Positions 1 through 64,000 of a stretch of DNA of 64,000 nt are shown here, piece after piece. The stretch's first letter is position 1; the number at the start of each line of letters is the position of its first letter. The translations under genes were made by a program, and so were the position numbers. The stretch spans positions 32,580 through 96,579 of the forward strand of contig JAADHF010000135.1 of assembly GCA_013151965.1 (NCBI GenBank), given 5' to 3'. The stretch is from Spirochaetota bacterium. GTDB taxonomy: Bacteria > Spirochaetota > Spirochaetia > SZUA-6. The notes beneath the pieces are model-generated. The model worked only from the letters and a program-made list of their open reading frames with translations. It searched no databases and had not been told where the DNA came from.

Positions 1-405
1 ACACTTATAACACAGCGAATCACCGGAATCGATCAACAGAAACTTATTATTAGAGGAATGCGGGTTGTGGCAGGAGCTGCATTTATCCAGTGTGCCGTGT
101 TTGTACTTCCGTTCGAATTTATTCTTTACATCTTCATGGCAGGTATAACATAAATCAGGTTCTTTTGCTTTTAACCTCAGGCTTCCGACCAGACCATGGC
201 GCTCGTGACAGGCATCACAATTCCCTTTCTCTACAGGCGCATGTATATTCCCTGCTTCCTCAAACTTATTAACTTCCTTTCGATGACAATCCTGGCACGA
301 TCTGGCCGGACGCCTCGGCTGATACGCACACCCGGTAATCAGGGAAGTAAGAGCTCCAACAAAGATGAGGGAAGCAAAAACCATATATTTTCGATTAATC
401 GTCAT
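1..405 (-). CDS. Multiheme c-type cytochrome, lipoprotein (N-terminal 135 aa only; continues past the window start)
   Basis: Manual minus-strand translation from ATG at 405..403 gives MTINRKYMVFASLIFVGALTSLITGC (lipobox), then CQDCH, CDACH, CYTCH, CSSCH and CYKC cut by the window edge. It is absent from the ORF track because there is no stop in the window. It starts 15 nt after the PPIase stop. Confidence 0.8.
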   Translation of the reverse strand, partial: MTINRKYMVFASLIFVGALTSLITGCAYQPRRPARSCQDCHRKEVNKFEEAGNIHAPVEKGNCDACHERHGLVGSLRLKAKEPDLCYTCHEDVKNKFERKYKHGTLDKCSSCHNPHSSNNKFLLIDSGDSLCYKC

Positions 406-420
406 ATTCCCGGTAATCTC

Positions 421-1905
421 CTATTTAATAATTTTCCTGTCGGCATAAAGACCGGCCGACAGAACGTCCTTGTAAATCTTAATTTTGGAGCCTTTTTTAA
501 GAATTTTGATCCATCTCTCTACCTCCGCTTTTCTTTTTATTTTCAGCAGAAGTTCCCTGACCTTTTCATAAACTTCCTTGAAAGGCTGAACCTTTCCTTT
601 CTTAAAATCCTCCGCTTTAAGGATATGCCAGCCGAATCTTGTTTTAACGGGACCGGAAATTTCACCCGGTTTTAAGGAAAAAGCAGCTTTCTCAAATTCC
701 GGAATTACAGTACCCCGGACTATATATCCCAGATCTCCGCCTTTAGAAGCTGAAAAGTCGATAGATTTCTCCCTTGCAAGTACCTTAAAATCCTCTCCCT
801 TCTTTAATTTTTCCAGTATATCCTCCGCCTCTTTTTTGGTGCTCACCAGAATATGTCTTATTTTGACCCTGTCCGGCTCCCTGAACTCATCCTTGTGAGA
901 TTCGTAGTAAGCCTCTGTTTCGTCCTTAGTGAGATGCACACCTTCAATTATTTCTTTATATAGTTTTTCATAGACAGCTTCCCTTTTAAAATTGCGTACA
1001 GCGGCAATGATATCCGGCAGATTATCATATCCCCGTTTCAGGGCTTCCAGCTTAAGAAGCTTCCGGGCTAAAACAAGATCACTGCTGTGATGCGGCATCA
1101 GAGGATCTTTGCCGGCAGATACGGCATATTTCTTTTTTAACTCATCTATAAATTCCTTGTACCTCTTATTTCTCTTTCTTAACTTTAGAATTCGTTTTAT
1201 ATCATTCTTTACCTTGCTAAAATCCTTTTTTTCGAAATTTTCCTTTTCATCCGCCCTCAGGACACAATAATAGCCCGGACGGACTTTAACAGGACCGCTC
1301 ACAGCCCCGGAAGAAAGAGAAAAAACCACTTTTTCGATTTCAGGGTCCAATGTGCCCCACCTTACAAAACCCAACAGTCCTCCCTCAGATGCTGAGGGAT
1401 CGATGGATTTCTCTCTTGCCAGCTCACTGAAATTCCTGCCCTTTCCAAGTTCCTTTAATACTTCTTTCGCTTCCTCCTCGGTCTTAAGAAGAATCCAGCT
1501 TACTTTAACAGCCCTTCCGTAAAACCGGGAATATATCTCTTCGATCTCCGAACCGGAAACAGTAACTTTTTTATTCACCTCATCGTTGTATAATCTGTCG
1601 ATTATTCTATCGGTTCTATACTGATCTGCCTTTCTGATTATCTCAGGGTCTTTATCCAGTCCGATCCGGTATCCCTCCTGAATAATCAGAACTTTATCTA
1701 TCTCTGCATTGAGAAACCTTAACCTGTCGGTTTCGCTTTCCAGCAGGGCCAGGTGTCCCGAATGCCGCTTCTCGAATCTTCCCTTAAGATCCTGCACTGT
1801 TATCGATTCCCCGTTTATCCTGGCAACGACCTGCTTTCCGCCTCCCGGCAAGGAGGTGCACCCGGTAAAATTCAGCAGCAGTAAGATACCCAGAAGCAGC
1901 TTCAC
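421..1905 (-). CDS. SurA/PrsA-like peptidyl-prolyl isomerase lipoprotein with two parvulin (PpiC) domains
   Basis: The N-terminus MKLLLGILLLLNFTGC has a lipobox. There are two PpiC-like segments (VKVSWILLKTEEEAKEV...GPVKVRPGYYCVLR and VKIRHILVSTKKEAEDI...GPVKTRFGWHILK). Confidence 0.85.
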   Translation of the reverse strand: MKLLLGILLLLNFTGCTSLPGGGKQVVARINGESITVQDLKGRFEKRHSGHLALLESETDRLRFLNAEIDKVLIIQEGYRIGLDKDPEIIRKADQYRTDRIIDRLYNDEVNKKVTVSGSEIEEIYSRFYGRAVKVSWILLKTEEEAKEVLKELGKGRNFSELAREKSIDPSASEGGLLGFVRWGTLDPEIEKVVFSLSSGAVSGPVKVRPGYYCVLRADEKENFEKKDFSKVKNDIKRILKLRKRNKRYKEFIDELKKKYAVSAGKDPLMPHHSSDLVLARKLLKLEALKRGYDNLPDIIAAVRNFKREAVYEKLYKEIIEGVHLTKDETEAYYESHKDEFREPDRVKIRHILVSTKKEAEDILEKLKKGEDFKVLAREKSIDFSASKGGDLGYIVRGTVIPEFEKAAFSLKPGEISGPVKTRFGWHILKAEDFKKGKVQPFKEVYEKVRELLLKIKRKAEVERWIKILKKGSKIKIYKDVLSAGLYADRKIIK

Positions 1906-1908
1906 TCT

Positions 1909-3825
1909 TTACCTCTCCCTTTCTTTTATTTTAAACTTTAAAGTCTTTATCCATTTTTCGGCATTATTGACTGCCCGCTGATCATCCGAGTTTTCCGCGA
2001 TATCTTTATATACACTCAAAGCCTTCTCTAAGGACATCTGCTGATAAAATATACCGGCCATATTCATTTTAGCCCTGTCCGCATAGGCACCGCCTAAGGA
2101 AATAAGCTTTTTAAGGGTTTTTACAGCACCCTTTAAATCACCCTGGCTCTTGTATATATTGGCTGTATGGAATAGAGACTTCTCTGTGATTACTTTATCA
2201 TTTCCGGAAGAGATTTTACTGTAAATTTTTAAAGCCTCTGTAAACCTGCCCAGTTCCTCATAGCACCTGGCCACCTTATAAATTATCCTGTCATCAGTCT
2301 TTTCCCCGGCAGCAAAACCGGCCAGTTCGATCAGAGCCTGCCTGTACTTCCCGGAGGAATAGTAAATATCCCCTAACTTAAGCCGAATATCATCCGCACT
2401 CTTACCACTCAGTTTAGATTTATCCGCTTTTAAGAAAAAATTCCGGGCCTGCCCGCGGTCTCCCAGGTTCCAATAAGACAACCCCATCCTGTACTCGATC
2501 TCTTCTATTAATAACCCTTCTGATTTTTCACCGGAAGCCTTCTGAAAAGCTGCTTGAAAGTGACTGATAGACTCTCTCCACCTTTTAAGGTTCTGTAACG
2601 ACAGACCTGCCAGGTATTCCGCCTGCCGGATATTCTTATCGGAAGGGAACTTCTTTATAAAGCCGTACAGGGTTTTCAGAGAATCCTCATAATCTTTAAG
2701 CCGGTACCGGCTTTCTCCCAGGCGCATGACCGCCTCCGGAACAAGCCGGCTTTCAGGATACTTAGTTAAATAATTCTTATAGAAGTCCAGGGCTTTACCG
2801 TATTCTCCTTTATCAAAGAACAGGTTCCCCATCTCCAGGTAAGCATCACCTGCCCACCGGCTATTAGAACCTGCGGCTGCTTTCTGCAGTTCATTAAGAG
2901 CCTTACTGTAATTCTTTAAGATCCTGTTAATGCGGCCGATCCTGAAACGGATTTCCAGTGTCCTGCTGTCCGGATATTTTATCCTGTACCTCTGCCAGGA
3001 AGCCAGAGCTTTATCCTCCATCCCCGACTTTTCATACGAAATCCCCAACATGTACATCAAATTCATAGAGGACTGCCGGTCTGCTGAACTTTTAAGGGCG
3101 TACTCCAGTTTTTGAACAGCTAAATCGTAACTGCCCCTATTGTAGTAAAGCTTTGCCAGCCTGACGCCTATATCTTCTCCGTCATCTGTTTTTACGGCAC
3201 TGCCGGATTTACCGCTGCCGCGGGGCGGATTCCGCAAAGTTAAAAGCATTTCGGCAACAGTCTTTTCTGCCAGGGCATTTACAGAACGTATTTCCCCGAT
3301 ATCTAAAATCGCCGCCCTGTCATCACCATAACGGGAGTTAACCGCCGACCAGATAACCTCACCGCTTTTTGTATCGAGCATACGGGCATCTATCCTTACT
3401 GCCGGAATTCCTTTTTTCGGGCCGCTTACTTCTTCCCCGTATTCCTCCACAGATCCCACAATGACACCACCGGCATTAAGTTCTTTCCTGAAAGCATAGA
3501 GCGTCTCGAAGTCGATCTCCCCTTTTACCTTAACTCTTTTTTCCAGGAGGAGAGCACGTGCATCACCCGGTTTTACAATCCCGAATCTTCCCATTTTGTT
3601 TAATTCAACTACAAACATATTCCTCACAACATCGCCTGCGCCTTTGCTGCCGCTTAAGTTTTCGAAAGGAAGGACAGCAATCAATTTTAAATCCTTCCAG
3701 TCTTTATCTTTCTTCATATATATACCTGGATGCATACAGGCATTCAAAAAGGACATGAGCATCACAACAAGCAAGATTCTTCCCGTCCTGATGAGGATTT
3801 TTTTTTGACTTAAAATGAGCTTCAT
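1909..3825 (-). CDS. Lipoprotein: N-terminal CsgG/LpoB/TolB-N-like domain fused to a long TPR array
   Basis: The start is re-called at the internal Met (MKLILSQKK...LMSFLNAC lipobox), 1 nt after the upstream stop at 3827..3829. The N-terminal domain IAVLPFENLSGSKGAGDVVRNMFVVELNKMGRF...VIVGSVEEYGEE...ARMLDTKSGEVIWS is paralogous to the two upstream genes. The remainder is TPR-like repeats. Confidence 0.7.
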   Translation of the reverse strand: MKLILSQKKILIRTGRILLVVMLMSFLNACMHPGIYMKKDKDWKDLKLIAVLPFENLSGSKGAGDVVRNMFVVELNKMGRFGIVKPGDARALLLEKRVKVKGEIDFETLYAFRKELNAGGVIVGSVEEYGEEVSGPKKGIPAVRIDARMLDTKSGEVIWSAVNSRYGDDRAAILDIGEIRSVNALAEKTVAEMLLTLRNPPRGSGKSGSAVKTDDGEDIGVRLAKLYYNRGSYDLAVQKLEYALKSSADRQSSMNLMYMLGISYEKSGMEDKALASWQRYRIKYPDSRTLEIRFRIGRINRILKNYSKALNELQKAAAGSNSRWAGDAYLEMGNLFFDKGEYGKALDFYKNYLTKYPESRLVPEAVMRLGESRYRLKDYEDSLKTLYGFIKKFPSDKNIRQAEYLAGLSLQNLKRWRESISHFQAAFQKASGEKSEGLLIEEIEYRMGLSYWNLGDRGQARNFFLKADKSKLSGKSADDIRLKLGDIYYSSGKYRQALIELAGFAAGEKTDDRIIYKVARCYEELGRFTEALKIYSKISSGNDKVITEKSLFHTANIYKSQGDLKGAVKTLKKLISLGGAYADRAKMNMAGIFYQQMSLEKALSVYKDIAENSDDQRAVNNAEKWIKTLKFKIKERER

Positions 3826-3826
3826 T

Positions 3827-4390
3827 CTAAAATTCCGGTATGGAAGCAACCATTTTCCTGATAATAATCCGCGACAACTCCTGGGCGGTAGAGACCTTGC
3901 CGAAACCGAAGAACCCCTTAAAATCCTCGCCCGTATATGCAAGGGAACTACTCCATAAAATATCGGTTGTGTTGAGATCGATCATAACCAGATTGATTCC
4001 CACTTCAGGGTTTTCTCCCGAGTCATACTGCTCCACACGGCCTATAATAAGCCCCTCGATTCCGAGCTCTTTCTTTAGCTTTCGTGCCAGGGAGGTCGAT
4101 ACCATGTCCAGACACCGCAGTCTTTCCATTTCCAGAAACTTCTCCACCTTTCCCGGATCTGTCAAAATATACCTGCCGGACTTTAAAAGTTCCAGCTTCA
4201 GAACATTCCCGACCTTCTCTTCCGCAAGGAAGCTGCCGCTCAAGTTTACCAATGGCATGACCCCTATTTTAATTCTCTGCACTTCCTTTTTACTTCCGGA
4301 GGAATAGGAAAACACAGGACAGACCATCAAAATTATAAACACGGCAATTGCAACCGGGATCCTTAACAGATATTTTCCCGTAAAGCACAC
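3827..4390 (-). CDS. Secreted/lipoprotein, CsgG/LpoB-like single-domain paralogue
   Basis: It has a hydrophobic N-terminus. IGVMPLVNLSGSFLAEEKVGNVLKLELLKSGRY...LIIGRVEQYDSGENPEVGINLVMIDLNTTDILWS matches the shared motif pattern of its neighbours. It lies 2 nt from the upstream gene. Confidence 0.6.
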   Translation of the reverse strand: MCFTGKYLLRIPVAIAVFIILMVCPVFSYSSGSKKEVQRIKIGVMPLVNLSGSFLAEEKVGNVLKLELLKSGRYILTDPGKVEKFLEMERLRCLDMVSTSLARKLKKELGIEGLIIGRVEQYDSGENPEVGINLVMIDLNTTDILWSSSLAYTGEDFKGFFGFGKVSTAQELSRIIIRKMVASIPEF

Positions 4391-4392
4391 AT

Positions 4393-4998
4393 CTATTTCT
4401 CCGCAGGAATTTGTATGACAAGCGACCTCACCATCTGCCTGATCACTTTTCGGGTAAGTTCGCTTATATAAGGGGTTTCACCGATTCCCAGAAAGCTGAC
4501 CGTAGATCCCCCGCCCTCCGAGTTACTGCTCATCCAGATAACGATATCTGTATTTGTATCTACCATACGCAGGTTAATGGCTACTTCGGGAAAAGATCCC
4601 GCCCCTGTAGAAACGGATTTATTGTATTCCTCGACAACACCAAAGATGATAGCCTGAACACCGAGGCTCTTTCCAAGCTTTTTAATCATGGATGCATCGA
4701 TATTATCCGGCTTATCGATCTTCATTTCACTTAACACTTTTTCCATTTCACCGAATTCCAGCACATCGAAGTAACCCAATGACAAAAGCTCGGTAACAAA
4801 TATGTCCCTGACTTTTTGTTCGGCATGCGGACTGTCCGTCAGATTTAAAAACGGCATTACCGCGACCCTTTTAATGGACAAAAAATCTGCGTTCGGATGG
4901 ACATAGGATTTGGACCGAATCCCTGCGCATCCCTCGATTATCACAAGTGAAAGAATTAACACGCTTGCAGTCAGCAGGTTTTTCATTATACTCACCAA
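4393..4998 (-). CDS. Lipoprotein, CsgG/LpoB-like single-domain paralogue
   Basis: The signal peptide and lipobox are LSLVIIEGC. VAVMPFLNLTDSPHAEQKVRDIFVTELLSLGYF...IIFGVVEEYNKS...PEVAINLRMVDTNTDIVIWM follows the same pattern as 3827..4390 and the N-terminus of 1909..3825. Confidence 0.6.
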   Translation of the reverse strand: MVSIMKNLLTASVLILSLVIIEGCAGIRSKSYVHPNADFLSIKRVAVMPFLNLTDSPHAEQKVRDIFVTELLSLGYFDVLEFGEMEKVLSEMKIDKPDNIDASMIKKLGKSLGVQAIIFGVVEEYNKSVSTGAGSFPEVAINLRMVDTNTDIVIWMSSNSEGGGSTVSFLGIGETPYISELTRKVIRQMVRSLVIQIPAEK

Positions 4999-5080
4999 AT
5001 CCTTTATATTTCACAGTTTTATCAGCGATATTAAGCACAGGCAGAGACTTAGGCCGATTATACAAAGCCCCCCCTCTTAT

Positions 5081-5545
5081 TCAGGGGTACAACCTCCGTC
5101 CGGTGTCATGGCAGCCGCTCTGATTGCAGCTTATATAATCCCCCCCTGTGGTTAAAAATCCCATTCCCGTTCCCAGGGATGAAGAACTCTTTTCACCATA
5201 CAGTATCGTAAAATAGTACCGCTCATCGGTGTCGAGACCGGTTATAACAAAATTACCGAAACTATCCGTCTCCGCCTTAAAAAAACTCTTGTTGTCATCC
5301 GACACAGCCGTAACCACAGCTCCTTCGGCTGCAGAACTGCCGATGAGGTCTATAAAAACCGTCCCGGCAGCTGTGTCGGCCTCATACGTTCCCATATTGA
5401 ATTCTGTTCCTCTGGTTTCGTGACACGGACTATAGCAGTCATATCCGTTCTTGTGATATGAACTGTTTCCGGATGAGGTCGACTCAATATTACAGGCCGT
5501 AATAAACATTAAGCTTACTATCAGGCATCCTAAACGTATCTTCAT
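5081..5545 (-). CDS. Small lipoprotein with CX3CH and CX4CH motifs flanking a carboxypeptidase-regulatory-like beta-sandwich segment
   Basis: MKIRLGCLIVSLMFITAC has a lipobox. The motifs are CYSPCH (CX3CH) and CNQSGCH (CX4CH). The middle segment FFKAETDSFGNFVITGLDTDERYYFTILY looks like a CarboxypepD_reg-type fold. It is the first gene of the minus operon. Confidence 0.55.
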   Translation of the reverse strand: MKIRLGCLIVSLMFITACNIESTSSGNSSYHKNGYDCYSPCHETRGTEFNMGTYEADTAAGTVFIDLIGSSAAEGAVVTAVSDDNKSFFKAETDSFGNFVITGLDTDERYYFTILYGEKSSSSLGTGMGFLTTGGDYISCNQSGCHDTGRRLYP

Positions 5546-5562
5546 CCTTGTATTCTGAGATT

Positions 5563-5591
5563 ATTTTATAAAAAAAAAGTCAATATGTCAA
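5563..5591 (-). promoter_or_regulatory. Candidate sigma70 promoter for the minus-strand lipoprotein/PPIase/cytochrome operon
   Basis: On the minus strand: TTGACA (5591..5586), 17-nt spacer, TAAAAT (5568..5563). The ATG of 5081..5545 lies about 18 nt downstream of the -10. Confidence 0.4.
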
Positions 5592-5609
5592 GAAACCGAG
5601 TATTTTTTC

Positions 5610-5637
5610 TTGACATTATATTTATTTATGCTAAAAT
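5610..5637 (+). promoter_or_regulatory. Candidate sigma70 promoter for the cytochrome/beta-barrel/ccsBA operon
   Basis: TTGACA (5610..5615), 16-nt spacer, TAAAAT (5632..5637), about 105 nt upstream of the ATG at 5744 in an AT-rich divergent intergenic region. Confidence 0.45.
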
Positions 5638-5743
5638 ATTCACGATAAGTAAATAAACTAAGTATATGTGTTCTTTTATAAATTAAATTACTGTTATTTT
5701 GATTAAGAATGCAGATTTATGCTTTTTAGAGGAGGGTAAGTGT

Positions 5744-6721
5744 ATGAGAAAAAAATTGATTCTTTCCATCTGTGCGGTTGTGTTTCTGGCCTATCCAGTC
5801 CTGGCGGTTCACAAAGGAGCCGGCGGACTGGACTGTTCCGGGTGCCATATTATGCACGGCAGCGTGGATGGTACGAATGTGGGCACACAGGACTATCTGC
5901 TCAGAGGCTCTACGCAGTCTCTCTGCCTTTCCTGTCATGACAGTACAGGATCTAACTATACAACCTATTCAGGTACAGTCCCGGTAGTTAAGGATGCCAC
6001 AGACAGCCCTGCAAGCGGAGACTTTGCGAATCTGGACCCGACCAACGATGCACCGGGCACCCTTAATTCGGGCAATGGCCACAACCTTGGTGAGGGCGGA
6101 AGCTCTGTAACCCCGGCAGGCGGATCTCCAATCTCCGGCTTTACATGCACTAACTGCCACGATCCCCATGGTGCGGGAGCCACGGACACCTCTACTGTAT
6201 CTGCTTACAGGAACCTTAAATTTACACCTGTGGGGGGAAGCACAACGGTATCGGTAATAAGGGCTCTGCCCCTGGAAGGTACTTTAAGCGGCGATGTGTA
6301 TCCGTTAGCTGACAATTCCTATGGTACCGCCGGAGCCGGAATAAGCAACATATCAGCCTGGTGCGGCTCCTGCCACACTAACTTCTTCGGTGATGCCAAT
6401 ACGGGAACCGGTTCCCCATTTACCAGACACCCGACATCCAATAGTACGACACTGTATACGCTTGGTGATGTCGATTTCAGCAACTATTATGCAGTTGCCG
6501 AAGGCAGCAGGTACCCTGCCGAAGATACGGCATCGAGCACTAACGCTAACTCCGGTAACGCCACCAACAAGTCCGCGGGGAACGAGGCTACCGACAGTGT
6601 TTTCTGTCTTTCCTGCCATAAGCCCCATGCCAGTGCGAATCCCGATGCTCTGCGGTGGAGCTATGCTCAGACAGCTCAATTATCCCCGGCCAGTGCCTGC
6701 CAGCAGTGCCATAACAAATAA
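5744..6721 (+). CDS. Secreted hexaheme c-type cytochrome, OmcS-like
   Basis: The start is re-called at MRKKLILSICAVVFLAYPVLA (GGAGGG RBS upstream). There are six CXXCH motifs (CSGCH, CLSCH, CTNCH, CGSCH, CLSCH, CQQCH). The mature protein has exactly 12 Cys and 12 His. The motif order and flanks (VHKGAGGLDCSGCHIMHGS, LLRGSTQSLCLSCH, CTNCHDPHG, AYRNL, WCGSCH, RHP, CLSCHKPHAS, CQQCH at the C-terminus) resemble OmcS as I recall it. Confidence 0.85.
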   Translation: MRKKLILSICAVVFLAYPVLAVHKGAGGLDCSGCHIMHGSVDGTNVGTQDYLLRGSTQSLCLSCHDSTGSNYTTYSGTVPVVKDATDSPASGDFANLDPTNDAPGTLNSGNGHNLGEGGSSVTPAGGSPISGFTCTNCHDPHGAGATDTSTVSAYRNLKFTPVGGSTTVSVIRALPLEGTLSGDVYPLADNSYGTAGAGISNISAWCGSCHTNFFGDANTGTGSPFTRHPTSNSTTLYTLGDVDFSNYYAVAEGSRYPAEDTASSTNANSGNATNKSAGNEATDSVFCLSCHKPHASANPDALRWSYAQTAQLSPASACQQCHNK

Positions 6722-6741
6722 AAAACAAAGTGCGATTTTAA

Positions 6742-6781
6742 GTATAGATCATCCCGGTTAAATCCCGGTGATGATCTATAC
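6742..6781 (+). other. Intercistronic stem-loop (perfect 12-bp inverted repeat)
   Basis: GTATAGATCATC (6742..6753) pairs with GATGATCTATAC (6770..6781). The 16-nt loop CCGGTTAAATCCCGGT can itself pair CCGG/CCGG. There is no downstream T-tract. It lies between the hexaheme gene stop and the beta-barrel start. Confidence 0.5.
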
Positions 6782-6808
6782 AACATTTCCAAACAGGCGC
6801 GGAGCAAT

Positions 6809-8485
6809 ATGAGGAAGTACATATCCACAGTCCCGGCTGTTGTATTGGCAGTATTTTTAACAGCCAATATCTGTTACGGGGAGCTGCAGGGGGTTATGTC
6901 CCTGACTACACGGAGCAGGGTTGATACTGACAGTACAAAGACATGGACTTATGCTCCGTTTCTGAATATAAACTTCCAGGATCAGATAGCTGCCGGAACC
7001 AGGATTACAACAGGACTCCAGGCCCAGCTTGGCAGCTCACAGACCGAAGGGTATAAACCTTTATATACAGGAAGGCTCTTTCCGTCCTTCGATTTTACTA
7101 CGAGCAACAGCCGGTACAGTTTTAACGGCGGCTACCGTCATATCATCAATTCCGGCGAATCCGAAGTCCCCTTCCTCATAGAGGAGTTAACCCAGACACA
7201 ATTATTTTATTCAGGCTTGTCGCTTCCGCTTTCGGATCTTCCTTCTTTTAACCTGCAGGGCAGGCAAATTCATAATTTCAGCCTGAACGGGACAAAAAAT
7301 GATTTAAGGGATTCGATAGGCTTAAACTCCGGTTACTCTGCAGGCTTATTCGATATTTCGGTTAATGCAGGGTGGAATAGATATAAGGACTACATCAATC
7401 TATCAGGAGGAATTCCATACGAAGAGAACAACTTTAATGAAACAGTAAATACAAACATAAATTATCAGCCGGCTTCCAGGATAACAGTCAAAGGGAAAGC
7501 AGGCTTAAGCGGGTATCAGAGCAGACGCGGATTTGCAAATAACACCGATCTAAACAGAAACAGCAGTTACTACACCGATTCCACATTATTACTCAAGTTT
7601 ACGGACAGTGTCTCGACAACCGGAAATCTCTCCTGGAACCGAACGGACAGAGAAACGGAAACCGGAAGTACGGTTACAAAACTTCCGCCTGTGGAATCCA
7701 TAAGGGGCGGGGGAGGGATTTATCTTAAACTCTACAAGTTTCTTTTTTCCAATATCAGCTACCAGGGACAGTGGCAGATCGGAGAGAATGCAGCTGTCAA
7801 TACAGCAGGTATCGGATTGGATTTTATTCCTTTTAAAACCATGAAAACATCCCTTGTCTATGGTCTTTCGGAAACAAGCAGGGACTCCGGGAAACTTACA
7901 AGGTCGGACAAGATTTCCTTTTCTGCAAAGGGAAAGGTCTATGACAGGGTAGATATAAACTCCTTCTTGCAGTACAATCGTATCGATGACTATAAGCAGG
8001 ATGTAATCATGACACTCTGGATGGCGGGTTCCAAAATTAAATCCAGACTGATCGATGATTGGCTGGTTAAAAGCATGGACGTCCAGGCGGGATACAACAG
8101 GATGTGGCAGATAATCGATCTCGGAGGGGAAAGAGAGGTTTTAATTATCGATGTTACAAATATTTCCGTACATTCCAGGATGACAAGGGTAATCGGGATC
8201 TCGGGGAAATGGAGCTGGAATAATAAACCCGGCGGGCTTAGTTTAACCCAGCAGTATGCCATGGAGTGGCTTCCGTTAAAAAAAATGCGGCTTAGCGTGG
8301 GGTATGGGATCACCGGCAGCACGGATAAAAGTATAAAGGAGGATATATCCGCCAGAGCAAATTTATCACTCCCGAAGAATTATACACTGTCGGCTGCTTT
8401 CGGCAGCGTTCTTAACAGGGATAATCCGGAGTCTCCCAGGAACGGATCGTACACATTTTCGGCAACAATCTCGGCGAGTTTTTAA
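6809..8485 (+). CDS. Outer-membrane beta-barrel protein (porin-like), unknown family
   Basis: It has a signal peptide (MRKYISTVPAVVLAVFLTANICYG), many short alternating amphipathic strands rich in Y/G/S/N/T, and a C-terminal ...YTFSATISASF ending in Phe, which is an OMP beta-signal. It sits between two multiheme cytochrome genes. Confidence 0.65.
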   Translation: MRKYISTVPAVVLAVFLTANICYGELQGVMSLTTRSRVDTDSTKTWTYAPFLNINFQDQIAAGTRITTGLQAQLGSSQTEGYKPLYTGRLFPSFDFTTSNSRYSFNGGYRHIINSGESEVPFLIEELTQTQLFYSGLSLPLSDLPSFNLQGRQIHNFSLNGTKNDLRDSIGLNSGYSAGLFDISVNAGWNRYKDYINLSGGIPYEENNFNETVNTNINYQPASRITVKGKAGLSGYQSRRGFANNTDLNRNSSYYTDSTLLLKFTDSVSTTGNLSWNRTDRETETGSTVTKLPPVESIRGGGGIYLKLYKFLFSNISYQGQWQIGENAAVNTAGIGLDFIPFKTMKTSLVYGLSETSRDSGKLTRSDKISFSAKGKVYDRVDINSFLQYNRIDDYKQDVIMTLWMAGSKIKSRLIDDWLVKSMDVQAGYNRMWQIIDLGGEREVLIIDVTNISVHSRMTRVIGISGKWSWNNKPGGLSLTQQYAMEWLPLKKMRLSVGYGITGSTDKSIKEDISARANLSLPKNYTLSAAFGSVLNRDNPESPRNGSYTFSATISASF

Positions 8486-8492
8486 AAATATT

Positions 8493-9824
8493 ATGATTGA
8501 TAAAAGATTTTTAATAACTTCAGTTTTGATTATTCTGATATCCGGTCTCTCACCGGTGATATACGGGGATGATGTATTTACTCAGACCGAACACGGAGGA
8601 ACAAACATAAATTCCGATGCCTATGTCCTCGCAGGTTCCTGCGGAACCTGTCATACACAGCACAACAGCCAGGACGGTGCGCCTGTATCCGGAAGCGGAC
8701 CGTTTAAATATCTTCTTAACGGCGCCAATAATAACAGCTTCTGCACTAACTGCCACCTGGACAGTTCGATAGGTACTCCTCCGGGAAGGCCCCCTTTTGA
8801 AAAACTATGGGCCGGTGAAACAAAATATAACGCATCGGCACACGGCACAAGCCTCTTTAAGACTAATCCGGACACGGGATTCGATCTGCCGCTCTGCCTG
8901 GCATGTCATGATCCCCACGGCAGAGGAACGGGTACTCCTTACCCCGCTCTTCGTGCCAATAATGAGGAAAACCTCTGCTATGCCTGCCACGACAGCAATG
9001 GGCCCGCTCAGAATGATATAAAATCAAAGATGCAGGGAACCGCTACATCCACAAGCCCCGTATCCGGAAGTTCGGCCAAAATTAATACCCGCCATGATAT
9101 AAGTCTCTCCGATCAAAACTGGAGCGGAGCAAAGATAGAATGCAAAGACTGCCACAACCCTCATCTTAACAACAGTAGTTATAACGGAGTGGATAAATCC
9201 AGGGTGCGTGATCCGGCCGTCGATCCTTCTACGGCTGCAGGCGCAGCAAACTTTATCGACACCTACAATGTAAATGACCCTGACAGGCCCGGAGATTTAG
9301 ACCCCAACATTTTACCGGAATCTCCTGCCAGTCCGGTACCGGATTATATAGATTTCTGCCTGGTGTGCCACGACGGCAGCTACCCTTCCTGGATTAATCC
9401 CGGAACCAACCCGCCGGCTGTTATAAACTGGGAATCCACAAGCGGAAATTATCACGGCGGCAAGTACGGAGGCGGGAACTCCGGCCAGGGTTACCTTAAA
9501 AGCCGGACAGTCGGGGATCCGGGTTATGTGGCAGGCTACACAGGAGCGGATTACCAGAATCCGGGCTCATATACTGCTGCAGATTCTTATGCTCCGATGC
9601 TCTGCACGGACTGTCATGATCCCCACGGAGTTAACAACAATCTTTTTATGATTAAAAAAACAATCAACGGAAAATCGGGCATAACCTGGACGAACGGCGG
9701 AGTAATATATTACAAAATGTGTACCGCCTGTCACAAAATGACAGGCAAAAAGCACACTATGAAATATGGTGAATCATCGACCTGCAGCCGGCAGTTTCAC
9801 TCACATACAGGAAGCGACTTTTAA
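8493..9824 (+). CDS. Secreted octaheme c-type cytochrome (N-terminus paralogous to the hexaheme)
   Basis: It has a signal peptide and eight CXXCH motifs (CGTCH, CTNCH, CLACH, CYACH, CKDCH, CLVCH, CTDCH, CTACH). The N-terminal TEHGG...CGTCHTQHNS...YLLNGANNNSFCTNCH parallels the first two heme sites of 5744..6721. Confidence 0.85.
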   Translation: MIDKRFLITSVLIILISGLSPVIYGDDVFTQTEHGGTNINSDAYVLAGSCGTCHTQHNSQDGAPVSGSGPFKYLLNGANNNSFCTNCHLDSSIGTPPGRPPFEKLWAGETKYNASAHGTSLFKTNPDTGFDLPLCLACHDPHGRGTGTPYPALRANNEENLCYACHDSNGPAQNDIKSKMQGTATSTSPVSGSSAKINTRHDISLSDQNWSGAKIECKDCHNPHLNNSSYNGVDKSRVRDPAVDPSTAAGAANFIDTYNVNDPDRPGDLDPNILPESPASPVPDYIDFCLVCHDGSYPSWINPGTNPPAVINWESTSGNYHGGKYGGGNSGQGYLKSRTVGDPGYVAGYTGADYQNPGSYTAADSYAPMLCTDCHDPHGVNNNLFMIKKTINGKSGITWTNGGVIYYKMCTACHKMTGKKHTMKYGESSTCSRQFHSHTGSDF

Positions 9825-9855
9825 CAGCATGTTCCCCGCGCGGAGAGGCGGTATA

Positions 9856-10335
9856 ATGGCCGTACCGGACAGAAAATCTATAATAACCGGTCTTATCTTT
9901 ATCCTGGTAATCGCAGGCACAGGAACTTTATATATAATTTATTCAGCGAATCTAAGATCCGGACAGGCAGCCGGCCATTTGAGCCGGGGGATAGGATACA
10001 TAAAAAACGGAAAGAATATAGAAGCGGTAACCGAACTAGAAAAAGCTATTTCCATAAAACCCGGCCTGTGGAAGGCATATTACTACCTCGGAGGAATCTA
10101 CCTTAAGAAGAACATGCTCTCCGAGGCCGGAAAAGAATTCGCAAAGGCCCTGAAACTGAAACCCGCCATGCCGGAAATTTATAACGCTCTGGGAATCGTT
10201 TATTTTAAAATGGGTAAAGTGGATGCGGCAACTGCCTATTTCCAGGCATCCCTAAGACTGAATCCCTTAAACGAACAGGTAAACGCTATCCTGGAAACAA
10301 TAAACGGCAGGGGAATGAAACAGACAAAAAAGTGA
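9856..10335 (+). CDS. Membrane-anchored TPR protein
   Basis: MAVPDRKSIITGLIFILVIAGTGTLYIIY is an N-terminal TM segment, followed by 3-4 TPR motifs (KAYYYLGGIYLKKNMLSEAGKEFAKALKLKP...). An alternative start is at 9829. Its stop overlaps the GTG start of ccsB. Confidence 0.7.
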   Translation: MAVPDRKSIITGLIFILVIAGTGTLYIIYSANLRSGQAAGHLSRGIGYIKNGKNIEAVTELEKAISIKPGLWKAYYYLGGIYLKKNMLSEAGKEFAKALKLKPAMPEIYNALGIVYFKMGKVDAATAYFQASLRLNPLNEQVNAILETINGRGMKQTKK

Positions 10336-11675
10336 AGGTATATAAATTTTTAATATCACCGAAGTTTGTCATTCTCCTTCTTCTTGCTATATCCGTCCTC
10401 TCGATACTGGGAATATTTATACCCCAGGGAGAGGGAGATTTATTTTATGCCAAACACTACGGGCTGGGAAAGGCAGTGCTCTTTTTAGGATTAAACAACC
10501 TGTACAATCTCTGGTTTTATAAACTGTTGTACTTGTTCCTCGGCATCGATCTGATCCTGTGCTCGGTGAAAAGAATAGGATACCTGCGTAAGATATTTTC
10601 TAATCCTGAGGAAGAATTAAATCTGAAACCGAACCGTTATGAGAAAAAAATAAGGCTTGACGGCGGTATTCAGGATACGGCTGTTAAGATTTGCAGGCTC
10701 CTTAAACACTCGTTCTACAGAGTTAAAAGCAAAAGAATCGATAACGGAAATAAAACATCCATTCTCGCAGGCAGAGGGAAAATAAGCACCTTTGGAAGTA
10801 CCATAGTCCATGGCGGTATTTTAATCATAATATTTTACACTTTTTTTTGGGGCACATCCGGATACGGGCGCTATGTTAAAATCGTGGAGGGAAACAGTTA
10901 TGTCGAACCCTCTGAAAATTTTCTGGTAAGAGTGGACAAGATAAGACTGGACTACTACAAACCTGGAAAAGATGTGTCTTCTGCCGGTGAGTTTCGATTA
11001 AAGAATGCCCAGGCGACGCTGTCTGTTTTAAAAGACGGTAGTTCTGTGCAGACAACCAGAACACTTAGAATCGGCGAAAGATTAAAATACAAAGGCATAA
11101 ACTTTAAACTGGATTACAAAGGATTCGGATGGGCATATAGAATACTGCTTACCAATTCGTCCGGCTGGCAATGGACCCTCTCCGTCTGGCCATGGAACCC
11201 GGTAATTTCCCTGTCAAAATTAAACTGGATGATATACCTGCATAATCTTTATCCTGATTTTGCACTGGATGATAAAGGAAATCCTTATTCCAAAACTCCC
11301 TACCTCCGAAATCCTGCAGCTAAAATCTGGATTCAGCAGGGAACAAAGAAACCGGAGCTTATCGGATGGTTAAAGTCCGATGCACCCTTGAAGTTTAAAG
11401 GTTATACTCTGAAGATGGTCGATCTTCGGCCCTACGCTTCCGTTTATGTCAGTAAAAAGCCCGGTATTCCATTTATCTGGGCCGGCTTCGGATTAATTAT
11501 TGCCGGCCTGTTATTGATATACGGCCTGGATTACAGAATAATCAGGATAATAGTTTCAACCGGCAGAGGGGCAGAAGACATACTGATAACCGGTACAAGT
11601 ACAAAAACGGGCAACAATCTCAAAAAGGATATCGAGACTATTGCTGCCGGAATAGAAGCCGGAAAGGAGTTATGA
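10332..11675 (+). CDS. ccsB: Cytochrome c biogenesis protein CcsB/ResB (System II)
   Basis: The GTG start overlaps the upstream stop. The ResB-like N-terminus is FLISPKFVILLLLAISVLSILGIFIPQG. It has a large soluble loop and a C-terminal TM (GIPFIWAGFGLIIAGLLLIYG). It is immediately upstream of ccsA with an ATGA overlap. Confidence 0.85.
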   Translation: MKVYKFLISPKFVILLLLAISVLSILGIFIPQGEGDLFYAKHYGLGKAVLFLGLNNLYNLWFYKLLYLFLGIDLILCSVKRIGYLRKIFSNPEEELNLKPNRYEKKIRLDGGIQDTAVKICRLLKHSFYRVKSKRIDNGNKTSILAGRGKISTFGSTIVHGGILIIIFYTFFWGTSGYGRYVKIVEGNSYVEPSENFLVRVDKIRLDYYKPGKDVSSAGEFRLKNAQATLSVLKDGSSVQTTRTLRIGERLKYKGINFKLDYKGFGWAYRILLTNSSGWQWTLSVWPWNPVISLSKLNWMIYLHNLYPDFALDDKGNPYSKTPYLRNPAAKIWIQQGTKKPELIGWLKSDAPLKFKGYTLKMVDLRPYASVYVSKKPGIPFIWAGFGLIIAGLLLIYGLDYRIIRIIVSTGRGAEDILITGTSTKTGNNLKKDIETIAAGIEAGKEL

Positions 11676-12475
11676 TGGGTATTGAATCAATTTTTTTAAG
11701 TATAGCCTTCGCTTCATATTTTTTAGCTGCAATCGCTTATGTTATATTTTTAGTTACAAAATGGGAACCGGCCGGGAAAACCGGCAGCCTTATCGCCTTT
11801 GCAGGACTGATCTGCCACACTATTGCCCTTGTGTCCCGTATAATCATAGCGAAACGCCTCGTGGGCTACAACTTTTACGAATACATGTCCGTATTCGCCT
11901 GGGGTACAGTCCTGGTATACCTGATTGCGGAAAGGAAAACAAAGCTCAGAATTATCGGCGTATTTGTACTTCCTGTAGTAATCCTGCTTCTGGGCTATGC
12001 CTCCGTACTGCCGAAAAATATAACACCCCTTGTTCCGGCTTTAAGGAGTTACTGGCTGCAGATCCACATTATTACTACGGTAGTATCATACAGCTCATTT
12101 ACTCTCTCCTTTGGTGCAGGGATAATATACCTTATAAGAAAAAAACTGCCTTTTAAGGCAGAAACCGGTGCACTGGAGATAGTTATATCCAGGGCTATAA
12201 TTTTCGGTTTTCCCTTTCTGACCATCGGCATCCTTTCCGGCGCAATCTGGGCTCAATATATCTGGAACAGGGCATGGAGCTGGGACCCCAAGGAAACCTC
12301 CTCCCTGGTTACCTGGTTGGTCTATGCCGCTTATCTCCATACCAGGCTTGCAAGGGGATGGAGCGGGAAACGTGCTGCAATTTTAAGTATCATAGGCTTT
12401 GCCTGCGTTATTTTTACCTACCTGGGGGTGGACCTTCTTGTTCCCAGGGCTCATACCTTCCTTTTTAACAAATAA
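11672..12475 (+). CDS. ccsA: Cytochrome c-type biogenesis protein CcsA/ResC (heme handling, WWD motif)
   Basis: It is polytopic. The Trp-rich heme-handling motif is GAIWAQYIWNRAWSWDPKETSSLVTWLVYAAYLH. Confidence 0.9.
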   Translation: MMGIESIFLSIAFASYFLAAIAYVIFLVTKWEPAGKTGSLIAFAGLICHTIALVSRIIIAKRLVGYNFYEYMSVFAWGTVLVYLIAERKTKLRIIGVFVLPVVILLLGYASVLPKNITPLVPALRSYWLQIHIITTVVSYSSFTLSFGAGIIYLIRKKLPFKAETGALEIVISRAIIFGFPFLTIGILSGAIWAQYIWNRAWSWDPKETSSLVTWLVYAAYLHTRLARGWSGKRAAILSIIGFACVIFTYLGVDLLVPRAHTFLFNK

Positions 12476-12574
12476 TGAATAACTACATTGAGCAATTATT
12501 ACCTTTATTTTTACTTCTTAAAAGATTACACTGATACGTACAATGACCGTTAAAATCATATTGCCGGAGCTGTT

Positions 12575-13576
12575 ATGACAAAAGATCCCGCCGGACAAAA
12601 AGCAGTGCTTCTTAAGCGAGCCGATATTTTTTCATCCCTTATTCCCCATGAGATAGAAGTTATTGCCTGGAACAGTGATTTTTACGACTATAAAACCGGT
12701 GACCCGGTTTTTTCCAGGGGGGACCCCGGCAATACCCTCTATATCGTAGAATCCGGCGAAATCGTAGTTCAGAAGCAGGATGAGTCCGGCCGGAAAACCG
12801 ATATAGCCCGTTTTGTCCAGGGCAACTGTTTCGGAGAACTCGATCTGTTCACCGGAACATCCAGAATTGCTTCCGCTTTCGCATCTGTCGAAACACGGCT
12901 TTTGGAATTTCCCAAATCCGGCATAGAATTTACAGCGATTCTCGATAAACATCCGGCTCTGTCTGCCCGGATCCTCCACAAAATTCTAGCGGAGATTGCC
13001 GTGCGAATCCGCAGGGCCAACACCCTCATCAAAGAGAATTCTCCCCTGGTGCAGGAAATGAGAAGGCAGGTGTATAGAGACAAGCTTACAGGGTTATTTA
13101 ATCGAACCTATCTCTTAGAAAAAATAAGGGAACTTATCGATAAAAACAGTTCCGGCTTTTCTCTTCTGATAACAAAACCGGACAATTTTAAGGCTTTAAA
13201 CGACACTTACGGCCACGAAGCGGGAGACACGGCTATCAGCATTATGGCAAGGGGATTACGGGATTTTATCGGGGATGACAACAGGACAGCAAGGTACAAG
13301 GGTAATGCCATGGCAGTACTTATTCCGGGGGGTACAAAAGAGGAAGCTTACAACCAGGCTCTGCGTATCCGGGAATTCATGAACAACCTCGATGTAACCG
13401 GAGCAACGAAAGGAAAGGAATTCCGCATTACCGCCAGCACCGGCATCGCATGTTTCCCTGACCACGGCATTAACGCTGAAGATCTTGTATTTAAAACTCA
13501 TGAGCTTTCTCTTGCAGGCAGACGCAGGGGGGGAAATCTCATCCTGTTTCCGGAAGATGCCGGGGAGCGGAAATGA
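12575..13576 (+). CDS. Cyclic-nucleotide-binding domain protein with a degenerate GGDEF domain
   Basis: The cNMP-binding signature is GNCFGELDLFTGTSRIASAFA. The GGDEF fold is present (LTGLFNRTYL, FKALNDTYGHEAGD), but the active-site pentapeptide is KGNAM (ARYKGNAMAVL) and no RxxD I-site is in register. Confidence 0.8.
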   Translation: MTKDPAGQKAVLLKRADIFSSLIPHEIEVIAWNSDFYDYKTGDPVFSRGDPGNTLYIVESGEIVVQKQDESGRKTDIARFVQGNCFGELDLFTGTSRIASAFASVETRLLEFPKSGIEFTAILDKHPALSARILHKILAEIAVRIRRANTLIKENSPLVQEMRRQVYRDKLTGLFNRTYLLEKIRELIDKNSSGFSLLITKPDNFKALNDTYGHEAGDTAISIMARGLRDFIGDDNRTARYKGNAMAVLIPGGTKEEAYNQALRIREFMNNLDVTGATKGKEFRITASTGIACFPDHGINAEDLVFKTHELSLAGRRRGGNLILFPEDAGERK

Positions 13577-14550
13577 AAAGGACTCCCGTTGATGTACTTA
13601 GATCGATCGAAATTCTCTCTTCTCTTTCCCGGGAAGAACTGGATTCGCTTTATTCACTTATGAACACCGAAGAATACCTAAAAGGGCAAACCCTTTTCAA
13701 CGAAGGCGATAACGGCGAAATCATGTATATCATACTTTCCGGATCGGTTTCCATATCCGTAAATCTGCCGGACGGGAAAGTGCTGGAGATCGCAGAGATT
13801 ACAGAGGGTAATTTCTTCGGGGAGATGTCCATTTTCGACAGTGCGGCAAGGTCCGCTACATGCTCTCCTAAATGCGACACAAAAGTACTCAGCCTTAAAG
13901 CAGGTGATTTTTACAAATTCATAAAAAACAAACCGGAGGCCGGTATAAATATCATGCGCCGTATGCTGAATATTACCACCATGCGTCTTGAAAAAACCGG
14001 TGCATTTCTGTCGGATATGGTCACCTGGGGAGAACAGGCAAGGACCCGGGCAATTACCGATGATTTTACAGGGCTGTATAACCGCCGGTTTCTCGATGAG
14101 GCAATAAAAGACCGTATTACCGAGGCAATGGATAAAAGCCTTCCTCTCTCCATTGTCATGATCGATCTGGATCATTTCGGAACATTGAACAATGAATACG
14201 GACAGGATATGGGAGACAGGGTAATCCTGGCAATTGTCCCGATTTTCAGAAAACTGTTTAGAAAGGAAGATATTCTTGCCCGGTACGGAGGTGATGAGTT
14301 TACCTTTCTTCTGCCCGGAACTACGGGCGCAGAAGCCCGGGATATCTGTTCGAAGCTGGTAAGGGAAGTCCGGAAAATCGACCTGCTTAAGAATCTCGAC
14401 GGATCGCTGAAGAAAGTTACTGCCAGTATCGGCATCGCATGTTTTCCTGATCATGCCGACTCGGCTTCCCGGATCAAAGAAAGGGCCGACCAGGCACTCT
14501 ACAAGGCAAAGGAAGCCGGGCGGGATACCGCAGTTCTCTGGACAAACTAA
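13573..14550 (+). CDS. Cyclic-nucleotide-binding domain diguanylate cyclase (intact GGDEF and I-site)
   Basis: The cNMP-binding signature is GNFFGEMSIFDSAARSAT. The GGDEF domain has RKED (RxxD) five residues before ARYGGDEF. It has an ATGA overlap with the upstream paralogue. Confidence 0.85.
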   Translation: MKRTPVDVLRSIEILSSLSREELDSLYSLMNTEEYLKGQTLFNEGDNGEIMYIILSGSVSISVNLPDGKVLEIAEITEGNFFGEMSIFDSAARSATCSPKCDTKVLSLKAGDFYKFIKNKPEAGINIMRRMLNITTMRLEKTGAFLSDMVTWGEQARTRAITDDFTGLYNRRFLDEAIKDRITEAMDKSLPLSIVMIDLDHFGTLNNEYGQDMGDRVILAIVPIFRKLFRKEDILARYGGDEFTFLLPGTTGAEARDICSKLVREVRKIDLLKNLDGSLKKVTASIGIACFPDHADSASRIKERADQALYKAKEAGRDTAVLWTN

Positions 14551-14561
14551 AGGGAGGGTAC

Positions 14562-15740
14562 ATGACAAAAACCCGAATGACAAGCATCAAAAGAAGAAAT
14601 CTGATTATTAATCACATCCTGGAGGCAATTACGGAACGGGACTGTTTCCTTATCATGGGTCACAAGAATCCTGATGAGGATTGTATTTCTTCAATGATTG
14701 CCATAAGCCTGCTGCTGAACAAGTTTTCGAAAATTGCGTACCTGATGGTTCCCGGAAAAATAAATAGAAATTATCAGTATCTTCTTAATATCTGCAGGTA
14801 CAATGCAATCGAAATTCTCCACAACAAAGAGAAATTACCCCACGAGGTCTCTGCCGTGTTTATTCTGGACACACCTAAACCGGAGATGAGGGAAACATTT
14901 CCCGGTTCTGCCGGGATTTATAATAACAAGGATATCTTAAAAATTGAAATCGATCATCATCTCGGAGCGGACAGCGATTACATCGGCGACAAGGGTTACT
15001 GCCTTGTAGATGAAGCCTCTTCGGCAAGCGAGCTGGTAGGATTGATGGCGTTCAAACTGAAAAATCATAAAGACATCACCGGTTCCTTTAACATTCAGGA
15101 TCTGTTCTCCCGCAATTTTGTCCTGGCTGTACTTACAGGTATCATCGGTGATTCGAAAATGGGAAAGTATCTAAAAACCAGCAGGGAAAAATGGTTCTAC
15201 CGGTTATTCAGCAGCATGTTCAACGAAATGCTCACTAATAAAACCCGAAAGAATTCCGGAAATTTTTCTACCATGGACGAGGTATTTACCGAACTCCAGC
15301 AGTTGTCCCGGCAGGAGGATGAATGCTTTGCCATCATGATGAAACAGAAGGTGGATATCTCTCCGAAAATAGGATCGGTGATCATATCACAGGATGTGAT
15401 AAAACAGATGCGGACCCTCTTTGACAACGACACCATTGTTACAGTTGCCAGGTATGCTGCTGATTCCCTGGCAGAATCCAGCCGATCATTAAGTCTCGTC
15501 GCTTATTACGATGATAAGAAGGATTCCGATTTAATACAATTCCGCCTGCGAAGAAGCCATTCATACAAAGCCCTGGATCTCCGCAGTGTTCTCGAATTCT
15601 TTGACATAAAAAACGGAGGAGGCCACCCCGGGGCCATAGGTTTCCGGATACCTGAAGCGGAGATACCGGACATCTATGGATATGTGGAAACTCTTATAAA
15701 AGGGACAGAAAAACTGATGTCCCGGGCAGAGAGAGGATAA
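14562..15740 (+). CDS. DHH/DHHA1 phosphoesterase, NrnA-like (candidate nanoRNase/pGpG hydrolase)
   Basis: The DHH motifs are GHKNPDEDCISS, ILDT and IEIDHHLG. The DHHA1 motif is GGGHPGAIGF. Confidence 0.75.
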   Translation: MTKTRMTSIKRRNLIINHILEAITERDCFLIMGHKNPDEDCISSMIAISLLLNKFSKIAYLMVPGKINRNYQYLLNICRYNAIEILHNKEKLPHEVSAVFILDTPKPEMRETFPGSAGIYNNKDILKIEIDHHLGADSDYIGDKGYCLVDEASSASELVGLMAFKLKNHKDITGSFNIQDLFSRNFVLAVLTGIIGDSKMGKYLKTSREKWFYRLFSSMFNEMLTNKTRKNSGNFSTMDEVFTELQQLSRQEDECFAIMMKQKVDISPKIGSVIISQDVIKQMRTLFDNDTIVTVARYAADSLAESSRSLSLVAYYDDKKDSDLIQFRLRRSHSYKALDLRSVLEFFDIKNGGGHPGAIGFRIPEAEIPDIYGYVETLIKGTEKLMSRAERG

Positions 15741-15797
15741 TAACGCTTTACATTGCAGCCATCTTATCTTTTCTGATTTTTTCAGCGTCATTCCGGA

Positions 15798-16421
15798 CTA
15801 CCGGTTTCTTCTGCCTCGCCTGCGTTTCCGGGGAGGTTTTACTTCTACCCCTCCCAGCAGGGTAATACCCCTGATCTTTAATACAGGACAGTTCGGGTCT
15901 TCAGGATCAGATACACGATTTTCGATACTTCCCATAATAGGCAGCCCTGACACATCCACCCGGACATCATCGGGAACAATAATATCGAGACCTCCCATAA
16001 GGCAGAAAAACTCTAATGTCGTTGTTCCGTCCGGCATCTGCACTTCGGTAAAATCAAGCTTAACCCCTCCCAGTACAGTGATGATTTTATTATGCTTTGC
16101 AGGATTCCAGCGGCCTCTCCGTCTTATACCGCTTAAAATACCAACAATCAGATCCTTTTGTTTACTGTGTCTAACCGGCCGGGGGCTTGCCGGCTTCTGC
16201 TGCCCGGCAAGGGGCACAAGATCACCGGATAACCGTATAAGATCCTCACCTGTCGAGGTATTAAGAGCGATATCAACTCTCTTTTCATACTCTTCCACAC
16301 TTATTACATCATGGGTAAAATTACTCTCTAAAAGTTTCAGAGTCTCTTCCCGAAGCTGTTCAAGTGGTTTGCTGCTATTTTTCATGCAGCTCATTATACA
16401 AGCTTTTTTATTATTGTCCAA
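15798..16421 (-). CDS. LiaF-C-like / DUF1707-like protein (cell-envelope stress family)
   Basis: The N-terminal SVEEYEKRVDIAL segment is SHOCT/DUF1707-like. The C-terminal beta-rich LGGVKLDF...LMGGLDIIVP...LLGGVEV repeats are typical of the LiaF C-terminal domain. It has a basic tail. Confidence 0.5.
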   Translation of the reverse strand: MDNNKKACIMSCMKNSSKPLEQLREETLKLLESNFTHDVISVEEYEKRVDIALNTSTGEDLIRLSGDLVPLAGQQKPASPRPVRHSKQKDLIVGILSGIRRRGRWNPAKHNKIITVLGGVKLDFTEVQMPDGTTTLEFFCLMGGLDIIVPDDVRVDVSGLPIMGSIENRVSDPEDPNCPVLKIRGITLLGGVEVKPPRKRRRGRRNR

Positions 16422-16490
16422 TACAAGGCAGTTAGTGTAATTAACACTAATTCCCCCGGTCAGCCGGATGGCTGCCGAATTTGCGGATTC

Positions 16491-16554
16491 CTATATAAGG
16501 GAAAAACTGCCTTTTAAGGCAAACTCCCGGGCACTGTAGATAGTGATATCCAGG
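16491..16554 (+). pseudogene. Short ccsA-derived gene fragment (relic) in an intergenic region
   Basis: About 87% nucleotide identity over about 53 aligned nt to ccsA 12131..12193, including an identical 20-mer AAAAACTGCCTTTTAAGGCA. It translates YIREKLPFKANSRAL*IVISRS, versus LIRKKLPFKAETGALEIVISRA in CcsA, with an in-frame stop. Confidence 0.45.
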
Positions 16555-16575
16555 TCCCTTTTATTTTAAAACTCT

Positions 16576-17256
16576 TTATATTTCTTCTGAGAGAACAGGT
16601 ATCTCCAATCCAAGCTTCAGATACCATCCGTTACCAATAGCTGAATCAAGGCGGCCCGAAAAACCGCTGTATGTTCCGGATAAGTAGTCCATAACCCTGT
16701 ATACAGCTAAAAGCTCACAGGCGATAATGTTCTTATAATCAATAATAAGACCTCCTCCTATGTGAATACCCATTCCGCTGAAGACTGAATCACGAAGGCT
16801 CGAATCTGATAATATTACCCCGTTATCAATGTTTAGCCACCCCCATGATAAGCCTGTCATAATGACCGGACTGATAAAATCCGCCATTTTAAAAAAGGAC
16901 CATGCTGCTGAGAAGAGAACCTCGTTGTAATTACCAGAGAAAGACTGACTCATAAATTCCCCCTGATGAGCTGCCCTGTAATAAGATATTCCATTATACA
17001 TATCTATGCTCATTCCGGAGGAACCCAGTCTGAATCCTGCTTCTGCAAAAAAACCGGCAGCAGGATCCCATAAAGGTGATAGAAATGTCTCACTGTCACC
17101 ATAAAAAGCAGTTTTCCCATCGAAAGATTCAGGATCATGATTATTGTAAAATAGTCCCCCGCCGAGATAAAGATCAAAAGAATTAAAAGAACTATCTGTA
17201 AAACCAGTGGTAATTAATAAAATTAAAAACACAAAGAATAAAACTTTTTCTTTCAT
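16576..17256 (-). CDS. Putative small outer-membrane beta-barrel protein
   Basis: It has a signal peptide (MKEKVLFFVFLILLITTG) and Gly/aromatic-rich alternating strands (LYLGGGLFYNN, GIHIGGGLIIDY). I recognised no family. Confidence 0.4.
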   Translation of the reverse strand: MKEKVLFFVFLILLITTGFTDSSFNSFDLYLGGGLFYNNHDPESFDGKTAFYGDSETFLSPLWDPAAGFFAEAGFRLGSSGMSIDMYNGISYYRAAHQGEFMSQSFSGNYNEVLFSAAWSFFKMADFISPVIMTGLSWGWLNIDNGVILSDSSLRDSVFSGMGIHIGGGLIIDYKNIIACELLAVYRVMDYLSGTYSGFSGRLDSAIGNGWYLKLGLEIPVLSEEI

Positions 17257-17407
17257 ACAATGTACTCCTGATACACTTTTTCCCTGATAGAGACCTAATA
17301 ATCACCCTAAACACTAATGAGAGTAATCATAGTTGTAATAGTTCAGCAGGTCAAGGAGTCCATTACTGTAAGCATTTTAAGTAAACAAATCTGACCGTTC
17401 CTGTTTT

Positions 17408-18145
17408 TCACCTCTTTAAATACCGGGCAGTAAACAGGGCATCTTTTAGCCCCGTATCGAACTTAACCTCCGAAAGTATGATCTTTGTCCTGTGGTCATT
17501 CTTAAGATCGTGTGCCTCGATTTCCCCGGCAACCCAATAGTTCCCGATTTTCTTAATTCTTTTCCACTCGACAGTTTTCCTCAGCCGGTTGTTTTTATCA
17601 TAATATTCCGCTCTTTTAATGTAAAAGTTATCCCGGCGCACCCATATCTTAAGCCGGCTGTATTCCTTCTTTTGTTCCTCTTTTTTTTTCAGTTCCAGGA
17701 CGAAATACTCCCCGGTTGTTTCCTCCAGTACCGGATCATATTCGTCTGCATAGTTAAGATTTCCCAGATCCTCGTAGGTAAAATCGGTGCCGGCAAACTT
17801 CCGGTTTTTAATATCCGAAGCTATTCGGCGCACTCTTCTGAAAGCAGGAAGATAGAGGTATATCCGGTTGCCGGGAAGATTTAGAAAAGCGATCCCTCTC
17901 TGGCTTGCAGGGGAGAGAAATTTTATCATTCTTTTTTCGCCCTTCTGGATCATTACGATTTCACGTTCCTTTTTATTCCCCTGTCTGTCGATAAGAATGA
18001 GCTTTGCTTTTAGTTCCCGGTCTTTTGGAGCATTGATAACACTGTCGATCTTTCCGAGAATCTCACGTGCGGTAAGTTCTTCAGCCGCAGCTGAAAATGA
18101 AATTGTCAAAATCAGAATTATAATGATTGCTGCAGTTTTTTTCAT
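17408..18145 (-). CDS. LolA-like outer-membrane lipoprotein-sorting family protein (MMPL partner)
   Basis: It has a signal peptide. Its size and composition are typical of LolA-like proteins encoded next to MMPL/RND exporters. It has a 1-nt TAATG overlap with the upstream MMPL gene. Confidence 0.6.
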   Translation of the reverse strand: MKKTAAIIIILILTISFSAAAEELTAREILGKIDSVINAPKDRELKAKLILIDRQGNKKEREIVMIQKGEKRMIKFLSPASQRGIAFLNLPGNRIYLYLPAFRRVRRIASDIKNRKFAGTDFTYEDLGNLNYADEYDPVLEETTGEYFVLELKKKEEQKKEYSRLKIWVRRDNFYIKRAEYYDKNNRLRKTVEWKRIKKIGNYWVAGEIEAHDLKNDHRTKIILSEVKFDTGLKDALFTARYLKR

Positions 18146-21057
18146 TACATATCTCCTTTTATTTTTACGGCCTTTTTAAAATATTTCGGTTTAAATACAA
18201 TAATAAGAGCCGGCAGAACAGTCAGAGTAAAAAGTGCACTGATGAACATTGTCAGAGCGGTAAGTCCGCCGAATCTCCGAATGTGCTGACCTCCGGCCAG
18301 CAGAAGTACCGTAAAGCCGAGACCTACGGTAAGGGCATTGATTATTATGGCCACTCCGGTAGTGCCCATAGTTTTCTTTAGAGCCAGACGCTCATCCTTA
18401 AGGCTATAAAGCTCCATCCTGAAACGTGATGTAAAATGAACGGCATAGTCGATACCCAGTCCGACGGCAATAGAAGCGATCATAGAGGTAAAGGAATCGA
18501 GTCCGATACCGGAAAAACCCATAACAGCAAAATTAACCAGTATTGTCAAACTGATGGGTATAACGGAGATTAACCCTCCTACCATGGAACGCTGAACCAG
18601 GGACAGCAGGAGAATAACAACAATCAGAGCAAGGAGCATACTGTATATCTGGCTGGGAGCAAGTGCAGCTTCCATGTGATTCAGAACAGGAGCCAGTCCG
18701 GTTTGATTCATAATAATCCGAACTTCACGTGTTCCTTCGAGGCCTGCACCGCCGGAAATTTTCAGATAGGCTTCTCTGTTTATTACCATGAGATTTTCAT
18801 TCATTTCCCATAAATCACCCTTTAAGTCTCTGACGAGATCCTTATTTTCCTCCAGGCCGGGGATGAGGATCTTTTTTAAACCTTCGAAGGCCGCGCCTAC
18901 TTTTATATTGCCTGCCGTCCCGGAAATCAATTGTCCTAAAGAGCCGGAAAGATAAGCCGCATCTTCATCGGAAGTTCCCGGAATTTCGGATTTTACAATG
19001 GAGGCGATCTGTTCGGGAGAAATTCCCCTGGTTTTTTTGAACTTCTTAACGATCCTGCCGGCAAGTTCCCGGGCTCCGGAGGCCGAAACAATTTTTATAT
19101 CGGATTCATCACTCACAAGGTACCCGGCTATGATACCCTGCAGTTCGGAGTATGCGCCGGTCTGCATTTTTTTCCGAAACACGGCAGCATTAACTACCTT
19201 TTCGATTATGCTGCTGTCAATTTTAATGTTCCTGGCCTTTAAGGTCCGCTGCAGACTATCCGTTATTTTTTGCGCTCTGATTCTTAAAAAAGCCTCTCTC
19301 TTAACCGGTGGAATATTTCGAAGATCGAAAGAGACAAAGGTCCCGGGAAGCTCACCTAAATAACGATTAATCTGTTCCACAGCCGTAACCATCGGGCGGG
19401 TAGCCATTGTGGCAAGCCTTCCCTGAATAAGCGCTTCTCTGCCGTCGGAAGTAACCATCTGCTCGAGCAGGCTATTACCCTCCATAAGAAACAACAGATT
19501 GGCCACCCCGTCTCTGGTTTCCGGAACCGTATAGCGGCCGTTCATTGCATAGTTCATTTCACTGATAATATCGGCGATAGAACGGGATTTGGACACGAGC
19601 GGTACCGTATTCAGATAGCGTGCAACACGGCGCATAATCTTTAAAGTAACGGGATCGTCGATATCTCCTTTAACCAGCACCTGGATCGGTACGGATCCGC
19701 CGAACTTCTTTCGCAGCAGCATTTCCGCTTTGTGAGCCTTGCTCCCCTTCTGCAGACAGAGAGACCAATCAACATCCTTGACAATCATGGGAATACCGGC
19801 AACCGAAATTCCGATAATCACCATTGCAAAGATTAATACCAGTATTCTGTTTTTATAAATGAGCTCGCCGGCCCTTTCCATAAACGGGTTGCTGTTTTTA
19901 ACCGCCGCTTTCCCCGGACCGGGGGTACGGTTTCGGGCGAAAGACAACAGTGCAGGAAGAAGGGTAAATGTTACTGCCAGGGCAAAAAACAATCCCAGGG
20001 CGGTAACAAGGCCGAACTGTTTTATAACCGAAAACTGAGAGATAACCAGGGAAGAAAAACCGACCATTGTGGTAACCGTTGTGATCACAAAAGGCAGCCA
20101 CATTTCTGACATAGTTTCCTTAATGGCATCGTTCGGCTTCTCCAGGCTTTTCCGTATTTCATAGTAACGCTTCATAAAATGGATGCCGTCTGCGCTTCCG
20201 AGAGCGATCAGGATAACCGGCATAAGCCCGGTAATCAGGTCTATGGTAAGACCGAATAATGTGATAAGTCCCATGGTAAAGACAGTCGCAAGAATTACAA
20301 TTGTAAGAGGCAGCAGTACACCGCCGGGCTTGCGAAAGGAAACGAAAAGTATCAGGAATATAATGATCAATATAATCGGGACCAGAATACGCATATTTTC
20401 GGATATAAGGGTGGTCATCGCACCCATCAATGACGGCATGCCGCCGAAAGAAATGTTATCGCCGGACGGGGCTATTTTATCGGTTATCCGCTGCAGCTTA
20501 TTTATGACCTTAATTTCACTGGCTCCTGCGGAAAGACGAAGAACAATAATCGCTGCTTTTCCGTCTTTGGAGACCAGGTTGCCCACATACCTCTCATTGG
20601 ACATGACATAATCCCTGAACCTTTTAAGCGCTTTCGGGCTGTCAGGAATTTTACCTCCCCGGAGGAGCCGGCCTACTTCCAGTCCCTGTCCGGTCCTTTT
20701 AAAATCGAGGACATTAATGAGACTTGTTACATAGGAAACCCCTTTAACGTTCTCATAAACCGCTGTAAGTTTCTTAAGGAGCGACAGAGTATCGGCACTG
20801 AAGACATCGTTACTTTCAACCAGCACCATGGTTATCGACTTTCCCGCGAAAATTTTCCCGATACGGTTAAACTGTTCTACAAGGGGATTGTTCTGCTGCA
20901 GATAGGAAGAGAAATCGGCGTTGAGTTTAACCCTGGTAACCTGGTAGCCGAAAAAAAGACTCAAAAGAACCATCACGATTATTACTGTAACCCTGTGGCG
21001 GATAATGAAACCGGTAAAAGATTTTATCATTGGTAAAAGCACCTCCTCGATTGGCAA
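18145..21057 (-). CDS. MMPL/RND-superfamily exporter (two 6-TM bundles with large periplasmic loops)
   Basis: It is 970 aa with duplicated TM blocks (GGMPSLMGAMTTLISENM...; SMVGGLISVIPISLTILVNFAVMG...GIDYAVHF) typical of MMPL/SSD transporters. An alternative start is at 21030. Confidence 0.85.
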   Translation of the reverse strand: MPIEEVLLPMIKSFTGFIIRHRVTVIIVMVLLSLFFGYQVTRVKLNADFSSYLQQNNPLVEQFNRIGKIFAGKSITMVLVESNDVFSADTLSLLKKLTAVYENVKGVSYVTSLINVLDFKRTGQGLEVGRLLRGGKIPDSPKALKRFRDYVMSNERYVGNLVSKDGKAAIIVLRLSAGASEIKVINKLQRITDKIAPSGDNISFGGMPSLMGAMTTLISENMRILVPIILIIIFLILFVSFRKPGGVLLPLTIVILATVFTMGLITLFGLTIDLITGLMPVILIALGSADGIHFMKRYYEIRKSLEKPNDAIKETMSEMWLPFVITTVTTMVGFSSLVISQFSVIKQFGLVTALGLFFALAVTFTLLPALLSFARNRTPGPGKAAVKNSNPFMERAGELIYKNRILVLIFAMVIIGISVAGIPMIVKDVDWSLCLQKGSKAHKAEMLLRKKFGGSVPIQVLVKGDIDDPVTLKIMRRVARYLNTVPLVSKSRSIADIISEMNYAMNGRYTVPETRDGVANLLFLMEGNSLLEQMVTSDGREALIQGRLATMATRPMVTAVEQINRYLGELPGTFVSFDLRNIPPVKREAFLRIRAQKITDSLQRTLKARNIKIDSSIIEKVVNAAVFRKKMQTGAYSELQGIIAGYLVSDESDIKIVSASGARELAGRIVKKFKKTRGISPEQIASIVKSEIPGTSDEDAAYLSGSLGQLISGTAGNIKVGAAFEGLKKILIPGLEENKDLVRDLKGDLWEMNENLMVINREAYLKISGGAGLEGTREVRIIMNQTGLAPVLNHMEAALAPSQIYSMLLALIVVILLLSLVQRSMVGGLISVIPISLTILVNFAVMGFSGIGLDSFTSMIASIAVGLGIDYAVHFTSRFRMELYSLKDERLALKKTMGTTGVAIIINALTVGLGFTVLLLAGGQHIRRFGGLTALTMFISALFTLTVLPALIIVFKPKYFKKAVKIKGDM

Positions 21058-21211
21058 ACTGTTCCGGCACGAATCGTTATCCCTGCGGAATAGTCTTTAT
21101 CTGTTAATAGAGCATTAGTATACAGCGGTTTTTTTTCTGTGGCCTTCGTTATATTGCCGGAGATGTGCGGTTTCTTGCGTAAATTTATTAGACACCGGTG
21201 CGGAAAGCTGC

Positions 21212-21874
21212 TCAGCGTTCTTTCGGATAATGCCTCTCATGGATAGGTGCAAAGTGCTGCACCATTTCGTCCCGAATAATCCAGAAAGATCCTGACAGAT
21301 ATTTTCCGATCCGGTTAAAAAAGTTTGGTCTGCTGTGCGGGGATTTCCTGTAGGCAAGCGGGCTTTGACCGAAATATCTTTTAAACTGCTTTGTGAAATG
21401 GCTTGTGCTGTTTAAACCCAGTTCGAGACAAATATCCAATACGGTTCTGTTCGTCTCCCGAAGTAAACGGGATGCATACTTCATCCGCGTACGGGCGATG
21501 AAACTTTGCAGGGTCTCATTTTCTGCCAGCGAAAATGTGCGGCTTAGATGAAAGGGGCTTATTGCCATGGCTCGTGATATTGCAGACAGCCGGAGTGCAC
21601 CGGGTTCCAGCAGGTGATTGTTGACATAACTTTTCACCTCCTCGATTTTCTGTTCTTTTAGAAGTGTCATCACCTCGAATCCTGCGTCCTCAACCGCTTC
21701 GCGAATCCGGTCGAAAGTTATTCGATCGGAGTTATACTCCAGATCCACCCTGCCGATTTTTACGGTAACTTTTTTAAACGGCAGTCCGGACATTTCTCTT
21801 TTTAACACTCGTATACATCGTGCACAGCACATGCCTTTGATATAAATTGTTTTTTTCAGGTGACCATTTGTCAT
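21212..21874 (-). CDS. AraC-family transcriptional regulator with N-terminal heavy-metal-associated (HMA) domain
   Basis: IYIKGMCCARCIRVLKREM is a GMxCxxC-type HMA motif. The C-terminal AraC HTH is SPFHLSRTFS...LGLNSTSHFTKQFKRYFGQSPLAYRK. Confidence 0.8.
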   Translation of the reverse strand: MTNGHLKKTIYIKGMCCARCIRVLKREMSGLPFKKVTVKIGRVDLEYNSDRITFDRIREAVEDAGFEVMTLLKEQKIEEVKSYVNNHLLEPGALRLSAISRAMAISPFHLSRTFSLAENETLQSFIARTRMKYASRLLRETNRTVLDICLELGLNSTSHFTKQFKRYFGQSPLAYRKSPHSRPNFFNRIGKYLSGSFWIIRDEMVQHFAPIHERHYPKER

Positions 21875-21990
21875 TCTTTATTTTTTCTTTCGGCGATGAT
21901 TATAGTAAAACTTAAAAATCTGTACAAGGAGAAAAATACGGTTTGACGGTTTACCTTCAGAAACACTATTAAAAACGAAAGCAGAAAGTA

Positions 21991-22019
21991 TTGACAGGAA
22001 ATTAATTCACACTTATATT
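21991..22019 (+). promoter_or_regulatory. Candidate sigma70 promoter upstream of ptsI-YHS
   Basis: TTGACA (21991..21996), 17-nt spacer, TATATT (22014..22019), about 110 nt upstream of the ATG at 22129. Confidence 0.45.
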
Positions 22020-22128
22020 ATACCCGGGGGGGGTATGGTAATACGAGTTAAAGAATATCCGACCCGCAGGGTTAAAGGAATCAGATATCAGTAAAAATCT
22101 GAGGCAGGACCGTATAAAAGATAAAGAT

Positions 22129-24024
22129 ATGGCAGAATTATTAATCAGAGGAGAAATTCTTGCGCCGGGAATGGCCGTTGGCAGGGTCTGTTTCTTTAAC
22201 AATCACCCTGATTCATCCGGAGATATTAACGAAAGGCCGTATTCCGATATTAGCGGGGAAATAGACAGGTTCGATCGCGAAATCGAACGGCTTAAAGTTG
22301 ACCTTCAGGCAGCCGTGAAAATCCTTCAGATTGATTCTCTGTACGAAGCAGCCGAAATAATACAGACACATGTGTTGATTCTGGAAGATGAGGATTTTCT
22401 GAACCGTGTACATGAACAAATCAGAAAAAATCATCTTGCCGCCGAAATTGCTCTTGAGTATGTCTTAGGCGAAATAATCGATATCCTGGAAAAATCAGAA
22501 AACTCGCTTGTTTCTCAGCGAACTGCAGATATCAGAGATATTATGCTTCGATTAAAAATGAATCTTAAGAATGAAGACCAGGCTGTTTTTAAAAAAGTAT
22601 TAAGCAATGTCAGTTCGCCTGTCGTCGTATTAAAGGAGCTTCTCCCCTCCATGGTACTGGAGGCCAGAGAATCAAAAGTATCCGGTCTGCTGGTTTCGGA
22701 GGGGACATCTCTTTCTCATGCTGCTATCCTTGCGAAATCGTTCGGCATTCCTATACTCAGGATAACGAATCTCCGGCAGGCACCAATGAAATACAATCAG
22801 GAAGTCTTAATCGATGCAATTACAGGCAGGCTCGTTCTTAACCCCACAAAAGAAAGCATACAGGCATTAAAGAAAAGCAAAAAGATTGGTACAAGGGAGA
22901 AACCTCTGCTGCCTGTGGGAGTATGGGCTAATATTATAGACCCGGAACAGGTTAACAGAGAACTACTCCTGAATACGGAAGGTATAGGATTATACAGAAC
23001 AGAATTTCTTTTTATGCGCCACCAGGAAGGATTTCCGGATGAAGAAACTCAGTATTCGGTTTATTCATCATTATTCGAAAAATGCGGTAATTCACCGGTA
23101 ACAGTCAGAACTCTCGATATCGGGGGAGATAAAACTCTTCCTTATTTTTCGTTCGGCCCGCAGGACAATCCTTTCCTGGGACTCAGGGCTCACAGGATTT
23201 ACAGATTTCACCCGGAAATACTTCTTACCCAGCTGAGAGCTATTCTGCGGGCAGCGGTAAAGGGCGGACAATTACGAATACTCTTTCCCATGATAGAAAG
23301 TGTCGATGAATTGCTTTTTCTAAAAGAACTTCTTTCCCGTGCAGAAGAATCCCTTAAGAGCAGCGGCACTGAATATATGAAAAACTACCAACAGGGGATT
23401 CTGATAGAAGTTCCTTCTGCGGTATGGAGCTTTAACAACCTGCTGCAGCTTGTTGATTTTGCCAGTATCGGAACTAATGATCTGTTTCAGTACTTCTTTG
23501 CTGTGGATAGAAATAATGCAAATGTGCAGCATTCCTACCAGCCGGAAAACCCGGCTGCTCTGCGTATGTTAAAATCCCTTGTCGATACTGCCGCGGAAGC
23601 TGATAAACCGCTTAATATATGCGGGGAAACGGCGTCGGATTTACATTACCTTCCGTTATTGATCGGGCTGGGATTTGATAATATCAGCATTGATTTCCAT
23701 ATGCTTAATCCTGTTATCGAGGTCTTAAAAAACCTCGATGTACCCGGGATAAAGAAAGTTGTGCAGAGGTGCCTGACTGCCTCCACTTTTGTCGAAGTCC
23801 GAAATAATCTGGAAAAAGCCGGATTTGCCGCCCGGCCCGATGCCGCTCCAGCCGTTTTTCAGGAACAGGAAACAATCGACCCGGTTTGTAAAATGGTAGT
23901 TCATACCAGGAATAACCGGTTTGTTGCGGAAAAAAAGGGAAAAAAATACTACTTCTGCTCGCAGGACTGCATGAATCGTTTTTTAAACGATGGGAACAAA
24001 GAACAACTGCAGAATGAAAAATAA
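22129..24024 (+). CDS. ptsI: Phosphoenolpyruvate-protein phosphotransferase (PTS Enzyme I) with C-terminal YHS/TRASH metal-binding domain
   Basis: The EI hallmarks are the phospho-His region GTSLSHAAILAKSFGIP, the PEP-binding SIGTNDLFQYFFAVDRNN, and the catalytic Cys in NICGETASD. The extra C-terminal DPVCKMVVHTRNNRFVAEKKGKKYYFCSQDCMNRF is a YHS-type motif (about 23878..23994). Confidence 0.85.
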   Translation: MAELLIRGEILAPGMAVGRVCFFNNHPDSSGDINERPYSDISGEIDRFDREIERLKVDLQAAVKILQIDSLYEAAEIIQTHVLILEDEDFLNRVHEQIRKNHLAAEIALEYVLGEIIDILEKSENSLVSQRTADIRDIMLRLKMNLKNEDQAVFKKVLSNVSSPVVVLKELLPSMVLEARESKVSGLLVSEGTSLSHAAILAKSFGIPILRITNLRQAPMKYNQEVLIDAITGRLVLNPTKESIQALKKSKKIGTREKPLLPVGVWANIIDPEQVNRELLLNTEGIGLYRTEFLFMRHQEGFPDEETQYSVYSSLFEKCGNSPVTVRTLDIGGDKTLPYFSFGPQDNPFLGLRAHRIYRFHPEILLTQLRAILRAAVKGGQLRILFPMIESVDELLFLKELLSRAEESLKSSGTEYMKNYQQGILIEVPSAVWSFNNLLQLVDFASIGTNDLFQYFFAVDRNNANVQHSYQPENPAALRMLKSLVDTAAEADKPLNICGETASDLHYLPLLIGLGFDNISIDFHMLNPVIEVLKNLDVPGIKKVVQRCLTASTFVEVRNNLEKAGFAARPDAAPAVFQEQETIDPVCKMVVHTRNNRFVAEKKGKKYYFCSQDCMNRFLNDGNKEQLQNEK

Positions 24025-24121
24025 ATGCCGCGGGAAAACTATCCGCCGGCCTCGTGATTACCTGTAGTTAAAATCACATGAATGAGCTTAAAAACAGAAT
24101 AGTAATATACGGAGGAAAATA

Positions 24122-26461
24122 TTGAAAAAACAGGGAAAGAAAGATCTGATTACAGTAAATTCCGTCACAGATACATCCCGCAGAATTCCTATCATCGCCT
24201 TGCTGCCCTGCCTTTCCCTGGTATCGGCATCTCTCTTTATCTACCAGGTTACACTTACCAGGGTTTTCTCTCCGATGCTGCGGTATCACTTTGTTTTCCT
24301 GGTAACTTCGATGGCCATATTCGGCCTTGGTATCGGGGGATATATAGCTTATCGTCTTGCCGGCAGGAAAAGAAAAACTGCTTCCGCACTCCGGTTACCG
24401 GAGTGGCTGATGATTCTGGCCGCATCTTATATTCTATCTTTTTCTCTGATCTATAAACTTCCCTTTCTCGATTTCTATGTAGTTTACTCGATAATTGCCG
24501 CACTGCCGTTTTTGGCAGGAGGTGTTTTTATCTCCATGGTTTTTAAGATATTCTCCGGCCAGAGCTATAAGCTGTATTTTGCAGACCTTCTCGGTGCCGG
24601 GATTGGAAGCGTGACAGTCGTTTTTTTCATAAACCAATGGGGCATTGTAAATACGGTTCTGATCGCTATAGGATTTACAGTAATATCATCTCTGGTTCTA
24701 TCCTTTTACATGCTTGATAAAAAAGAAATGGTTGTGCCCATAAGTATAGCTGTTATCCTCGGAGTGGCAGGCATATACCAGCCCGGGATCAGGCAGTTCG
24801 AAGAGCGTTTTACCGGATATTTTACAAGCCCTTTGACTTCGTTAAGTACCTTCCGCTCCGCCAATGCTGCTCATTCTCTCCTGGATTGGAACTGGGATGC
24901 ATATTCCAGAACCGATCTGATAAAAACCGGGACTTTCCGGCAGAGCAGAATCGTTTCGATAGACGGGGGCTCCAACTCCGAGATGATTCGGTTCGACGGA
25001 GACCTGTCTAAGGTAAGCTGGCTTAAACAGGACCTTAATTATCTTCCCTTCGAAACAGGATCTAACAGGAAAACTCTGCTTATAGGGCCCGGCGGCGGCA
25101 AGGATATTCTGCTTGCAATATTGGCCGGAAGCAGGGATATCCAGGCCGTGGAAATAAATAACGGATCTGTCAGAATGGCAGAAAAATATGCTTCCTACAA
25201 CGGCGGTATATATAATCGTAAAGAAGTTACTCTGCATGTACAGGACGGCCGTAATTTTGTAAAACAGGCACCCGCCGGGTCCTACGACCTTATCTATCTT
25301 GCACAGGTTATGACCGATGCAGCCGAAACCGTCGGTTTTGCCCTTGCGGAAAATTTCATCTACACGAAGGAGGCGGTTAAGGACTACTGGAATGCACTCA
25401 ATGATCAGGGGCGGCTCGCTTTTATCCTCCACGATGAGAAGGATATGACCAGATTACTGCTTACCATACAGGAATCCCTTGCGGATATGGGAATTTCGGA
25501 GGAACAGTTCAGGAAACGCCTTATTCTCGTAAACAGAAGAATGCCCGGCTCCTCTCCCCAAACCATAAATATGCCTCTGCTGATGGTCAGGAAGTCTCCT
25601 TTTACCCCTATGGAAACAGCCGAAATATTTCAAGAGATTAAATCCGGAAGACACACACCCATTTACATTCCCTATGTCACGGGAGAAAAATTCTGGACAA
25701 ATCTGAAACAGTTCAGGGATGCGGCTAAGAAACTTAAATTTACACAGAGGCTTAATTTTACTCCGACCACCGACGACAGACCTTACTTTTTCGATTTCGA
25801 AAGCAGTATAAATACCAGTCTGTTGATTATTCTGGCCGGAGTAATTTTAATCGCCCTGTTATTGTTTAAACCGGCTTTTCGAAAAACCGCCTTAAAAAGA
25901 TCCCCCTACTATTTTATAGGATTGGGGCTGGCTTTTATGCTGGTCGAAATACCATTGATTCAGAAGTTTACACTTTTTCTCGGACATCCCACCCGTTCGT
26001 TTATTGTGGTACTTATTGCCCTGTTATCCGGAGGCGGAGCAGGCAGTCTGGCCGGAGGCTGGAAAAGATTTCATTTAAACAGAAAGTACCTGCCTTTAAT
26101 CCTGGTATCCCTTTTTGCGCCGGTTGTTTTTATACTGATCAATACAGTCATCAATAATTGGCAGATTAAATCATTGGAATTACGGGTACTTGTCTCTTTC
26201 GGGCTGCTTTTTCCATTGGGTTTCTTTATGGGAATGCCCTTTCCCCACGGCATTAAAACCCTGAACCTGGTAAAGAAAGAAAACGCAGTACCCCTTATGT
26301 GGGGCATTAACGGAACAATGTCGGTGGGAGGTTCCGTGCTGGCTGTTATTATCTCCATGAAAATCGGTTTTTCATTTTCTATCGGCGCCGGGGCTCTGAT
26401 TTATCTTATGTTATTTTTATTCATGCCGCTGTATGAAAAAAAGTGGGGGCCGGTATTATGA
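24122..26461 (+). CDS. Polytopic membrane protein fused to a spermidine-synthase-like methyltransferase-fold domain
   Basis: It has a TTG start with a GGAGG RBS. The N-terminal TM bundle contains IYQVTLTRVFSPMLRYHFVFLVTSMAIFGLGIGG. The central LLIGPGGGKDILLAILAGSRDIQAVEINNG is a SAM/polyamine-synthase-type Gly-rich motif. There is also a C-terminal TM bundle. Confidence 0.7.
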   Translation: MKKQGKKDLITVNSVTDTSRRIPIIALLPCLSLVSASLFIYQVTLTRVFSPMLRYHFVFLVTSMAIFGLGIGGYIAYRLAGRKRKTASALRLPEWLMILAASYILSFSLIYKLPFLDFYVVYSIIAALPFLAGGVFISMVFKIFSGQSYKLYFADLLGAGIGSVTVVFFINQWGIVNTVLIAIGFTVISSLVLSFYMLDKKEMVVPISIAVILGVAGIYQPGIRQFEERFTGYFTSPLTSLSTFRSANAAHSLLDWNWDAYSRTDLIKTGTFRQSRIVSIDGGSNSEMIRFDGDLSKVSWLKQDLNYLPFETGSNRKTLLIGPGGGKDILLAILAGSRDIQAVEINNGSVRMAEKYASYNGGIYNRKEVTLHVQDGRNFVKQAPAGSYDLIYLAQVMTDAAETVGFALAENFIYTKEAVKDYWNALNDQGRLAFILHDEKDMTRLLLTIQESLADMGISEEQFRKRLILVNRRMPGSSPQTINMPLLMVRKSPFTPMETAEIFQEIKSGRHTPIYIPYVTGEKFWTNLKQFRDAAKKLKFTQRLNFTPTTDDRPYFFDFESSINTSLLIILAGVILIALLLFKPAFRKTALKRSPYYFIGLGLAFMLVEIPLIQKFTLFLGHPTRSFIVVLIALLSGGGAGSLAGGWKRFHLNRKYLPLILVSLFAPVVFILINTVINNWQIKSLELRVLVSFGLLFPLGFFMGMPFPHGIKTLNLVKKENAVPLMWGINGTMSVGGSVLAVIISMKIGFSFSIGAGALIYLMLFLFMPLYEKKWGPVL

Positions 26462-26997
26462 GAAACAGCAGCCGGATAGTTATATTTTCAGTGGGATTTT
26501 CTCTCCTTACAGCTCTTGTACTGCACCTCTCCTCGGGTAATTATATCTTTATTCCCCGGGAAAGCTCACCTGTAAACCGAACCGCAGCAGGAGTAAAAGA
26601 AACGGATACCAGAATAGCCCGCCTGGTCAGAACCAGCGGCGTCGTCGAGCCCGGCAATGTGGAAGTACAGATTCTCTTCATGAATCCGCTTAATAGTTCA
26701 AAAGAAAACAGTCTCGTATTCAGATTATCCTTTAATACCCTTAATGTGGATTTAAAAAACTATGACATAACAAAGAATGCCATCTTCGAGGACAGCAGGG
26801 GAAAAAAAATTACAAGCGGTTTTAAATGGAAAGAAACGCACAATCTGGGTTACCGCCATATCATGGGTATTTTAACGGTTTCTGATCCGGGAGAACAGAA
26901 GGCTATACCGGCAGGTAAAATAAAATGGATCAAACTGATTCTAAACGGAATACCCAACATCAGCAAACGGGAATTCCGGTGGAAATTAATCAGTTGA
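26458..26997 (+). CDS. Hypothetical membrane-anchored protein
   Basis: An ATGA overlap with the upstream gene favours a start at 26458 (MRNSSRIVIFSVGFSLLTALVLHL is an N-terminal TM). I recognised no domain. Confidence 0.4.
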   Translation: MRNSSRIVIFSVGFSLLTALVLHLSSGNYIFIPRESSPVNRTAAGVKETDTRIARLVRTSGVVEPGNVEVQILFMNPLNSSKENSLVFRLSFNTLNVDLKNYDITKNAIFEDSRGKKITSGFKWKETHNLGYRHIMGILTVSDPGEQKAIPAGKIKWIKLILNGIPNISKREFRWKLIS

Positions 26998-27616
26998 TAC
27001 GGATGCCGGGTTTTTCCGTTATTATAAGGCGGACAATATCCAGCAGAAGATGACGTACGTGCAGTATTATTAAGCCCGAGTTTTCTATGTTCTTCTGCGT
27101 TTCGCGCACCATCGAAGTTCCCAGCAAAATACGGCTGAATATATTCATCAGGTAGAGAAAGGGATTGACAAGAGGATTTTTACTCCTCATATGCTCCAGG
27201 AATACCGCTCTGCCGCCGGGTTTAAGGACCCTGTAAACCTCTGCCAGACCCTTAACAGGATCCGGTACCGTGCAGAAGACAAAAGTACTGATAACCGAGT
27301 CGAAGGTATTATCTTCAAAAGAAAGCCGCTCGATATCCATCTCTTTAAGCTCCACCCCCTGCATTCCCAGCTGCTCTTTCTTTTCCCCGGCCCTGCGCAG
27401 CATTCCCGGGCTGAAATCTATCGCAGTCAGTTCTACCCCGGAACGGTAATGGGAAAGATTCTTCCCGGTACCGACGCCGACCTCGAGAACCTTTCCTCCT
27501 GCCAGAGATACGGCAAGATGCCGGAACCTGCGGAAAAAATGATTTTCGATTATACCTTCCATGCGGTCGTAACGCATGGAAGCACGATCATATTTCTGTG
27601 CTGTGGACCGTTTCAT
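26990..27616 (-). CDS. Class I SAM-dependent methyltransferase
   Basis: Motif I is VLEVGVGTGKN. The post-I acidic residue, LKPGGRAVFLEH, is typical of UbiE/COQ5-type methyltransferases. Confidence 0.8.
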   Translation of the reverse strand: MKRSTAQKYDRASMRYDRMEGIIENHFFRRFRHLAVSLAGGKVLEVGVGTGKNLSHYRSGVELTAIDFSPGMLRRAGEKKEQLGMQGVELKEMDIERLSFEDNTFDSVISTFVFCTVPDPVKGLAEVYRVLKPGGRAVFLEHMRSKNPLVNPFLYLMNIFSRILLGTSMVRETQKNIENSGLIILHVRHLLLDIVRLIITEKPGIRIN

Positions 27617-27721
27617 AATAGCTTTTACCCTCCGATACCCTTCCGGCCAGGGGTATTGTTAAGTTACTCATTACCTTGCGGCAAGTCAACTTTACCCCTT
27701 GCCTTTTTAGCGGCCCGGTAT

Positions 27722-27763
27722 TATATTTACTACACCCCACCCCAGCGGGGTGTAGTAAATATA
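27722..27763. promoter_or_regulatory. Perfect 17-bp inverted repeat (operator or 5'-UTR hairpin) just upstream of the binding-protein gene
   Basis: TATATTTACTACACCCC (27722..27738) pairs with GGGGTGTAGTAAATATA (27747..27763), with an 8-nt loop. The AGGAGG RBS at 27771..27776 and the ATG at 27781 follow. Confidence 0.6.
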
Positions 27764-27780
27764 TGTATCAGGAGGCCTTT

Positions 27781-28827
27781 ATGAAACTCTTATTAATCCT
27801 GGTGACCTTTGCTTTTACTTTCGGCTTTCTGCCGGGAGAAGCGCAGGCAGCCGGAAAAAAGGAAACGGCAAAAGATTCGGGAAAACCGACTTTCGGTATT
27901 GTTCATATTACATTTAATTCTATTTTCACCTATAATTCCGTTAGATATCAAAGTTTTGATCCAAGCTACAGGAAAGAGTGGAAACGGTTGTCGAATAAGT
28001 ACGACTTTAATTTAATCGAGGTGGAGGGAGGCGTTGCCTTCGATACCACTTCGATGGCAGTCAGACGTTTAATCGCACTTAACGTGGATGCGATCCTGCT
28101 TTTCCAGCACGAACCTGCCATTACGAGAGCCGCGGTAAAACAGGCTCAAAGTGCAGGTATACCTGTTGCAGTACACGGAATAAGAGAATCGGACGGAGAG
28201 ACTGCTCCCTACATCGGATTTACAGAATATAAAACCTGCTACGAACTGGGAAAACGTTTCGCGGAATATTTTCGGGAAAAAAATCCGGGCATAAAAGCAA
28301 ACGTACTCGTTCTAAACGCACGAACGGTTATATCGAATATCGAAAGGGAAAGAGGATTCACCGACGGGTTCAAGTCGGTGATTACAGACTCTGTATTTAT
28401 TCACAAGTATGAGGATACGGGTTCTGCAGACAGCGCCCGGAATGTCGTCGAAGCAACCCTTCGGGGAAGAAAAGACATCAATATCATTTATGCAACAAGT
28501 GATTTAAGGGCTCAAGGTGCTCTTTCCGCATTGCGTATGTATTCCGGTCCCCGGAATAATCCTATACTGATAGCCGGAGTAGGCGGGTCCGCCGGTGCAA
28601 TGAGGCAGGTTACAAATCCGAAAAGTCCCTGGAAAGGAGAAGTAGGGCTGGCAATTAAGGAAGCTGCAGATAAATCCTATGAAGTTCTTAATAAAATGAT
28701 TTCCGGGGAAATTCCGGTAAAATCGAACAAAGAATTTCTTGTTGAGTCATACGTTTTTGTTAATCCCACTATTAAAGAGGGAGAGGAGTACCTTAAAAAG
28801 AATCATGGAATCGATCTTAACCCCTGA
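27781..28827 (+). CDS. Periplasmic sugar-binding protein (LacI/RbsB-type periplasmic binding fold), no cognate permease adjacent
   Basis: The start is re-called at MKLLLILVTFAFTFGFLPGEAQA (signal peptide, strong RBS). VDAILLFQHEPAITRAAVKQAQSAGIPVAVHG is typical of Peripla_BP sugar binders. Confidence 0.65.
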   Translation: MKLLLILVTFAFTFGFLPGEAQAAGKKETAKDSGKPTFGIVHITFNSIFTYNSVRYQSFDPSYRKEWKRLSNKYDFNLIEVEGGVAFDTTSMAVRRLIALNVDAILLFQHEPAITRAAVKQAQSAGIPVAVHGIRESDGETAPYIGFTEYKTCYELGKRFAEYFREKNPGIKANVLVLNARTVISNIERERGFTDGFKSVITDSVFIHKYEDTGSADSARNVVEATLRGRKDINIIYATSDLRAQGALSALRMYSGPRNNPILIAGVGGSAGAMRQVTNPKSPWKGEVGLAIKEAADKSYEVLNKMISGEIPVKSNKEFLVESYVFVNPTIKEGEEYLKKNHGIDLNP

Positions 28828-28845
28828 CGGGAAACCTCGTCCGTC

Positions 28846-29250
28846 ATGACAGGTCCAAAGCCTAACCGGTTTCGCAGCAGGTATGTGCATGTCAGGTTTC
28901 TCGATGTGCTTGTATTCGTATTATCTCTTGCAATGATTGCCGTGATCAGCGTCAAGGCATACAGCGGGCAGGGGAAGAAATCCCTGGTGCTGATCACTTC
29001 GCCCAAAGGCCAATGGCTGTTCCCCGTCTCCATCAGGAAGGTATTAAGCGTAACAGACGTGCCGGGGGGCTGTGTGGTTTCGATCAATAACGGCTCTGTC
29101 CGTGTAATCAGATCTAACTGCCCCAGGCAGATATGCGTTCGTACAGGGAGCATCTCTCGTCCCGGACAGTGGATTGCCTGCATGCCCCATAGAGTCTTTA
29201 TAAGAATTGTAGGAAACGAAAATAACCCGATCGATGCAGTCAGTTTTTAA
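28846..29250 (+). CDS. NusG domain II-containing protein
   Basis: It has an N-terminal TM. The C-terminal SINNGSVRVIRSNCPRQICVRTGSISRPGQWIACMPHRVFIRIVG matches the NusG_II (CPxQxC...ClP) pattern. Confidence 0.55.
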   Translation: MTGPKPNRFRSRYVHVRFLDVLVFVLSLAMIAVISVKAYSGQGKKSLVLITSPKGQWLFPVSIRKVLSVTDVPGGCVVSINNGSVRVIRSNCPRQICVRTGSISRPGQWIACMPHRVFIRIVGNENNPIDAVSF

Positions 29251-29274
29251 AATACCATACAAATGCTGTGCAGT

Positions 29275-30810
29275 TTAACTATTATCCAGTGCACTTAAGT
29301 CTCTATAGACCGGTTTAAGTGCCCCGTACAGGCTGTGGTAAATGTTATACATATCTTCGTATATGTTTTTATTATCAGGATTCGGAATCGTCTCCGTTTC
29401 CTTTTTAAGAACACCGATCGCATCATCCACACTGCTCCACACCCCGACTCCGGCGCCTGCCACAAGGGCAGCACCATATGCACCGCCTTCGCCGCTTCCG
29501 CTTACCGTAATTACAGGGCTCTGGAAAACATCGGCCTGGATCTGCCGCCATAAGGGGCTTAAAGATCCTCCTCCGGATGTTCTTATCTCCGTAACGGAAC
29601 CATCCATACCGTGAATCAATGCATAAACATCCCTTAAGCTGAACACAACTCCCTCAAGGACCGAACGGGTAATTTCCGGTTTCCCGTGATGAAGACCGAG
29701 GCCTATAAAAGCCCCCCTTGCTGCCGGGTCAGTATAGGGACACCGCTCACCGGTAAGATACGGCAGAAAGATGAGCCCCTTCGACCCGGGAGGCACTCCC
29801 TCCGCCGCTCTGTCCATTAAGGCATAGACATCCCCGCCTGTTTCTTCGGCTTTCTTCTTTTCCATCTCTCCAAAGGCATCACGGAACCACCTGTAAGCTC
29901 CGCCTGCGTTAAGGGTAACCCCCATAACATGCCAGGTGGAAGGTGTATTGTTGCAGAACACCTGCAGGAGCCCTTCCCTATTGGGATGATACCCGCTTAG
30001 TCCCATGGCGGCAATACCCGAGGTTCCTATAATGGTTCCCAGTACACCGGACCTGATAAGGCCCATTCCGGTTGTCTGAATAACCGCATCACCGCCCCCT
30101 CCTGCTACAGGCAGGCCTTCGGGCAGACCGGTTAATTCTGCGGTTTTCCGTGTAATACGGCCTGTAATTTCGGCGGATTCATGGCAGGAAGGCAGAAGGC
30201 TTAAAGGAATATCAAGCAGGGAAAGCAGCTTCACCGACCAGGTTCTGTGCTCCACATCGAACAGCCCGGTACCGGATGCATCCGAAACCTCTGTGGCCGT
30301 CTCGCCTGTTAGCCGCATACGGATATAATCCTTCGGATTAAGAAAATGCGTCATTTTTTCATAATTTTCAGGTTCATTCGCGCGAAGCCATAACAGTTTA
30401 CCCGCTGTATATCCTGGAAGCATCTGGTTATTAGTAAGTTTAAGCAGACCGGAAAGACCTCCCGCCTTTTTAAGAATAAGCCCGCACTGTTCCGTTGTCC
30501 GCTGGTCGTTCCACAGTATTGCCGGCCGTATAACCTCATCATGTTTATCAAGCGCCACAAGCCCGTGCATCTGGCCGCTTAAGCCCACACCTCTGATATC
30601 ACCGGCAGAAACACCTGTTTTTTTAAGCAGTTCGGCTATTCCTCCGGTAACCGCTGCCCACCAATCCGCAGGCTCCTGTTCCGCCCAGCCGGCACGGGGC
30701 GTACTTAGAGGGTATTCCTTAAGCGCGGACCCGGCAGCTTCGCCCTTACTATCAATCAAAATACTCTTACACCCGGATGTACCGATATCTATGCCCAACA
30801 GGTATTCCAT
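29275..30810 (-). CDS. xylB: Xylulokinase (FGGY carbohydrate kinase)
   Basis: MEYLLGIDIGTSGCKSILID...AGWAEQEPADWW is followed by FGGY N- and C-terminal domain motifs (GLSGQMHG, GGGSLSPLWRQIQADV). Confidence 0.85.
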   Translation of the reverse strand: MEYLLGIDIGTSGCKSILIDSKGEAAGSALKEYPLSTPRAGWAEQEPADWWAAVTGGIAELLKKTGVSAGDIRGVGLSGQMHGLVALDKHDEVIRPAILWNDQRTTEQCGLILKKAGGLSGLLKLTNNQMLPGYTAGKLLWLRANEPENYEKMTHFLNPKDYIRMRLTGETATEVSDASGTGLFDVEHRTWSVKLLSLLDIPLSLLPSCHESAEITGRITRKTAELTGLPEGLPVAGGGGDAVIQTTGMGLIRSGVLGTIIGTSGIAAMGLSGYHPNREGLLQVFCNNTPSTWHVMGVTLNAGGAYRWFRDAFGEMEKKKAEETGGDVYALMDRAAEGVPPGSKGLIFLPYLTGERCPYTDPAARGAFIGLGLHHGKPEITRSVLEGVVFSLRDVYALIHGMDGSVTEIRTSGGGSLSPLWRQIQADVFQSPVITVSGSGEGGAYGAALVAGAGVGVWSSVDDAIGVLKKETETIPNPDNKNIYEDMYNIYHSLYGALKPVYRDLSALDNS

Positions 30811-30902
30811 GCAAACCTCCTTTTGTTACAGATCATTATTTTATATAAAAGAATACAGTCCTTCGTACAGCAGGCAGAACCGGCTTTTTTAAAAGAGAGA
30901 GA

Positions 30903-31694
30903 TTAGTGCCGCACCTTTACCGTGATAACCTCCACCCCTCTATTCGTCAATACCCTGACAGTACCTTCCGGAGCCTCTGCATCCGTTATAATAACATCTA
31001 CTTCATTAAACTCTGCAAAATTTTTAAAGGAAACTCTTCCCCACTTCGTCGAATCTATTAAAACAAATATTCTTTTTGCACGCAGCAGAGCATCGCGTTT
31101 AACAGCTATCTCCTTAAGATTAACATCTGTCAGGCCTTCTTTTAAGGATAATCCCCAGGCCCCTAAAAAGGCCTTCGAAATGTTTCCCTCGGGAAGGACA
31201 CAGGATAACGAGGCACCTACCAGGGAAAAGGTTTCTTTCCGCACCATACCCCCGGAAAGGATGATCGATACCTGCGGCAGTTTATTAAGCTGATATGCCG
31301 TTTCCACATTATTGGTGATAACGGTTATCTCATGCTTTTCCGCCAGATACGGAACCATAAAGGATGCCGTAGAACTCGAATCCAGATAAATCACCTCACC
31401 GTCCTTAACGAATTCCGCAGCAGCTTCTGCAATTATTTCTTTTTCTATTTTCCTTTTCTGTCTTCTTAAAGGAAACGGGAGCTCTGCACTATTATTTTCT
31501 ATATAAACAGCACCGCCGTGGGTCCTCACAATTACACCGGTAGATGAAAGGACATTCAGATCCTGGCGGATAGTCACATCGGAGATCGTAAAGAGTTCGC
31601 TTAACTGTTTAACGGTAACCCTTCTTTTATCCCTTATAATTGATAGTATTCTGTTTCTTCTTTCCTCGACGAATACGCTTTCGATTTCTTTCAT
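30903..31694 (-). CDS. DeoR/GlpR-family transcriptional regulator
   Basis: The N-terminal HTH is RRNRILSIIRDKRRVTVKQLSELFTISDVTIRQDLNVL. The C-terminal sugar-phosphate sensor domain is DeoR_C. Confidence 0.85.
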   Translation of the reverse strand: MKEIESVFVEERRNRILSIIRDKRRVTVKQLSELFTISDVTIRQDLNVLSSTGVIVRTHGGAVYIENNSAELPFPLRRQKRKIEKEIIAEAAAEFVKDGEVIYLDSSSTASFMVPYLAEKHEITVITNNVETAYQLNKLPQVSIILSGGMVRKETFSLVGASLSCVLPEGNISKAFLGAWGLSLKEGLTDVNLKEIAVKRDALLRAKRIFVLIDSTKWGRVSFKNFAEFNEVDVIITDAEAPEGTVRVLTNRGVEVITVKVRH

Positions 31695-31785
31695 TTTCTT
31701 TTACTATACATATCCAACATGTTTTGTAAAGCCGTCAGGCACCTGATTTACAATATCATTGCAATAAAGATATTTTACTTTATAT

Positions 31786-31814
31786 TTGACCTTTTTCTGC
31801 CGTTTTATTATATT
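31786..31814 (+). promoter_or_regulatory. Candidate sigma70 promoter for the 57-aa small ORF
   Basis: TTGACC (31786..31791), 17-nt spacer, TATATT (31809..31814). A 9-bp inverted repeat, AAACAGAAT (31821..31829) / ATTCTGTTT (31847..31855), lies between the -10 and the RBS. Confidence 0.35.
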
Positions 31815-31874
31815 ATTATCAAACAGAATACTAAATAATATTTAAAATTCTGTTTTAATTATAGGAGGTGTATT

Positions 31875-32048
31875 ATGAAACATTCGGAAATTGCCGGAGC
31901 AGCGGAATATCCTTTCTATGCAGCCATACTTCCATTTGAAGGCAGGAAATACAGAAAACCGGTTTCTATTAATGAGGCCGCAATAACGATGGCCCTGGCA
32001 CCGTTTTACGCCCTGAACCTTGCGGAGGGGGCTGTTGTAATCAACTAA
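31875..32048 (+). CDS. Small ORF (57 aa), unknown function
   Basis: It is below the 60-aa cutoff of the ORF track. It has an AGGAGG RBS at 31863..31868, 6 nt before the ATG. It translates MKHSEIAGAAEYPFYAAILPFEGRKYRKPVSINEAAITMALAPFYALNLAEGAVVIN. It has its own promoter-like and terminator-like signals. Confidence 0.35.
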   Translation: MKHSEIAGAAEYPFYAAILPFEGRKYRKPVSINEAAITMALAPFYALNLAEGAVVIN

Positions 32049-32080
32049 CAGCATACTATCCGTTTAGAACCACCATAACA

Positions 32081-32124
32081 GACCGTCTGCCTTTTTCCTC
32101 CTTTTTAGGCAGGCGGTTCTTTTT
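32081..32124 (+). terminator. Candidate intrinsic terminator after the small ORF
   Basis: GACCGTCTGCC (32081..32091) pairs with GGCAGGCGGTTC (32108..32119), with one G.U pair and a 16-nt loop. TTTTT follows at 32120..32124. Confidence 0.4.
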
Positions 32125-32171
32125 CTGCCGTCCATGTAGTGCCGGTTGCAGGAAATAATCAGACAACATCG

Positions 32172-32200
32172 TTGACACTACTGCAAATAGTTAATATCAT
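32172..32200 (+). promoter_or_regulatory. Candidate sigma70 promoter for the oxidoreductase/radical-SAM pair
   Basis: TTGACA (32172..32177), 17-nt spacer, TATCAT (32195..32200), about 60 nt upstream of the ATG at 32262. Confidence 0.35.
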
Positions 32201-32261
32201 GATGTGTGTTTAAATATTACTCTTACAGTCACAATAAATCAACAATTTCCGGAGGTAATAA

Positions 32262-33515
32262 ATGAGCCGACCTATCGACGTGACTATTATCGGCGGAGGA
32301 ATGATAACAAACGATTTGATACTTCCGTCCATCTATCATCTCCAAAGAACAGGTATCGCGGGGAATATAAACATCTGCGCACTTAACAACCCGCCTTTAA
32401 AGGCATTAATGGACAATAAGGAATTCCGCGAGGCATTCCCCGGACAGGTTTTTATCCCTTATCCGTCACTGTCGGAACCGGAGGATAAAAACTTTCCGGA
32501 GCTGTACAAGGATGTTTTAAAAAATATGAAACCGAGACAGGCTGTTGTTGTAGCGATGCCGGACCAGCTCCACTATCAGGTTGTCATGGATGCTCTAAAA
32601 AATAACCAGAATGTACTCTGTGTTAAACCTCTTGTGCTGAATTATGATCAGTCGGAAGAAATAAGAGAGATTGCCCATAAAAAAGGCCTCTTTGTAGGGG
32701 TCGAGTATCATAAACGTTTTGATAAACGGTCTTTAATGGCCAGAAGTCAGTATTCACAGGGGCACTTCGGGGAATTCGTAATGGGAGAGGCAAAAATGAT
32801 AGAGCCGTATCTTTACCGTTTCTCCAATTTTCAGAACTGGTTTACTGCCGATAAAACCGATCCCTTTACCTATGTAGGCTGTCACTATGTGGATATTGTT
32901 TACTATATTACAGGATTAAGACCTGCGGAAGTCTCTGTTATCGGAATCAAGGGGAAATTCCCCAACGGAAATACGGGCTACCTCTGGTCGCACGGCAGAG
33001 TGCTGTATGAAAACGGCGCAATACTTTCGGTAATCGACGGGTTAGGCTATCCTGATGAAGGAGCGGGGAGCAACGAGCAGTGCCTTACAATGTTCTGTGA
33101 AGGAAAGGGAAAAACCGGCATGATTAAACACAATGATCAGTCTAGAGGCGTAACGCACAGCTATCTGGAAGGAATAGGAGTTGCGGGTTCTCATTTTAAC
33201 TTTATAAATCCGGACTTCTATCAGCTTCTGCCGTGGGAAGGCGAAGGGTACAAACCGTCGGGATACGGATATGACTCCATTGCGGCCACCATCAACACAA
33301 TATACAGAATGGAAAACAATGCAGCCTCCCTGCCGGAAGACAGGGCCATGGAAGTACGGCGCCGTACCATAGAGGAAACGGACAAAAAGGGGATTATTGC
33401 AACACCGGCGAACAGCTTTATAAACGAACTTGTCGTGGAAGCGGCGAGAAAGTCTATTCTGAATAACGGGGTATCTGTTAGAATAGTATATGATGATCAT
33501 CCTCATATCGAATAA
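32262..33515 (+). CDS. Gfo/Idh/MocA-family NAD(P)-dependent oxidoreductase
   Basis: The N-terminal Rossmann motif is VTIIGGGMITNDLILPS. It has MPDQLHYQVVMDALKNNQNVLCVKP and a conserved EYHKRFD segment. Confidence 0.8.
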   Translation: MSRPIDVTIIGGGMITNDLILPSIYHLQRTGIAGNINICALNNPPLKALMDNKEFREAFPGQVFIPYPSLSEPEDKNFPELYKDVLKNMKPRQAVVVAMPDQLHYQVVMDALKNNQNVLCVKPLVLNYDQSEEIREIAHKKGLFVGVEYHKRFDKRSLMARSQYSQGHFGEFVMGEAKMIEPYLYRFSNFQNWFTADKTDPFTYVGCHYVDIVYYITGLRPAEVSVIGIKGKFPNGNTGYLWSHGRVLYENGAILSVIDGLGYPDEGAGSNEQCLTMFCEGKGKTGMIKHNDQSRGVTHSYLEGIGVAGSHFNFINPDFYQLLPWEGEGYKPSGYGYDSIAATINTIYRMENNAASLPEDRAMEVRRRTIEETDKKGIIATPANSFINELVVEAARKSILNNGVSVRIVYDDHPHIE

Positions 33516-33536
33516 ACCGGTTACAATTATTTTATT

Positions 33537-34679
33537 ATGAAACCGCTGGAATCAGTACTGATAAAACCTGCAGGCCCCGACTGCAATATGACATGCAGGT
33601 ACTGTTTTTACTCATGCAAAGCGGAGCTCTTTCCGCAGACAAAAATACATAGAATGACGGACACTATCCTTAAAACAACCGTTAAGCAGGTTATGAGGCA
33701 GGGAGGCCGTCATGTATCATTCGGCTGGCAGGGAGGCGAGCCTACCCTTACAGGTAAGCAATTCTATGAAAAGGCTGTAAACTACCAGAGAATATTCGGA
33801 AAACCGGGACAAACCGCAGCCAATGGATTACAGACCAATGGCATCCTCATAGACAAAAACTGGGCTCGCTTTTTACACGAGTACCGGTTTCTTGTCGGAC
33901 TGTCACTCGACGGACCGGAAAAAATTCACAACAGGTACAGGGTTCTGCGCGGAGAAACACCGGGCTGGGACAGGGTAATTAAGGCAAGAGATACTCTGCT
34001 TAATTCCGGGGTGGAAGTAAATGCACTCACCGTTGTTACCGCTTATTCGGTACGGTTTCCGGAGGAGATATACAAATTTCACAGGGACAATGGGCTTAAG
34101 TTTATGCAGTTTATACCATGTGTAGAGGCGGATCCGGCTGCTCCGGACGGAATTGCGGATTTTTCCGTTAAGCCGAAAGATTACGGGAAATTCTTAAGCG
34201 ATATTTTTGATCTGTGGATATCGGATTTCCGGCAGGGCAGACCGGCTACATCGGTAAGATGGTTCGATTCGGTGTTTTTTTCCTATGCCGGCCTGGAGGC
34301 GCCGGAATGCACACTGCAGGAGGAATGCGGCAAGTATGTTGTAATCGAACATAACGGAAATGTATATTCGTGCGATTTTTTTGTCGAACCGGAATGGAAA
34401 CTCGGAAATGTCATAAATGATAAACTTACAGACCTTCTTAACAGCCCGCTTCAGAATAAATTCGGAAGCATAAAGAAGAATCTCCACGAGTCATGCCGAA
34501 AATGCCCCTGGCTGCAGTATTGCCGGGGCGGCTGCCCCAAATACCGGCGGTACGGTACATCCGGCAGCGCAGAGCCGGCACAAAGTTATCTCTGCGAGTC
34601 GTATAGAATCTTTTTTAAACATGCAGACTCTGTCTTTAAAAAACTCGCCGCAGACTGGAAAAAACAGAACAGGACATAG
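33537..34679 (+). CDS. Radical SAM/SPASM enzyme of the anaerobic sulfatase-maturase (anSME) family
   Basis: The CNMTCRYC (CX3CX2C) cluster is followed by GWQGGEPTL. The C-terminal SPASM cysteines are CTLQEECGKY...YSCDFF...CRKCPWLQYCRGGCPK. The overall layout is typical of AtsB/ChuR-type maturases. Confidence 0.85.
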   Translation: MKPLESVLIKPAGPDCNMTCRYCFYSCKAELFPQTKIHRMTDTILKTTVKQVMRQGGRHVSFGWQGGEPTLTGKQFYEKAVNYQRIFGKPGQTAANGLQTNGILIDKNWARFLHEYRFLVGLSLDGPEKIHNRYRVLRGETPGWDRVIKARDTLLNSGVEVNALTVVTAYSVRFPEEIYKFHRDNGLKFMQFIPCVEADPAAPDGIADFSVKPKDYGKFLSDIFDLWISDFRQGRPATSVRWFDSVFFSYAGLEAPECTLQEECGKYVVIEHNGNVYSCDFFVEPEWKLGNVINDKLTDLLNSPLQNKFGSIKKNLHESCRKCPWLQYCRGGCPKYRRYGTSGSAEPAQSYLCESYRIFFKHADSVFKKLAADWKKQNRT

Positions 34680-34744
34680 CCCCCCCGGTTTACACATCGA
34701 TTTACAAGGGACGTACATTATCGGGCAATTAGAAAGAAAAACGG

Positions 34745-35764
34745 TTAAAAACCAAGCAGTTCCACTTTAAAGACCAAAAAGGCATCCGGAGGAATAACTC
34801 CGGGATATCCTCTGCTCCCATAGCCAAGTTCCGGCGGAATAATCAACAGCCTTTCTTCGCCTTTCTTCATAGTTTTTAGAGCTTCATTCCAGCCCTCTAT
34901 CACCTGACCGATTTTAAAAGAAGCGGGCTTTCCCCTTTTGTATGAACTGTCGAATATTTTCCCATCCAGCAGTTTCCCTTCGTAGTTTACAGATACAGTG
35001 GTCCCGTCAGCCGGACTCGAACTTCCTGTCCCTTTTTTTAAGACAACATATCTTAAGCCGCTTTTTGTTTCCTCTGCATTCGGCCATTTTTCTTTTATCA
35101 ATTTTAAATCCATTACTCTTTTCTCCCTGGCTTTTTTTATTACTTCTGCTTTTGCATTTTTAACTTCCGCATCAAAGGCATACTGTGTAGCCTTGAATTT
35201 TTCCGCATCCTTTCCCACACGAAGTATCTTAACCGTTGTAATCGAATCTCCCTTCTTTATTTCTTTTACAACGTTCTGGCCCGTAACAACATGGCCGAAA
35301 ACAGTATAGTATCCGTTTAGCCAGGGTGCCGCCGTATGGGTAATAAAAAACTGGCTCCCATTGGTATCCGGCCCTCTGTTGGCCATTCCGAGAACTCCGG
35401 GTTTGTCGAATTTCAGATCTTTACGTATCTCATTCGGAAACACATATCCCGGACCGCCCGATCCGTTCCCCGCAGGATCACCCGTCTGCACCATAAAATT
35501 AGGTATAACTCTGTGAAATTTAAGCCCGTCATAGAAGTGTTTGCCTGCTTTACCATTGGCCTTAAGTGTTCCTTCCGCCAATCCCACAAAGTTCATAACG
35601 GTCATTGGTACCTTTTTGTATTCGAGTTTAAGGATGATTTCCCCCTTCGCAGTTTCCATAACAGCGTAAAGGCCCTTCGGAAGGTCAGACCCTTCCGCCG
35701 ATACATTTAAAACAGGCAGCACAAATGCTGCCAGCACCAAAACAATAATAGCAATTCTTTTCAA
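34745..35764 (-). CDS. Dual-family peptidyl-prolyl isomerase: N-terminal cyclophilin domain fused to C-terminal FKBP domain, secreted
   Basis: It has a signal peptide. The cyclophilin motifs are FHRVIPNFMVQTGDP and GMANRGPDTNGSQFFITH. The FKBP motifs are VSVNYEGKLLDGKIFDSS, FKIGQVIEGWNEAL and IPPELGYG. Confidence 0.85.
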   Translation of the reverse strand: MKRIAIIVLVLAAFVLPVLNVSAEGSDLPKGLYAVMETAKGEIILKLEYKKVPMTVMNFVGLAEGTLKANGKAGKHFYDGLKFHRVIPNFMVQTGDPAGNGSGGPGYVFPNEIRKDLKFDKPGVLGMANRGPDTNGSQFFITHTAAPWLNGYYTVFGHVVTGQNVVKEIKKGDSITTVKILRVGKDAEKFKATQYAFDAEVKNAKAEVIKKAREKRVMDLKLIKEKWPNAEETKSGLRYVVLKKGTGSSSPADGTTVSVNYEGKLLDGKIFDSSYKRGKPASFKIGQVIEGWNEALKTMKKGEERLLIIPPELGYGSRGYPGVIPPDAFLVFKVELLGF

Positions 35765-35784
35765 TTTTTAACTCCTGTAAAATA

Positions 35785-36198
35785 CTATAAAAGTTCTTTT
35801 CCTGTCGTTGTTCCGATGAAACGTCCGTGAATTACACCGCGGGTACTTATCAGAGAGTCGGCCAGTTTCTGTATCTTTTTTGCTTTGCCCTTAAGCACGA
35901 TAACCTCGAGGCAGTTGTGTTCATCGAGATGCGCATGAAGCGAAGAAACAATACACTCAAAGTCATGATGCTGTACATCGACAAGCTTCCGGGCGAGTTC
36001 ATACCTATGATGATCATAGACAATTACCGCAACCCCTGCGGTTTCCTTATCGCCGTGCAGCCACTCTTTTTGAACGAAAATATCCCGTATAAGGTCACGG
36101 ATCGCTTCCGACCTGTTGGAATACCCTTCGTTTGCTATCAATTCATCGAATTTATCAAGCAGGGTATCTTCCAGAGACATACTGAAACGTTTAAGCAT
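35785..36198 (-). CDS. nikR: Nickel-responsive regulator NikR
   Basis: The start is taken at MLKRFSMSLED. The ribbon-helix-helix is LDKFDELIANEGYSNRSEAIRDLIRD. The C-terminal metal site pattern is SLHAHLDEHNCLEV (HxH...C). Confidence 0.8.
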   Translation of the reverse strand: MLKRFSMSLEDTLLDKFDELIANEGYSNRSEAIRDLIRDIFVQKEWLHGDKETAGVAVIVYDHHRYELARKLVDVQHHDFECIVSSLHAHLDEHNCLEVIVLKGKAKKIQKLADSLISTRGVIHGRFIGTTTGKELL

Positions 36199-36249
36199 TA
36201 AACATTTCCCATACATCTAAAAGCATAATACCATTCACCCTGAATTCCC

Positions 36250-36453
36250 TTATATAGTCCTTTTAATATGATCTACAAACTCTCTTAAATGCATATTTTC
36301 GTTCCGCAGTCTTTCTATCTCGTATACCATCCACAGAAAATCCTCATCCGCTTCTTCGATATCGTACATCAGTTCCGAAGAGGGATTGTATTTGCTGTAA
36401 TATACAGTACTTTTATTTTTCTTATCCTTAATTACTGTAAGCCTGTCTTCCAT
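36250..36453 (-). CDS. Hypothetical small protein (67 aa)
   Basis: The ORF is on the same strand as its neighbours and is charged and helical-looking. I recognised no family. Confidence 0.3.
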   Translation of the reverse strand: MEDRLTVIKDKKNKSTVYYSKYNPSSELMYDIEEADEDFLWMVYEIERLRNENMHLREFVDHIKRTI

Positions 36454-36544
36454 AGATTCTTATCCGGTACAGCAAAGGTTATACAAGATAGCATTTTTAG
36501 TCCAGTAATTTAGATGACAATTTTTACTTCATTCTTAAAATTAA

Positions 36545-37687
36545 TTAAAATATTTCCACTTTGCTTTTTAAAAACCCGGTACGAATAAGGTTATAAATTG
36601 TAAGTAAAGACAGAGAAAGCATGGTTAAACGAAGCCCGAGAACAGACTGTTTCGACAGGATACCAATCAGCGGCTGCACTAAAGATACAGCAATACCGCC
36701 CACGGCTATAAGCGTCCCGACGGCAAAACCATTGGAACCGCTGTAGCGGGTGCCGGCAACGGAAACAAGCGTAGGCCAGACAGGCCCCATTCCGATACCC
36801 ATAAACAGGATAGAAGGAAGTACAATCCATAACTTCAGCGTACTGAACGTTAATATCTGGAAGGTAAGGGTAAACAAAAACGAAAAAATCAGAATCGACC
36901 TGCTTTTAATCCCGTGCAAAGCCGAACCGACTAAAAACCTGCTTAATCCGAGTCCGGCCCAGAATAGAGCGATACATAGGGGAGCAGTCCCCGCAGTTAA
37001 TCCCAGCAGATCCGTTCCGTATTTTGCAAGCCAGCTTACGGTTCCCATCTCCGCTGCAACATAAACAAACAGACTTACGGCAAGAAACTTCCACGACCTG
37101 TCGGAAAGGAGTTCCCTGATATTAACCTTCCTTGCAGCAGAAGTTACGGCCTGATTCGTTTTAAGAAACAGAAAACCTGCAGCTAAAACAATACCTGCCA
37201 GACCTGCAGAAAAAAGTATCCAGAATATTTTCATGCCGGGGAAAACCCTGTACAGAACGACAATAAGAAACGGCCCGCCCGCAGCACCTATCGAAAAAAA
37301 GGTCTGGGAAACGTTCATTATAGAACGTTCCCTTCCAGGGAATGAATCCGACAGTAAGGCGGATGCCTGACCCTCGACAATGCCCATTCCGATACCGAAC
37401 AGAATAACCACAAAGGTCCTTATCCAGAAACTGCTCACAAATGCGGATATAAGAAACGGAACTCCGAGGAGAAGGGATCCTGCCACAAGCACCGGACGTT
37501 TCCCCACCCTGTCCGTTACCATACCTATACCTGCCGCTGTAAAAGGAAAGAGGAGAAACAGAAAGGCGAGTAGTATTCCCTGCATAAAGGAGCTTTCATT
37601 AATCTGCGACAGTATGGAGGGGAATATCTGGCTGTTAACCGAGAGCACAAGAATGGCACTGTATGTAATAAATAGTGTAAATCCCAT
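36545..37687 (-). CDS. MFS transporter
   Basis: It has about 12 predicted TM helices, and the MFS loop motif is MVTDRVGKRPVLV. Confidence 0.8.
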   Translation of the reverse strand: MGFTLFITYSAILVLSVNSQIFPSILSQINESSFMQGILLAFLFLLFPFTAAGIGMVTDRVGKRPVLVAGSLLLGVPFLISAFVSSFWIRTFVVILFGIGMGIVEGQASALLSDSFPGRERSIMNVSQTFFSIGAAGGPFLIVVLYRVFPGMKIFWILFSAGLAGIVLAAGFLFLKTNQAVTSAARKVNIRELLSDRSWKFLAVSLFVYVAAEMGTVSWLAKYGTDLLGLTAGTAPLCIALFWAGLGLSRFLVGSALHGIKSRSILIFSFLFTLTFQILTFSTLKLWIVLPSILFMGIGMGPVWPTLVSVAGTRYSGSNGFAVGTLIAVGGIAVSLVQPLIGILSKQSVLGLRLTMLSLSLLTIYNLIRTGFLKSKVEIF

Positions 37688-37697
37688 TATTATCTGC

Positions 37698-38213
37698 CTA
37701 CAAAAGGTTCCTTTCCGTTAACTTTTTATACTCCAGCTGAAAGGTCGGGGTTAATCTTTTCTGTGTCTTAAATTTTTCTATATCCTGCGGTGTATAAAAA
37801 GCTCCTCCGCTTAACTCCGAAGAATCAAATTTGATGGCACCGCGCGCCGGAGAATAAACAAGCATAAAGGTATGCACATATTCAGCCTCGAAGTCATCCC
37901 TGTAAATATAACCATACAGGTATTTAGCACCGGTAGCATCTATGCCGATTTCCTCTTTTACCTCCCGTATAAGAGCCTCTTCTACGGATTCATAAGCCTT
38001 AATATGTCCGCCCACGGAAGTATCCATGAGGTCGGGATACCGCTTTTTGCTTAATGAGCGTCTCTGCAAAAAAAGCTCTCCCGAAGCATTAAACAGATGG
38101 AGGTGTACAACGGAATGCAGCAGCTCCGGATTCCCATGGCACTCTCCTCTTGCTGCGGTCCCGGCCGCTTTTCCGTTTTCATCTACAAGCTGAAACATTT
38201 CATCGCCGGACAC
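37698..38213 (-). CDS. NUDIX hydrolase
   Basis: The Nudix box-like segment is GGHIKAYESVEEALIREVKEEIGI. Confidence 0.7.
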   Translation of the reverse strand: MSGDEMFQLVDENGKAAGTAARGECHGNPELLHSVVHLHLFNASGELFLQRRSLSKKRYPDLMDTSVGGHIKAYESVEEALIREVKEEIGIDATGAKYLYGYIYRDDFEAEYVHTFMLVYSPARGAIKFDSSELSGGAFYTPQDIEKFKTQKRLTPTFQLEYKKLTERNLL

Positions 38214-38218
38214 GATAA

Positions 38219-39328
38219 TTAACCATCCCTCTCCGAAAGCAGATCATCCGGGACAATCCCGCTTCCGTCTGCAATATCCCTTGCCGCTCTTCTTCCGATA
38301 ATAACATCTAACATCTCAGGGTGCATTCCCGGTTTAAGATTCTTTTCCGTCCTTAGAAGTGCAATATTTTCTGCACTTAACACATCACCGGCCTTTATCG
38401 ATTTTACAGCATGTATCGACCTGTTTGTTGTGATGTAGTTGTTTTCCTCGGCAGGAGAAAGCCTTTTAATACCATCCCCTAAAACTTCTGCAACCTTCGT
38501 TCTGCCGTACAACTTTTCCAGATACAACAGGGTTTCCTCCGCGCCTCTCGAATACACAGCCTTTACCTCTTCTACCATTTTCTTAAAATCATCCGGCTCC
38601 AGAGCAATAGAATCATCCAGGCCTTTATTACTCCTCGATATGGTAAAGTGTTTCTCGATTACTGCAGCGCCCTGTACAGCAGACAGAACCGGGACCAGAA
38701 CAGGGTCAGGGGAATGATCCGAGACACCGGTGACTATGCCGAATATACGGTTTAGATTCTCTATCAGTTTAAGGTTGTAGTCCTCTTCCGGAGCGGGATA
38801 GGATGTAACGCAGTGCAGAAGAACTGTGTCTTTTCCCGTTATTTTAAGCGCCTTTTCTATATCACAGAGTTTTGAAACACCTGTGGAAAGTATAACCGGA
38901 ACATGATACGCCGCTACTTCGCGAAGAAGGGGAAAATGATTCAGTTCCGGCGAAGCAATCTTAACAGCCTTAACATTGAGTTTTTTAAGTATCCGTGCAC
39001 TTTTTATGCCGAAGGGAGTGCAGAGAAACAACAAACCCCTGTCCTCTGCATAAGCCTTAATACTCTTAAAAAACTCTTCATCTTTCTCCAGGGCTTTAAA
39101 ACTTTTATAAAGATCTATACTGCCGCCGGGAAGCCTTACCATTCCTGTGCTGTGGTGGATTATTTCGTCCGCAAATACAGCCTGAAATTTAATGCAGTCC
39201 GCACCGGCATCTTCAGCCCTGCTGATAAGTTCATAGGCCCGGTCGAGGTTTCCTCCATGGGCAGTACCCGCTTCAGCTATTATAAGCGGAACAGCTCCTG
39301 TTTTTACCTCTTTCGAGCCTATATACAT
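38219..39328 (-). CDS. NeuB-family nonulosonic (sialic/pseudaminic/legionaminic) acid synthase with C-terminal SAF domain
   Basis: PLIIAEAGTAHGGNLDRAYELISRAEDAGADCIKFQ marks the NeuB TIM barrel. The C-terminal SAF-like segment is KAGDVLSAENIALLR. Confidence 0.85.
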   Translation of the reverse strand: MYIGSKEVKTGAVPLIIAEAGTAHGGNLDRAYELISRAEDAGADCIKFQAVFADEIIHHSTGMVRLPGGSIDLYKSFKALEKDEEFFKSIKAYAEDRGLLFLCTPFGIKSARILKKLNVKAVKIASPELNHFPLLREVAAYHVPVILSTGVSKLCDIEKALKITGKDTVLLHCVTSYPAPEEDYNLKLIENLNRIFGIVTGVSDHSPDPVLVPVLSAVQGAAVIEKHFTISRSNKGLDDSIALEPDDFKKMVEEVKAVYSRGAEETLLYLEKLYGRTKVAEVLGDGIKRLSPAEENNYITTNRSIHAVKSIKAGDVLSAENIALLRTEKNLKPGMHPEMLDVIIGRRAARDIADGSGIVPDDLLSERDG

Positions 39329-39334
39329 ATCATG

Positions 39335-40672
39335 TTACCCTTGAGAATACTTTTTAGAGCGTATGGCAATTACCAGAAACATCAGCGCCAGGGGCAGTAA
39401 TGAAAGCAATAAGATAAACAGGGAATTCTGTGACCGTATTATGATCCGTACCTGCCTGTCGCTGCCCTTTAGATAATTCCCGTTTTTGTCCTGCAGCTTT
39501 ATCTTTAAATACTTCATATTCCGCTGAATCGGAATATAAAAAGCCCTTAAGCTCGGCTGTCTTCCCTCTTCCTGTTTTTTCGGGTTAAAGGGAACAATTT
39601 TATATCCCAAAGAAGCACCTTTAGTCTGCTGTACGTAGTACGGTTTTTCCAGAACAACCTGTGTCGTGGCATCTTTCCTTGTAACCTCCACACGTGCCTT
39701 CGGAACCTGCTGTATCCTGACCCATTTCATAATGTTGGGATTCCCCTTGGAATCGTTTTTAAGGGTTTTATTGTAGTAAAGGTCGTTAAACTCATCCTGG
39801 TAAAAGGGACGCAGGTAAAGATCTGTCGTACCGTCTATATAAAGTATCGACGAGGGGGTATTGGACTGGACAGGACGGGTCCATCTGTCTGCAGGTATAA
39901 CATCATACCCGACACCGTCTGCCCTTCTCTTTTTATAGACAACGACCTTTTTTTCCGAACCTTCCATGATTTTTCCGTCTTTTGTAATAAAACGCACCGC
40001 ATATTCTCCGGGAGGAAGATTAAAAATAAACGCTTTCTCAAGGGGTCTTACATAGTAGGAGGGCCCCTTGGGCTGCTTCGGAGGTTTTTTAAGGGCATTA
40101 AGGTCCTTTAAAAACTTCTTTGTATCCTCTCCCTTTTTACGGGCCTCTGAAATTCTCTTTGTCAGAGCATTCAGCGCGGCCTCATATTGAGCCTTATCCT
40201 TATAGTACTTTCCTACAGCTTTCCAGTATTCAGCGACAAGTTCTGAGTATTTTTTCCACTCTTTGTCAGCGGCTTTTCCCATGAACACCTTCCAGTTGAC
40301 CTGATACTCTCCCGGCGCATTGTAATAAGTATAACGTACCTGTTTTAACTTCTTTAAAGGCATATTTTTACCTTTAATCTCTATTGTTCCTTCGAAAGGT
40401 TTATTTAAGGCATCGGTATCCACCTTCCAGTCCTGGGTAATCGGCCAGAAATATACAAGTGTTTTTCGAATGGTAATAAAATTATCAACCCCTGCCATAA
40501 TGTAGAATGTACCCGAATCCTGCCTGGCAAAAGTCCCGGAATATTCCTTGCCCAGGAAAGCCATAATCGAATATATAAGCTCTTCTTTACGCACAGGTAC
40601 ATCCGCTACAGCGGGAATAACGACCAGAACTGCAAGTGCAATAACTAAAAGTGCAAACCTTAACTTTTTCAT
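39335..40672 (-). CDS. Hypothetical exported protein with C-terminal TM anchor (ABC-2 transporter accessory?)
   Basis: The start is re-called at MKKLRFALLVIALAVLVVIPAVA (signal peptide), abutting the permease stop. The C-terminal hydrophobic anchor is LFILLLSLLPLALMFLVIAI. I recognised no domain. Confidence 0.5.
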   Translation of the reverse strand: MKKLRFALLVIALAVLVVIPAVADVPVRKEELIYSIMAFLGKEYSGTFARQDSGTFYIMAGVDNFITIRKTLVYFWPITQDWKVDTDALNKPFEGTIEIKGKNMPLKKLKQVRYTYYNAPGEYQVNWKVFMGKAADKEWKKYSELVAEYWKAVGKYYKDKAQYEAALNALTKRISEARKKGEDTKKFLKDLNALKKPPKQPKGPSYYVRPLEKAFIFNLPPGEYAVRFITKDGKIMEGSEKKVVVYKKRRADGVGYDVIPADRWTRPVQSNTPSSILYIDGTTDLYLRPFYQDEFNDLYYNKTLKNDSKGNPNIMKWVRIQQVPKARVEVTRKDATTQVVLEKPYYVQQTKGASLGYKIVPFNPKKQEEGRQPSLRAFYIPIQRNMKYLKIKLQDKNGNYLKGSDRQVRIIIRSQNSLFILLLSLLPLALMFLVIAIRSKKYSQG

Positions 40673-41538
40673 ACCCTTACTCCTCTCGCTTTTAATACAA
40701 GGTGGCTTATTACAAGAATTACAATGGACAACAATAATAAAAGAAAGAGGTTCACAACAAATACCCCTCCGTTGCCGTAACCTATGGAAGACAGTGCAAG
40801 ATGCCAGTAGAACAGAGGCGAAACCCATTTAACTATCCATGCAAGTACATTGGAAAGGTTTGTCACATAGCCGCTGATAATGGCAAAAGAACCCATCTGC
40901 AGAATTATAAAGAATATGGATATGCCGAGGAACAGGGCAATGCCGGATACCGCACTATCGGTTACAACGGAAGAAATAATACCATAGGAAAAGAACGCAA
41001 GAGAAAGAAAAAGGATAACAATACATGAGTAAAAAAACTCGGGGCCAAGTACCATATTGTTAACGATGGCTGTGATCCAGAAAAAAACCAGGACTGCACC
41101 TAAAAATACAAACGTAAAAACGATGTCCTTTACAAGAGAAGCCAGAAAATACGAAGTACCATCGGAGGGCCCGTAAACCAGAAGTTCTATTGCGCCGACC
41201 TTCTTTTCGAAGCCGAATTTAAAAACAGAGCTTATGGTTAAATAGAGCAGAAAGGGAATATATGCGATATACAGTGCAAAGAGAAAGGGACCTTCGGAAA
41301 ACAGTTTTATTACAAAAGTATCCCCGAAAGCTCCCGAAAGGGACTTTGCGATCAACTCATATACCGGATTTAATCCGTAGTTTAAACCGCTTGAATCTAT
41401 CGAATTAATAAATCCGTTTATAAGAAAATAACCCAGAAGCAGACTTACGGAAAGTGCAATATAAAAACCAGGGGTTATAAAAGTTTCGAATATCTTTCTT
41501 CGTGAAATTGCCTTTACAGCATTGAGCCTGTAATTCAT
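40669..41538 (-). CDS. ABC-2-type transporter permease
   Basis: It is a six-TM hydrophobic protein with a 4-nt overlap with the upstream ATPase gene. Confidence 0.7.
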   Translation of the reverse strand: MNYRLNAVKAISRRKIFETFITPGFYIALSVSLLLGYFLINGFINSIDSSGLNYGLNPVYELIAKSLSGAFGDTFVIKLFSEGPFLFALYIAYIPFLLYLTISSVFKFGFEKKVGAIELLVYGPSDGTSYFLASLVKDIVFTFVFLGAVLVFFWITAIVNNMVLGPEFFYSCIVILFLSLAFFSYGIISSVVTDSAVSGIALFLGISIFFIILQMGSFAIISGYVTNLSNVLAWIVKWVSPLFYWHLALSSIGYGNGGVFVVNLFLLLLLSIVILVISHLVLKARGVRV

Positions 41539-42488
41539 GCTTTACCTCCGACTCCGGCGAGCAGCTTAACATTATCCTGTGTAATCGTAACAAAAGCCTC
41601 TTCCAGGGATATCGATTTTTCTTTAAACTGGAGAGGAATAAGTTCCTTCTTAATAAGAAACCGGGAGATATCTTTTCTGTAATCACCCTCTTTCGGTACC
41701 TTAACTGCAATAGTGGTTTCCGTAACGGAAACACTGTTTACAAAATCTAATTTCTCTATCTCTTCGGCAAGACCATCGGGAACCTCTTCCAGATCTATAT
41801 CGATCTCCCTGTCCCGTGCAAGCTTTAAAAGAAGGACATCCATACTGTCCTCGGCAAGAAGCTTCCCGTTAAAAATAATGGCAACTCTGTGACATATTTT
41901 TTCCATCTCGGATAAGAGGTGGGAAGAAATAAAGATAGTCCTTCCTTCCCTGTTTTCCGCTATTATAAGATCACGTACCTGTTTTATTCCTATAGGATCG
42001 AGACCGGATATCGGTTCGTCTAAAAAAAGAATATCCGGATCGTGCAGCAGGGCGCGGACTATGCTTAACTTCTGAAGCATCCCCCTTGAAAATTCGGATA
42101 TCCGCTTGTTTGCCACGCCTATAAGTTTTACCTGGGTCAACAGATCTTCTATCCTCTTCCCGGGATTCTTTAAACCGAATATATCGGCAAAAAAACTCAA
42201 ATACTCACCCGCAGTCATCCATGACCACATCCCTACCGGGTGTTTCTCGGGAACCACACCGATACGCCTCCGCAGATCCAGTCTGCCGGATGTATATTCC
42301 TCTCCGAAGAGCTCTATTCTGCCTGCGGTAGGGGACGTTATTCCTAAAAGCATCATAATCGTCGATGTTTTCCCCGCACCATTCGGCCCTAAAAAACCAT
42401 AAATCTCACCGGCAGGTATACTAAGATCTACATTATCTACTGCTGTGAAATCACCATATTTCTTTGTCAAACCTTCTGTTTGAATCAA
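41535..42488 (-). CDS. ABC transporter ATP-binding protein
   Basis: Walker A is GPNGAGKTS, the signature is FSRGMLQKL, and Walker B is ILFLDEP. It has a C-terminal extension typical of ABC-2 exporter ATPases. Confidence 0.9.
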
Positions 42489-42544
42489 CTCAAGCCTCCT
42501 GCTTTTTCACATATCTTGTGAAACTTATTGATATAAAAATCTCA

Positions 42545-43381
42545 CTACTGTTTTGCCTTTTCATTCCAGGTAGTATCCGTATAATAACTGATTCGTCCCT
42601 TATAACCATTTAAGTAATCCGTCGTTTCCTTAATCGAATCAAAGGAAAGAACCTTTTTTACAACCTCATCAACTTCCTTATCCTTAATTTTTCTCGGATC
42701 CGGAACTATGAGAAGATAATCAAGAACCCAGTAAGATGCTTCGCTCTTCTTTATGCCGGCAGAAGGCACAACCGCACTGTAACGAAAAATTGTTTCCGGA
42801 GCTGCATCCCAGCTCCACTTGATTTCGTCCCTGTACAGCTCTTTGCCTCTCCCGGAACCGGAATCCGTGGGTTCGACAACATAAACACCGTTCTTTAACT
42901 GTTCGGAAACCCTCACTATAATTCGAATATTAAGACACGGATGATTTATTACCGCTTTTTTATCCTTGCCCACCGGACGTATTTCCAGTTTAATGCCATT
43001 GTCAACCTTGCTTGTAAAAATCACGAAATGGTCCAGATTAGGTATTTCATATCCGGATAGATATATGGGTTTTTCTATTACATTTTTACCCTTTTTAATG
43101 GTAACCCCGATGTTCTTAGAAACATAATAGGGCGCCTCTATCTTAAGTTCCTGCTTTCCCGGTTTAAGATGGGTAAATTTAAAATCCTTCTGGAAAAATC
43201 CCTCTATCACCCTGTTTTCCAGCTGAATATCGGACTTCCACACCCATTCCCTGCTTACCGCATCCACCAGTTTAAACTGCAGTGTCGTATCAAAAGAGAG
43301 CGAGTTTATATAAACTCCGACTGCGATCACTGCGAGAATTACAATCAGTATAATCCAAAGCCACCATCTTTTCCTCTTCAT
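42545..43381 (-). CDS. Hypothetical membrane-anchored protein
   Basis: MKRKRWWLWIILIVILAVIAVGVY is an N-terminal TM, followed by a beta-rich soluble domain. It is the first gene of the ABC-2 cluster. An alternative start is at 43405. Confidence 0.45.
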   Translation of the reverse strand: MKRKRWWLWIILIVILAVIAVGVYINSLSFDTTLQFKLVDAVSREWVWKSDIQLENRVIEGFFQKDFKFTHLKPGKQELKIEAPYYVSKNIGVTIKKGKNVIEKPIYLSGYEIPNLDHFVIFTSKVDNGIKLEIRPVGKDKKAVINHPCLNIRIIVRVSEQLKNGVYVVEPTDSGSGRGKELYRDEIKWSWDAAPETIFRYSAVVPSAGIKKSEASYWVLDYLLIVPDPRKIKDKEVDEVVKKVLSFDSIKETTDYLNGYKGRISYYTDTTWNEKAKQ

Positions 43382-43460
43382 GAGTAATCCCTCTTCGTTA
43401 TGCAATTATTTAAAATTATTCCATGTTAAGTAATAAACAGATTACAGTCAATCTGTTTAT

Positions 43461-43997
43461 TCAGTTTTTATCCATATCTTCGTGCAATCTGCTGCCTTTA
43501 GCTCCTCTCTGATACTGGTACTTTCCCGAATAAGGAAAGTCCGCCTTTTTATCCATCAATGCGAATACTATCTGGCATATCCTCCTCCCGCTTGTTAAGC
43601 GTATCGGCAGCCTGTTTGCATTGTATAATTCCAGTGTGATAGTCCCTTCGAACCCGGGGTCCACCCAGCCTGCATTCTGGATAAAGAGTCCTATCCGCCC
43701 TATGGAGCTTCTCCCCTCCACAAAGGCCGTTATATAATCCGGAAGCTTTACATACTCCCTGGTTACCGCAAGCATAAAGGACTGCGGCGGTATTACAATT
43801 TCTTCTCTTGTTATCTCATTGTACCTGATTTTAGAATCCATCGTGATCGATTCTACCGAATTCTCATCCATCTTTAAAAAATTATTGCCTAACCTCAAAT
43901 CTATCGAAGCAGGCTGAATCTGATAATCCTCCAGCGGTTCCACGAGCAGTTCCCCGCTTCTTAAAAGTTCTTTAAGCGTTCTATCCGATACTATCAA
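43461..43997 (-). CDS. dcd: dCTP deaminase
   Basis: The sequence is MIVSDRTLKELLRSGELLVEP...IQPASIDLRLGN...EGRSSIGRIGLFI. Confidence 0.9.
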   Translation of the reverse strand: MIVSDRTLKELLRSGELLVEPLEDYQIQPASIDLRLGNNFLKMDENSVESITMDSKIRYNEITREEIVIPPQSFMLAVTREYVKLPDYITAFVEGRSSIGRIGLFIQNAGWVDPGFEGTITLELYNANRLPIRLTSGRRICQIVFALMDKKADFPYSGKYQYQRGAKGSRLHEDMDKN

Positions 43998-44001
43998 TCT
44001 A

Positions 44002-45444
44002 TCAATACCCCGCCTGCTCCTTTAGATGCTTCTTTATTAAACCGAACTTTACCCGCTTTAACTTCTCAGAGAGAGAAACCTTATATATATGCGGATTAAT
44101 GAGCCTCTTATACGTATCATCGAGCATTTTAAGGTTATTTTTTGTTCTTTTCTGGATTGATCGCAGACCGGGAGGCTCATATACGATTTTTCCGTTTTTT
44201 ACCTTTAACGAAAGCAGCGGTTCTATTTTAGAGTAATCCTTTACCTTTAAATACTTATACTCGAACATCGGATGATAAAATCTGTACTGCCGCCCTTTCC
44301 TGACCGGTTCATCTTCCAGGGCCAGAAAGTCGGCAAGCAGCATATTATCCCCATTGTAAAACCGGTAAACCTGCTTAAGCGCAGGATTTGTAACCTTCTG
44401 AGGATTATCGGAAAGTTTTATTACCGGCTCGAAAACTTCATCCGTCCTCTTGGCCACAAGCTTATAAACACCTGTCAGGGAAGAATCACCTCCCGCTGTG
44501 ACAAGCTTTGTGCCCACACCCCAGTAATCTACCGGTGCTCCCCTGTTAACCAGCTGATTTATAATCATCTCATCGAGCTCATTGGAAACCGTTATCTTCG
44601 CATTCTTAAGCCCGGCATTATCCAGTTTCTGCCTGACCTTTTTGCTTATATACTCCAGGTCGCCGCTGTCCAGCCGGACACCCATGTTTTTTCCCATACC
44701 CTGTAGATGCTTCCCAACGGATATTGCATTATTTATTCCGCTGCCCAGCGAATCGTACGTGTCTATAAGGAGTACCGTATTATCAGGGTAGGTATCCGCA
44801 TATTTTTTAAAAGCCTCGTACTCACTGTCGAATGCCATGACCCACGAATGCGCCATCGTGCCCTTAACCGGTATTCCATACACTTTGCCGGCAAGTGTAT
44901 TGGAAGTTGCAGCAGCCCCCCCTATAAAGGCTGCCCTGGAAGCCGCCATTGCGCCGTTTATGCCGTGAGCCCGCCTTAAACCGAACTCAAGAACCACTCC
45001 CTCTCTGGACGCAAGATAAACACGGGCTGATTTTGTTGCAATCAAGGTCTGGAAATTAATCGTATTAAGTATAAAACTCTCTATGAGCTGTGCTTCCATG
45101 AGACTGCTGTGTATCCTTACAAGCGGTTCGTTGGGGAAAACCAGGGTTCCCTCATCCATGGCATAGACATCGCCCTTAAATTTAAAACCGGCAAGGTACT
45201 GTAAAAAGTCGTCTTCGAACAACCCCAGTCCTGAAAGATATTCGATGTCATCATTACAGAACCGTAACTCCGAAATACCCTTTACAACGTCCTCCAGTCC
45301 TGCAAATACGGAAAACCCGCCTTTAAAGGGCTGGCGCCTGAAAAACATATCGAAAACCACATAGGGATTTAACCCGTATTTGTAGTATCCCTGCATCATT
45401 GTCAACTCGTAGAGATCGGTAAACAGAGCGAGGCTGCCGTTCAT
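44002..45444 (-). CDS. pncB: Nicotinate phosphoribosyltransferase
   Basis: It has LFTDLYELTMMQGYY, GTMAHSWVMAF and RLDSGDL motifs and is 480 aa long. Confidence 0.9.
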   Translation of the reverse strand: MNGSLALFTDLYELTMMQGYYKYGLNPYVVFDMFFRRQPFKGGFSVFAGLEDVVKGISELRFCNDDIEYLSGLGLFEDDFLQYLAGFKFKGDVYAMDEGTLVFPNEPLVRIHSSLMEAQLIESFILNTINFQTLIATKSARVYLASREGVVLEFGLRRAHGINGAMAASRAAFIGGAAATSNTLAGKVYGIPVKGTMAHSWVMAFDSEYEAFKKYADTYPDNTVLLIDTYDSLGSGINNAISVGKHLQGMGKNMGVRLDSGDLEYISKKVRQKLDNAGLKNAKITVSNELDEMIINQLVNRGAPVDYWGVGTKLVTAGGDSSLTGVYKLVAKRTDEVFEPVIKLSDNPQKVTNPALKQVYRFYNGDNMLLADFLALEDEPVRKGRQYRFYHPMFEYKYLKVKDYSKIEPLLSLKVKNGKIVYEPPGLRSIQKRTKNNLKMLDDTYKRLINPHIYKVSLSEKLKRVKFGLIKKHLKEQAGY

Positions 45445-46058
45445 TCTATAATTACCACACCTTTTTGCTTCATATCGTTAAGAGCTTTCCTTACATTTCC
45501 TTCGGGAAAATCCACACCGCGTACTCCCTCAAGGACCACCCTGGTCTTATATCCCAGCTTAACCGCATCCAGAGCCGTATAGTAAACGCAGTAATCCATT
45601 GCAAGTCCCGTAAGATAAACCGTATCCATGTGCAGGCCCTTTAAATAACCATCCAGACCCGTTGCCGTCTCTCTGTCATTCTCAAAAAAGGCCGAGTATG
45701 AGTCTGTTTCCCTGTTTGTTCCCTTTCTTAAAATCAAAGAGACCCCGTTTAAGTCCAGCCCGGGATAAAAATCCGCTCCCGCCGTGCCCTGCACGCAGTG
45801 ATCCGGCCATAAAACCTGCTCGATGCCGTTAACGGTTATTGTTTCCATGACCTCTTTCCCGGGATGACCGGAGGCAAATGACAGGTGGTCTCCGGGATGC
45901 CAGTCCTGAGTTGCAACTACCTTTGCAAATCTGTGCATAATCCTGTTAATCACAGGCACAACGAGGTTTCCCTCAGGCACGGAAAGTTTACCTCCGGGAC
46001 AGAAATCATTCTGAACATCTATTACAAGAAGTACCGAATTATCATATTCAGCCGCCAA
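45441..46058 (-). CDS. pncA: Nicotinamidase/pyrazinamidase (isochorismatase fold)
   Basis: LLVIDVQNDFCPGGKL, TQDWHPGDHLSF and the catalytic Cys in GLAMDYCV are present. It overlaps pncB by 4 nt. Confidence 0.85.
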   Translation of the reverse strand: MAAEYDNSVLLVIDVQNDFCPGGKLSVPEGNLVVPVINRIMHRFAKVVATQDWHPGDHLSFASGHPGKEVMETITVNGIEQVLWPDHCVQGTAGADFYPGLDLNGVSLILRKGTNRETDSYSAFFENDRETATGLDGYLKGLHMDTVYLTGLAMDYCVYYTALDAVKLGYKTRVVLEGVRGVDFPEGNVRKALNDMKQKGVVIIE

Positions 46059-46086
46059 TGTATATCTCCCTGTCCGGTCTTTATCC

Positions 46087-47328
46087 TTATTTAACAGGAA
46101 GCAGACCGTATTTTAATTTTAACCTTATTATCCGTTTAACACCTTCATTAATTGTCTTAATACTAATCTCTCCCTGCTTATAAAGATCCATTACAATCGA
46201 TTCCAGTTTAAGCGTATCGTATTTGGAATTTACAAGTATAATATCAACTCCCGCATTAATACTTTTATTAAGGATTTCTTTCATGGAAAAGTTCTCCGTT
46301 AATGCCCCCATGTCTATGGCATCGGAGATAACTACCCCTTTAAATTTAAGTTTATCACGGAGTATCCCCGTTATGATTTTTTTAGAACATGTAACAGGAT
46401 ATTCGGAATCGATATTCTTATAAAGGATATGCGCAGTCATAAGGGCATCCGCACCATTATCTATGGCCGTTTTAAAAGGCAGGATATCCCTTTTCATCAA
46501 ATCGGATTCGGTGATATTTACAACAGGAAGATGCTCATGGGAATCTACCGATGTAATCCCATGCCCGGGAAAATGCTTTATTACGGAAATTATTCCGGCT
46601 TCTCCTGCTCCTTTTAAATAGAACAATCCGTATTCTCCCACTCTGGAAACATTGTCTCCCATCGACCTGTCTCCGATAACAGTATTATCGGGCCTGCCGT
46701 AAAGGTCAAGGACCGGTGCGAAATTAATATTACATCCGATTTCCGATATTTCCTTCCCTGTTATATAAGCGGCGGCTTCGATAAAGTAGGGGTCGTTATG
46801 CTCGCCCCAGTAAAATGCAGCGGGGAACCTTGTAAACTGCTTAAATTTAAACCTTATCACTCTGCCGCCTTCCTGATCCGCTCCTATTAACAGTTTTAAC
46901 GGGGGTTTGTTCAGGGCAGCTGTTTTCTGCAGTTTCCCGTTAAGATTTTTTACCTGGCTGCGATTTTTGATATTCTGTGAATTTAATATTACACCGCCGA
47001 TATACCCTTTCCTGATAAGTTTTACAGCCTGCTCTGTTAAACCGGTACCGGGTATCCACGACATAAACCGCTGTCCGATTTTCTGTTTTATAGTCATGCT
47101 GTCAAGGTATTTCTCCACAACATCTTCCGAAACAGGACTCGGCTCCTGCTTCAGAGGAATTTTCCCCTTTAAAATAGAGGGACTCTCCTTTTCTATGGAA
47201 AGTTCCGGTTTTTCCGCAGATTTTTTAATATTTTTTTCAGGTTTACTCCCCTGCAGAATCTGCACAGGGGTAGTTCGGCACGATATCAGAAATACTGCTA
47301 ATAGAAGCCCGATAAGGAAGCTACGCAT
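46087..47328 (-). CDS. nagZ: Beta-N-acetylhexosaminidase (GH3, NagZ-like), secreted
   Basis: The motifs are IGADQEGGRVIRF, KHFPGHG and VVISDAIDMGAL. Confidence 0.85.
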   Translation of the reverse strand: MRSFLIGLLLAVFLISCRTTPVQILQGSKPEKNIKKSAEKPELSIEKESPSILKGKIPLKQEPSPVSEDVVEKYLDSMTIKQKIGQRFMSWIPGTGLTEQAVKLIRKGYIGGVILNSQNIKNRSQVKNLNGKLQKTAALNKPPLKLLIGADQEGGRVIRFKFKQFTRFPAAFYWGEHNDPYFIEAAAYITGKEISEIGCNINFAPVLDLYGRPDNTVIGDRSMGDNVSRVGEYGLFYLKGAGEAGIISVIKHFPGHGITSVDSHEHLPVVNITESDLMKRDILPFKTAIDNGADALMTAHILYKNIDSEYPVTCSKKIITGILRDKLKFKGVVISDAIDMGALTENFSMKEILNKSINAGVDIILVNSKYDTLKLESIVMDLYKQGEISIKTINEGVKRIIRLKLKYGLLPVK

Positions 47329-47346
47329 CGCTACAATTTCCAGCCC

Positions 47347-47419
47347 TGGAGGATAGGGGATTCGAACCCCTGACCTATAGATTGCGAACCTATCGCTCTG
47401 CCGACTGAGCTAATCCCCC
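47347..47419 (-). tRNA. tRNA-Ala (anticodon CGC)
   Basis: The reverse complement GGGGGATTAGCTCAGTCGGCAGAGCGATAGGTTCGCAATCTATAGGTCAGGGGTTCGAATCCCCTATCCTCCA folds as a 73-nt cloverleaf. The anticodon loop is TTCGCAA. The G3:U70 alanine identity pair and the GGTTCGAAT T-loop are present. CCA is not encoded. Confidence 0.9.
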
Positions 47420-47438
47420 GATAGTAAAGTTTACAGAT

Positions 47439-47467
47439 AACATAGCAGTATAGCTTAAAAATGGCAA
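47439..47467 (-). promoter_or_regulatory. Candidate promoter for tRNA-Ala
   Basis: On the minus strand: TTGCCA (47467..47462), 17-nt spacer, TATGTT (47444..47439), about 19 nt upstream of the tRNA 5' end. Confidence 0.3.
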
Positions 47468-47472
47468 GATCT

Positions 47473-48399
47473 TTACACTTCGATAACCATTCCCTCTTCT
47501 GCAACATCGATAAAAAGGTCTGTTTTCCCGTTTACCGCCCTTCGATATTTATCCCTTAACCTGTCCAGTTCCTCATCACTTCTTAAAGGATCATGATGAA
47601 AAAAGTAAAGTTTTTTTACTCCGGCTTTATGGGCGGCATTGATAGCCCATTCGAACGAAGAGTGGCCCCATCCGAGTTTTGAATCCATATATTCTTTTTG
47701 CGTATACTGTGTATCATGGATTAAAATATCGGCATCCTTAAAGAATTCAAGTACCTTTTCGTTCTCTTCCTTCGCAACAAGCTCACCCTCCTTAACCGCA
47801 GCCTCGTCGTAATCCGGGGAATCGGGACTGACTTCGAAAACATTTATGAAAGGTTCGGTATCATAGGCTGTACATAATACTTTGCCGTTGTATTCAAACC
47901 GGTATCCGAGATCAAGAATCGGATGATTTAAATATTTGGTTTTTAAGACAATTCCATCCCCCAGATCCTGAACACTCTCTTTTAAGGGGAAATACTTAAT
48001 ATCCGCTGCAAGCTCACTCTGCCGCACGGGGAAATAACGATACCTCAGCTGATCACCGACAATTCTATCCAGCGAATCCTCTTCGTATGTTACAGGACCG
48101 TATATTTTTAACTCCGTTCCGGGTATATAGATAGGGGTAAAAAACGGAAGGCCCATAATATGATCCCAGTGTGTATGCGTTAAAAATATTTCTGTTTTTA
48201 TCGGCCCCTTTTTAAGATCCTCTTTAACCAGCTTATTTCCAAGTTCCCGTATTCCGGAACCTGCATCGATAATAACAAGGCGGTTATCCTGTCCGAACCG
48301 AAGTTCCAGTGATGCGGTATTCCCGCCGTACTTAACTGTCTTCGGTCCCGGACATGGTATGGAACCTCTTACGCCCCAGAAAGTTAAACGGATCGACAT
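47473..48399 (-). CDS. MBL-fold metallo-hydrolase
   Basis: It has the HTHWDH zinc motif and a downstream HHDP motif. Confidence 0.75.
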   Translation of the reverse strand: MSIRLTFWGVRGSIPCPGPKTVKYGGNTASLELRFGQDNRLVIIDAGSGIRELGNKLVKEDLKKGPIKTEIFLTHTHWDHIMGLPFFTPIYIPGTELKIYGPVTYEEDSLDRIVGDQLRYRYFPVRQSELAADIKYFPLKESVQDLGDGIVLKTKYLNHPILDLGYRFEYNGKVLCTAYDTEPFINVFEVSPDSPDYDEAAVKEGELVAKEENEKVLEFFKDADILIHDTQYTQKEYMDSKLGWGHSSFEWAINAAHKAGVKKLYFFHHDPLRSDEELDRLRDKYRRAVNGKTDLFIDVAEEGMVIEV

Positions 48400-48410
48400 A
48401 TAATGCTCCT

Positions 48411-49280
48411 TTAGCTCGCTACCCTGAGAAAAATCTGTGCTTTTTCTATTTCGGAATTTACCTGATCTTCTATGCCCTCAAGATAATCCCAGTTGATTCC
48501 CAGGTATTTAAAAACAGAATCGGGAAGTTTTTCAGGATATCTGTCTCCCGAAAAACCGATTTCGAAGGTATTTGCAAATATATTTGCAGCGGCTATTGCA
48601 TAGACAACATCAAGAAACTCTCCCTGATACTCATCCAGAGCATGATGATAATAAACAGCATCCTCAGTATCCTTTCCCAATTTCCAGCTCTCTATGATTA
48701 ATTTTCCGACCTCGGCATGATTAACCTCTATTACCTGTTCCTCGGATTTATACAGGGGAATATGTTCTTTATCCGTAAGGGATATTGCCTCCACATACTC
48801 ATCGGACATTTTGTTGTTAAGAGGTATTTTCCCCAGATCATGCAGGAGCCCTGCCACAAAGTATCCCTCTAAAAGGGAAGGATCTACCTTTCTGTGCCTT
48901 GCTATTAATTTGGATGTAACACCCACGCAGATGGAATGCCTCCAGAAACCATTCATATTCAGAGCCTGGAAATTATTCTTTTTACCCAGATTTCCCAGTA
49001 TAGCCGTACTGATGGCAAGATTTTTAACGGTATTTATGCCTAACATTATTATTGCACGGACCAATGATGTTATCTGATTCGGAAGCGAATAGTACGCCGA
49101 GTTTATCAGGCGCATGACCTTTCCCATCAGTACCGGATCGAGGCTTATTACCTGGTTTAAATCACCCGGTGATGTTTTCGGATCATTGCATATCTGAAGT
49201 ATCTTCGATACCGTTGTCGGCAGACTCGGCATTTTACTTATATATGATTTAATAATTGTTAAAATCTGCTGTTTTTCCAT
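48411..49280 (-). CDS. HDOD domain signalling protein
   Basis: LPSLPTTVSKILQICNDPKTSPGDLNQVISLDPVLMGKVMRLINSAYY and GLLHDLGK are typical of HDOD. Confidence 0.8.
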   Translation of the reverse strand: MEKQQILTIIKSYISKMPSLPTTVSKILQICNDPKTSPGDLNQVISLDPVLMGKVMRLINSAYYSLPNQITSLVRAIIMLGINTVKNLAISTAILGNLGKKNNFQALNMNGFWRHSICVGVTSKLIARHRKVDPSLLEGYFVAGLLHDLGKIPLNNKMSDEYVEAISLTDKEHIPLYKSEEQVIEVNHAEVGKLIIESWKLGKDTEDAVYYHHALDEYQGEFLDVVYAIAAANIFANTFEIGFSGDRYPEKLPDSVFKYLGINWDYLEGIEDQVNSEIEKAQIFLRVAS

Positions 49281-49295
49281 AATAACCTCGAGTAA

Positions 49296-52214
49296 TTATA
49301 TTTTTTCCAGAATATTATCAAGCTTCTTTTTTATAGCGCTTCCAAGTGTCTTATCCGGATAATACACAGCCAGTCCTTCCAGATATGCAAAGGTGTCTTT
49401 TAAATTTTTCCTGGTAATCGCAACAGGTTTCTTAATTTTTTCGGGGTGATATTTTTTTTCTATCGTCTTTCTTAAACCTTTTTTACCGGATAACCTGGAC
49501 CTTACATATTCCATCTGAAGCCTTTTATCACTTTTTAAAAAGACCGCCCGCTTTTCTACGGGCAAATAATCGGATAGTTTAGCCAGATAGTCAAGGAGCC
49601 TCCCGGGATCACCTGCCTGTTTCTCTTTCTTTGCCGTGCCGTTCTGCACCGGTTCATTAAGGCTCTCTTTAACTCCGTTTAAGTAATCCTTAAGTTCCTT
49701 TCTCACTTCGGTGGCACTCTTGGGGGACTCATCCGGTGCTTCCTTAATTTCCTCGAGATATGCTTCGGCTTCATCATCCGCAGATTCATCATCCGGGACG
49801 GATTCCAGTTCCGAAAGCTCTTCGGGCTCCTTATCCTGTTCGGGTCCTTCCGTTTCGGGATACCCTCTGCCGGATTCCTCTTCTTCCCCGTCAGCCACAT
49901 CGGATTCACTTAAGTACGAAGGAATGCCTCCTGAATCTTCTTCATCCGGCGGATACTCCGCATCAGGCACAGGGGATGGCTGCAAAGGATTCTCATAGAG
50001 CGTTTCGGGTTCTTCCATTACAGGAATATCATCGCTTTGAACCGCCGGATAGGGATAGGGCACCGGCACAACCTGCGGACCTTTATCCAATTTTCTCCCT
50101 ATCTCGTCTATTTTATGGGAGAGCCTGTCCACCATATCCCTCTGAGCACTTACGGATTCTTTTAGAGATTCGGCAATAACGGCTCCTCCTGCCCTGGAAA
50201 AACCGGCAGAAGCATCCGCATCCTCCTCTGCAGTTTCCCGCCGGGTTCTCTGTTTATCAGCCTCACCGCCGGCTTCCGGACCCTCATCCATCCGATCAGC
50301 CTGCGGTTTAATATCCTTATCCTGCGAAGGAGCTTTTTCGTCCGTAAACTGCGGCGGGAGCTGAAAATCCTTCCAGTTCGGATTTTCTTCGTACAATTCC
50401 TGATCTTCCAGAAGATTTATCAATGAAGGCGGTCTTTCATCGTTTATCTCCACTACCTCTTCTTCTTCCTCGTTTATCTCTTCCGCTTCTTCTAATTTTA
50501 GCTCCTCTTCCTCTTCCTCGATAGAAAGCACAGGTTCCATACCGCCTATATCTATAATAGGTACCGAATCTTCCTCTAACTTCTCGGATTTTTCCACTAT
50601 CAATTCATCTCCGAATTTTTCTTCCCCTTCATCCGACACATCGAATGAAACTCCTTTAAGCCGCTGTAAATTCATAACCCTTTCTTCCCGGAAATTGCGT
50701 TCATAATCCGCTATCGCATTTTCGTAGAGTTCCAGCGAATCCTTTAAATGATCAAAATCATCGAGATTGTCCTTTGTGCCCTGCAGTGTTATAAGCTTTT
50801 CATATACTTCGATGGCCTTTTCCGTATCCCCCATTTTCGTATAAACCCTGCCAAGCTGATAATAGAGTGCGGGATTTTCACTATCATATTCGGCTAAATC
50901 TTTAAAGACCTGCGCTGCATACTTAAATAATCCCTGCTCGTAGTAAAGGTCTCCCATCTGTATCCTTGCATCGACATTCTCAGGTTCGCTTTCCAGGAAC
51001 AATTTTAACTCTTCCTCTGCCTCCTTATACTTTCCCTGATCCTTAAGTACCATTGCAAGATCAAAATGGTAATCCTTATTATCGGGCTCGATTACCTTTA
51101 ATTTCTCAAAAAACTCCTTCGCCTTCTCGATTTCCCCGGCCTCATAATACATACTGCCGAGCGTTTTTATAGCATCCGTGTTTTCGGGGGCTTTTTCCAG
51201 AATATAAGTGTACTGCTCTATTGCATCCTGAAATCTATCCATAAGCCTGTAGGCGTTTCCCAGTCTTATCCGTGCTTCCAGGTCATCCGGTTTTAACTTT
51301 ACAATCTTTTCAAACTCTACAAGCGCTTCGGAATAGATACCCTGCTCTTCAAAGACAATACCAAGATTCGATACCGCCTTAACATAATTCGGATTAACCT
51401 TAAGCGCTTCACGGTAATACTTAACGGCTTTTTTCCTGTTTCCGAGTTTATCATATACAACACCGAGGTTGTTTCGGGCTTTAAGGTTATCGGGATCGCG
51501 TTTTAACAGTTCCTTAAAGATTTTAACGGCCCTTTTATGCTCTTCAAGCCTCTGAAGAGTTATTCCAAGGTTGTTAAGGGCATCCAGCCATCCCGGCTTA
51601 ATCTTAAGTGCCTGTTCGAATTCCCGCTTTGCCTCCTTCAGATTACCAAGTTTACCGTAGATTATGCCGAGATTGTACCTGATACGGGGCTGGTTCGGAT
51701 CTATCTGAAGACCCTTTGTGTATATCCGGACAGCATCCTTCGCTCTGCCCAGCTCTTCATAAATTACACCTAAATTATTGTATGCAGGAACATATTTTTC
51801 ATCGAGCTTTATTACCTGTTTAAACTCATTTATTGCATTGGGGTAATCCTTTAATGCCTTATATGTATTGCCGATATTGTAATGAATCTGACATTTATCA
51901 GGCGCACTTTTTAATGCCTGTTCAAATGCCGCTATTGCCTCTTTATACCTCCGTACATTTTTATATACAACGCCGAGGTTGTTATACGCCTCGGGATAAT
52001 CTTTCTTTAATGCTATGGCTGTTTTAAATTCATTAATTGCAGCCTCATACTTACCGATTTTCCCGTATACATTTCCGAGAACATTGTATGCCAGCGGAAA
52101 ATCCGGATATTTTTCGAGATAACCGGTCAGCACACCCTGTGCAAGTTCATAGTCACCCATAGTATAGGCAACTAAAGCCCGTTCCAGTGTTTCCCTTTTA
52201 GACAGAGCCTTCAC
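49296..52214 (-). CDS. Large TPR-repeat protein with an acidic low-complexity linker and a basic C-terminal domain
   Basis: About 13 consecutive 34-aa TPRs fill the N-terminal half (AYNNLGVVY..., AxxxFxxALxxxP pattern). A Glu/Asp-rich region follows, about aa 520-830. Confidence 0.8.
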   Translation of the reverse strand: MKALSKRETLERALVAYTMGDYELAQGVLTGYLEKYPDFPLAYNVLGNVYGKIGKYEAAINEFKTAIALKKDYPEAYNNLGVVYKNVRRYKEAIAAFEQALKSAPDKCQIHYNIGNTYKALKDYPNAINEFKQVIKLDEKYVPAYNNLGVIYEELGRAKDAVRIYTKGLQIDPNQPRIRYNLGIIYGKLGNLKEAKREFEQALKIKPGWLDALNNLGITLQRLEEHKRAVKIFKELLKRDPDNLKARNNLGVVYDKLGNRKKAVKYYREALKVNPNYVKAVSNLGIVFEEQGIYSEALVEFEKIVKLKPDDLEARIRLGNAYRLMDRFQDAIEQYTYILEKAPENTDAIKTLGSMYYEAGEIEKAKEFFEKLKVIEPDNKDYHFDLAMVLKDQGKYKEAEEELKLFLESEPENVDARIQMGDLYYEQGLFKYAAQVFKDLAEYDSENPALYYQLGRVYTKMGDTEKAIEVYEKLITLQGTKDNLDDFDHLKDSLELYENAIADYERNFREERVMNLQRLKGVSFDVSDEGEEKFGDELIVEKSEKLEEDSVPIIDIGGMEPVLSIEEEEEELKLEEAEEINEEEEEVVEINDERPPSLINLLEDQELYEENPNWKDFQLPPQFTDEKAPSQDKDIKPQADRMDEGPEAGGEADKQRTRRETAEEDADASAGFSRAGGAVIAESLKESVSAQRDMVDRLSHKIDEIGRKLDKGPQVVPVPYPYPAVQSDDIPVMEEPETLYENPLQPSPVPDAEYPPDEEDSGGIPSYLSESDVADGEEEESGRGYPETEGPEQDKEPEELSELESVPDDESADDEAEAYLEEIKEAPDESPKSATEVRKELKDYLNGVKESLNEPVQNGTAKKEKQAGDPGRLLDYLAKLSDYLPVEKRAVFLKSDKRLQMEYVRSRLSGKKGLRKTIEKKYHPEKIKKPVAITRKNLKDTFAYLEGLAVYYPDKTLGSAIKKKLDNILEKI

Positions 52215-53713
52215 TTCTTAATCCTGGAGGGCCGTATTGTTATTTCACGGGAAAAAATACTCCTGTGGGGAGGAACGGATGAATCATAGGCAACTACAAC
52301 AAAAGAGTAGAGTTTTCTGTTTTTTAATCCGGACACTGTAAACTTAGTAACTTTGCCTGCATCGATCGGCGATTCACCTTCTTCAGCACCGGTTCCCATA
52401 TAATTACCCGGCGATTCACCATAATATACAAGATATCCTTTAACATCCTGTTCATTAACGGCTTCCCAGTACAGAGTAATCTCTCCGTCACCGGCTACGG
52501 CATTAAAATCAGAGGGAGGAGCCGGAGGCAAATCCGGTTCATAGATAACATGTATTTCAGAAACAGCAGGAGAATACATCTGCGTACCATCCGGAAATAG
52601 TTCCATCCTTATCTGCACATAACGCCCCTTTATGGCATTCTTAAGTTCTTCACCAGGCACAAACTGTACCCATGATCCGTTTAAACCCGTTCTGTTTGTC
52701 AGAACATCCGAAATCCTATAATAAAAATATACCCCCGAATCAGAAGGATTCTTATACAAAACATCAATTCTTTTAAGTGTCGTTCCCGTATAACCCAGAT
52801 CAAATACCCTGCTTACTCCGACACCTGCCCTTTTATAGTACCTCTTTAAGCTAGGGGTTGTAACAAATTTACGGCTTATCCTCATCTCATCGATAAGACC
52901 TGTATATCCTCTGGCTATGTATAATACACCCCGGGCCGCATTTCCGATATCCGGAATAAGGACGGTACTGTTTTCGTTACCTGTAACGGTTGCGTAAAAA
53001 ACAGCTTCGAGCCTTCCGTTAACCTGATATTCGATTAATCCCTTCGTGCTGTTAAACCGCAGCAGATGATGGCTCCACTGCTTCGGAATAAGGCCTGTTA
53101 ATCCCCGTAACTCTATTAACCTTTTATTCCCCGCCGGCGAAAAGAATATGTTCTTAAAATCCCAGACCAGTCTCCGCTTCCGAAAACTGCACTGTATACT
53201 CTGAAGGAAAAGTTTACCTTTATGCCATCCGGCTCCGTTCCAGGACAGTATCGATTCTCCGTCGTTCATAGTAGAAGGATAGATCCAGAATTCAATCGAA
53301 AAATCACCCCATTCCGAACCCGGATAGAGAAGTGCCTCATTACCGGGTATTACTTTTTCTCCCTTCGGTAAATCGAGAAATGCAAAACTTCCCCCGCCTA
53401 AAACGTAAGCATTACCGGAGACAACGCTGTTTTCCCCTTTAAAAATATAGCGGCCTGCCGCATCACCTTCGCTTTTATTATTAAAATGCAGCAGTAAATC
53501 GGTCGAACTGTCCGGACTGTACTCCGCATCTTTCAGAATAATGTCATTCATCCCGAATTTGCCCCGTACCAGAGTTATGCCGTCACGTACAGTTAGACCG
53601 CTCCACCCGTCTTCTCTGCCCGAAACAATTTCCCTGTCCAGAGCAGACAAACCGCCGGAGGAGAGCAGGAAGATAAAAACTGCAAATATTCGAATACTTA
53701 TTTTTCTTTTCAT
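52211..53713 (-). CDS. Secreted LamG-like (concanavalin-type lectin fold) protein with C-terminal fibronectin type III domain
   Basis: The start is re-called at MKRKISIRIFAVFIFLLSSGGLSA. GDFSIEFWIYPSTMNDGESILSWNG is a LamG_3-like strand pattern. PPAPPSDFNAVAGDGEITLYWEAV...GYLVYYG is FN3. It has a 4-nt overlap with the TPR gene. Confidence 0.6.
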   Translation of the reverse strand: MKRKISIRIFAVFIFLLSSGGLSALDREIVSGREDGWSGLTVRDGITLVRGKFGMNDIILKDAEYSPDSSTDLLLHFNNKSEGDAAGRYIFKGENSVVSGNAYVLGGGSFAFLDLPKGEKVIPGNEALLYPGSEWGDFSIEFWIYPSTMNDGESILSWNGAGWHKGKLFLQSIQCSFRKRRLVWDFKNIFFSPAGNKRLIELRGLTGLIPKQWSHHLLRFNSTKGLIEYQVNGRLEAVFYATVTGNENSTVLIPDIGNAARGVLYIARGYTGLIDEMRISRKFVTTPSLKRYYKRAGVGVSRVFDLGYTGTTLKRIDVLYKNPSDSGVYFYYRISDVLTNRTGLNGSWVQFVPGEELKNAIKGRYVQIRMELFPDGTQMYSPAVSEIHVIYEPDLPPAPPSDFNAVAGDGEITLYWEAVNEQDVKGYLVYYGESPGNYMGTGAEEGESPIDAGKVTKFTVSGLKNRKLYSFVVVAYDSSVPPHRSIFSREITIRPSRIKK

Positions 53714-53808
53714 CGTTTTGTTATAAATTATAATCGGCATAAAGATTATTTTCCACCTGTATAAAAACATTTACAGGCGGAATTGTATTAAATTATTATT
53801 ATAAATCA

Positions 53809-55614
53809 ATGGATTATACAGGTTTAAAGTTAAAATCAGCAAATTTCCCCGGAAAACCCGGTGTCTATATAATGAAAAACACCGATGGCGGGATTATATA
53901 TATAGGCAAGGCAAAGAACTTAAAAAACAGGGTTAAATCATACTTTACAGAAAAAAAGAGTTTAAAAACAGATTTTCTTGTCAGGAATATCGAAGACATC
54001 GACATTATCATTACAAAAACAGAACAGGAAGCACTCCTTCTCGAGAACAATCTCATCAAAAAATGGAAGCCCAAATACAATATAGACTTAAAAGACGGAA
54101 AAACTTACCCCGTAATAAGAATTACAAACGATGTCTATCCCGGGATATTCAGAACGAGAAGAATTGTTTTTGACGGCTCTCTGTACTATGGTCCTTTTCC
54201 GGGCGCCCGCCAGATCGATACATACCTGAAACTTATAGACAAAATATTTCCCTTACGGAAGTGCAGGGGAAAGCTGAAGAAAAGAGAGCACCCGTGTCTT
54301 AACTACTATATAGGACGCTGCCTTTCTCCGTGCACCGGCAGAATCGGTAAAAATGAGTATAACGGAATGGTGGAACAGATTAAAAAACTTCTATCCGGCA
54401 AAGGTGAAGACCTTATAAAAGAGATGAAAACCGGAATGCTTAAAGCCTCTGAAAACCTCGATTTCGAAGAAGCCGCAAAACTCAGGGATAACATCAACGC
54501 CGTTAAATTTATACAGAACCGGCAGTACATCGTGGACTTCGATACGGAATCACGGGATTATATCGGTTTCGGCAGTAAAGGCTGCCTTTTCACCTTTGTC
54601 ATACTGCAGATGAGGGAGGGGAAACTTATCGGAAGAGAAACCTTTCATGCAGACAGCTATGCGGATGAACAGGAAACCTTTTATCACTTTATATTCCAGT
54701 ACTACAGCCAAACGCAGAACCTGCCCCGCTTAATCTATATCCCCGAACCTGTAAATACGGATCAGATGAATGCTCTGATGAGTCAATTAAAATCACCGTT
54801 AATTATCAAAACACCCAGACGCGGCAGGCACCTGCAGACACTGCTGATGGCTTTAGAAAATGCAGGGGAATCCTTGAATCTCAGATTATCAAAGCACAAC
54901 CGGTCCGGAGCACTGGAAACCTTAAAAGAAGCCCTTGGAATGGCTGTTATTCCCCGCAGGATAGAGGGTTTCGATATCGCTCATCTTGCAGGAGAATTTA
55001 CAGTTGCATCGATGGTTTCTTTTAAGAACGGTCTTCCCGATAAAAAGTCGTACCGCCGGTTTAAAATAAGGTCCCTGAAAGGTAAAATAGATGATTTCGA
55101 AGCTATGAGAGAGGTTCTCGCACGGAGATATACAAGGGTAATCAATGAGAAAATTGATAAGCCCGATCTTATCCTTGTGGACGGCGGAAAAGGACAGCTT
55201 GGTGCGGCAAAGGAAATACTCGACTCTCTCGGTTTAAAGTCGATCGATATTGCGGGTCTTGCAAAGAAAAACGAAGAGATATTCATCCCTGAGAAAAATG
55301 AACCCATTATACTGGATAAAGATTCCGACGCATTGAGGTTGCTGCAGCATATACGCGACGAATCACACAGATTTGCCAATACATTTCATCAAAAATTAAG
55401 GAAAAAAAGTCTGCTGCACTCCGAACTTACCGAAATTCCAGGCATAGGGAAAAAGAGAAGCATAATCCTTCTTAAAGAATACAAATCAATTAAAGATATT
55501 AAGGCTCACAAACCGGAAGAGATCTCTAAAAAAACGGGTTTTAGCCTGACCCTTTCAGCCAGGGTGATTTCCCGGCTTTCAGAATTACATAGTAGAAAAA
55601 AAGTTGAAGAATAA
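53809..55614 (+). CDS. uvrC: Excinuclease ABC subunit C
   Basis: The GIY-YIG motif is GVYIMKNTDGGIIYIGKAKNLKNRV. The UVR domain (LDFEEAAKLRD), the RNase H-like endonuclease domain and the C-terminal HhH2 (LTEIPGIGKKR) are present. Confidence 0.95.
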   Translation: MDYTGLKLKSANFPGKPGVYIMKNTDGGIIYIGKAKNLKNRVKSYFTEKKSLKTDFLVRNIEDIDIIITKTEQEALLLENNLIKKWKPKYNIDLKDGKTYPVIRITNDVYPGIFRTRRIVFDGSLYYGPFPGARQIDTYLKLIDKIFPLRKCRGKLKKREHPCLNYYIGRCLSPCTGRIGKNEYNGMVEQIKKLLSGKGEDLIKEMKTGMLKASENLDFEEAAKLRDNINAVKFIQNRQYIVDFDTESRDYIGFGSKGCLFTFVILQMREGKLIGRETFHADSYADEQETFYHFIFQYYSQTQNLPRLIYIPEPVNTDQMNALMSQLKSPLIIKTPRRGRHLQTLLMALENAGESLNLRLSKHNRSGALETLKEALGMAVIPRRIEGFDIAHLAGEFTVASMVSFKNGLPDKKSYRRFKIRSLKGKIDDFEAMREVLARRYTRVINEKIDKPDLILVDGGKGQLGAAKEILDSLGLKSIDIAGLAKKNEEIFIPEKNEPIILDKDSDALRLLQHIRDESHRFANTFHQKLRKKSLLHSELTEIPGIGKKRSIILLKEYKSIKDIKAHKPEEISKKTGFSLTLSARVISRLSELHSRKKVEE

Positions 55615-56545
55615 GGGTATGCAGTTCATTGCCATAGGTACGTAAACGTACTTTTGTTTCATAGATAAGCCGGATTATACGCTCCAGCTCCGGTGTTTTA
55701 AAATTTTTACTGCCTGTATTGTAATTTTTCTGATTCCGCTTGCCTATTATCCCGGCCTTGCTTAAAGCTTCATCCGTCTGATAGCTGCTGTCTATTAATC
55801 TTCGAAATAACAGCAGTTTTTCAATCTGCCATAGAATTCCGCTTAACACCTTGTCCGCATCGGTTTCTTTTGAAAGGAGTATGCTGTCGAGCACATCCAG
55901 GGAAGATGAAAAATCACGCTGTACCATCCTGGCAAAGAGAGAAAATACATTTTCCTCTTTGCTGTGATAGAGAAAGTCCTCTATTTTATCTGCGGTAATC
56001 AAGGCTCCTTCACTAAAAAATTGTGCGAGTTTTGTACATTCTTCTTTAAGCATCCGGGTATTATTCTCTATCATATCCAATAAACTATTTACGGCATCCT
56101 GCTCTATCCTTATTTTATTTCTGTTAAAAAAGTTTATAATCCATCCCTTTTTTTCACTTTCGAACATCTCCCAGAAGATAACCGTATTCTCCTTTGGTAC
56201 TAATTTTTTAACGGAAACAGGGATGTCTTTTACCGAATCCGAAAGAAGTATAAGCACCGCATCATCGGACGGATCCTTACAGTAATCGATAACCGGATCC
56301 AGGAGCTTTTTGCCCCTTAACTCTTCGAATTTGTTAATTAGTACGATTTTGGAGGAAGCAAACAGCGAACCGTTACGCAGGATAGATACAACATCTTTAG
56401 TATCCAGCCCGTAAGGATAAAATCGATAAATCTCCGGCTTCTCTCCATACTTTTTTTTCCGGTCTCCGACAATCTTTTCCACAAATTGGGCTTTCTTTCC
56501 TGTTTCCGGACCTAAAAGGAGGAATACTCTATTTCTTTTACTCAT
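55541..56545 (-). CDS. holA: DNA polymerase III subunit delta
   Basis: VFLLLGPETGKK at the N-terminus, the length and the three-domain helical layout are typical of HolA. It overlaps lexA by 8 nt. Confidence 0.75.
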   Translation of the reverse strand: MSKRNRVFLLLGPETGKKAQFVEKIVGDRKKKYGEKPEIYRFYPYGLDTKDVVSILRNGSLFASSKIVLINKFEELRGKKLLDPVIDYCKDPSDDAVLILLSDSVKDIPVSVKKLVPKENTVIFWEMFESEKKGWIINFFNRNKIRIEQDAVNSLLDMIENNTRMLKEECTKLAQFFSEGALITADKIEDFLYHSKEENVFSLFARMVQRDFSSSLDVLDSILLSKETDADKVLSGILWQIEKLLLFRRLIDSSYQTDEALSKAGIIGKRNQKNYNTGSKNFKTPELERIIRLIYETKVRLRTYGNELHTLILQLFFYYVILKAGKSPWLKGSG

Positions 56546-57143
56546 ACTTTCTTATAATGCAGGTAAGTCTTCCCAGTATTCTTACATTCTGCGAGTAGAT
56601 GGGAAGATACGATTCGTTTTCCGATTTTAATTTAACACGGTTTTTTTCCATATAAAACCTTTTTAAAACAACAGCATCATCGAGCATTGCTACCACTATA
56701 TCGCCGTTATCCGCTGTATTCTGGTGAGAAATAACGGCAACATCACCATCCATGATTCCGGCATCCTTCATACTGTCGCCTTTTATATTCAGAGCAAAGT
56801 GCTTTCCATTGTTTAAATACGCAGCGGGTAATTCCACATGGCCTTCGAAATTCTCCTCGGCAAAGAGCGGTTTTCCGGCAGCAACATTCCCAAGAAGAGG
56901 AATCTTTCGGAGGCTTCCCTTTTCCATATTTGCTTTCGGAAGAAGCTCGATGGCGCGTGAACGGTTCAACTGACATTTTATATAATCTTTTTTCTCCAAT
57001 GCTTTCACATGATCATAACTTCCTCTGACGGATATACCGAAATTCTCACCGATTTCCCGTATTGTAGGAGGAAATTGATGTTCTGTTATATATCTTTTTA
57101 TGTACTTAAGAACCTCTTCCTGCCTGCCGGTTAACCCTTTCAT
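56538..57143 (-). CDS. lexA: LexA repressor
   Basis: The winged HTH is LTGRQEEVLKYIKRYITEHQFPPTIREIGENFGIS. The Ala-Gly cleavage site is NVAAGKP. The S24 catalytic Ser is in GDSM and the catalytic Lys is in LKRF. Confidence 0.9.
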   Translation of the reverse strand: MKGLTGRQEEVLKYIKRYITEHQFPPTIREIGENFGISVRGSYDHVKALEKKDYIKCQLNRSRAIELLPKANMEKGSLRKIPLLGNVAAGKPLFAEENFEGHVELPAAYLNNGKHFALNIKGDSMKDAGIMDGDVAVISHQNTADNGDIVVAMLDDAVVLKRFYMEKNRVKLKSENESYLPIYSQNVRILGRLTCIIRKYE

Positions 57144-58504
57144 CGCTTTATCTCGATTCCATATTTTTTTATCTTACTGTACAGATTACTTGTATAAACT
57201 CCCAGGTCTTTTGCAGTATGGTTTAAATTATAATCGTTAGATTCAAGTTTCAACTTTATAAACTCGCTTTCGAACCTTTCCCTTGCCGTATTCAATTTTA
57301 ATTTTTCAAATTCATACATCCAGCTATTCATATGATGCTTTGTTTTTACCGGCAGATATTTACGCAGCGTCCCGGCGGAAATTAAATCCTCATCATTCAT
57401 AATATTAACCCGTTCTATTACATTTTTCAACTCCCGGATATTTCCCGGCCAGGAATACCTCTTTAACAGCTCAAGAGCATCCTCAGAGACCACCTTCGGT
57501 TCGCTCCGTGAGGGAAGTTTGAATTTTTTCATAAAATACACAACGAGTTCATCGATATCTTCTATCCTTGCACGCAGAGGAGGAACAAAGATAGGTATTA
57601 CATTGAGTCTGAAGTAGAGATCCTCTCTGAATCTTTTTGCCTGTATCTCTTTTTCGATTTCCTTATTGGTTGCGGCAATTAAACGAACATCAACGGAGAT
57701 CGATTCTTCGCCGCCCACCCTTTCGAATTTAAGTTCCTGAATAACACGAAGCACCTTTGCCTGAGTACTCAAAGACATGTCTGCAATTTCATCGAGAAAA
57801 AGGGTACCCCTGTCAGCCAGTTCGAATTTACCTTTTCTTCTGGAAACAGCACTGGTAAACGAACCCTTCTCATGCCCGAACAGCTCACTCTCTATGAGAG
57901 TATCCGGTATTGCCGCACAATTTACCTCGACAAAGGGCCACTGCGATCTTCTGCTCTTTCTGTGTATTGCCCGTGCAACAAGTTCCTTGCCGGTACCATT
58001 TTCTCCGAGTATAAGTATCCTCGCATCGGTCGGTGCGCTCTGCTCTATTATCTCTTTTATCTTCTCTATGGAAGGATGATGCCCTATCATTTCGTCCTCT
58101 GTAAAAAGACTGTTTTTCAGTTTTTTATTTTCCTGTTTAAGTTTTTCAAGTTCGACGGCGTTTCGGACAACGGTAATTATTTTTTCCAGAGAAAGAGGTT
58201 TTTCCAGGAAATCAAAAGCTCCTATTTTTACGGCATTTACCGCTAAATTGATATTCGCATGTCCGGAGATAACAATTACCTCGACATCTCTGTATTCTTC
58301 CTTTATTTTCTTCAGCACCTCTATTCCACCCATATTGGGAAGCCATACATCCAGAATTACAAGATCTACAGGTTCGGAATTTAGCAGATCCAGTCCTCTA
58401 TAACCATCTTCAGCTAAAAAAACAGTATATTTTTCATCTTCCAGAACATCTTTTAAGATAGATCTTATTCCCGCCTCATCATCGATAATTAAAATGTTAC
58501 TCAT
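57140..58504 (-). CDS. Sigma-54-dependent response regulator (REC-AAA+-Fis HTH)
   Basis: The start is at MSNILIIDDE. The REC Asp is in DLVILDVWLP. The AAA+ Walker A is GENGTGKE. The sigma54-contact loop reads GSFTSA (57848..57865) instead of the consensus GAFTGA. It has a C-terminal HTH. Confidence 0.9.
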   Translation of the reverse strand: MSNILIIDDEAGIRSILKDVLEDEKYTVFLAEDGYRGLDLLNSEPVDLVILDVWLPNMGGIEVLKKIKEEYRDVEVIVISGHANINLAVNAVKIGAFDFLEKPLSLEKIITVVRNAVELEKLKQENKKLKNSLFTEDEMIGHHPSIEKIKEIIEQSAPTDARILILGENGTGKELVARAIHRKSRRSQWPFVEVNCAAIPDTLIESELFGHEKGSFTSAVSRRKGKFELADRGTLFLDEIADMSLSTQAKVLRVIQELKFERVGGEESISVDVRLIAATNKEIEKEIQAKRFREDLYFRLNVIPIFVPPLRARIEDIDELVVYFMKKFKLPSRSEPKVVSEDALELLKRYSWPGNIRELKNVIERVNIMNDEDLISAGTLRKYLPVKTKHHMNSWMYEFEKLKLNTARERFESEFIKLKLESNDYNLNHTAKDLGVYTSNLYSKIKKYGIEIKR

Positions 58505-60269
58505 ATATCTCCCCGTGAGGTAAATCAATAAAAATAGTCGTGCCTATTCCCTTTTTACTTTCGAACCATATATGTCCATTATGGTCGAAAACAATCCTTT
58601 CAACAATAGAAAGGCCAAGCCCGGTGCCGTGCTCTTTTGTCGTAAAATACGGATCGAATATTTTATCCTTATACTCATCATCAATTCCGGAGCCATTATC
58701 CTTTACCTGAATTCTGCAGTACTGTTCCCCTTCCTTTTTTACTAGATCCACGGCCACGACAATCCGGCCTTTGCCGTTTATGGACTGAATAGCATTCCTG
58801 AACAGATTATTAAAAACCTGTTTTATCTGTGCCGGGTCGGCTTTTACCCGTATTTTATCACTTATACTATCCGTTTCTATCCGGACATTATCCGTTACAT
58901 TCCTGAACATACCGGCGCTTTCTTCTATAACCTCTTTAACATTAAGTATAAGAGGATGAGGGTTCGGAAGTTTTGCAAATTCTCTGAACTCTTTTAACAG
59001 TTTATCGAGATTATCCACCTCGTCAACAATAGCCTTTACGGAACTCTCCAGTATTTTCTCCATTTCCCCAGGATCGGTTTTGAATTTTTTTAGGATCCGC
59101 TGTGCGGAAAGTTTAATCGGAGTCAGGGGGTTTCTGATTTCATGTGCGAGTCTCTGTGCAATATCCTGCCATGCGGCTATCTTTTCCGCATGAACAAGTT
59201 TTTCTCTCGACGAACCGAGTTCGCCTATCATTTTATTAAATGAATTGATAAGAACGGAAAGTTCATCCTCTGAACGGGAAAGTATTCTGAACGAAAAATC
59301 ACCGTCGGCTACCCTTCTGGTTGCTTTTTCAAGGTCCACAATAGGCCTGAGGAGTTCATCCGTAAGAATAAAGCTCAGCAGTATAACAAGAAGCAGAATG
59401 GGCAGCGTAAAAAGAAAATAAAAAACCGATACGACATATACAAATAAACGGTTATACTTGTTAAGCTGATTAAAGGTTTCAAGGGAACTTGTTAAGTCCC
59501 TGGCATTTTTATTAAAGTTACCCGGCAGTATAATACCTGCAATCACGGTATAATTCCTGTTTCCGATTGTATGCTTCCCGATACTTCTTAAGATACTGAT
59601 GTTTTTTCGTTCCACCTTCGGCAGTATCCCTGTCCGGTTTTTAACCTCCGCAAAATCATCTAATCGTCCCTGTTTATCGCCGCGGAAAAAAACTTCTCTG
59701 CCTCCGGTATCATATATCTGTAAAAAACTTATCTCCGGGTTTAAATATCTCAGTTTTTCCCATACCGAATCGGGATGGCCGGTAATTCCTTTAAGCAGCA
59801 GGGGAAGAGCCTGACTTTTGTTAAATTTCTGCAGATTATCAACTTTACTCTGATAGTAATCGAGAGAAATAGACAGTCCCCCCTTTAAAGCATCTCCTAT
59901 GCCGGCCCGAAGCCAGAAATTAATCGAAGATTTTATAAAATTTATAGAAAGCATAGACTGCGGTGCAGATGCTAAAAAAGCTATAAACGCAAAGAACAAA
60001 ACTAATTTTACCTTTAAATGAACCCCCGGTTTTTTATGAGTTTTCTCTTTTATCAGGTTTACTATGTTATAAATTATAACGGCGACAAGAATAATCGGAA
60101 AGATAATGGCGACGATTAAGGCTACCAGATTGGCAGAGTAACTTAACTGCGAAATATTGGATAAAATCTGCTGGGAAAAGACAAGCACAAGTACAATTAA
60201 CAGAATTATCAACAATATTAGGGCGAGCACACCTGATTGCTTTAAACTGCTTTTGCTTAATATTTTCAT
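58497..60269 (-). CDS. Sensor histidine kinase (multi-TM, HAMP, HisKA, HATPase), NtrY-like
   Basis: It has N-terminal TM helices. The HAMP segment is LRPIVDLEKATRRVADGDF, the H-box is RLAHEIRNPLTPI, and the G-boxes are DNGSGI and GTGLGLSIV. Confidence 0.85.
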   Translation of the reverse strand: MKILSKSSLKQSGVLALILLIILLIVLVLVFSQQILSNISQLSYSANLVALIVAIIFPIILVAVIIYNIVNLIKEKTHKKPGVHLKVKLVLFFAFIAFLASAPQSMLSINFIKSSINFWLRAGIGDALKGGLSISLDYYQSKVDNLQKFNKSQALPLLLKGITGHPDSVWEKLRYLNPEISFLQIYDTGGREVFFRGDKQGRLDDFAEVKNRTGILPKVERKNISILRSIGKHTIGNRNYTVIAGIILPGNFNKNARDLTSSLETFNQLNKYNRLFVYVVSVFYFLFTLPILLLVILLSFILTDELLRPIVDLEKATRRVADGDFSFRILSRSEDELSVLINSFNKMIGELGSSREKLVHAEKIAAWQDIAQRLAHEIRNPLTPIKLSAQRILKKFKTDPGEMEKILESSVKAIVDEVDNLDKLLKEFREFAKLPNPHPLILNVKEVIEESAGMFRNVTDNVRIETDSISDKIRVKADPAQIKQVFNNLFRNAIQSINGKGRIVVAVDLVKKEGEQYCRIQVKDNGSGIDDEYKDKIFDPYFTTKEHGTGLGLSIVERIVFDHNGHIWFESKKGIGTTIFIDLPHGEIYE

Positions 60270-60847
60270 TTTCTATTTATTGTTACCCTCTGCCATCCCG
60301 TTACAACACTATCGGGGTTTATAAAAAAACTTACAATATTCAAAGGGGGCACAAGCTTAACCGGAATATATTTAACCCTGCTGATAAGATAGTAATCCGA
60401 GACATTACCCTTTATACTATACGATAAACTGTAATTATGCAGTTTAAAAAAATATTTTAAGAAATTTCTGCTTTTTATAAATGTATATTCACCGTCATCC
60501 TTTACTTTCAGGAAAAACCGCTTTTCATATAAATCGTAGGAACCTGTATATACCAGGTTATCCTCATAAACAAGCTTATCTCCGAGCAAAGCCATAATGC
60601 CGTGCTGCTTTTTATACAACCTGAACTGATAAAAAATTTCCGGCCTTAAACCGTCCCGCATGGTTTTAACAACTTCGGAATAATCTTTCGGCTCAAGTTC
60701 CGCAGAAACCAATATCTTCTCTCCGTAGATCCCTGCGGAAGATATTAACTGTTCACTGAATAGGTTAACCGGAATAATAAAAAGTGAAAGGCAAAGAATA
60801 GCAGGTGCAACACCTCTCGTTTTATTCCTCCTCGAATTTGTTTTCAA
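60266..60847 (-). CDS. Hypothetical exported protein upstream of the NtrY-like kinase (possibly DUF4390-like)
   Basis: It has a signal-like N-terminus (APAILCLSLFIIPVNLFS) and a 4-nt overlap with the kinase gene. The family assignment rests only on position and size. Confidence 0.35.
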   Translation of the reverse strand: MKTNSRRNKTRGVAPAILCLSLFIIPVNLFSEQLISSAGIYGEKILVSAELEPKDYSEVVKTMRDGLRPEIFYQFRLYKKQHGIMALLGDKLVYEDNLVYTGSYDLYEKRFFLKVKDDGEYTFIKSRNFLKYFFKLHNYSLSYSIKGNVSDYYLISRVKYIPVKLVPPLNIVSFFINPDSVVTGWQRVTINRK

Positions 60848-61088
60848 AAAGTGCTGCGATTGCCTCCACGGCTTTTACTTCGTCATTTCCTTCCGCAATG
60901 ATCCTTAAAACCGTGTTATATGTTGCTCCGAGGGTCAGAATACCCATTATGGATTTTGCATTTATCCGTTCTCCGTCTTTCTCTATAAAAATCCTGGAAC
61001 TGAATTCATTTGCTGTTTTCACCAATAATGCCGCAGGACGCGCATGTATTCCCGCCCGGTTTTTTATGATTATCTCTTTTTCCTTCAT
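60822..61088 (-). CDS. ptsH: Phosphocarrier protein HPr
   Basis: NRAGIHARPAA contains His15, and INAKSIMGILTLG contains the regulatory Ser46. Confidence 0.9.
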   Translation of the reverse strand: MKEKEIIIKNRAGIHARPAALLVKTANEFSSRIFIEKDGERINAKSIMGILTLGATYNTVLRIIAEGNDEVKAVEAIAALFENKFEEE

Positions 61089-61093
61089 ATATG

Positions 61094-62065
61094 TTATTTA
61101 TCATCCAGAAATGCCGCTCTTGCACTTTCCGATTCGAGCCACTTGATAACATTCTTATTAAACTCTTTTGCAGAGTAATAACCCATCTTCTTAAGCCTTT
61201 CATTCATTGCCGCAGTCTCTATTATTACCGGAATATTCCTGCCCGGCCTTACAGGGATCAACAGATAAGGTACCTGCACTTCTAAAATTTCCACTGTATT
61301 TTCCGATTCACCCAGCCTGTCATACGCTTTGGAAGAATCCCACTCCTCGAGATGCACTACTAATTGTACCTGTTTTCTATCCCGGATAGCTCCCACTCCG
61401 AAGAGATGTGTTATGTTTATAATACCAAGGCCGCGTATCTCCATATGGTGGCTTACAATCTTTGCACCTGTACCTATCAGTATATTGCCGCTTATGCGGC
61501 GAATTTCAACAACATCATCGGCTACCAGTCTGTGCCCTCTCTCGATCAGAGCCAGCGCAGTTTCACTTTTACCCACGCCGCTGTCACCCATTATAAGAAT
61601 ACCTATGCCGAACACCTCCACAAGCACGCCGTGTTCGACTTTTTTAGGTGCAAAAACGTTTCCCAGCACCCGCATAAGCCTCATGGCAAAATCCGACGAT
61701 GAGAGTCCTGTCTGCAGCAGAGGGCATTCGGCCTTTTCGGATAACCTTATAAAATCATCCGTCGGATTCTGATTACTTGTAAACACACAGCAGGGAATTT
61801 CGTAGCTGAAGAATTTTTCAAGCGTGTCTGCCTTTTTTTCTTTGGCCAGCTTCCGTAAATAAGCGCTTTCGCCTCTGCCGAAGATCTGAATTCTCTGATG
61901 GGCAAAGTTATCATAGAATCCGCTTAAAGCAAGTCCGGGCCTGTTAATGGCAGGAACGGTAATCTCCCTCACCAGCCCGGGCCTTCCTTCTATGCATGAA
62001 AGTTCCAGTGCATCATTCTCTTTTAGATCAAGCTCCAGTAAATCAAGAATTCTAAATTTATCCAT
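61094..62065 (-). CDS. hprK: HPr kinase/phosphorylase
   Basis: The Walker A is GDSGVGKSETAL, and EIRGLGIINI and VIIETAA motifs are present. Confidence 0.9.
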   Translation of the reverse strand: MDKFRILDLLELDLKENDALELSCIEGRPGLVREITVPAINRPGLALSGFYDNFAHQRIQIFGRGESAYLRKLAKEKKADTLEKFFSYEIPCCVFTSNQNPTDDFIRLSEKAECPLLQTGLSSSDFAMRLMRVLGNVFAPKKVEHGVLVEVFGIGILIMGDSGVGKSETALALIERGHRLVADDVVEIRRISGNILIGTGAKIVSHHMEIRGLGIINITHLFGVGAIRDRKQVQLVVHLEEWDSSKAYDRLGESENTVEILEVQVPYLLIPVRPGRNIPVIIETAAMNERLKKMGYYSAKEFNKNVIKWLESESARAAFLDDK

Positions 62066-62086
62066 ATCTTAAATACTTTGTTCCGC

Positions 62087-62401
62087 TTAAGATGCTTCCG
62101 AATCCGACCGCTTATGTTCCTGTATTTTCCCTTTTTCCCTGTTAATTTTTACTTCCATTTTATCAAAAAGTTTATCGATTCCTTCATATATATCATAACA
62201 GTCCACTTCCAGATGCGTTGCATTGCCCCAGCGAAAATTTATTGTTACTTCACATTTAAAACCGCTTCCCTCTCTTAAAAGCCGAACGAGTAAATCAACT
62301 ATAAGATCCTTTGCAAAATCAATTCTGCCCACTTTTTTATCTATAAAACTCTTCATTCTTTCAGTAACGGTAAGATGTATTCCCCTGACTTCGACTTTCA
62401 T
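62087..62401 (-). CDS. hpf: Ribosome hibernation promoting factor (short HPF/RaiA, sigma-54 modulation protein family)
   Basis: It starts MKVEVRGIHLTVTERMKSFIDKKV, is 104 aa long and sits immediately downstream of rpoN. Confidence 0.85.
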   Translation of the reverse strand: MKVEVRGIHLTVTERMKSFIDKKVGRIDFAKDLIVDLLVRLLREGSGFKCEVTINFRWGNATHLEVDCYDIYEGIDKLFDKMEVKINREKGKIQEHKRSDSEAS

Positions 62402-62427
62402 GTTCCCTCCTGGTTTTTTTTAATTTT

Positions 62428-63807
62428 TCATCTCCTGTAAGAAGATTCTATATCAAGTTCCTTGCGGTACTTTGCAACAGTCCTTCTCGCAATATTTATA
62501 CCTCTGTTGGCAAGAATTTCCGATATTTTTTTATCCGACAACTTTTTTCCGCCTCCTCCCTTTTCGATTATTTCTTTTATAATCTGTTTAACACCCTCTT
62601 TTGAGTATTTCGACCCGGTAGATCCCGGTCCTGTAATTGAATTGGAGAAAAAATATTTCAGCTCATAAATGCCCCATTCGGTCTGCATATATTTACCATT
62701 GGTAATTCTGGATACCGTGGCTTCATGCACGCCTATATCTCCTGCTATATCCTTTAAAGTAAGAGGCGCAAGATACTTGGGCCCTTTAAGAAAGAATTCC
62801 CGCTGAAACTCGATAATTGCTTTGCATGTTTTTAAAAGAGTGGCGTTTCTCTGGTGAATGCTCTTTATAAACCATCTGGCATTCCGGACATTGCTCTTTA
62901 CGAAATCATTGACATTTTTACTCTTTTTTTCTTTCTTTTTCTTATCATCGAGTTCGGTAAAGAAAGGGTTAACTGACAGGACAGGTATCTCTTCGTCATT
63001 TATGACGATAATAAAATCACCATCCTTATGTTTAACAAGCACATCGGGAATAACATACCTGGGAGGTTCGTTCGAATATTTCCTGCCCGGCATTGGTTCC
63101 AGAGCACGTAAAAAACTGCGTATTGCCTCCACATCTTTTTCACTTTTATGAATACTCTTACTGATTTCTTTGTATTTACCCTTTTCCAGCAGTTTAAGAT
63201 ACTTATCCACAACTTCATAACTGCCCGGATACGGATCGGGATGGTTCCTTATCTGTACCAGTATCGCCTCTCTGTAGTCTTTTGTACACACACCGACAGG
63301 GTCGAAAGTCTGAATTATTTCTATTAACCGTTTTACCGTTTTATAATCACTTTCCGGAACAAGAGATTCGGGAGATTCTATGTGAAAACCGTTATCATCC
63401 AGATTCCTTATAATTAATTCCCCTATTTTATATTCAGCATCCGAAAGAGGCTGCAGCCTTAACTGCCATATCAGATGCTCGCGCAGTGATTCGGGTCTGG
63501 AGAGTACCCCCTCCATAAATTTCCGTTTTTTGTCTTCCCCCGTATTTCTCCGGCTGTTGGAATAACCCGTATCGGAAGAATCATCAAAATAGTCCTGTGG
63601 ATCATCCCTGTTCTGGTTTCGTATATCATCCAGGGACACTATAGTTTTGTCTTCCACTATTTCAAGAGCAGGATTCTTTTCCAGTTCTTCACGGATAGTC
63701 TGCCTTAAATCCTGTATAGGCATTGCCATCATCCTGATTGCCTGGTAAAGCTGTGGAGTCATTCTTAATTTTTGTTCCTGCCTTAGTACAGGCCGTTGTG
63801 TTTGCAC
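62428..63807 (-). CDS. rpoN: RNA polymerase sigma-54 factor
   Basis: The N-terminal Gln/Leu-rich region I is LRQEQKLRMTPQLYQAIRMM. The HTH and RpoN box ARRTVAKYR are at the C-terminus. Confidence 0.95.
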   Translation of the reverse strand: MQTQRPVLRQEQKLRMTPQLYQAIRMMAMPIQDLRQTIREELEKNPALEIVEDKTIVSLDDIRNQNRDDPQDYFDDSSDTGYSNSRRNTGEDKKRKFMEGVLSRPESLREHLIWQLRLQPLSDAEYKIGELIIRNLDDNGFHIESPESLVPESDYKTVKRLIEIIQTFDPVGVCTKDYREAILVQIRNHPDPYPGSYEVVDKYLKLLEKGKYKEISKSIHKSEKDVEAIRSFLRALEPMPGRKYSNEPPRYVIPDVLVKHKDGDFIIVINDEEIPVLSVNPFFTELDDKKKKEKKSKNVNDFVKSNVRNARWFIKSIHQRNATLLKTCKAIIEFQREFFLKGPKYLAPLTLKDIAGDIGVHEATVSRITNGKYMQTEWGIYELKYFFSNSITGPGSTGSKYSKEGVKQIIKEIIEKGGGGKKLSDKKISEILANRGINIARRTVAKYRKELDIESSYRR

Positions 63808-63887
63808 CTTATTTCCTCTTAAACTAATCTACTTATAATTTTGAAACAGGAAAACCGCTTTTGTCAATATTTTTTAAATATTTCTTT

Positions 63888-64000
63888 TTACATCTGAAAA
63901 GATCTGCCCAAATACACCTCTCTTGCAATTTCACTTTTCAGCAGTTCTTCCTTTGTTCCGCTTACAGATATCTCCCCTAAATTAATTATATATGAACGGT
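63888..64000 (-). CDS. lptB: LPS export ABC ATPase LptB-like, C-terminal fragment (continues past the window end)
   Basis: Manual minus-strand translation gives ...RSYIINLGEISVSGTKEELLKSEIAREVYLGRSFQM with a stop at 63888..63890. The EVYLG tail and the position upstream of rpoN are typical of LptB. Confidence 0.55.
   Translation of the reverse strand, partial: RSYIINLGEISVSGTKEELLKSEIAREVYLGRSFQM

Follow-up and report, generated by a model that had tools for sequence, protein, structure and literature searches.

A compact, rearranged osc-type gene cluster for probable OmcS-type cytochrome filaments in a Spirochaetota bacterium

The omcS-companion (osc) cluster of Geobacter sulfurreducens comprises GSU2493-GSU2504 (Shen et al. 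2025, Cell Chem Biol 32:239). The genetics of that system reportedly assign OscH to folding, OscEFG to secretion and OscD to morphology. The omcE nanowire clusters place a large barrel, propeller lipoproteins and multiheme cytochromes beside the subunit gene, and in Desulfuromonadia they adjoin resB/ccsB (bioRxiv 10.1101/2025.10.22.684050). PelC forms a 12-mer ring that sits on a barrel and has TPRs docked within it (PMC12141448).

We analysed a stretch of 64 kb of DNA from an uncultured Spirochaetota bacterium (the window), whose left end carries a rearranged copy of the published osc set; the system is thus a known one, of which this is a further instance. This compact osc orthologue probably produces extracellular OmcS-type cytochrome filaments. 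Genes were assigned to their Osc counterparts by comparing the order of the genes and the sizes of their products, with secondary sources as the guide to the Geobacter cluster. A first-pass annotation had recognized an omcS-companion logic, and the lipoproteins, peptidyl-prolyl isomerase (PPIase) and left-edge cytochrome indeed match osc-type loci in the same order. Its further proposal of an undescribed variant mostly fails, because the accessory genes map gene for gene onto the osc cluster.

All open reading frames listed by that annotation are present, and gap and composition figures agree with its description of two divergent, tightly packed operons around a shared AT-rich spacer. The intergenic gaps are, from left to right, 15, 3, 1, 2, 82, 198 (the spacer), 87, 7, 31, -4 and -4 nt. 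Gaps of 1 to 15 nt on the minus strand indicate an operon, and the operon structure of the locus supports co-expression. The 198-nt spacer (5546..5743) is a predicted divergent promoter region with 76.8% A+T, compared with 54.9% for the region. It contains the two best sigma-70-like matches (11/12) in the whole 13 kb, arranged back to back: candidate promoters TTGACA-16-TAAAAT on the plus strand (5610-5637) and TTGACA-17-TAAAAT on the minus strand (5591-5563). GGAGG lies upstream of the ATG at 5744, and no Rfam riboswitch was found in the spacer.

The first plus-strand gene (5744..6721) encodes a short-form hexaheme cytochrome of 325 aa (∼304 mature). A phmmer search of the PDB matched it to OmcS (E 3e-8). 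A family profile built without OmcS recovered OmcS with E=1.4e-25 (profile positions 29-311), and the runner-up in the PDB reached 1.8e-4. The six CXXCH motifs and six distal histidines, including the equivalent of His16, are invariant across the family and OmcS. Judged by its sequence the protein is thus a member of the OmcS family, as first labelled, and the presumed filament subunit.

The next gene (6809..8485, plus strand) encodes a 558-aa outer-membrane beta-barrel protein. The AF2 model, built from an 8-sequence alignment and of moderate confidence (pLDDT 75), has 28 beta strands, and the C-terminus is OMP-like (...SASF). No Pfam family matched. When the model was submitted to Foldseek, MtrB ranked first (6r2q_B, E 1e-10, TMq 0.51), with the FimD/PapC ushers and LptD behind it. 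A search of 1.84e9 representatives yielded only 5 relatives. A barrel profile detected 700-750-aa homologues directly upstream of the lipoprotein genes in most osc loci, those of Geomonas included. When Geomonas/Geobacteraceae genes were left out of the profile it still matched those genes, directly upstream of oscF, with E 1e-33 to 1e-65. The protein is therefore a shortened homologue of OscE, and not the differing extra part that the first-pass annotation had taken this 'intercalated' barrel to be.

The MtrB match would fit equally well with a porin-cytochrome conduit across the outer membrane, in which the barrel sheathes the octaheme or 26-heme protein (compare MtrB/MtrA), the hexaheme is a monomeric surface or periplasmic carrier, and the lipoproteins and PPIase only assemble the complex. 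Several multiheme cytochromes are encoded together here, and for most OmcS paralogues polymerisation is not known: among four in G. sulfurreducens only OmcS itself is known to form polymers, and wire formation is reportedly not reliably predictable from sequence alone. We nevertheless consider a conduit unlikely. In sequence the barrel does not match Pfam MtrB_PioB, and it is homologous to OscE of the nanowire cluster. The hexaheme has exactly 12 histidines for its 6 haems, and it retains the OmcS histidine that lacks an intramolecular haem partner and serves as a ligand of the next subunit. Moreover, the accompanying module is orthologous to the one that, in the outline available for Geobacter, is needed for folding and secretion of OmcS filaments.

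Three minus-strand genes encode paralogous lipoprotein domains that are 30-34% identical and have motifs in common. The first (4393..4998, 201 aa) had been called CsgG/LpoB-like together with its paralogues, but is PelC-like: its profile matched PelC (9h80) with E 5.7e-11, and in Foldseek its AF2 model (pLDDT 82) found PelC first (E 1e-11, TM 0.75-0.83), CsgG reaching a TM of about 0.45. It matches a 189-aa Geomonas protein (E 4e-24) and is the OscF equivalent. The second (3827..4390, 187 aa; 34% identity with its paralogues, weak Pfam LpoB match) corresponds to the first domain of a 365-aa, OscG-sized Geomonas protein (E 1e-11). It has a signal sequence, but its lipobox (LMVC) is doubtful, a correction to the three paralogous lipoproteins originally described. 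The third (1909..3825) matches the second domain of the same Geomonas protein. Its lipoprotein domain (approximately residues 28-176) aligns with both paralogues and is followed by ∼450 aa of TPR repeats, with matches to many Pfam TPR families and a weak one to CsgG, which bears out the TPR fusion noted at first. The realistic start is the ATG at 3825, followed by lipobox FLNAC, although the reading frame extends at most to 3942. The closest complete relative (L053) carries the same fusion in a 619-aa protein. G. sulfurreducens OscF has 169 aa and OscG 367 aa with two lipoprotein domains, and the three genes correspond to OscF plus a split OscG. The first-pass annotation had likened its PPIase plus three-lipoprotein core to the Geobacter cluster, but the 'three channel-like proteins' there, OscEFG, are one ∼700-aa barrel (OscE, 701 aa) together with OscF and OscG.

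PelC is the closest solved relative of these lipoproteins by both sequence and fold, and PelBC combines TPRs, a barrel and a lipoprotein ring. The module could then be a Pel-like exopolysaccharide export gate that merely lies beside cytochrome genes. This is very improbable: no glycosyltransferase, PelA/D/E/F/G-like or other polysaccharide synthesis gene was found in or beside the locus, the barrel has about 28 strands against 16 in PelB and carries no fused TPRs, and in dozens of unrelated genomes the module occurs together with OmcS-family genes.

The PPIase gene (421..1905, minus strand) encodes the OscH equivalent, and the original call of a double-parvulin lipoprotein was confirmed: a SurA-like N domain (weak SurA_N match) precedes two parvulin domains (Rotamase 1.5e-44). 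Full-length tblastn matches are to the PPIase encoded next after the lipoproteins in osc loci, with E 2e-96 for L053 and 5e-18 and 2e-19 for the Geomonas loci L006 and L009. At the window's left end (1..405, minus strand) lie the N-terminal 135 aa of a further multiheme lipoprotein cytochrome, as annotated, with 4 CXXCH and lipobox LITGC. This fragment is 41% identical to the N-terminus of a 643-aa, 26-heme lipoprotein of L053 (E 9e-27), and in Geomonas loci it also matches the 26-heme proteins encoded after the PPIase. By these alignments it is the N-terminus of an orthologue of the 26-heme OscI (GSU2495).

Lipoproteins, PPIase and this cytochrome match, in order, Geomonas loci that contain 26-heme and 16-heme cytochromes and an NHL protein, and whose gene sizes agree with G. 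sulfurreducens OscD to OscK. The gene-neighbourhood comparison proposed with the first-pass annotation showed synteny with OmcS-family cytochromes: among 33 fully flanked OmcS-family loci the lipoproteins were present in 26, the barrel in 24 and the PPIase in 19. These syntenic loci come from Ignavibacteria, Nitrospirota, Acidobacteriota, Planctomycetota, Schekmanbacteria, Deferribacteres, Anaeromyxobacter and a Spirochaetes-labelled MAG. Homology of the individual parts and conservation of the module across phyla are thus what the comparison shows. Chance adjacency or generic envelope housekeeping, with a SurA/PpiD-type general chaperone and lipoproteins unrelated to the cytochromes, is hardly credible and largely refuted: parvulin PPIases sharing as much as 47% local identity do occur in many metagenome contigs outside a cytochrome context, but the best full-length matches are osc-linked, the lipoproteins-PPIase-26-heme cytochrome order is kept across phyla and the narrow gene gaps indicate an operon.

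The cluster is incomplete at coordinate 1, the window's left end falling inside the oscI orthologue, which leaves OscJ and OscK out of view. Neither an OscD-type (YNCE-like) nor an NHL propeller was found within the 64 kb. The earlier remark that no beta-propeller is visible thus holds for the window, but the cluster is cut by its edge and relatives continue; in L053 the 16-heme cytochrome and NHL protein come after the 26-heme gene, so an NHL propeller gene may simply be located to the left of coordinate 1.

The remaining genes are additions to the osc set. The small minus-strand lipoprotein (5081..5545, 154 aa, lipobox FITAC) contains both reported motifs, CX3CH (CYSPCH) and CX4CH (CNQSGCH), which flank a beta-sandwich-like domain (CarboxypepD_reg below cutoff, 3.7e-4). 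Protein and motifs are kept in L116 (87% identity), in the same divergent layout; 113 other loci yielded no homologue. It may be a dihaem accessory protein. On the plus strand, an octaheme cytochrome (8493..9824, 8 CXXCH) begins with an OmcS-like module of two haems: in hhalign it matched the OmcS-family alignment with a probability of 98.3% and E 2e-14 (CGTCHTQHNSQ...LLNG...CTNCH), and in BLASTP it matched the hexaheme with E 1e-6. Related genes occur in L051 and L019, and in L114 a 442-aa cytochrome follows the barrel homologue. A membrane-anchored TPR protein (9856..10335; Pfam TPR families, TPR_CcmH_CycH below cutoff at 0.0024) is possibly an apocytochrome chaperone; its gene overlaps ccsB by 4 nt and is translationally coupled to it. 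As annotated, the operon ends with the System II cytochrome c biogenesis genes for CcsB/ResB (10332..11675, Pfam ResB 7.3e-38) and CcsA, the haem-handling/lyase subunit (11672..12475; TIGR03144 226.9 bits, cutoff 187.6; Pfam Cytochrom_C_asm 1.7e-48).

We infer the following pathway, including ring formation, barrel passage, polymerisation and the direction of electron flow. Sec would export the hexaheme and the other cytochromes, and the co-transcribed CcsBA would supply haem, possibly helped by the membrane TPR protein. The OscH-like PPIase would fold the loop-rich subunit, low in secondary structure, in the periplasm. The three PelC-like lipoproteins would assemble into a ring at the inner face of the outer membrane, beneath the large OscE-like barrel, and the TPR arm may be a docking rail, if PelC on PelB is taken as the model. 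Subunits or the growing filament would pass through the barrel. Polymerisation would be head to tail, the conserved CHxxH histidine (precursor His38, OmcS His16) ligating haem 5 of the neighbouring subunit, and the 26-heme lipoprotein, perhaps with the octaheme, would feed electrons to the filament base.

Compared with known systems, the locus resembles MtrCAB and the ushers (6R2Q, 3RFZ) in the top Foldseek matches of its barrel model, and MtrCAB in encoding a very large outer-membrane barrel beside multiheme cytochromes. However, no usher Pfam match, plug or N/C domains were identified in the barrel, and the accessory proteins are not alike. With PelBC of Pseudomonas aeruginosa (PDB 9H80; PelC 5T0Z/5T10/5T11) it has in common the PelC fold, a profile-level sequence relationship and the set of parts: a putative ring-forming lipoprotein, TPR repeats and an outer-membrane barrel. 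PelBC has a single PelC in place of three paralogues, TPRs on the barrel and not on a lipoprotein, a barrel unrelated in sequence, and a polysaccharide as cargo where ours is presumably a haem protein. The omcE clusters also combine a nanowire-type subunit gene with a large barrel and other multiheme cytochromes near resB/ccsB, but their subunit is the tetraheme OmcE, of another family, and no PelC-like/PPIase module is described for them (bioRxiv 10.1101/2025.10.22.684050). OmcS itself (PDB 6EF8/6NEF) can be aligned with the hexaheme from N- to C-terminus; the two agree in the order of their six CXXCH, in six distal histidines, the inter-subunit His16 equivalent among them, and in the GDF and RHP motifs. 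Identity is only about 26%, and the hexaheme is, as first noted, much smaller (304 aa mature versus 407), several loops being deleted; being ∼100 residues shorter, its interfaces may differ. Differences from the Geobacter osc cluster are the two divergent operons with the barrel moved beside the subunit gene, a barrel of 558 versus 701 aa, the split OscG with TPRs fused to its second gene, a predicted lipidation of OscI, no OscD-type propeller in the window, and the added octaheme, CX3CH/CX4CH lipoprotein, TM-TPR protein and ccsBA. Both have an OmcS-family hexaheme, a barrel of the OscE-type ∼700-aa family, OscF/OscG-type lipoprotein domains, an OscH-type double-parvulin PPIase and an OscI-type repeat-built multiheme cytochrome, and the lipoproteins-PPIase-OscI order is identical.

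The locus at 1-12475 consists of six minus-strand and six plus-strand genes, bearing out the ORF map of the first-pass annotation. Judged from sequence, it is a predicted osc-type OmcS nanowire biogenesis cluster with lineage-specific rearrangements, where osc denotes the omcS-companion cluster of Geobacter sulfurreducens (GSU2493-GSU2504; Shen et al. 2025) and OscD to OscK its products. The minus strand encodes a small lipoprotein of 154 aa with CYSPCH and CNQSGCH motifs (5081-5545), three paralogous lipoprotein domains (lipoproteins 1 to 3, at 4393-4998, 3827-4390 and 1909-3825), the third of which is fused to TPRs, and a lipoprotein PPIase (421-1905) combining a SurA-like N domain with two parvulin domains (Rotamase, 1.5e-44). 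The last gene (1-405), for a multiheme lipoprotein, continues past the window edge and leaves 135 N-terminal residues in view. The plus strand encodes a hexaheme cytochrome (5744-6721), a 558-aa barrel protein without a Pfam family (6809-8485), an octaheme cytochrome (8493-9824), a membrane TPR protein (9856-10335), ResB/CcsB (10332-11675; ResB, 7.3e-38) and CcsA (11672-12475; TIGR03144, 226.9 bits against a cutoff of 187.6). The last two reach family-level scores of System II cytochrome c biogenesis.

Both operons are tightly packed. Read from the left edge, the gaps between genes are 15, 3, 1, 2 and 82 nt on the minus strand and 87, 7, 31, -4 and -4 nt on the plus strand, on either side of a 198-nt spacer with an A+T content of 76.8% (54.9% for the locus). 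The two best sigma-70-type matches in 13 kb (11/12) both lie in this spacer, back to back. The divergent layout recurs on a contig from another sample that is 87-89% identical, where the small lipoprotein also keeps its two unusual motifs. Geobacter omcS is under riboswitch control; no Rfam riboswitch match was found in the intergenic region here. Starting 99 nt 3' of ccsA on the same strand are two tandem cNMP-binding-GGDEF proteins and a DHH/DHHA1 phosphoesterase (12575-15740), which may be a cyclic-nucleotide regulatory unit adjoining the cytochrome locus. A 970-aa MMPL/RND-type transporter and a LolA-like protein for lipoprotein sorting, encoded together on the minus strand (17408-21057), have no visible relation to it. 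The sole RNA gene detected in the 64 kb was a tRNA-Ala (CGC) at 47347-47419; no rRNA was found.

When the hexaheme protein was compared with all PDB sequences using phmmer, OmcS (6EF8/6NEF) was the sole significant match (E 3e-8). A profile of 15 short-form relatives, from which OmcS was excluded, matched OmcS residues 3-348 in the PDB at E 1.4e-25, the next match being NrfA at 1.8e-4; the earlier assignment of the protein to the OmcS family thus stands. This family comprises 379 database clusters at E<=1e-3, and forms of ~300 and ~420 aa are both present in many phyla. The window protein lacks several loops and is therefore shorter than OmcS by ~100 residues. In an alignment of 17 database homologues, the window protein and the fragment of OmcS recovered from the phmmer match, the first five haem motifs and five distal histidines were invariant columns. 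The sixth haem motif falls outside the recovered OmcS fragment and is kept in all other aligned sequences; together with the sixth distal histidine it is invariant across the 15 short-form sequences. The hexaheme protein contains exactly 12 histidines, six in CXXCH motifs and six others (H23, H38, H113, H142, H229 and H295) that are all invariant columns of the family. Its CSGCHIMH segment aligns with CEGCHTMH of OmcS, and the column of OmcS His16, three residues past the first CXXCH, is invariant. In the 6EF8 structure of OmcS, His16 ligates haem 5 of the next subunit.

These features suggest that the hexaheme protein is an extracellular filament subunit. The main rival reading is a porin-cytochrome conduit that operates without filaments; against it stands the invariance, throughout the hexaheme family, of the donor histidine equivalent to His16. 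Wire formation is not to be assumed, given that OmcS alone of four G. sulfurreducens OmcS paralogues is known to form wires. If the putative filament subunit does polymerize, a protein of 304 aa with exactly 12 histidines would be a candidate for the minimal OmcS-type wire, of use in structural work or engineering.

For the accessory genes we drew on a one-genome-per-species scan, in which 175 OmcS-family loci were found and 77 fetched. The scan pattern, CL[ST]CH[FKY][AP]H[GA], misses the CLSCHRAHA of OmcS itself, and none of the 80 loci kept came from G. sulfurreducens; the osc clusters of Geomonas were therefore taken as reference. By tblastn, lipoproteins 1 and 2, the N-domain of the TPR-lipoprotein, the PPIase and the left-edge cytochrome all matched the Geomonas loci in identical order, with E-values in one of them (L006) of 4e-24, 1e-11, 2e-12, 5e-18 and 2e-16, respectively. 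The PPIase is homologous to and collinear with the PPIase of Geomonas and other osc loci, which is the OscH feature. The three lipoprotein domains match Geomonas proteins of 189 and 365 aa, the latter being matched twice, once per domain. The better mapping equates lipoprotein 1 with OscF, and lipoprotein 2 plus the N-domain of 1909-3825 with a split OscG to which a TPR arm has been added. The previous proposal that the three lipoproteins represent OscE, OscF and OscG fails, as OscE corresponds to the barrel.

Downstream of the PPIase the Geomonas loci encode two cytochromes, the first with 26 hemes (~657 aa) and the second with 16 (~425 aa), and then an NHL protein (~299 aa). For Geobacter and relatives, the published description names an 'eight gene block GSU2500-GSU2493' in which GSU2495 is the 26-heme OscI; the Geomonas run of PPIase, 26-heme, 16-heme and NHL genes is this block. 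The gene order in the fetched loci begins, at the OscD position, with a YNCE/lactonase-type propeller of ~475 aa and a 700-750-aa protein, followed by a lipoprotein of ~190 aa, a two-lipoprotein-domain protein of ~365 aa, the PPIase, and the 26-heme, 16-heme and NHL proteins. The sizes fit those of the G. sulfurreducens proteins in a supplement of PMC13194489 (OscD 473, OscE 701, OscF 169, OscG 367, OscH 548, OscI 627 and OscK 260).

Over its 135 visible residues, the left-edge cytochrome shows homology to the 26-heme proteins at their N-terminus. OscJ-type 16-heme cytochromes and OscK-type NHL propellers were found in L004, L006, L007 and L053, the last from a MAG labelled Spirochaetes; because the window stops 135 residues into the putative OscI orthologue, its own OscJ and OscK equivalents may be out of view. 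A lipobox is present in the OscI-type cytochromes of the window (LITGC) and of L053 (14876-16807); the Geomonas protein (L006, 4792-6765) carries a conventional signal peptide, and GSU2495 is given as periplasmic. The ~475-aa proteins preceding the barrel in three other loci (L050, L013 and L115) are propellers of the YNCE/lactonase type; in tblastn searches with them, an OscD-type propeller was absent from the 64 kb (best E above 1). It was also absent within 10 kb in L053, the closest complete relative. OscD of the window organism could be encoded elsewhere.

Further along the window, a 779-aa protein with a weak spermine-synthase domain (24122-26461) weakly resembles (tblastn E 4e-7) a 1008-aa spermine-synthase-domain protein inside a Schekmanbacteria osc locus (L013, 4326-7352). 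The latter is similar in size to OscB, reported as 1017 aa. The window protein may come from an OscB-like gene that has been displaced, or the resemblance may be coincidental.

The barrel protein (6809-8485) matched no Pfam family at E up to 0.1, and so not MtrB_PioB (PF11854). A word-indexed homologue search returned three near-identical proteins and no others, and an exhaustive HMMER search of 1.84 billion representatives gave five matches. A first profile built from these five was run on the ORFs of the fetched loci and recovered 22 proteins, from which a second profile was built and used to search further osc loci. In L004, L006, L007 and L009 (Geomonas, Geobacteraceae and related) this second profile matched the gene immediately preceding the lipoproteins, with E-values of 1e-33 to 1e-65, all obtained before those sequences joined the profile. 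The position of these matches identifies the barrel as an OscE that is shortened and has been relocated to the subunit operon, a homology visible only once profiles had been made from fetched-locus ORFs. The earlier description of an intercalated barrel as an extra part is therefore abandoned. The AF2 model of the barrel has 28 long strands (mean pLDDT 75), and the C-terminus reads ...SATISASF. The top Foldseek match was MtrB from the Mtr complex (E 1e-10, TMq 0.51), with FimD/PapC ushers and LptD next; the likeness to the MtrB/PioB porin family is structural only. The OscE-type barrel family evolves very fast, and profiles find a barrel in most osc loci. It is a core osc component that ordinary searches miss owing to its divergence, and automated annotation of osc clusters likely misses it too.

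The three lipoprotein domains are 30-34% identical and have VAVMPF..NLS, GxVEEY and RMVD..T..ILW motifs in common. A profile of the window paralogues and their relatives (hmmsearch) matched PelC best (9H80 chain C, E 5.7e-11; also 5T11, 5T10 and 5T0Z), with GNA1162 after PelC and LpoB at E 0.16. The word-indexed homologue search with lipoprotein 1 yielded 9 proteins. Its AF2 model (pLDDT 82) is a compact alpha/beta domain of ~170 aa for which Foldseek ranked PelC chains first (E 1e-11, target-normalised TM 0.75-0.83). A CsgG-like channel, to whose 36 strands each subunit contributes two transmembrane hairpins, was rejected, since the Pfam CsgG match (PF03783) is partial (model positions 28-142 of 210 only) and the CsgG fold lies far behind PelC (TM ~0.45, rmsd 10-13 Å). 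Both profile and fold replace the initial CsgG/LpoB-like label with a PelC-like one. As pel genes are absent at the window, the lipoproteins are structural relatives of PelC and not Pel components. A search of the accessible literature returned no paper linking PelC to osc proteins; Shen et al. 2025 may already state the link. Some Nitrospirota/Thermodesulfovibrionia osc loci (L026, L070 and L077) encode four successive PelC-like domains, not three, so the number of ring paralogues varies between lineages.

In 33 loci the sequence extends a full 10 kb to either side of the OmcS-family gene; in this set the lipoprotein domain was present in 26, the barrel family in 24 and the PPIase in 19. The expected synteny of lipoprotein and PPIase genes with OmcS-family cytochromes is borne out by these counts. 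CcsA adjoined the OmcS-family gene in only 3 of 77 loci. A metagenome scan with the PPIase gave 33 loci of generic parvulin PPIases, none with osc context, and brought up neither close relatives nor the left flank of the locus. The closest relatives of the locus come from MAGs labelled Spirochaetes and Elusimicrobia. In the closest complete one (L053/L003, labelled Spirochaetes) the hexaheme is 56% identical to that of the window, the PPIase matches at E 2e-96 and the barrel is 24% identical. It has the OscG split and TPR fusion as in the window, and genes for a 26-heme lipoprotein, a 16-heme cytochrome and an NHL protein come, in this order, after that for its PPIase. L001 (GCA_964449965.1, 1-21074), a locus fetched separately, encodes a hexaheme with 58% identity to that of the window and has resB-ccsA downstream; PelC-like and PPIase genes were not found within 10 kb of this hexaheme gene. 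Subunit and machinery are therefore not always adjacent. L001 also encodes two further cytochromes, NHL proteins, a cytochrome of 1042 aa that contains 21 paired-CXXCH units and, upstream, a sigma-54 two-component pair.

The octaheme protein (8493-9824) has an N-terminal module in common with OmcS, CxxCHTxHNSQ...LLxG...CxxCH (hhalign probability 98.3%, E 2e-14), and matches the hexaheme by BLASTP at E 1e-6. Beyond this module it differs, and no PDB relative was found by sequence. In another locus (L114) a 442-aa cytochrome follows the barrel homologue. We speculate that the octaheme is a second filament-type subunit or an adaptor. Among the loci searched, the small CX3CH/CX4CH lipoprotein (5081-5545) was limited to the close relative on the 87-89% identical contig.

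In the assembly route that we infer from the observed homology and synteny, Sec would export the apocytochromes and the co-transcribed CcsBA would attach haem, possibly helped by the membrane TPR protein. The OscH-like PPIase would fold the subunit, which would then pass the outer membrane through the PelC-like ring, TPR arm and OscE-like barrel. Subunits would polymerize via the conserved donor histidine, and the OscI-like cytochrome would supply electrons. A bolder proposal, which we consider improbable taken as a whole, is that the compact form is a distinct osc sub-type combining three properties: a PelBC-like gate, in which three PelC-like paralogues, one of them bringing a long TPR rail, form a hetero-oligomeric ring beneath an MtrB/usher-sized barrel; an octaheme whose OmcS-like N-terminal donor-histidine module and different body make it a dedicated filament base, adaptor or cap; and a 304-aa subunit that is a minimal OmcS-type wire. 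If this were true, the octaheme base or cap would bear on the open question of what begins or ends a cytochrome filament.

The first-pass annotation had proposed an undescribed variant of a cytochrome filament assembly/secretion system. Its OmcS-family and synteny elements hold; the barrel as an extra part, the CsgG/LpoB label and the OscEFG mapping do not. The osc system was published in 2025 and has already been described as widespread, and the locus is a further example of that system, not a new category. It offers a clean, small OmcS/osc nanowire example from an uncultured lineage. Relative to G. sulfurreducens, it has a barrel of 558 aa in the subunit operon, in contrast to an OscE of 701 aa encoded directly before oscF. 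Outer-membrane crossing is the least understood step of the system, and PelC-like OscF/G together with an OscE barrel of MtrB/usher/LptD size provide a concrete, testable picture of how a haem-loaded filament might cross. In the Pel system, 12 PelC subunits make up a ring at the periplasmic face of the PelB barrel, with the PelB TPRs docking inside (PMC12141448). The window and PelBC have the same kinds of parts, namely ring-type lipoproteins, TPRs and a barrel.

Follow-up and report, generated by a model that had tools for sequence, protein, structure and literature searches.

Three tandem PelC-like genes in a Spirochaetota contig as predicted counterparts of OscF and OscG in a variant osc block

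The window, that is, the whole 64-kb stretch of DNA analyzed here, carried three consecutive minus-strand genes that we call g1, g2, and g3, together with genes for multiheme cytochromes and their maturation. The features at this end of the window were as follows.

1–405, minus strand: 5' part of a multiheme cytochrome gene running off the window edge, with four CxxCH motifs in 135 aa
421–1905, minus strand: parvulin-type PPIase of the OscH type, a lipoprotein with two rotamase domains (151 bits) and a weak SurA-like N-terminus
1909–3825, minus strand: g3, 638 aa from ATG 3825
3211–3825, minus strand: N-terminal part of g3, with a signal peptide, the lipobox FLNAC, and a PelC-like domain
1909–3210, minus strand: C-terminal part of g3, a TPR array of about 430 aa of the TPR_6 / BamD-YfiO / CpoB-like class
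3827–4390, minus strand: g2, 187 aa, GTG start, a single PelC-like domain; signal peptide present, lipobox atypical
4393–4998, minus strand: g1, 201 aa from TTG, a single-domain PelC-like, predicted OscF-type lipoprotein
5081–5545, minus strand: 154-aa lipoprotein, the apparent first gene of the minus-strand operon
5699–6721, plus strand: hexaheme c-type cytochrome of the OmcS family, 340 aa, six CxxCH motifs, divergent from g1–g3
6809–8485, plus strand: secreted 558-aa protein without a Pfam match, candidate outer-membrane beta-barrel
8493–9824, plus strand: octaheme c-type cytochrome, 443 aa, eight CxxCH motifs, Paired_CXXCH_1 70 bits
9766–12475, plus strand: small TPR protein, then ResB (131 bits) and CcsA (Cytochrom_C_asm 165 bits) of System II cytochrome c maturation

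A domain of approximately 170 aa was common to g1, g2, and g3, with 29–35% identity over 149–188 aa in pairwise BLASTP. The E-values, calculated for a nominal database of 1e8 residues, were 2e-25 for g1 and g2, 4e-22 for g1 and the N-terminal domain of g3 (g3N), and 6e-13 for g2 and g3N. Similarity so far beyond chance indicated that the three are real paralogues, as the initial annotation had proposed from a shared motif, which appeared in the alignment as VAVMPFLNLT, IGVMPLVNLS, and IAVLPFENLS in the three genes. The fusion of the third copy to a TPR array was likewise borne out: residues ~206–638 of g3 matched TPR_6 (107 bits), TPR_2 (97 bits), and BamD/YfiO-like profiles, and the full-length architecture was kept in the homologues P0145 (84% identity) and P0162 (44% over 615 aa). 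The list of open reading frames had g3 starting at TTG 3942; because this start overlaps g2 and both homologues begin at the signal peptide, we set the start at ATG 3825. For g1, ATG 4986 is a more likely start than the TTG.

The junctions were read as TAG-at-GTG (2 nt) between g1 and g2 and TAG-a-ATG (1 nt) between g2 and g3, in agreement with the gaps of 1–2 nt reported earlier, and g3 was followed by the PPIase gene after TAA-aga-GTG (3 nt). By direct reading of the sequence, Shine-Dalgarno-like GGAG or AGGGAGAGG lay inside the upstream genes at these junctions. The three genes are probably co-transcribed, with translational coupling, together with the genes for the OscH-type PPIase and the 26-heme cytochrome. 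When the lipoboxes were inspected by eye, those of g3 (FLNAC), the PPIase (FTGC), and the 154-aa protein (ITAC) were good, whereas those of g1 (IEGC; IGGC in its 93% homologue) and g2 (LMVC) were atypical, which qualifies the original lipoprotein label for the three genes.

The domain had been described as CsgG/LpoB-like, and Pfam agreed at the level of the superfamily. On g1, CsgG scored 47.4 bits (cut-off 20.8), matching profile positions 28–142 of 210 only, and GNA1162-like scored 27.8 bits, also above cut-off, while LpoB, FlgO, and TolB_N remained below theirs. The CsgG profile gave 20.6 bits on g3, just under the cut-off, and no match on g2. With an AF2 model of g1 (pLDDT 84.6), the best Foldseek matches were to PelC (5t0z, 5t10, and 5t11) and the PelBC complex (9h80), with E-values of 6e-12 to 3e-9 and TM scores of 0.72–0.83; the corresponding values for CsgG (4uv3 and 4uv2) were E ~1e-6, TM ~0.4, and an rmsd of 9–14 Å. 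A profile of 98 family sequences retrieved Pseudomonas aeruginosa PelC (9h80_C) with an E-value of 1.4e-9, the alignment running from the signal peptide to residue 155; CsgG chains were absent from its matches up to an E-value of 10. These comparisons indicated that the domain is a member of the CsgG/LpoB/TolB_N superfamily, with PelC, and not CsgG as first supposed, being its nearest solved relative.

GNA1162 / DUF799 (PDB ID: 4hrv; Foldseek E 6e-10) and LpoB, the latter as a weak match below cut-offs, have the same fold and occur in a genomic context different from that of g1–g3; to our knowledge, neither is linked to cytochromes. The resemblance to PelC goes beyond the best profile and structure match, since PelC is also a lipoprotein of comparably small size whose gene lies beside that of an outer-membrane beta-barrel, and its apparatus includes TPRs. 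Twelve copies of the PelC lipoprotein form a ring at the periplasmic edge of the PelB barrel (PMC12141448). This ring is a homo-dodecamer from one gene, in contrast to the three paralogues of the window; the TPRs reside on the barrel protein PelB in Pel, but on the candidate ring subunit g3 here; and the cargo is a cationic polysaccharide in place of the presumed multiheme protein. The sequence identity of PelC to the window domain was only 15–19%, and no pel-type genes were detected among the neighbors within ~12 kb (cytochromes, PPIase, ResB, and CcsA) or among the further window ORFs scanned.

To compare the three genes with those of OmcS-homologue loci, HMMs of an F type and a G type were made from 43 single-domain and 42 two-domain proteins, respectively, of these loci. 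g1 scored 157 bits with the F-type HMM, against 88 and 82 bits with the two G-type HMMs. g2 scored 100.5 bits with the HMM of the G N-terminal domain, against 83 and 73 bits, and its best BLAST matches were G N-terminal domains. For g3N, the G C-terminal and F-type HMMs tied at ~116 bits, and the best BLAST match was the G C-terminal domain of locus L005 (101 bits, 39% identity). The scores pointed to a collinear orthology, in which g1 corresponds to OscF, g2 to the N-terminal domain of OscG, and g3 to the C-terminal domain of OscG plus the TPR array. By homology and gene order, the block with g1–g3 is a variant of the osc block GSU2500–2493 of Geobacter, a module that has already been published and is not new. 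The G. sulfurreducens locus itself was not among the genome-scan matches (the best was 69% identical), and loci of Citrifermentans bremense, Geomonas, and Geomobilimonas served as proxies; the letters E (barrel), F (single domain), and G (double domain) were deduced from the gene order and cited descriptions.

The eight-gene block GSU2500–2493 lies downstream of GSU2501 and includes GSU2495, with 26 hemes (PMC12977616), and GSU2497 is annotated as a lipoprotein (PMC3495685). According to citations in PMC13194489 and PMC12977616, Shen et al. 2025 (Cell Chem Biol 32:239) proposed OscE, OscF, and OscG for secretion of OmcS nanowires, and the account of the operon in PMC13194489 gives OscH a role in folding, OscE/F/G in secretion, and OscD in morphology. 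Where later papers refer to the secretion role, it is worded as "proposed," "suggested," or "still speculative." The earlier statement that this fold has no established export role other than in curli is out of date, in view of the PelC ring on the PelB barrel and the published OscF/OscG. OscF and OscG (GSU2498/GSU2497) are like g1–g3 in the domain family and in having three domain copies in total, but the window has three separate genes where osc loci have one single and one fused double gene, and the ~430-aa TPR array of its third copy had no ORF match at E < 1e-5 in 77 OmcS loci.

In the 77 OmcS-homologue loci and 80 metagenome loci, a block recurred that consisted of a hexaheme cytochrome, a beta-propeller, a barrel of ~740 aa, one single-domain PelC-like gene, one fused two-domain PelC-like gene, a PPIase, a 26-heme cytochrome, and a 16-heme cytochrome. 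PelC-like genes were present in 35 of the 41 OmcS-homologue loci having full 10-kb flanks. When the block was approached from the lipoprotein side in the 80 metagenome loci, with loci of sufficient flank as the denominators, a barrel was encoded upstream of the PelC-like genes in 45/50 loci and a propeller near them in 18/18; an upstream ORF had at least 5 hemes in 17/18. Downstream, a PPIase was found in 31/36 loci and an ORF with at least 20 hemes in 19/22. Exactly three PelC-like domains were encoded in 38 of 49 loci. The close subfamily occurred almost invariably in such a cytochrome/barrel/PPIase block, in Desulfuromonadia, Myxococcota, and Nitrospirota.

The genes downstream of g3 followed the osc order, a PPIase and then a 26-heme cytochrome. 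In phmmer searches, the window PPIase matched those after the PelC-like genes of loci L005 (E 2.5e-54) and L031 (E 1e-22), and the fragment at 1–405 matched the 26-heme proteins of the same loci (E 1.4e-23 and 4e-19, respectively) and Paired_CXXCH_1 (83 bits). These matches identify the fragment, at the sequence level, as the counterpart of the 26-heme OscI/GSU2495-type gene. The nearby hexaheme cytochrome matched OmcS (6ef8) with an E-value of 3.3e-8, collinear over two stretches, and a Geomonas OmcS homologue with an E-value of 4.5e-16, and it kept the CH-x-M-H motif holding the His residue aligned with His16 of OmcS; it is shorter than the hexahemes of osc loci (340 versus ~430 aa). The suggested link between the triplet and this cytochrome was thus strengthened by the OmcS match and by the closest relatives of g1, which were almost always located in multiheme clusters; for the latter reason, the triplet cannot be called common in genomes without multiheme cytochromes. 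The OmcS-like hexaheme is probably the cargo or a partner of g1–g3.

The 558-aa protein was the sole ORF of the window, out of 182, to be matched by an HMM of 36 Osc-type barrels (E 7e-7, 21 bits). Its N and C parts were collinear with the HMM, positions 245–500 being skipped, and hhalign gave a probability of 69% (E 4.6e-5). The C-terminus, ...FSATISASF, resembled a beta-signal when read directly, and the AF2 model had a pLDDT of 27.5, too low to show the fold. The protein is probably an outer-membrane barrel that may correspond to the OscE-type barrel of ~740 aa minus the central insert, an assignment that is weak at the sequence level. It is encoded on the strand opposite to g1–g3, whereas the barrel gene is directly upstream in canonical loci. 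The hexaheme gene is also on the opposite strand, and it is the 154-aa lipoprotein gene that lies directly upstream of g1. An HMM of 46 OscD-type beta-propellers found nothing below E 1 in the 64-kb window. Because a propeller is absent and the only barrel candidate is weak, insert-less, and on the other strand, the window cluster was regarded as a variant and not as a complete or canonical osc block, and, being incomplete, it may work differently.

We propose, with a probability of approximately 0.6, that g1–g3 encode outer-membrane-anchored periplasmic proteins of the PelC fold, counterparts of OscF and OscG, that form a PelC-style ring under a barrel for export or mounting of the OmcS-like hexaheme. 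In the lineage of the window, OscG would have been split into two genes, the second half gaining the TPR array of ~430 aa. By analogy with PelBC, the three paralogous domains would form a hetero-oligomeric ring, for example 4 × 3 = 12, although a 9-mer would likewise suit three paralogues. The ring may be docked under an outer-membrane barrel, which is OscE in Geobacter and would here probably be the 558-aa protein. Ring and barrel together would provide a vestibule or platform through which the OmcS-like hexaheme is exported or on which it is mounted, with the TPR arm extending into the periplasm to hold a partner, which could be the PPIase chaperone or the cargo, among others; in this model, the transmembrane pore would not be made by the lipoproteins. 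Whereas ring formation, stoichiometry, barrel docking, and the TPR role are drawn from this analogy, the export function is taken from later accounts of Shen et al. 2025. A further-reaching version is tentative, and we consider it less probable than not: a PelBC-like machine would export or mount OmcS-type cytochrome filaments, with a hetero-dodecameric ring of three PelC paralogues (4 × 3) on a dedicated barrel, so that the architecture of a polysaccharide exporter would have been repurposed for a folded heme-loaded polymer, and here the TPR arm would functionally replace the missing OscD propeller and perhaps also the barrel insert.

The initial annotation had offered a different reading, in which the heme protein would be exported through a transmembrane pore formed by a CsgG-like hetero-oligomeric ring of g1–g3. 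CsgG contributes two transmembrane beta-hairpins per protomer to a 36-stranded barrel and is a 9-mer, which suits three paralogues, and the superfamily alpha/beta core, the Pfam score of 47 bits on g1, and the presence of CsgG among the Foldseek matches are in line with this reading. The Pfam match, however, is partial, the family profile recovers no CsgG chain, and the TM score of ~0.4 falls well below that of PelC. Moreover, the mature domain has ~170 aa against ~260 aa in CsgG, about 90 residues fewer, and the g1 model lacks long hairpins, with only a 12-residue loop (residues 126–137) in their place; a CsgG-type transmembrane barrel made by these proteins alone would therefore be impossible. 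With a separate large barrel gene adjoining in 45 of 50 loci, and none of the curli genes csgE, csgF, csgA, and csgB among the scanned neighbors, we consider a self-contained pore very unlikely. It is still more improbable that g1–g3 are generic envelope lipoproteins, for example regulators of peptidoglycan synthesis resembling LpoB or proteins of the DUF799/GNA1162 type, functionally unlinked to the adjoining cytochrome genes. Such a reading could draw on the LpoB and GNA1162-like Pfam matches and on the size of the wider family, which at E ≤ 1e-3 had 10,906 representatives, including true PelC and other contexts, but it conflicts with the near-constant cytochrome/barrel/PPIase setting of the close subfamily and with the spacings of 1–3 nt in the window.

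An electron conduit is a more serious alternative, although we judge it rather unlikely. In this reading, a porin-cytochrome complex would be made up of the barrel and the 26-heme and 16-heme cytochromes. The ring of PelC-like proteins, TPR arm included, would be a scaffold that keeps the periplasmic cytochrome at the barrel opening, and the OmcS-like protein would be charged, not exported, through the conduit. The 26-heme and 16-heme genes are kept directly after the PPIase gene in 19/22 loci, a 26-heme-like gene is retained in the window, and the secretion mechanism is called "still speculative" in later papers. On the other hand, published genetics, as reported by others, connect OmcS secretion with OscE/F/G and folding with OscH, and a dedicated PPIase chaperone is a better fit to an export or assembly role than to one in electron transfer. 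Conduit and secretion roles are not mutually exclusive.

In the literature, accounts of how heme-loaded cytochrome nanowires traverse the outer membrane and become attached to it are still termed speculative. Assigning the OscF/OscG-type proteins to the PelC family speaks against a CsgG-like self-contained pore and yields a specific structural model open to testing, in which lipoproteins form a ring beneath a barrel as they do in PelBC. The window cluster is a lineage-specific variant of the known system published in 2025, and with its split OscG, TPR arm, short candidate barrel, and lack of a propeller, it is a natural variant that indicates which components of the machine can be dispensed with or exchanged and could guide reconstruction of a minimal system for heterologous nanowire production.

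A pair of PelC-like genes also adjoined a barrel gene in a different context, in line with the proposed arrangement: locus L105 had two single-domain PelC-like genes followed by a BBP2_2 porin gene. The 154-aa lipoprotein of the window, for which no counterpart was found in the OmcS-homologue and metagenome loci compared, had a CarboxypepD_reg-like beta-sandwich match below cut-off and contained the motifs CX3CH and CX4CH.

The three paralogous putative lipoprotein genes (g1, g2, and g3) were located in a single minus-strand operon, the layout of which was obtained from the ORF listing and by direct reading of the gene junctions.

Genes of the minus-strand operon
5081–5545, minus strand, 154-aa lipoprotein, first gene of the operon
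4393–4998, minus strand, g1, likely start at ATG 4986
3827–4390, minus strand, g2, GTG start 2 nt past the g1 stop
1909–3825, minus strand, g3, ATG start 1 nt past the g2 stop
421–1905, minus strand, parvulin-type PPIase, GTG start 3 nt past the g3 stop
1–405, minus strand, truncated multihaem ORF extending past the left edge of the window

A start of g3 at TTG 3942 was dropped, ATG 3825 being preferred. The g1 and g2 products aligned over their full length with each other and with the N-terminal ~200 residues of the g3 product (g3N), with a motif common to all three and pairwise identities of 29–35% (BLASTP, E = 6e-13 to 2e-25 with a nominal database of 1e8 residues), and the remaining ~430 aa of g3 formed a TPR array. 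The initial annotation, which described three tandem paralogues sharing a motif, gaps of 1–2 nt, and a third copy fused to TPRs, was therefore confirmed in full. A protein homologue of g3 (P0162), 44% identical over 615 aa, had the same full-length fusion, and the TPR fusion is therefore a conserved lineage variant and not an assembly artefact; the TPR region had no counterpart at E < 1e-5 in the OmcS-homologue loci described below.

The same annotation assigned the shared domain to the CsgG/LpoB fold and proposed the trio as an export pore for the neighbouring hexahaem cytochrome. At the level of the superfamily the assignment held: g1 matched Pfam CsgG (47 bits) and GNA1162-like (27.8 bits) above the cut-offs, and LpoB, FlgO, and TolB_N below them; the CsgG score of g3 was slightly under the Pfam cut-off, and g2 gave weak LpoB and TolB_N matches and nothing else. 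However, CsgG was not the nearest relative. A profile of the three paralogues matched PelC chains at E = 5e-7, and a 98-sequence family profile matched Pseudomonas aeruginosa PelC of the PelBC complex (9h80_C) at E = 1.4e-9, whereas it matched no CsgG chain up to E = 10. In a structure search, the AlphaFold2 model of g1 (pLDDT 84.6) matched PelC of G. metallireducens, P. phytofirmans, and P. aeruginosa with E of ~1e-11 and TM of 0.72–0.83, GNA1162 ranked next, and CsgG gave E of ~1e-6, TM of ~0.4, and rmsd of 9–14 Å. The closest solved relative within the superfamily is PelC, and the fold of the trio should be called PelC-like, not CsgG-like. What defines CsgG as a channel, its type of membrane barrel, has no equivalent in the window proteins; the domain measures ~170 aa in its mature form, and long hairpins were absent from the g1 model. 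As modelled, the window proteins by themselves cannot be the pore. The idea of a ring-forming lipoprotein fold serving the hexahaem was a good instinct, with PelC in the place of CsgG.

For the osc ("omcS companion") operon of Geobacter sulfurreducens, PMC13194489 assigns folding to OscH, secretion to OscE/F/G, and morphology to OscD, and equates oscC, oscI, and oscJ with GSU2501, GSU2495, and GSU2494. PMC12977616 ties an eight-gene block, GSU2500–GSU2493, downstream of GSU2501, to nanowire maturation and secretion and describes GSU2495 as a 26-haem protein; PMC3495685 gives "lipoprotein" as the annotation of GSU2497. With 179 aa of G. sulfurreducens OmcS, taken from a PDB alignment, as the query (best match 69% identity), 77 OmcS-homologue loci from GTDB species genomes, covering Geomonas, Citrifermentans bremense, Geomobilimonas, Anaeromyxobacter, Nitrospirota, and others, were sampled and annotated with purpose-built HMMs. 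Their recurrent gene order opened with one or more OmcS-like hexahaems, followed by a beta-propeller of the Lactonase/YNCE type (~480 aa) and a protein of ~740 aa whose ends were OMP-like and whose centre gave a weak F5/8-type-C match. Next came two PelC-like genes, the first with one domain (~195 aa) and the second with two (~370–430 aa), and the order closed with a PPIase of ~600 aa, a cytochrome with 26 haems (~657 aa), and another with 16. Taking the PPIase (OscH, GSU2496) and the 26-haem GSU2495 as fixed points in this order, we deduced that the two-domain protein is GSU2497 (OscG), the single-domain protein GSU2498 (OscF), the barrel GSU2499 (OscE), and the propeller GSU2500 (OscD). Apparent barrel-PelC "fusion" ORFs of 816–939 aa in three loci (L008, L021, and L025) were rejected as open-frame run-ons in high-GC DNA because the barrel sits in a different frame. 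The OscE-type barrels of ~740 aa (12192–14450 in locus L057 and equivalents) hold a central insert of ~250 residues with a weak F5/8-type-C (discoidin-like) match (E = 0.005).

The window cluster was compared with this block gene by gene. Its PPIase matched the PPIases of OmcS loci at E = 2.5e-54. The truncated ORF at the edge, 135 aa with four CxxCH motifs, matched 26-haem (GSU2495/OscI-type) proteins at E = 1.4e-23, which in osc loci directly follow the PPIase, and since the fragment runs off the window, the cluster extends beyond it. Separate HMMs were used for the single-domain proteins (F) and for the N- and C-terminal domains of the two-domain proteins (G-N and G-C).

HMM scores of the three paralogous domains (bits)
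g1: F 157, G-N 82, G-C 88
g2: F 73, G-N 100.5, G-C 83
g3N: F 116, G-N 86, G-C 116

The best BLAST match of g3N was a G-C domain (101 bits, 39% identity). In their order, the three domains thus correspond to OscF plus OscG. Judged by sequence comparison, OscG is here split into two genes, and its second half is lengthened by the TPRs. Two genes lie divergently from the operon:

5699–6721, plus strand, OmcS-like hexahaem cytochrome
6809–8485, plus strand, 558-aa protein, candidate barrel

The 558-aa protein had a signal peptide and gave no Pfam match; hydrophobic residues alternate in its C-terminus (...FSATISASF), the last residue of which is Phe. An HMM of 36 OscE-type barrels matched it at E = 7e-7 as the sole hit among 182 ORFs of the window, with residues 37–222 aligned to HMM positions 49–245 and residues 328–532 to 501–703, the central insert being skipped; the discoidin-like insert was absent from this protein. 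Comparison by hhalign gave a probability of 69% (E = 4.6e-5). Only two close homologues were found in a set of 5.8 billion proteins, one of which also adjoins a multihaem gene, and the AF2 model from these three near-identical sequences was unusable (pLDDT 27.5). These matches suggest that the 558-aa protein is probably the OscE counterpart. An HMM search found no OscD-like propeller in the 64-kb window. The hexahaem matched OmcS (6ef8) at E = 3.3e-8; it is ~90 aa shorter but keeps CH-x-M-H, the second His of which aligns with OmcS His16, reportedly an inter-subunit haem ligand in work of Wang and colleagues from 2019. The aligned His is compatible with filament formation.

The window carries a diverged form of the osc nanowire-assembly cluster, which was published in 2025 (Shen et al. 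2025). New in it are the division of OscG between two genes, the fusion to TPRs, the short candidate barrel, the missing propeller, and the divergent layout.

Starting from OmcS, PelC-like genes were present in 35 of the 41 loci whose flanks were complete. Starting from the lipoproteins, 80 loci were retrieved from metagenomes with the family alignment as the query. Counted wherever the flank was long enough, a barrel lay upstream in 45 of 50 of these loci and an ORF of at least 5 haems in 17 of 18; on the downstream side, 31 of 36 had a PPIase and 19 of 22 an ORF of at least 20 haems. A propeller was present in 18 of 18, and 38 of 49 had exactly three copies of the domain.

Four individually inspected homologues gave the same picture. 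In this close subfamily the triplet was not common without multihaem cytochromes, as 24 of 25 loci of at least 8 kb had an ORF of at least 5 haems. The wider superfamily (10,906 cluster representatives at E ≤ 1e-3, 417 at 1e-30) takes in true PelC and other contexts. An osc-like locus of a Nitrospirae MAG (GCA_013388455.1; L005, 8783–11041) had four PelC-like domains (1 + 1 + 2), which shows that the number of copies can vary. Two metagenome contigs (L105, 2881–5525; L132, 2477–3690) each had two tandem single-domain PelC-like genes, with no cytochrome, PPIase, or Osc-type barrel within the few kb of available flank; in L105 a 376-aa BBP2_2 beta-barrel porin followed the two genes, which is another PelC-like/barrel pairing.

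As described in PMC12141448, PelC is a lipoprotein, twelve copies of which form a periplasmic ring on the PelB beta-barrel, held via barrel-rim contacts and acyl chains. Because the fold is PelC-like, a barrel usually adjoins, mostly three domain copies are present, and membrane hairpins are lacking, the best-supported reading is that the window proteins would form a hetero-oligomeric PelC-type ring beneath the barrel and help to export or mount the OmcS-like cytochrome, with the PPIase as the presumed chaperone in the periplasm and the TPR arm as a presumed adaptor. We infer ring formation, its stoichiometry, barrel docking, and the TPR role. A serious rival is that barrel, ring, and the 26- and 16-haem cytochromes constitute an electron conduit, instead of or besides a secretion device. 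For the PelC-type ring beneath a barrel, the explicit analogy with PelBC may be new.

The 154-aa lipoprotein had a lipobox (ITAC) and a sub-threshold CarboxypepD_reg-like beta-sandwich between CX3CH (CYSPCH) and CX4CH (CNQSGCH) motifs, which may be atypical haem sites; it had no counterpart in 157 related loci (E < 1e-5 for the OmcS-homologue loci). Directly downstream of the hexahaem and candidate barrel, 8493–12475 (plus strand) encodes an octahaem cytochrome, a small TPR protein, and System II maturation proteins ResB and CcsA, and thus cytochrome maturation genes adjoin cytochrome genes. Also adjoining the cytochrome cluster, 12575–15740 (plus strand) encodes two tandem paralogous cNMP-binding + GGDEF proteins and then a DHH-family phosphoesterase, which could represent cyclic-nucleotide regulation. 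Large ORFs at 24122–26461 (plus strand, 779 aa) and 39335–40828 (minus strand, 497 aa) had no Pfam match at E ≤ 1e-5. At 34745–35764 (minus strand), cyclophilin-type and FKBP-type PPIase domains are fused in one protein, and at 17408–21057 (minus strand) a LolA-like protein lies beside a 970-aa MMPL/RND-type transporter, near an AraC-type regulator at 21212–21874.

Follow-up and report, generated by a model that had tools for sequence, protein, structure and literature searches.

A compact OmcS-family hexaheme cytochrome encoded beside assembly-type genes in a Spirochaetota bacterium

The closest described relative of the protein analysed here is OmcS of Geobacter sulfurreducens (GSU2504; PDB 6EF8/6NEF), a hexaheme cytochrome whose subunits stack to build conductive nanowires. 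In OmcS all 12 axial heme ligands are histidines, of which 11 are supplied within the subunit and one, that of heme 5, by the neighbouring subunit (PMC6584659; PMC7096707). The tetraheme filaments of the OmcE type also polymerise via a histidine which is given to the heme of an adjacent subunit (PMC9473688). Environmental OmcS homologues have been proposed, by homology alone, to be filaments which work together with porin:cytochrome conduits (PMC10553843; PMC10954620). For Geobacter an omcS-companion (osc) cluster has been described (Shen et al. 2025, Cell Chem Biol 32:239, as relayed in PMC13194489), and a wide distribution of OmcS homologues and of their companion assembly cluster has already been reported (PMC10954620; PMC10553843; Shen 2025, to the extent relayed in PMC13194489). 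The capping and anchoring of cytochrome wires is treated as unresolved in a review (PMC7096707).

Here we describe an OmcS-like gene and its neighbours in a 64,000-nucleotide stretch of contig JAADHF010000135.1 from a Spirochaetota bacterium (hereafter the window). The open reading frame at 5744..6721 on the plus strand has 325 codons followed by a stop codon and encodes 325 amino acids. Its ATG at 5744 lies 7 nt 3′ of a strong Shine-Dalgarno sequence, AGAGGAGGG (5728..5736, plus strand), which can be read directly from the sequence. An alternative TTG start at 5699 would give a longer reading frame but lacks a comparable Shine-Dalgarno sequence. Upstream we find a sigma-70-like promoter, TTGACA-16-TAAAAT with an extended -10 TG (5610..5637, plus strand), and its mirror image in front of a divergent operon (5591..5563, minus strand); both come from a consensus scan alone and match the consensus at 11 of 12 positions. 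In the gap that follows the OmcS-like gene there is a hairpin with a stem of about 16 bp and without a U-tract (6742..6781, plus strand). The hairpin has a folding energy of -27.3 kcal/mol (z = -4.6) and none of 200 shuffled sequences folds equally well. A sequence scan detected no canonical terminator; the hairpin may act in part as a terminator or may stabilise the mRNA. The near-consensus promoter, the strong Shine-Dalgarno sequence and the 3′ hairpin would together fit an abundant structural subunit.

The precursor starts with a predicted Sec signal peptide, MRKKLILSICAVVFLAYPVLA (5744..5806, plus strand), with a basic n-region, a hydrophobic core and V-x-A at positions -3/-1. Cleavage is predicted before V22-H23 (VLA/VHK) and would leave an x-His N-terminus. 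This sequence rule agrees with the family, since most members have one residue between an AxA, SxA or VxA site and an invariant histidine, as in mature OmcS (F1-H2). An earlier note on this DNA, made from the letters alone, had placed the cut directly before an xHxGG motif, in agreement with this site. It had also claimed six CXXCH motifs with exactly 12 cysteines and 12 histidines in a mature chain of about 304 residues, which our residue count confirms. The mature protein (5807..6721 with the stop codon, plus strand) is by sequence, alignment and predicted fold an OmcS-family hexaheme cytochrome c of 304 amino acids. Its CXXCH motifs begin at residues 31, 61, 135, 207, 288 and 319 of the precursor (codons 5834..5848, 5924..5938, 6146..6160, 6362..6376, 6605..6619 and 6698..6712, plus strand). 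All 12 cysteines are within these motifs; the sole other cysteine, C10, belongs to the signal peptide. The 12 histidines are residues 23, 35, 38, 65, 113, 139, 142, 211, 229, 292, 295 and 323, and the single methionine is M37. Six of the histidines are candidate distal ligands, namely H23 (5810..5812), H38 (5855..5857), H113 (6080..6082), H142 (6167..6169), H229 (6428..6430) and H295 (6626..6628), all on the plus strand.

Several comparisons identify the protein as a genuine homologue of OmcS. In the PDB, OmcS (6ef8/6nef) is its sole significant relative by sequence, matched by phmmer in two collinear stretches (E = 3e-8). BLASTP aligns residues 22-308 with OmcS 1-348 at 26.5% identity over 358 columns (E = 1.9e-15), and the family profile matches OmcS residues 2-351, including five of the six motifs, in one collinear stretch with E = 9e-37. 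An AlphaFold2 (AF2) model of the monomer (pLDDT 85, pTM 0.84) finds 6ef8_A as the only Foldseek match at E < 0.001 (E = 2.3e-6, probability 1.0). The structural agreement is moderate, with TM scores of 0.55 and 0.45 by query and target length and an rmsd of 7.4 Å. By sequence, profile and fold, the PDB copy that we searched held no OmcS-family structure besides Geobacter OmcS.

The ligand residues map without exception. All 12 cysteines and all 12 histidines are invariant in the 118 aligned sequences, and each pairs with a cysteine or histidine of OmcS. The CXXCH residues align with C9/C12/H13, C47/C50/H51, C140/C143/H144, C239/C242/H243, C328/C331/H332 and C400/C403/H404, and the distal histidines H23, H38, H113, H142, H229 and H295 with H2, H16, H110, H147, H257 and H335 of OmcS. 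Such a pattern, invariant and in register with OmcS, is not due to chance; six bis-His hemes are predicted from it. Outside the ligands the family conserves P80, G92, G143, Y193, R156-N157-L158 and V286-F287. The OmcS-like motif order of the earlier note is thus borne out by phmmer, profile and alignment, and its proposed check, the mapping of heme motifs and distal histidines, came out one-to-one for all 24 residues. Its further equivalence of an AYRxL motif stands only in part: the pairwise phmmer alignment pairs this motif with AYRIL of OmcS, but MAFFT and the family profile do not. An exact count of 12 histidines in the mature chain is rare in the family but not unique (five of 118 sequences).

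The histidine of the CHIMH motif deserves particular attention. Its codon had been placed correctly at 5855..5857 (plus strand), and as His38 it is the equivalent of His16 of OmcS, reportedly the inter-subunit ligand of heme 5 (Wang et al. 2019). His38 is therefore a candidate for the same role. There is no spare histidine in the mature chain and only the one methionine; without a partner chain one heme would miss its sixth ligand. Moreover, His38 lies three residues past the heme-1 ligand, and if the hemes form a linear chain as in OmcS, the own heme 5 should on geometric grounds be out of its reach. From the invariance of this residue across a family of many phyla, ligand-swapped assembly would seem to be an ancestral trait of the family as a whole.

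With 304 residues the mature chain is 103 shorter than that of OmcS (407), close to the difference of about 100 residues given before. The losses are spread across the loops and are largest before the heme-6 motif, where 65 residues between hemes 5 and 6 are reduced to 24, followed by the loop between hemes 3 and 4 (92 to 65). As the loop before heme 6 may add to the subunit interface, the interface could differ from that of OmcS. The suggestion that the protein is a minimal filament-forming unit has to be given up on length statistics: about 40% of the closest 116 relatives with six or more hemes are compact, and many have mature chains of about 267-270 residues, among them proteins from Anaeromyxobacter metagenome-assembled genomes (MAGs). 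The closest named genome match is a Planctomycetia MAG protein with 58% identity. The gene is a further member of a family whose wide occurrence is on record, and short versions are common in environmental bacteria.

The gene is flanked by a divergent set of assembly-type genes on the minus strand, in the order lipoprotein, lipoprotein, TPR protein, prolyl isomerase (PPIase) and multiheme cytochrome. The first lipoprotein of this series is CsgG-like (4393..4998, minus strand, 201 aa; Pfam CsgG, E = 1.8e-12). The second (3827..4390, minus strand, 187 aa) is LpoB/CsgG-like, with a weak Pfam LpoB match (E = 0.0025) whose 18.2 bits lie below the cut-off of 22.3. Next comes a protein with a CsgG-like N-terminal domain (E = 3.5e-4) and TPR repeats matching TPR families (1909..3942, minus strand), listed with 677 aa from a TTG, although translation probably begins further downstream. 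It is followed by a SurA-like chaperone of 494 aa with a SurA_N domain and two PpiC-type prolyl-isomerase domains (421..1905, minus strand; Rotamase, E = 1.5e-44). Of the further multiheme cytochrome only the start is present (1..420, minus strand), with four CXXCH motifs in its first 140 residues; the gene extends beyond the window. Nearest to the OmcS-like gene lies a small lipoprotein of 154 aa (5081..5545, minus strand) with the lipobox FITAC, a weak Ig-like (CarboxypepD_reg) domain and two motifs, CYSPCH (CX3CH) and CNQSGCH (CX4CH), which are kept in the 87%-clade orthologue on L082.

This neighbourhood is conserved. The local gene layout is unchanged in a relative with 87% identity. We further examined 81 loci of many different phyla for homologues lying up to 10 kb from the OmcS-like gene; the 80 loci retained from a single genome scan include no Geobacter genome. 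The CsgG-like and the LpoB-like gene each have a homologue in 29 loci, the TPR plus CsgG-like gene in 26 and the PPIase gene in 15. By gene type, and as judged from descriptions of the Geobacter Osc proteins, the neighbours look like an osc cluster. The Geobacter set reportedly contains the prolyl isomerase OscH, the channel-like lipoproteins OscE/F/G and the beta-propeller-like OscD. The chaperone encoded with our subunit gene would correspond by type to OscH, and the three lipoprotein and TPR genes, found in 26-29 loci, would correspond by description alone to OscE/F/G. For a beta-propeller/NHL protein like OscD, no Pfam match was obtained among the neighbours of the OmcS-like gene in the window.

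Further genes lie downstream on the plus strand. The first (6809..8485, plus strand) encodes a secreted protein of 558 aa which is lineage-restricted: a search of 5.8 billion proteins yields just two homologues, of 89% and 86% identity, both adjoining an OmcS-like or multiheme gene, and its gene is missing from all other loci (0/81). It matches no family in Pfam or NCBIfam. The C-terminus, YTFSATISASF, with alternating hydrophobic residues and a terminal phenylalanine, resembles a beta-signal, and the protein is possibly an outer-membrane beta-barrel; its AF2 model has a low pLDDT of 27.5. Only 7 nt further on begins the gene of an octaheme cytochrome (8493..9824, plus strand, 443 aa, eight CXXCH). 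Its N-terminal module, TEHGG...CGTCHTQHNS...LL...CTNCH, is of the OmcS type (hhalign probability 99, residues 49-94), and a homologue is found near the OmcS-like gene in 31 of the 81 loci. In three natural fusions from other organisms (P0137, P0168 and a 751-aa reading frame in L020) an OmcS-like unit is joined directly to a partner-type cytochrome in a single chain with 14 CXXCH motifs. The junction, ...CQQCHN|xYxxTKH..., has no linker and is at the C-terminus of the OmcS-like unit, after the heme-6 motif. Given the OmcS-type module and these linker-free fusions, the octaheme is a candidate cap or anchor of a filament end. Then follow a TPR protein of 189 aa (9766..10335, plus strand) and a ResB-like (10332..11675, plus strand; ResB, E = 7e-38) and a CcsA-like gene (11672..12475, plus strand; Cytochrom_C_asm, E = 2e-48). 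From its domain matches, the latter pair (10332..12475) is assigned to a System II (CcsBA-type) heme attachment machinery within the cluster. At the Planctomycetia MAG locus L001 a ResB/CcsA pair is likewise located 3′ of the cytochromes.

We consider it rather probable that the OmcS-like protein is a secreted compact subunit which polymerises as a heme wire like OmcS of Geobacter. We suggest that assembly proceeds in the following way. The precursor would be exported by the Sec pathway and cleaved to give the V-H N-terminus. In the periplasm each of the six CXXCH motifs would receive its heme, probably through the cluster's own ResB/CcsA pair. All hemes would become bis-His coordinated, 11 ligands coming from the own chain and the twelfth, distal on heme 5, being His38 of the next subunit. 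With the heme-5 ligand supplied in this manner the subunits would join head to tail, and their hemes would form a wire; as in OmcS of Geobacter, heme 1 of one subunit would stack against heme 6 of the adjacent one. The divergent prolyl-isomerase chaperone and the osc-like CsgG/LpoB/TPR lipoproteins could help in folding and in passage of the outer membrane. Finally, the octaheme, encoded two genes downstream, could dock with its OmcS-type N-terminal module on the heme-6 end of the polymer and thus link it to the envelope.

A more specific version of this proposal is tentative and in our judgement rather doubtful: a thin, minimally sheathed heme wire that carries the conserved neighbouring cytochrome of 8-9 hemes as a cap or anchor at its heme-6 end. 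The partner would then sit as the "next subunit" and give the missing histidine to the terminal heme 5, and the wire might be linked to the envelope via the lineage-specific putative outer-membrane barrel. If true, this would answer from sequence how cytochrome nanowires are terminated, anchored and charged.

We think it similarly improbable, though worth weighing, that there are no long filaments at all. The OmcS-like unit would then be the cell-surface part of a discrete conduit, comparable to the extracellular cytochrome of a porin-cytochrome complex, in 1:1 stoichiometry with the octaheme, whose histidine would complete heme 5, in or on the putative 558-aa barrel. The gene order OmcS-like, putative barrel, octaheme with its short last gap is in line with this arrangement, as are the natural fusions of one OmcS-like and one partner unit. 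Also, the Geobacter paralogues OmcT, OmcJ and OscC carry the same family signature, and none of them is known to form filaments; belonging to the family is thus no proof that a protein polymerises, and OmcT and OmcJ speak for the conduit. A cooperation of OmcS-like cytochromes with porin:cytochrome conduits has been proposed (PMC10553843). However, the His16 equivalent is kept even at the N-termini of the fused proteins (CSDCHTMH), so that each unit can still give a ligand to another unit. The barrel itself is putative in view of its low-confidence AF2 model and lack of family matches, and it is confined to this lineage, unlike the lipoproteins and the PPIase, whose genes are conserved across many loci. 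Finally, a 1:1 complex and a partner-capped filament can coexist.

Very unlikely, in our estimate, is a monomeric redox enzyme or sensor in which heme 5 is five-coordinate, held by His292 alone, and binds a substrate or ligand. The 12 histidines do leave heme 5 without an intramolecular distal ligand if His38 cannot reach it, and a terminal OmcS monomer would have a pentacoordinate, maybe catalytic heme (PMC7096707). Yet the invariance of His38 in 118 relatives argues for a ligand role, the protein has no catalytic-type motif (CXXCK, distal Lys or Tyr), and the gene stands among chaperone and secretion-type genes, with no enzyme partners. Lastly, it could be argued that the resemblance to OmcS comes from shared CXXCH/His motifs in a low-complexity chain (53% of its mature residues are Ser, Gly, Thr, Ala or Asn), as multiheme profiles do give weak motif-driven matches (the family profile finds NrfA at E = 1e-4 to 6e-3), but the collinear profile match and alignment, the conserved non-ligand residues, a fold prediction that independently matches OmcS alone and the conserved gene neighbourhood effectively refute this and leave it next to no probability.

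With 304 residues, and with just the 24 cysteines and histidines that six bis-His hemes require, this family member is a clean small model protein for questions such as the share of the sheath in conductivity, ligand swapping as driver of polymerisation and the engineering of minimal heme wires. The conserved and sometimes fused partner cytochrome offers a testable idea for the capping or anchoring of wires.

Compared with the known systems, the trio of extracellular-type cytochrome, putative barrel and periplasmic-type multiheme cytochrome recalls the porin-cytochrome conduits (MtrCAB, Pcc/Ext). The 558-aa protein, however, matches no porin family and is poorly modelled, and the cytochromes are unrelated to MtrA and MtrC beyond generic multiheme domains. 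The family profile matches the OmcE type (PDB 7TFS; 9YUQ) weakly, in a region that spans heme motifs 1 to 3 with CxxCHTPHN among them (E = 1.9e-6 and 8.4e-7, just 2-3 orders of magnitude better than the motif-driven NrfA matches); OmcE-type proteins have four hemes, and there is no similarity past the N-terminal module. The OmcS-like cytochromes of syntrophic sulfate reducers and uncultured bacteria (PMC10553843; PMC10954620) are also environmental homologues but belong to another lineage.

The osc cluster of Geobacter reportedly has a prolyl-isomerase chaperone, three lipoprotein/TPR "channel-like" proteins and further OmcS-related cytochromes beside the subunit gene, and the genes described here are of similar types. 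No beta-propeller/NHL gene was recognised next to the OmcS-like gene, whereas the Planctomycetia locus L001 has one, and the cluster adds the ORFan putative barrel, the CX3CH/CX4CH lipoprotein of 154 aa and a ResB/CcsA pair of its own. From OmcS itself the protein differs, apart from its low identity and shorter loops, in having 12 instead of 17 histidines and one instead of eight methionines, and its assembly-type genes are divergently transcribed; OmcS is a nanowire subunit, and for the present protein filament formation is predicted. Both proteins nevertheless share the order of the six CXXCH motifs and the positions of the six distal histidines, the x-His mature N-terminus, CxxCHxxH at motifs 1, 3 and 5, a last motif 2-3 residues from the C-terminus and, as predicted here, a fold built mostly of loops.

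The open reading frame at 5744..6721(+) codes for 325 aa, and its ATG at 5744 is likely the correct start since it stands 7 nt after AGAGGAGGG. The N-terminus, with MRKK, a hydrophobic core and a putative cleavage site between VLA and VHK, resembles a Sec signal peptide; cleavage there would leave a mature chain of 304 aa. In this chain, the six CXXCH motifs start at residues 31, 61, 135, 207, 288 and 319 (precursor numbering), all 12 cysteines lie within these motifs, and there are 12 histidines (residues 23, 35, 38, 65, 113, 139, 142, 211, 229, 292, 295 and 323) and a single methionine. His38, the second histidine of CHIMH, is encoded at 5855..5857. The earlier note had described the motifs, the Cys and His counts and the His38 codon correctly in every element, and the ligand count is unusually clean. 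Ser, Gly, Thr, Ala and Asn account for 53% of the mature residues; the GC content of the window is 43.6%.

The sole significant sequence match in the PDB is OmcS (6ef8/6nef; E = 3e-8, two collinear stretches), the hexaheme nanowire cytochrome of Geobacter sulfurreducens, and Pfam and NCBIfam return generic multiheme domains only, for example Paired_CXXCH_1. With a mature OmcS reference whose 407 residues all match 6ef8_A, BLASTP gives E = 1.9e-15 and 26.5% identity over 358 columns, and a family profile of 113 members reaches OmcS at E = 9e-37 in one stretch (OmcS 2-351). The AlphaFold2 model built from the family alignment is confident (pLDDT 85, pTM 0.84), and Foldseek against the PDB finds 6ef8_A as the only significant match (E = 2.3e-6, probability 1.0, TM 0.55 by query length). 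Thus the homology for which the earlier note had proposed an alignment is found by sequence, profile and predicted fold. We are almost certain that the protein is a secreted, compact hexaheme of the OmcS family, and a likeness due to shared motifs only appears extremely improbable.

The family profile A1 also detects the OmcE-type tetraheme filament proteins 7tfs_A (E = 1.9e-6) and 9yuq_N (E = 8.4e-7). These matches span the first three heme motifs (CxxCHTPHN...LCLSCHDG...CxSCHxxHG) and are barely better than motif-driven matches to NrfA (E = 1e-4). To our knowledge, earlier descriptions found no recognisable sequence similarity between OmcS and OmcE.

The heme ligands were compared in a MAFFT L-INS-i alignment of the protein with OmcS and 116 homologues, each carrying six or more CXXCH motifs. 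Each of the 12 cysteines and 12 histidines is invariant (118/118 sequences), and they align with the six CXXCH motifs and with H2, H16, H110, H147, H257 and H335 of OmcS. His38 aligns with OmcS His16, which we take to be the inter-subunit ligand of heme 5. In published OmcS structures histidines provide every one of the 12 axial ligands, 11 of them from the same subunit and one, at heme 5, from the neighbouring subunit (PMC6584659; PMC7096707). As His38 follows the heme-1 ligand by only three residues, it should be unable to reach heme 5 of its own chain, assuming a linear heme chain. OmcS has 17 His and 8 Met against 12 and 1 here; lacking a thirteenth histidine and having one methionine, the protein therefore constrains a swapped-ligand reading more than OmcS does. 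Exactly 12 histidines are found in five of the 118 sequences. We lean towards a polymerising protein: His38 of one subunit would ligate heme 5' of another, giving a conductive heme wire, with neighbours like those of the omcS-companion (osc) cluster assisting. That the protein is instead a monomeric enzyme whose heme 5 is open seems improbable.

The protein has 103 residues fewer than OmcS, and the losses are scattered across the loops, the loop H335..C400 being 24 residues long instead of 65 and the loop H147..C239 65 instead of 92. This compact size is not very unusual. A word-indexed search gave 379 homologues, and an exhaustive search of 1.84 billion representatives gave 710 clusters at E <=1e-3 and 159 at E <=1e-10. 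Among the best 120 homologues the lengths are bimodal (~280-340 aa and ~400-460 aa). If the mature chain is counted from the invariant N-terminal His, it is 267-270 aa long in many relatives, among them the products of ~295-aa open reading frames in Anaeromyxobacter MAGs. Thus the protein is not the minimal member, and the suggested "minimal filament-forming unit" has to be given up. In a rough neighbour-joining tree without branch support it tentatively belongs to a small clade of compact forms (282-317 aa), whose sister group consists of the long forms (360-448 aa), with a second, larger compact clade elsewhere and OmcS outside both. Compactness is either ancestral or of more than one origin. 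Our searches of the PDB copy found no compact member of the family.

Among 185,579 species genomes we found 254 encoded relatives, the best one in a Planctomycetia MAG (58% identity). They occur in Deltaproteobacteria/Thermodesulfobacteriota, Nitrospinota, Nitrospirota, Acidobacteriota/Thermoanaerobaculia and Planctomycetota, as well as in Poribacteria, Armatimonadota, Zixibacteria, Ignavibacteriales, Fibrobacteraceae and Anaeromyxobacter. Published accounts already describe OmcS homologues, their wide distribution and the companion cluster (PMC10954620; PMC10553843; PMC13194489 citing Shen 2025), and the protein therefore adds a member to a known family. In several genomes (Thermoanaerobaculia, Anaeromyxobacter MAGs) two or three OmcS-like hexaheme paralogues of differing lengths lie side by side (locus L006, 7515..9814; locus L040, 3917..5008) and adjoin a 42-heme cytochrome.

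Downstream of the gene follow a 558-aa protein without known family (6809..8485, +) and an octaheme cytochrome (8493..9824, +). The octaheme has only an N-terminal two-heme module in common with the OmcS-like family (hhalign probability 99, residues 49-94), namely CGTCHTQHNS...LL...CTNCH preceded by TEHGG. In many loci its 8-9-heme homologues are encoded immediately downstream of OmcS-like genes, and their mature N-termini have the common pattern GGxYxxTxHG...CxxCHxxHAS. In several organisms both cytochromes even form a single 14-heme chain. In one such protein, P0137 (752 aa, 14 CXXCH), residues 7-300 are an OmcS-like unit (E = 1e-32 to our protein) and residues 305-654 a partner-type unit (E = 4e-22 to the octaheme), joined without linker as CQQCHNQ followed directly by AYESTKHEN...CVHCHDEH. 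The arrangement recurs in P0168 and in the 751-aa open reading frame of locus L020 (5481..7736); P0224 is a further 14-heme chain. From the linker-free fusions it follows that the mature N-terminus of the partner occupies the position of the next subunit's N-terminus in the OmcS filament. According to a review, heme 5 of a terminal OmcS monomer would be pentacoordinate, and a membrane anchor might be what this monomer attaches to (PMC7096707). On this sequence evidence we hypothesise that the heme-6 end could be capped or anchored by the partner, which could also provide the ligand that heme 5 lacks. The neighbourhood and the natural fusions elsewhere suggest a testable model of filament capping or anchoring. 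The main rival to the filament is a non-filamentous surface cytochrome that would join the octaheme and the 558-aa protein, a putative barrel, in a discrete complex, which we consider possible but rather unlikely.

Beyond the octaheme lie a TPR protein (+) and ResB and CcsA (10332..12475, +). The divergent set begins with a 154-aa lipoprotein (5081..5545, -), followed by a CsgG-like lipoprotein (4393..4998, -; Pfam CsgG 1.8e-12), an LpoB/CsgG-like lipoprotein (3827..4390, -), a protein with CsgG-like domain and TPR repeats (1909..3942, -) and a SurA-like chaperone with two PpiC-type prolyl-isomerase domains (421..1905, -); downstream of the latter a further multiheme cytochrome starts and leaves the window (1..420, -; 4 CXXCH in 140 aa). 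The divergent intergenic region of 198 bp contains two back-to-back near-consensus sigma-70-like promoters (5563..5637, 11/12 positions each), and a stable hairpin without U-tract lies just after the gene (6742..6781; dG -27.3 kcal/mol, z -4.6). As pattern matches, these would be compatible with a highly expressed structural subunit.

With tblastn we searched 81 loci with OmcS-like genes for the neighbour proteins within 10 kb. Homologues were found in at least 29 loci for each of the CsgG-like and LpoB/CsgG-like lipoproteins, at least 26 for the TPR/CsgG protein, at least 15 for the prolyl isomerase and at least 31 for the octaheme; the counts are lower bounds since many loci are incomplete. 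The 558-aa protein, the 154-aa lipoprotein and ResB had no homologue within this range. The contig of an 87%-identity relative has the same local layout, and in the Planctomycetia locus the cytochromes are followed by ResB/CcsA, with NHL-repeat proteins also present.

In the 154-aa lipoprotein, CYSPCH (CX3CH) and CNQSGCH (CX4CH) are candidate heme motifs of non-canonical type, kept as CYNPCH and CNRIGCH in the orthologue of locus L082. The lipoprotein also has a weak Ig-like CarboxypepD_reg domain; the other 79 loci gave no homologue. The 558-aa protein, encoded between the two cytochrome genes, is secreted, and a search of 5.8 billion proteins yielded no more than two homologues, 89% and 86% identical to it. 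It ends in YTFSATISASF, resembling an outer-membrane beta-signal; AlphaFold2 gave no usable model (pLDDT 27.5). The cytochrome-biogenesis genes are directly followed by a tandem pair of genes for cNMP-binding/GGDEF diguanylate cyclases and by one for a DHH/DHHA1 phosphoesterase (12575..15740, +). Five other loci also have homologues of these GGDEF proteins close to their OmcS-like genes, which suggests a possible cyclic-nucleotide control of the cluster. A 339-aa fusion of cyclophilin and FKBP-type prolyl isomerase (34745..35764, -), a double-PPIase architecture farther along the window, is probably unrelated to the cluster.

In Geobacter, OscH is reportedly a prolyl-isomerase chaperone, OscEFG channel-like and OscD beta-propeller-like. 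A published summary of Shen et al. 2025 assigns OscH to folding, OscE/F/G to secretion and OscD to morphology (PMC13194489). Judged by description, the neighbourhood in the window fits these reported roles of the osc operon.
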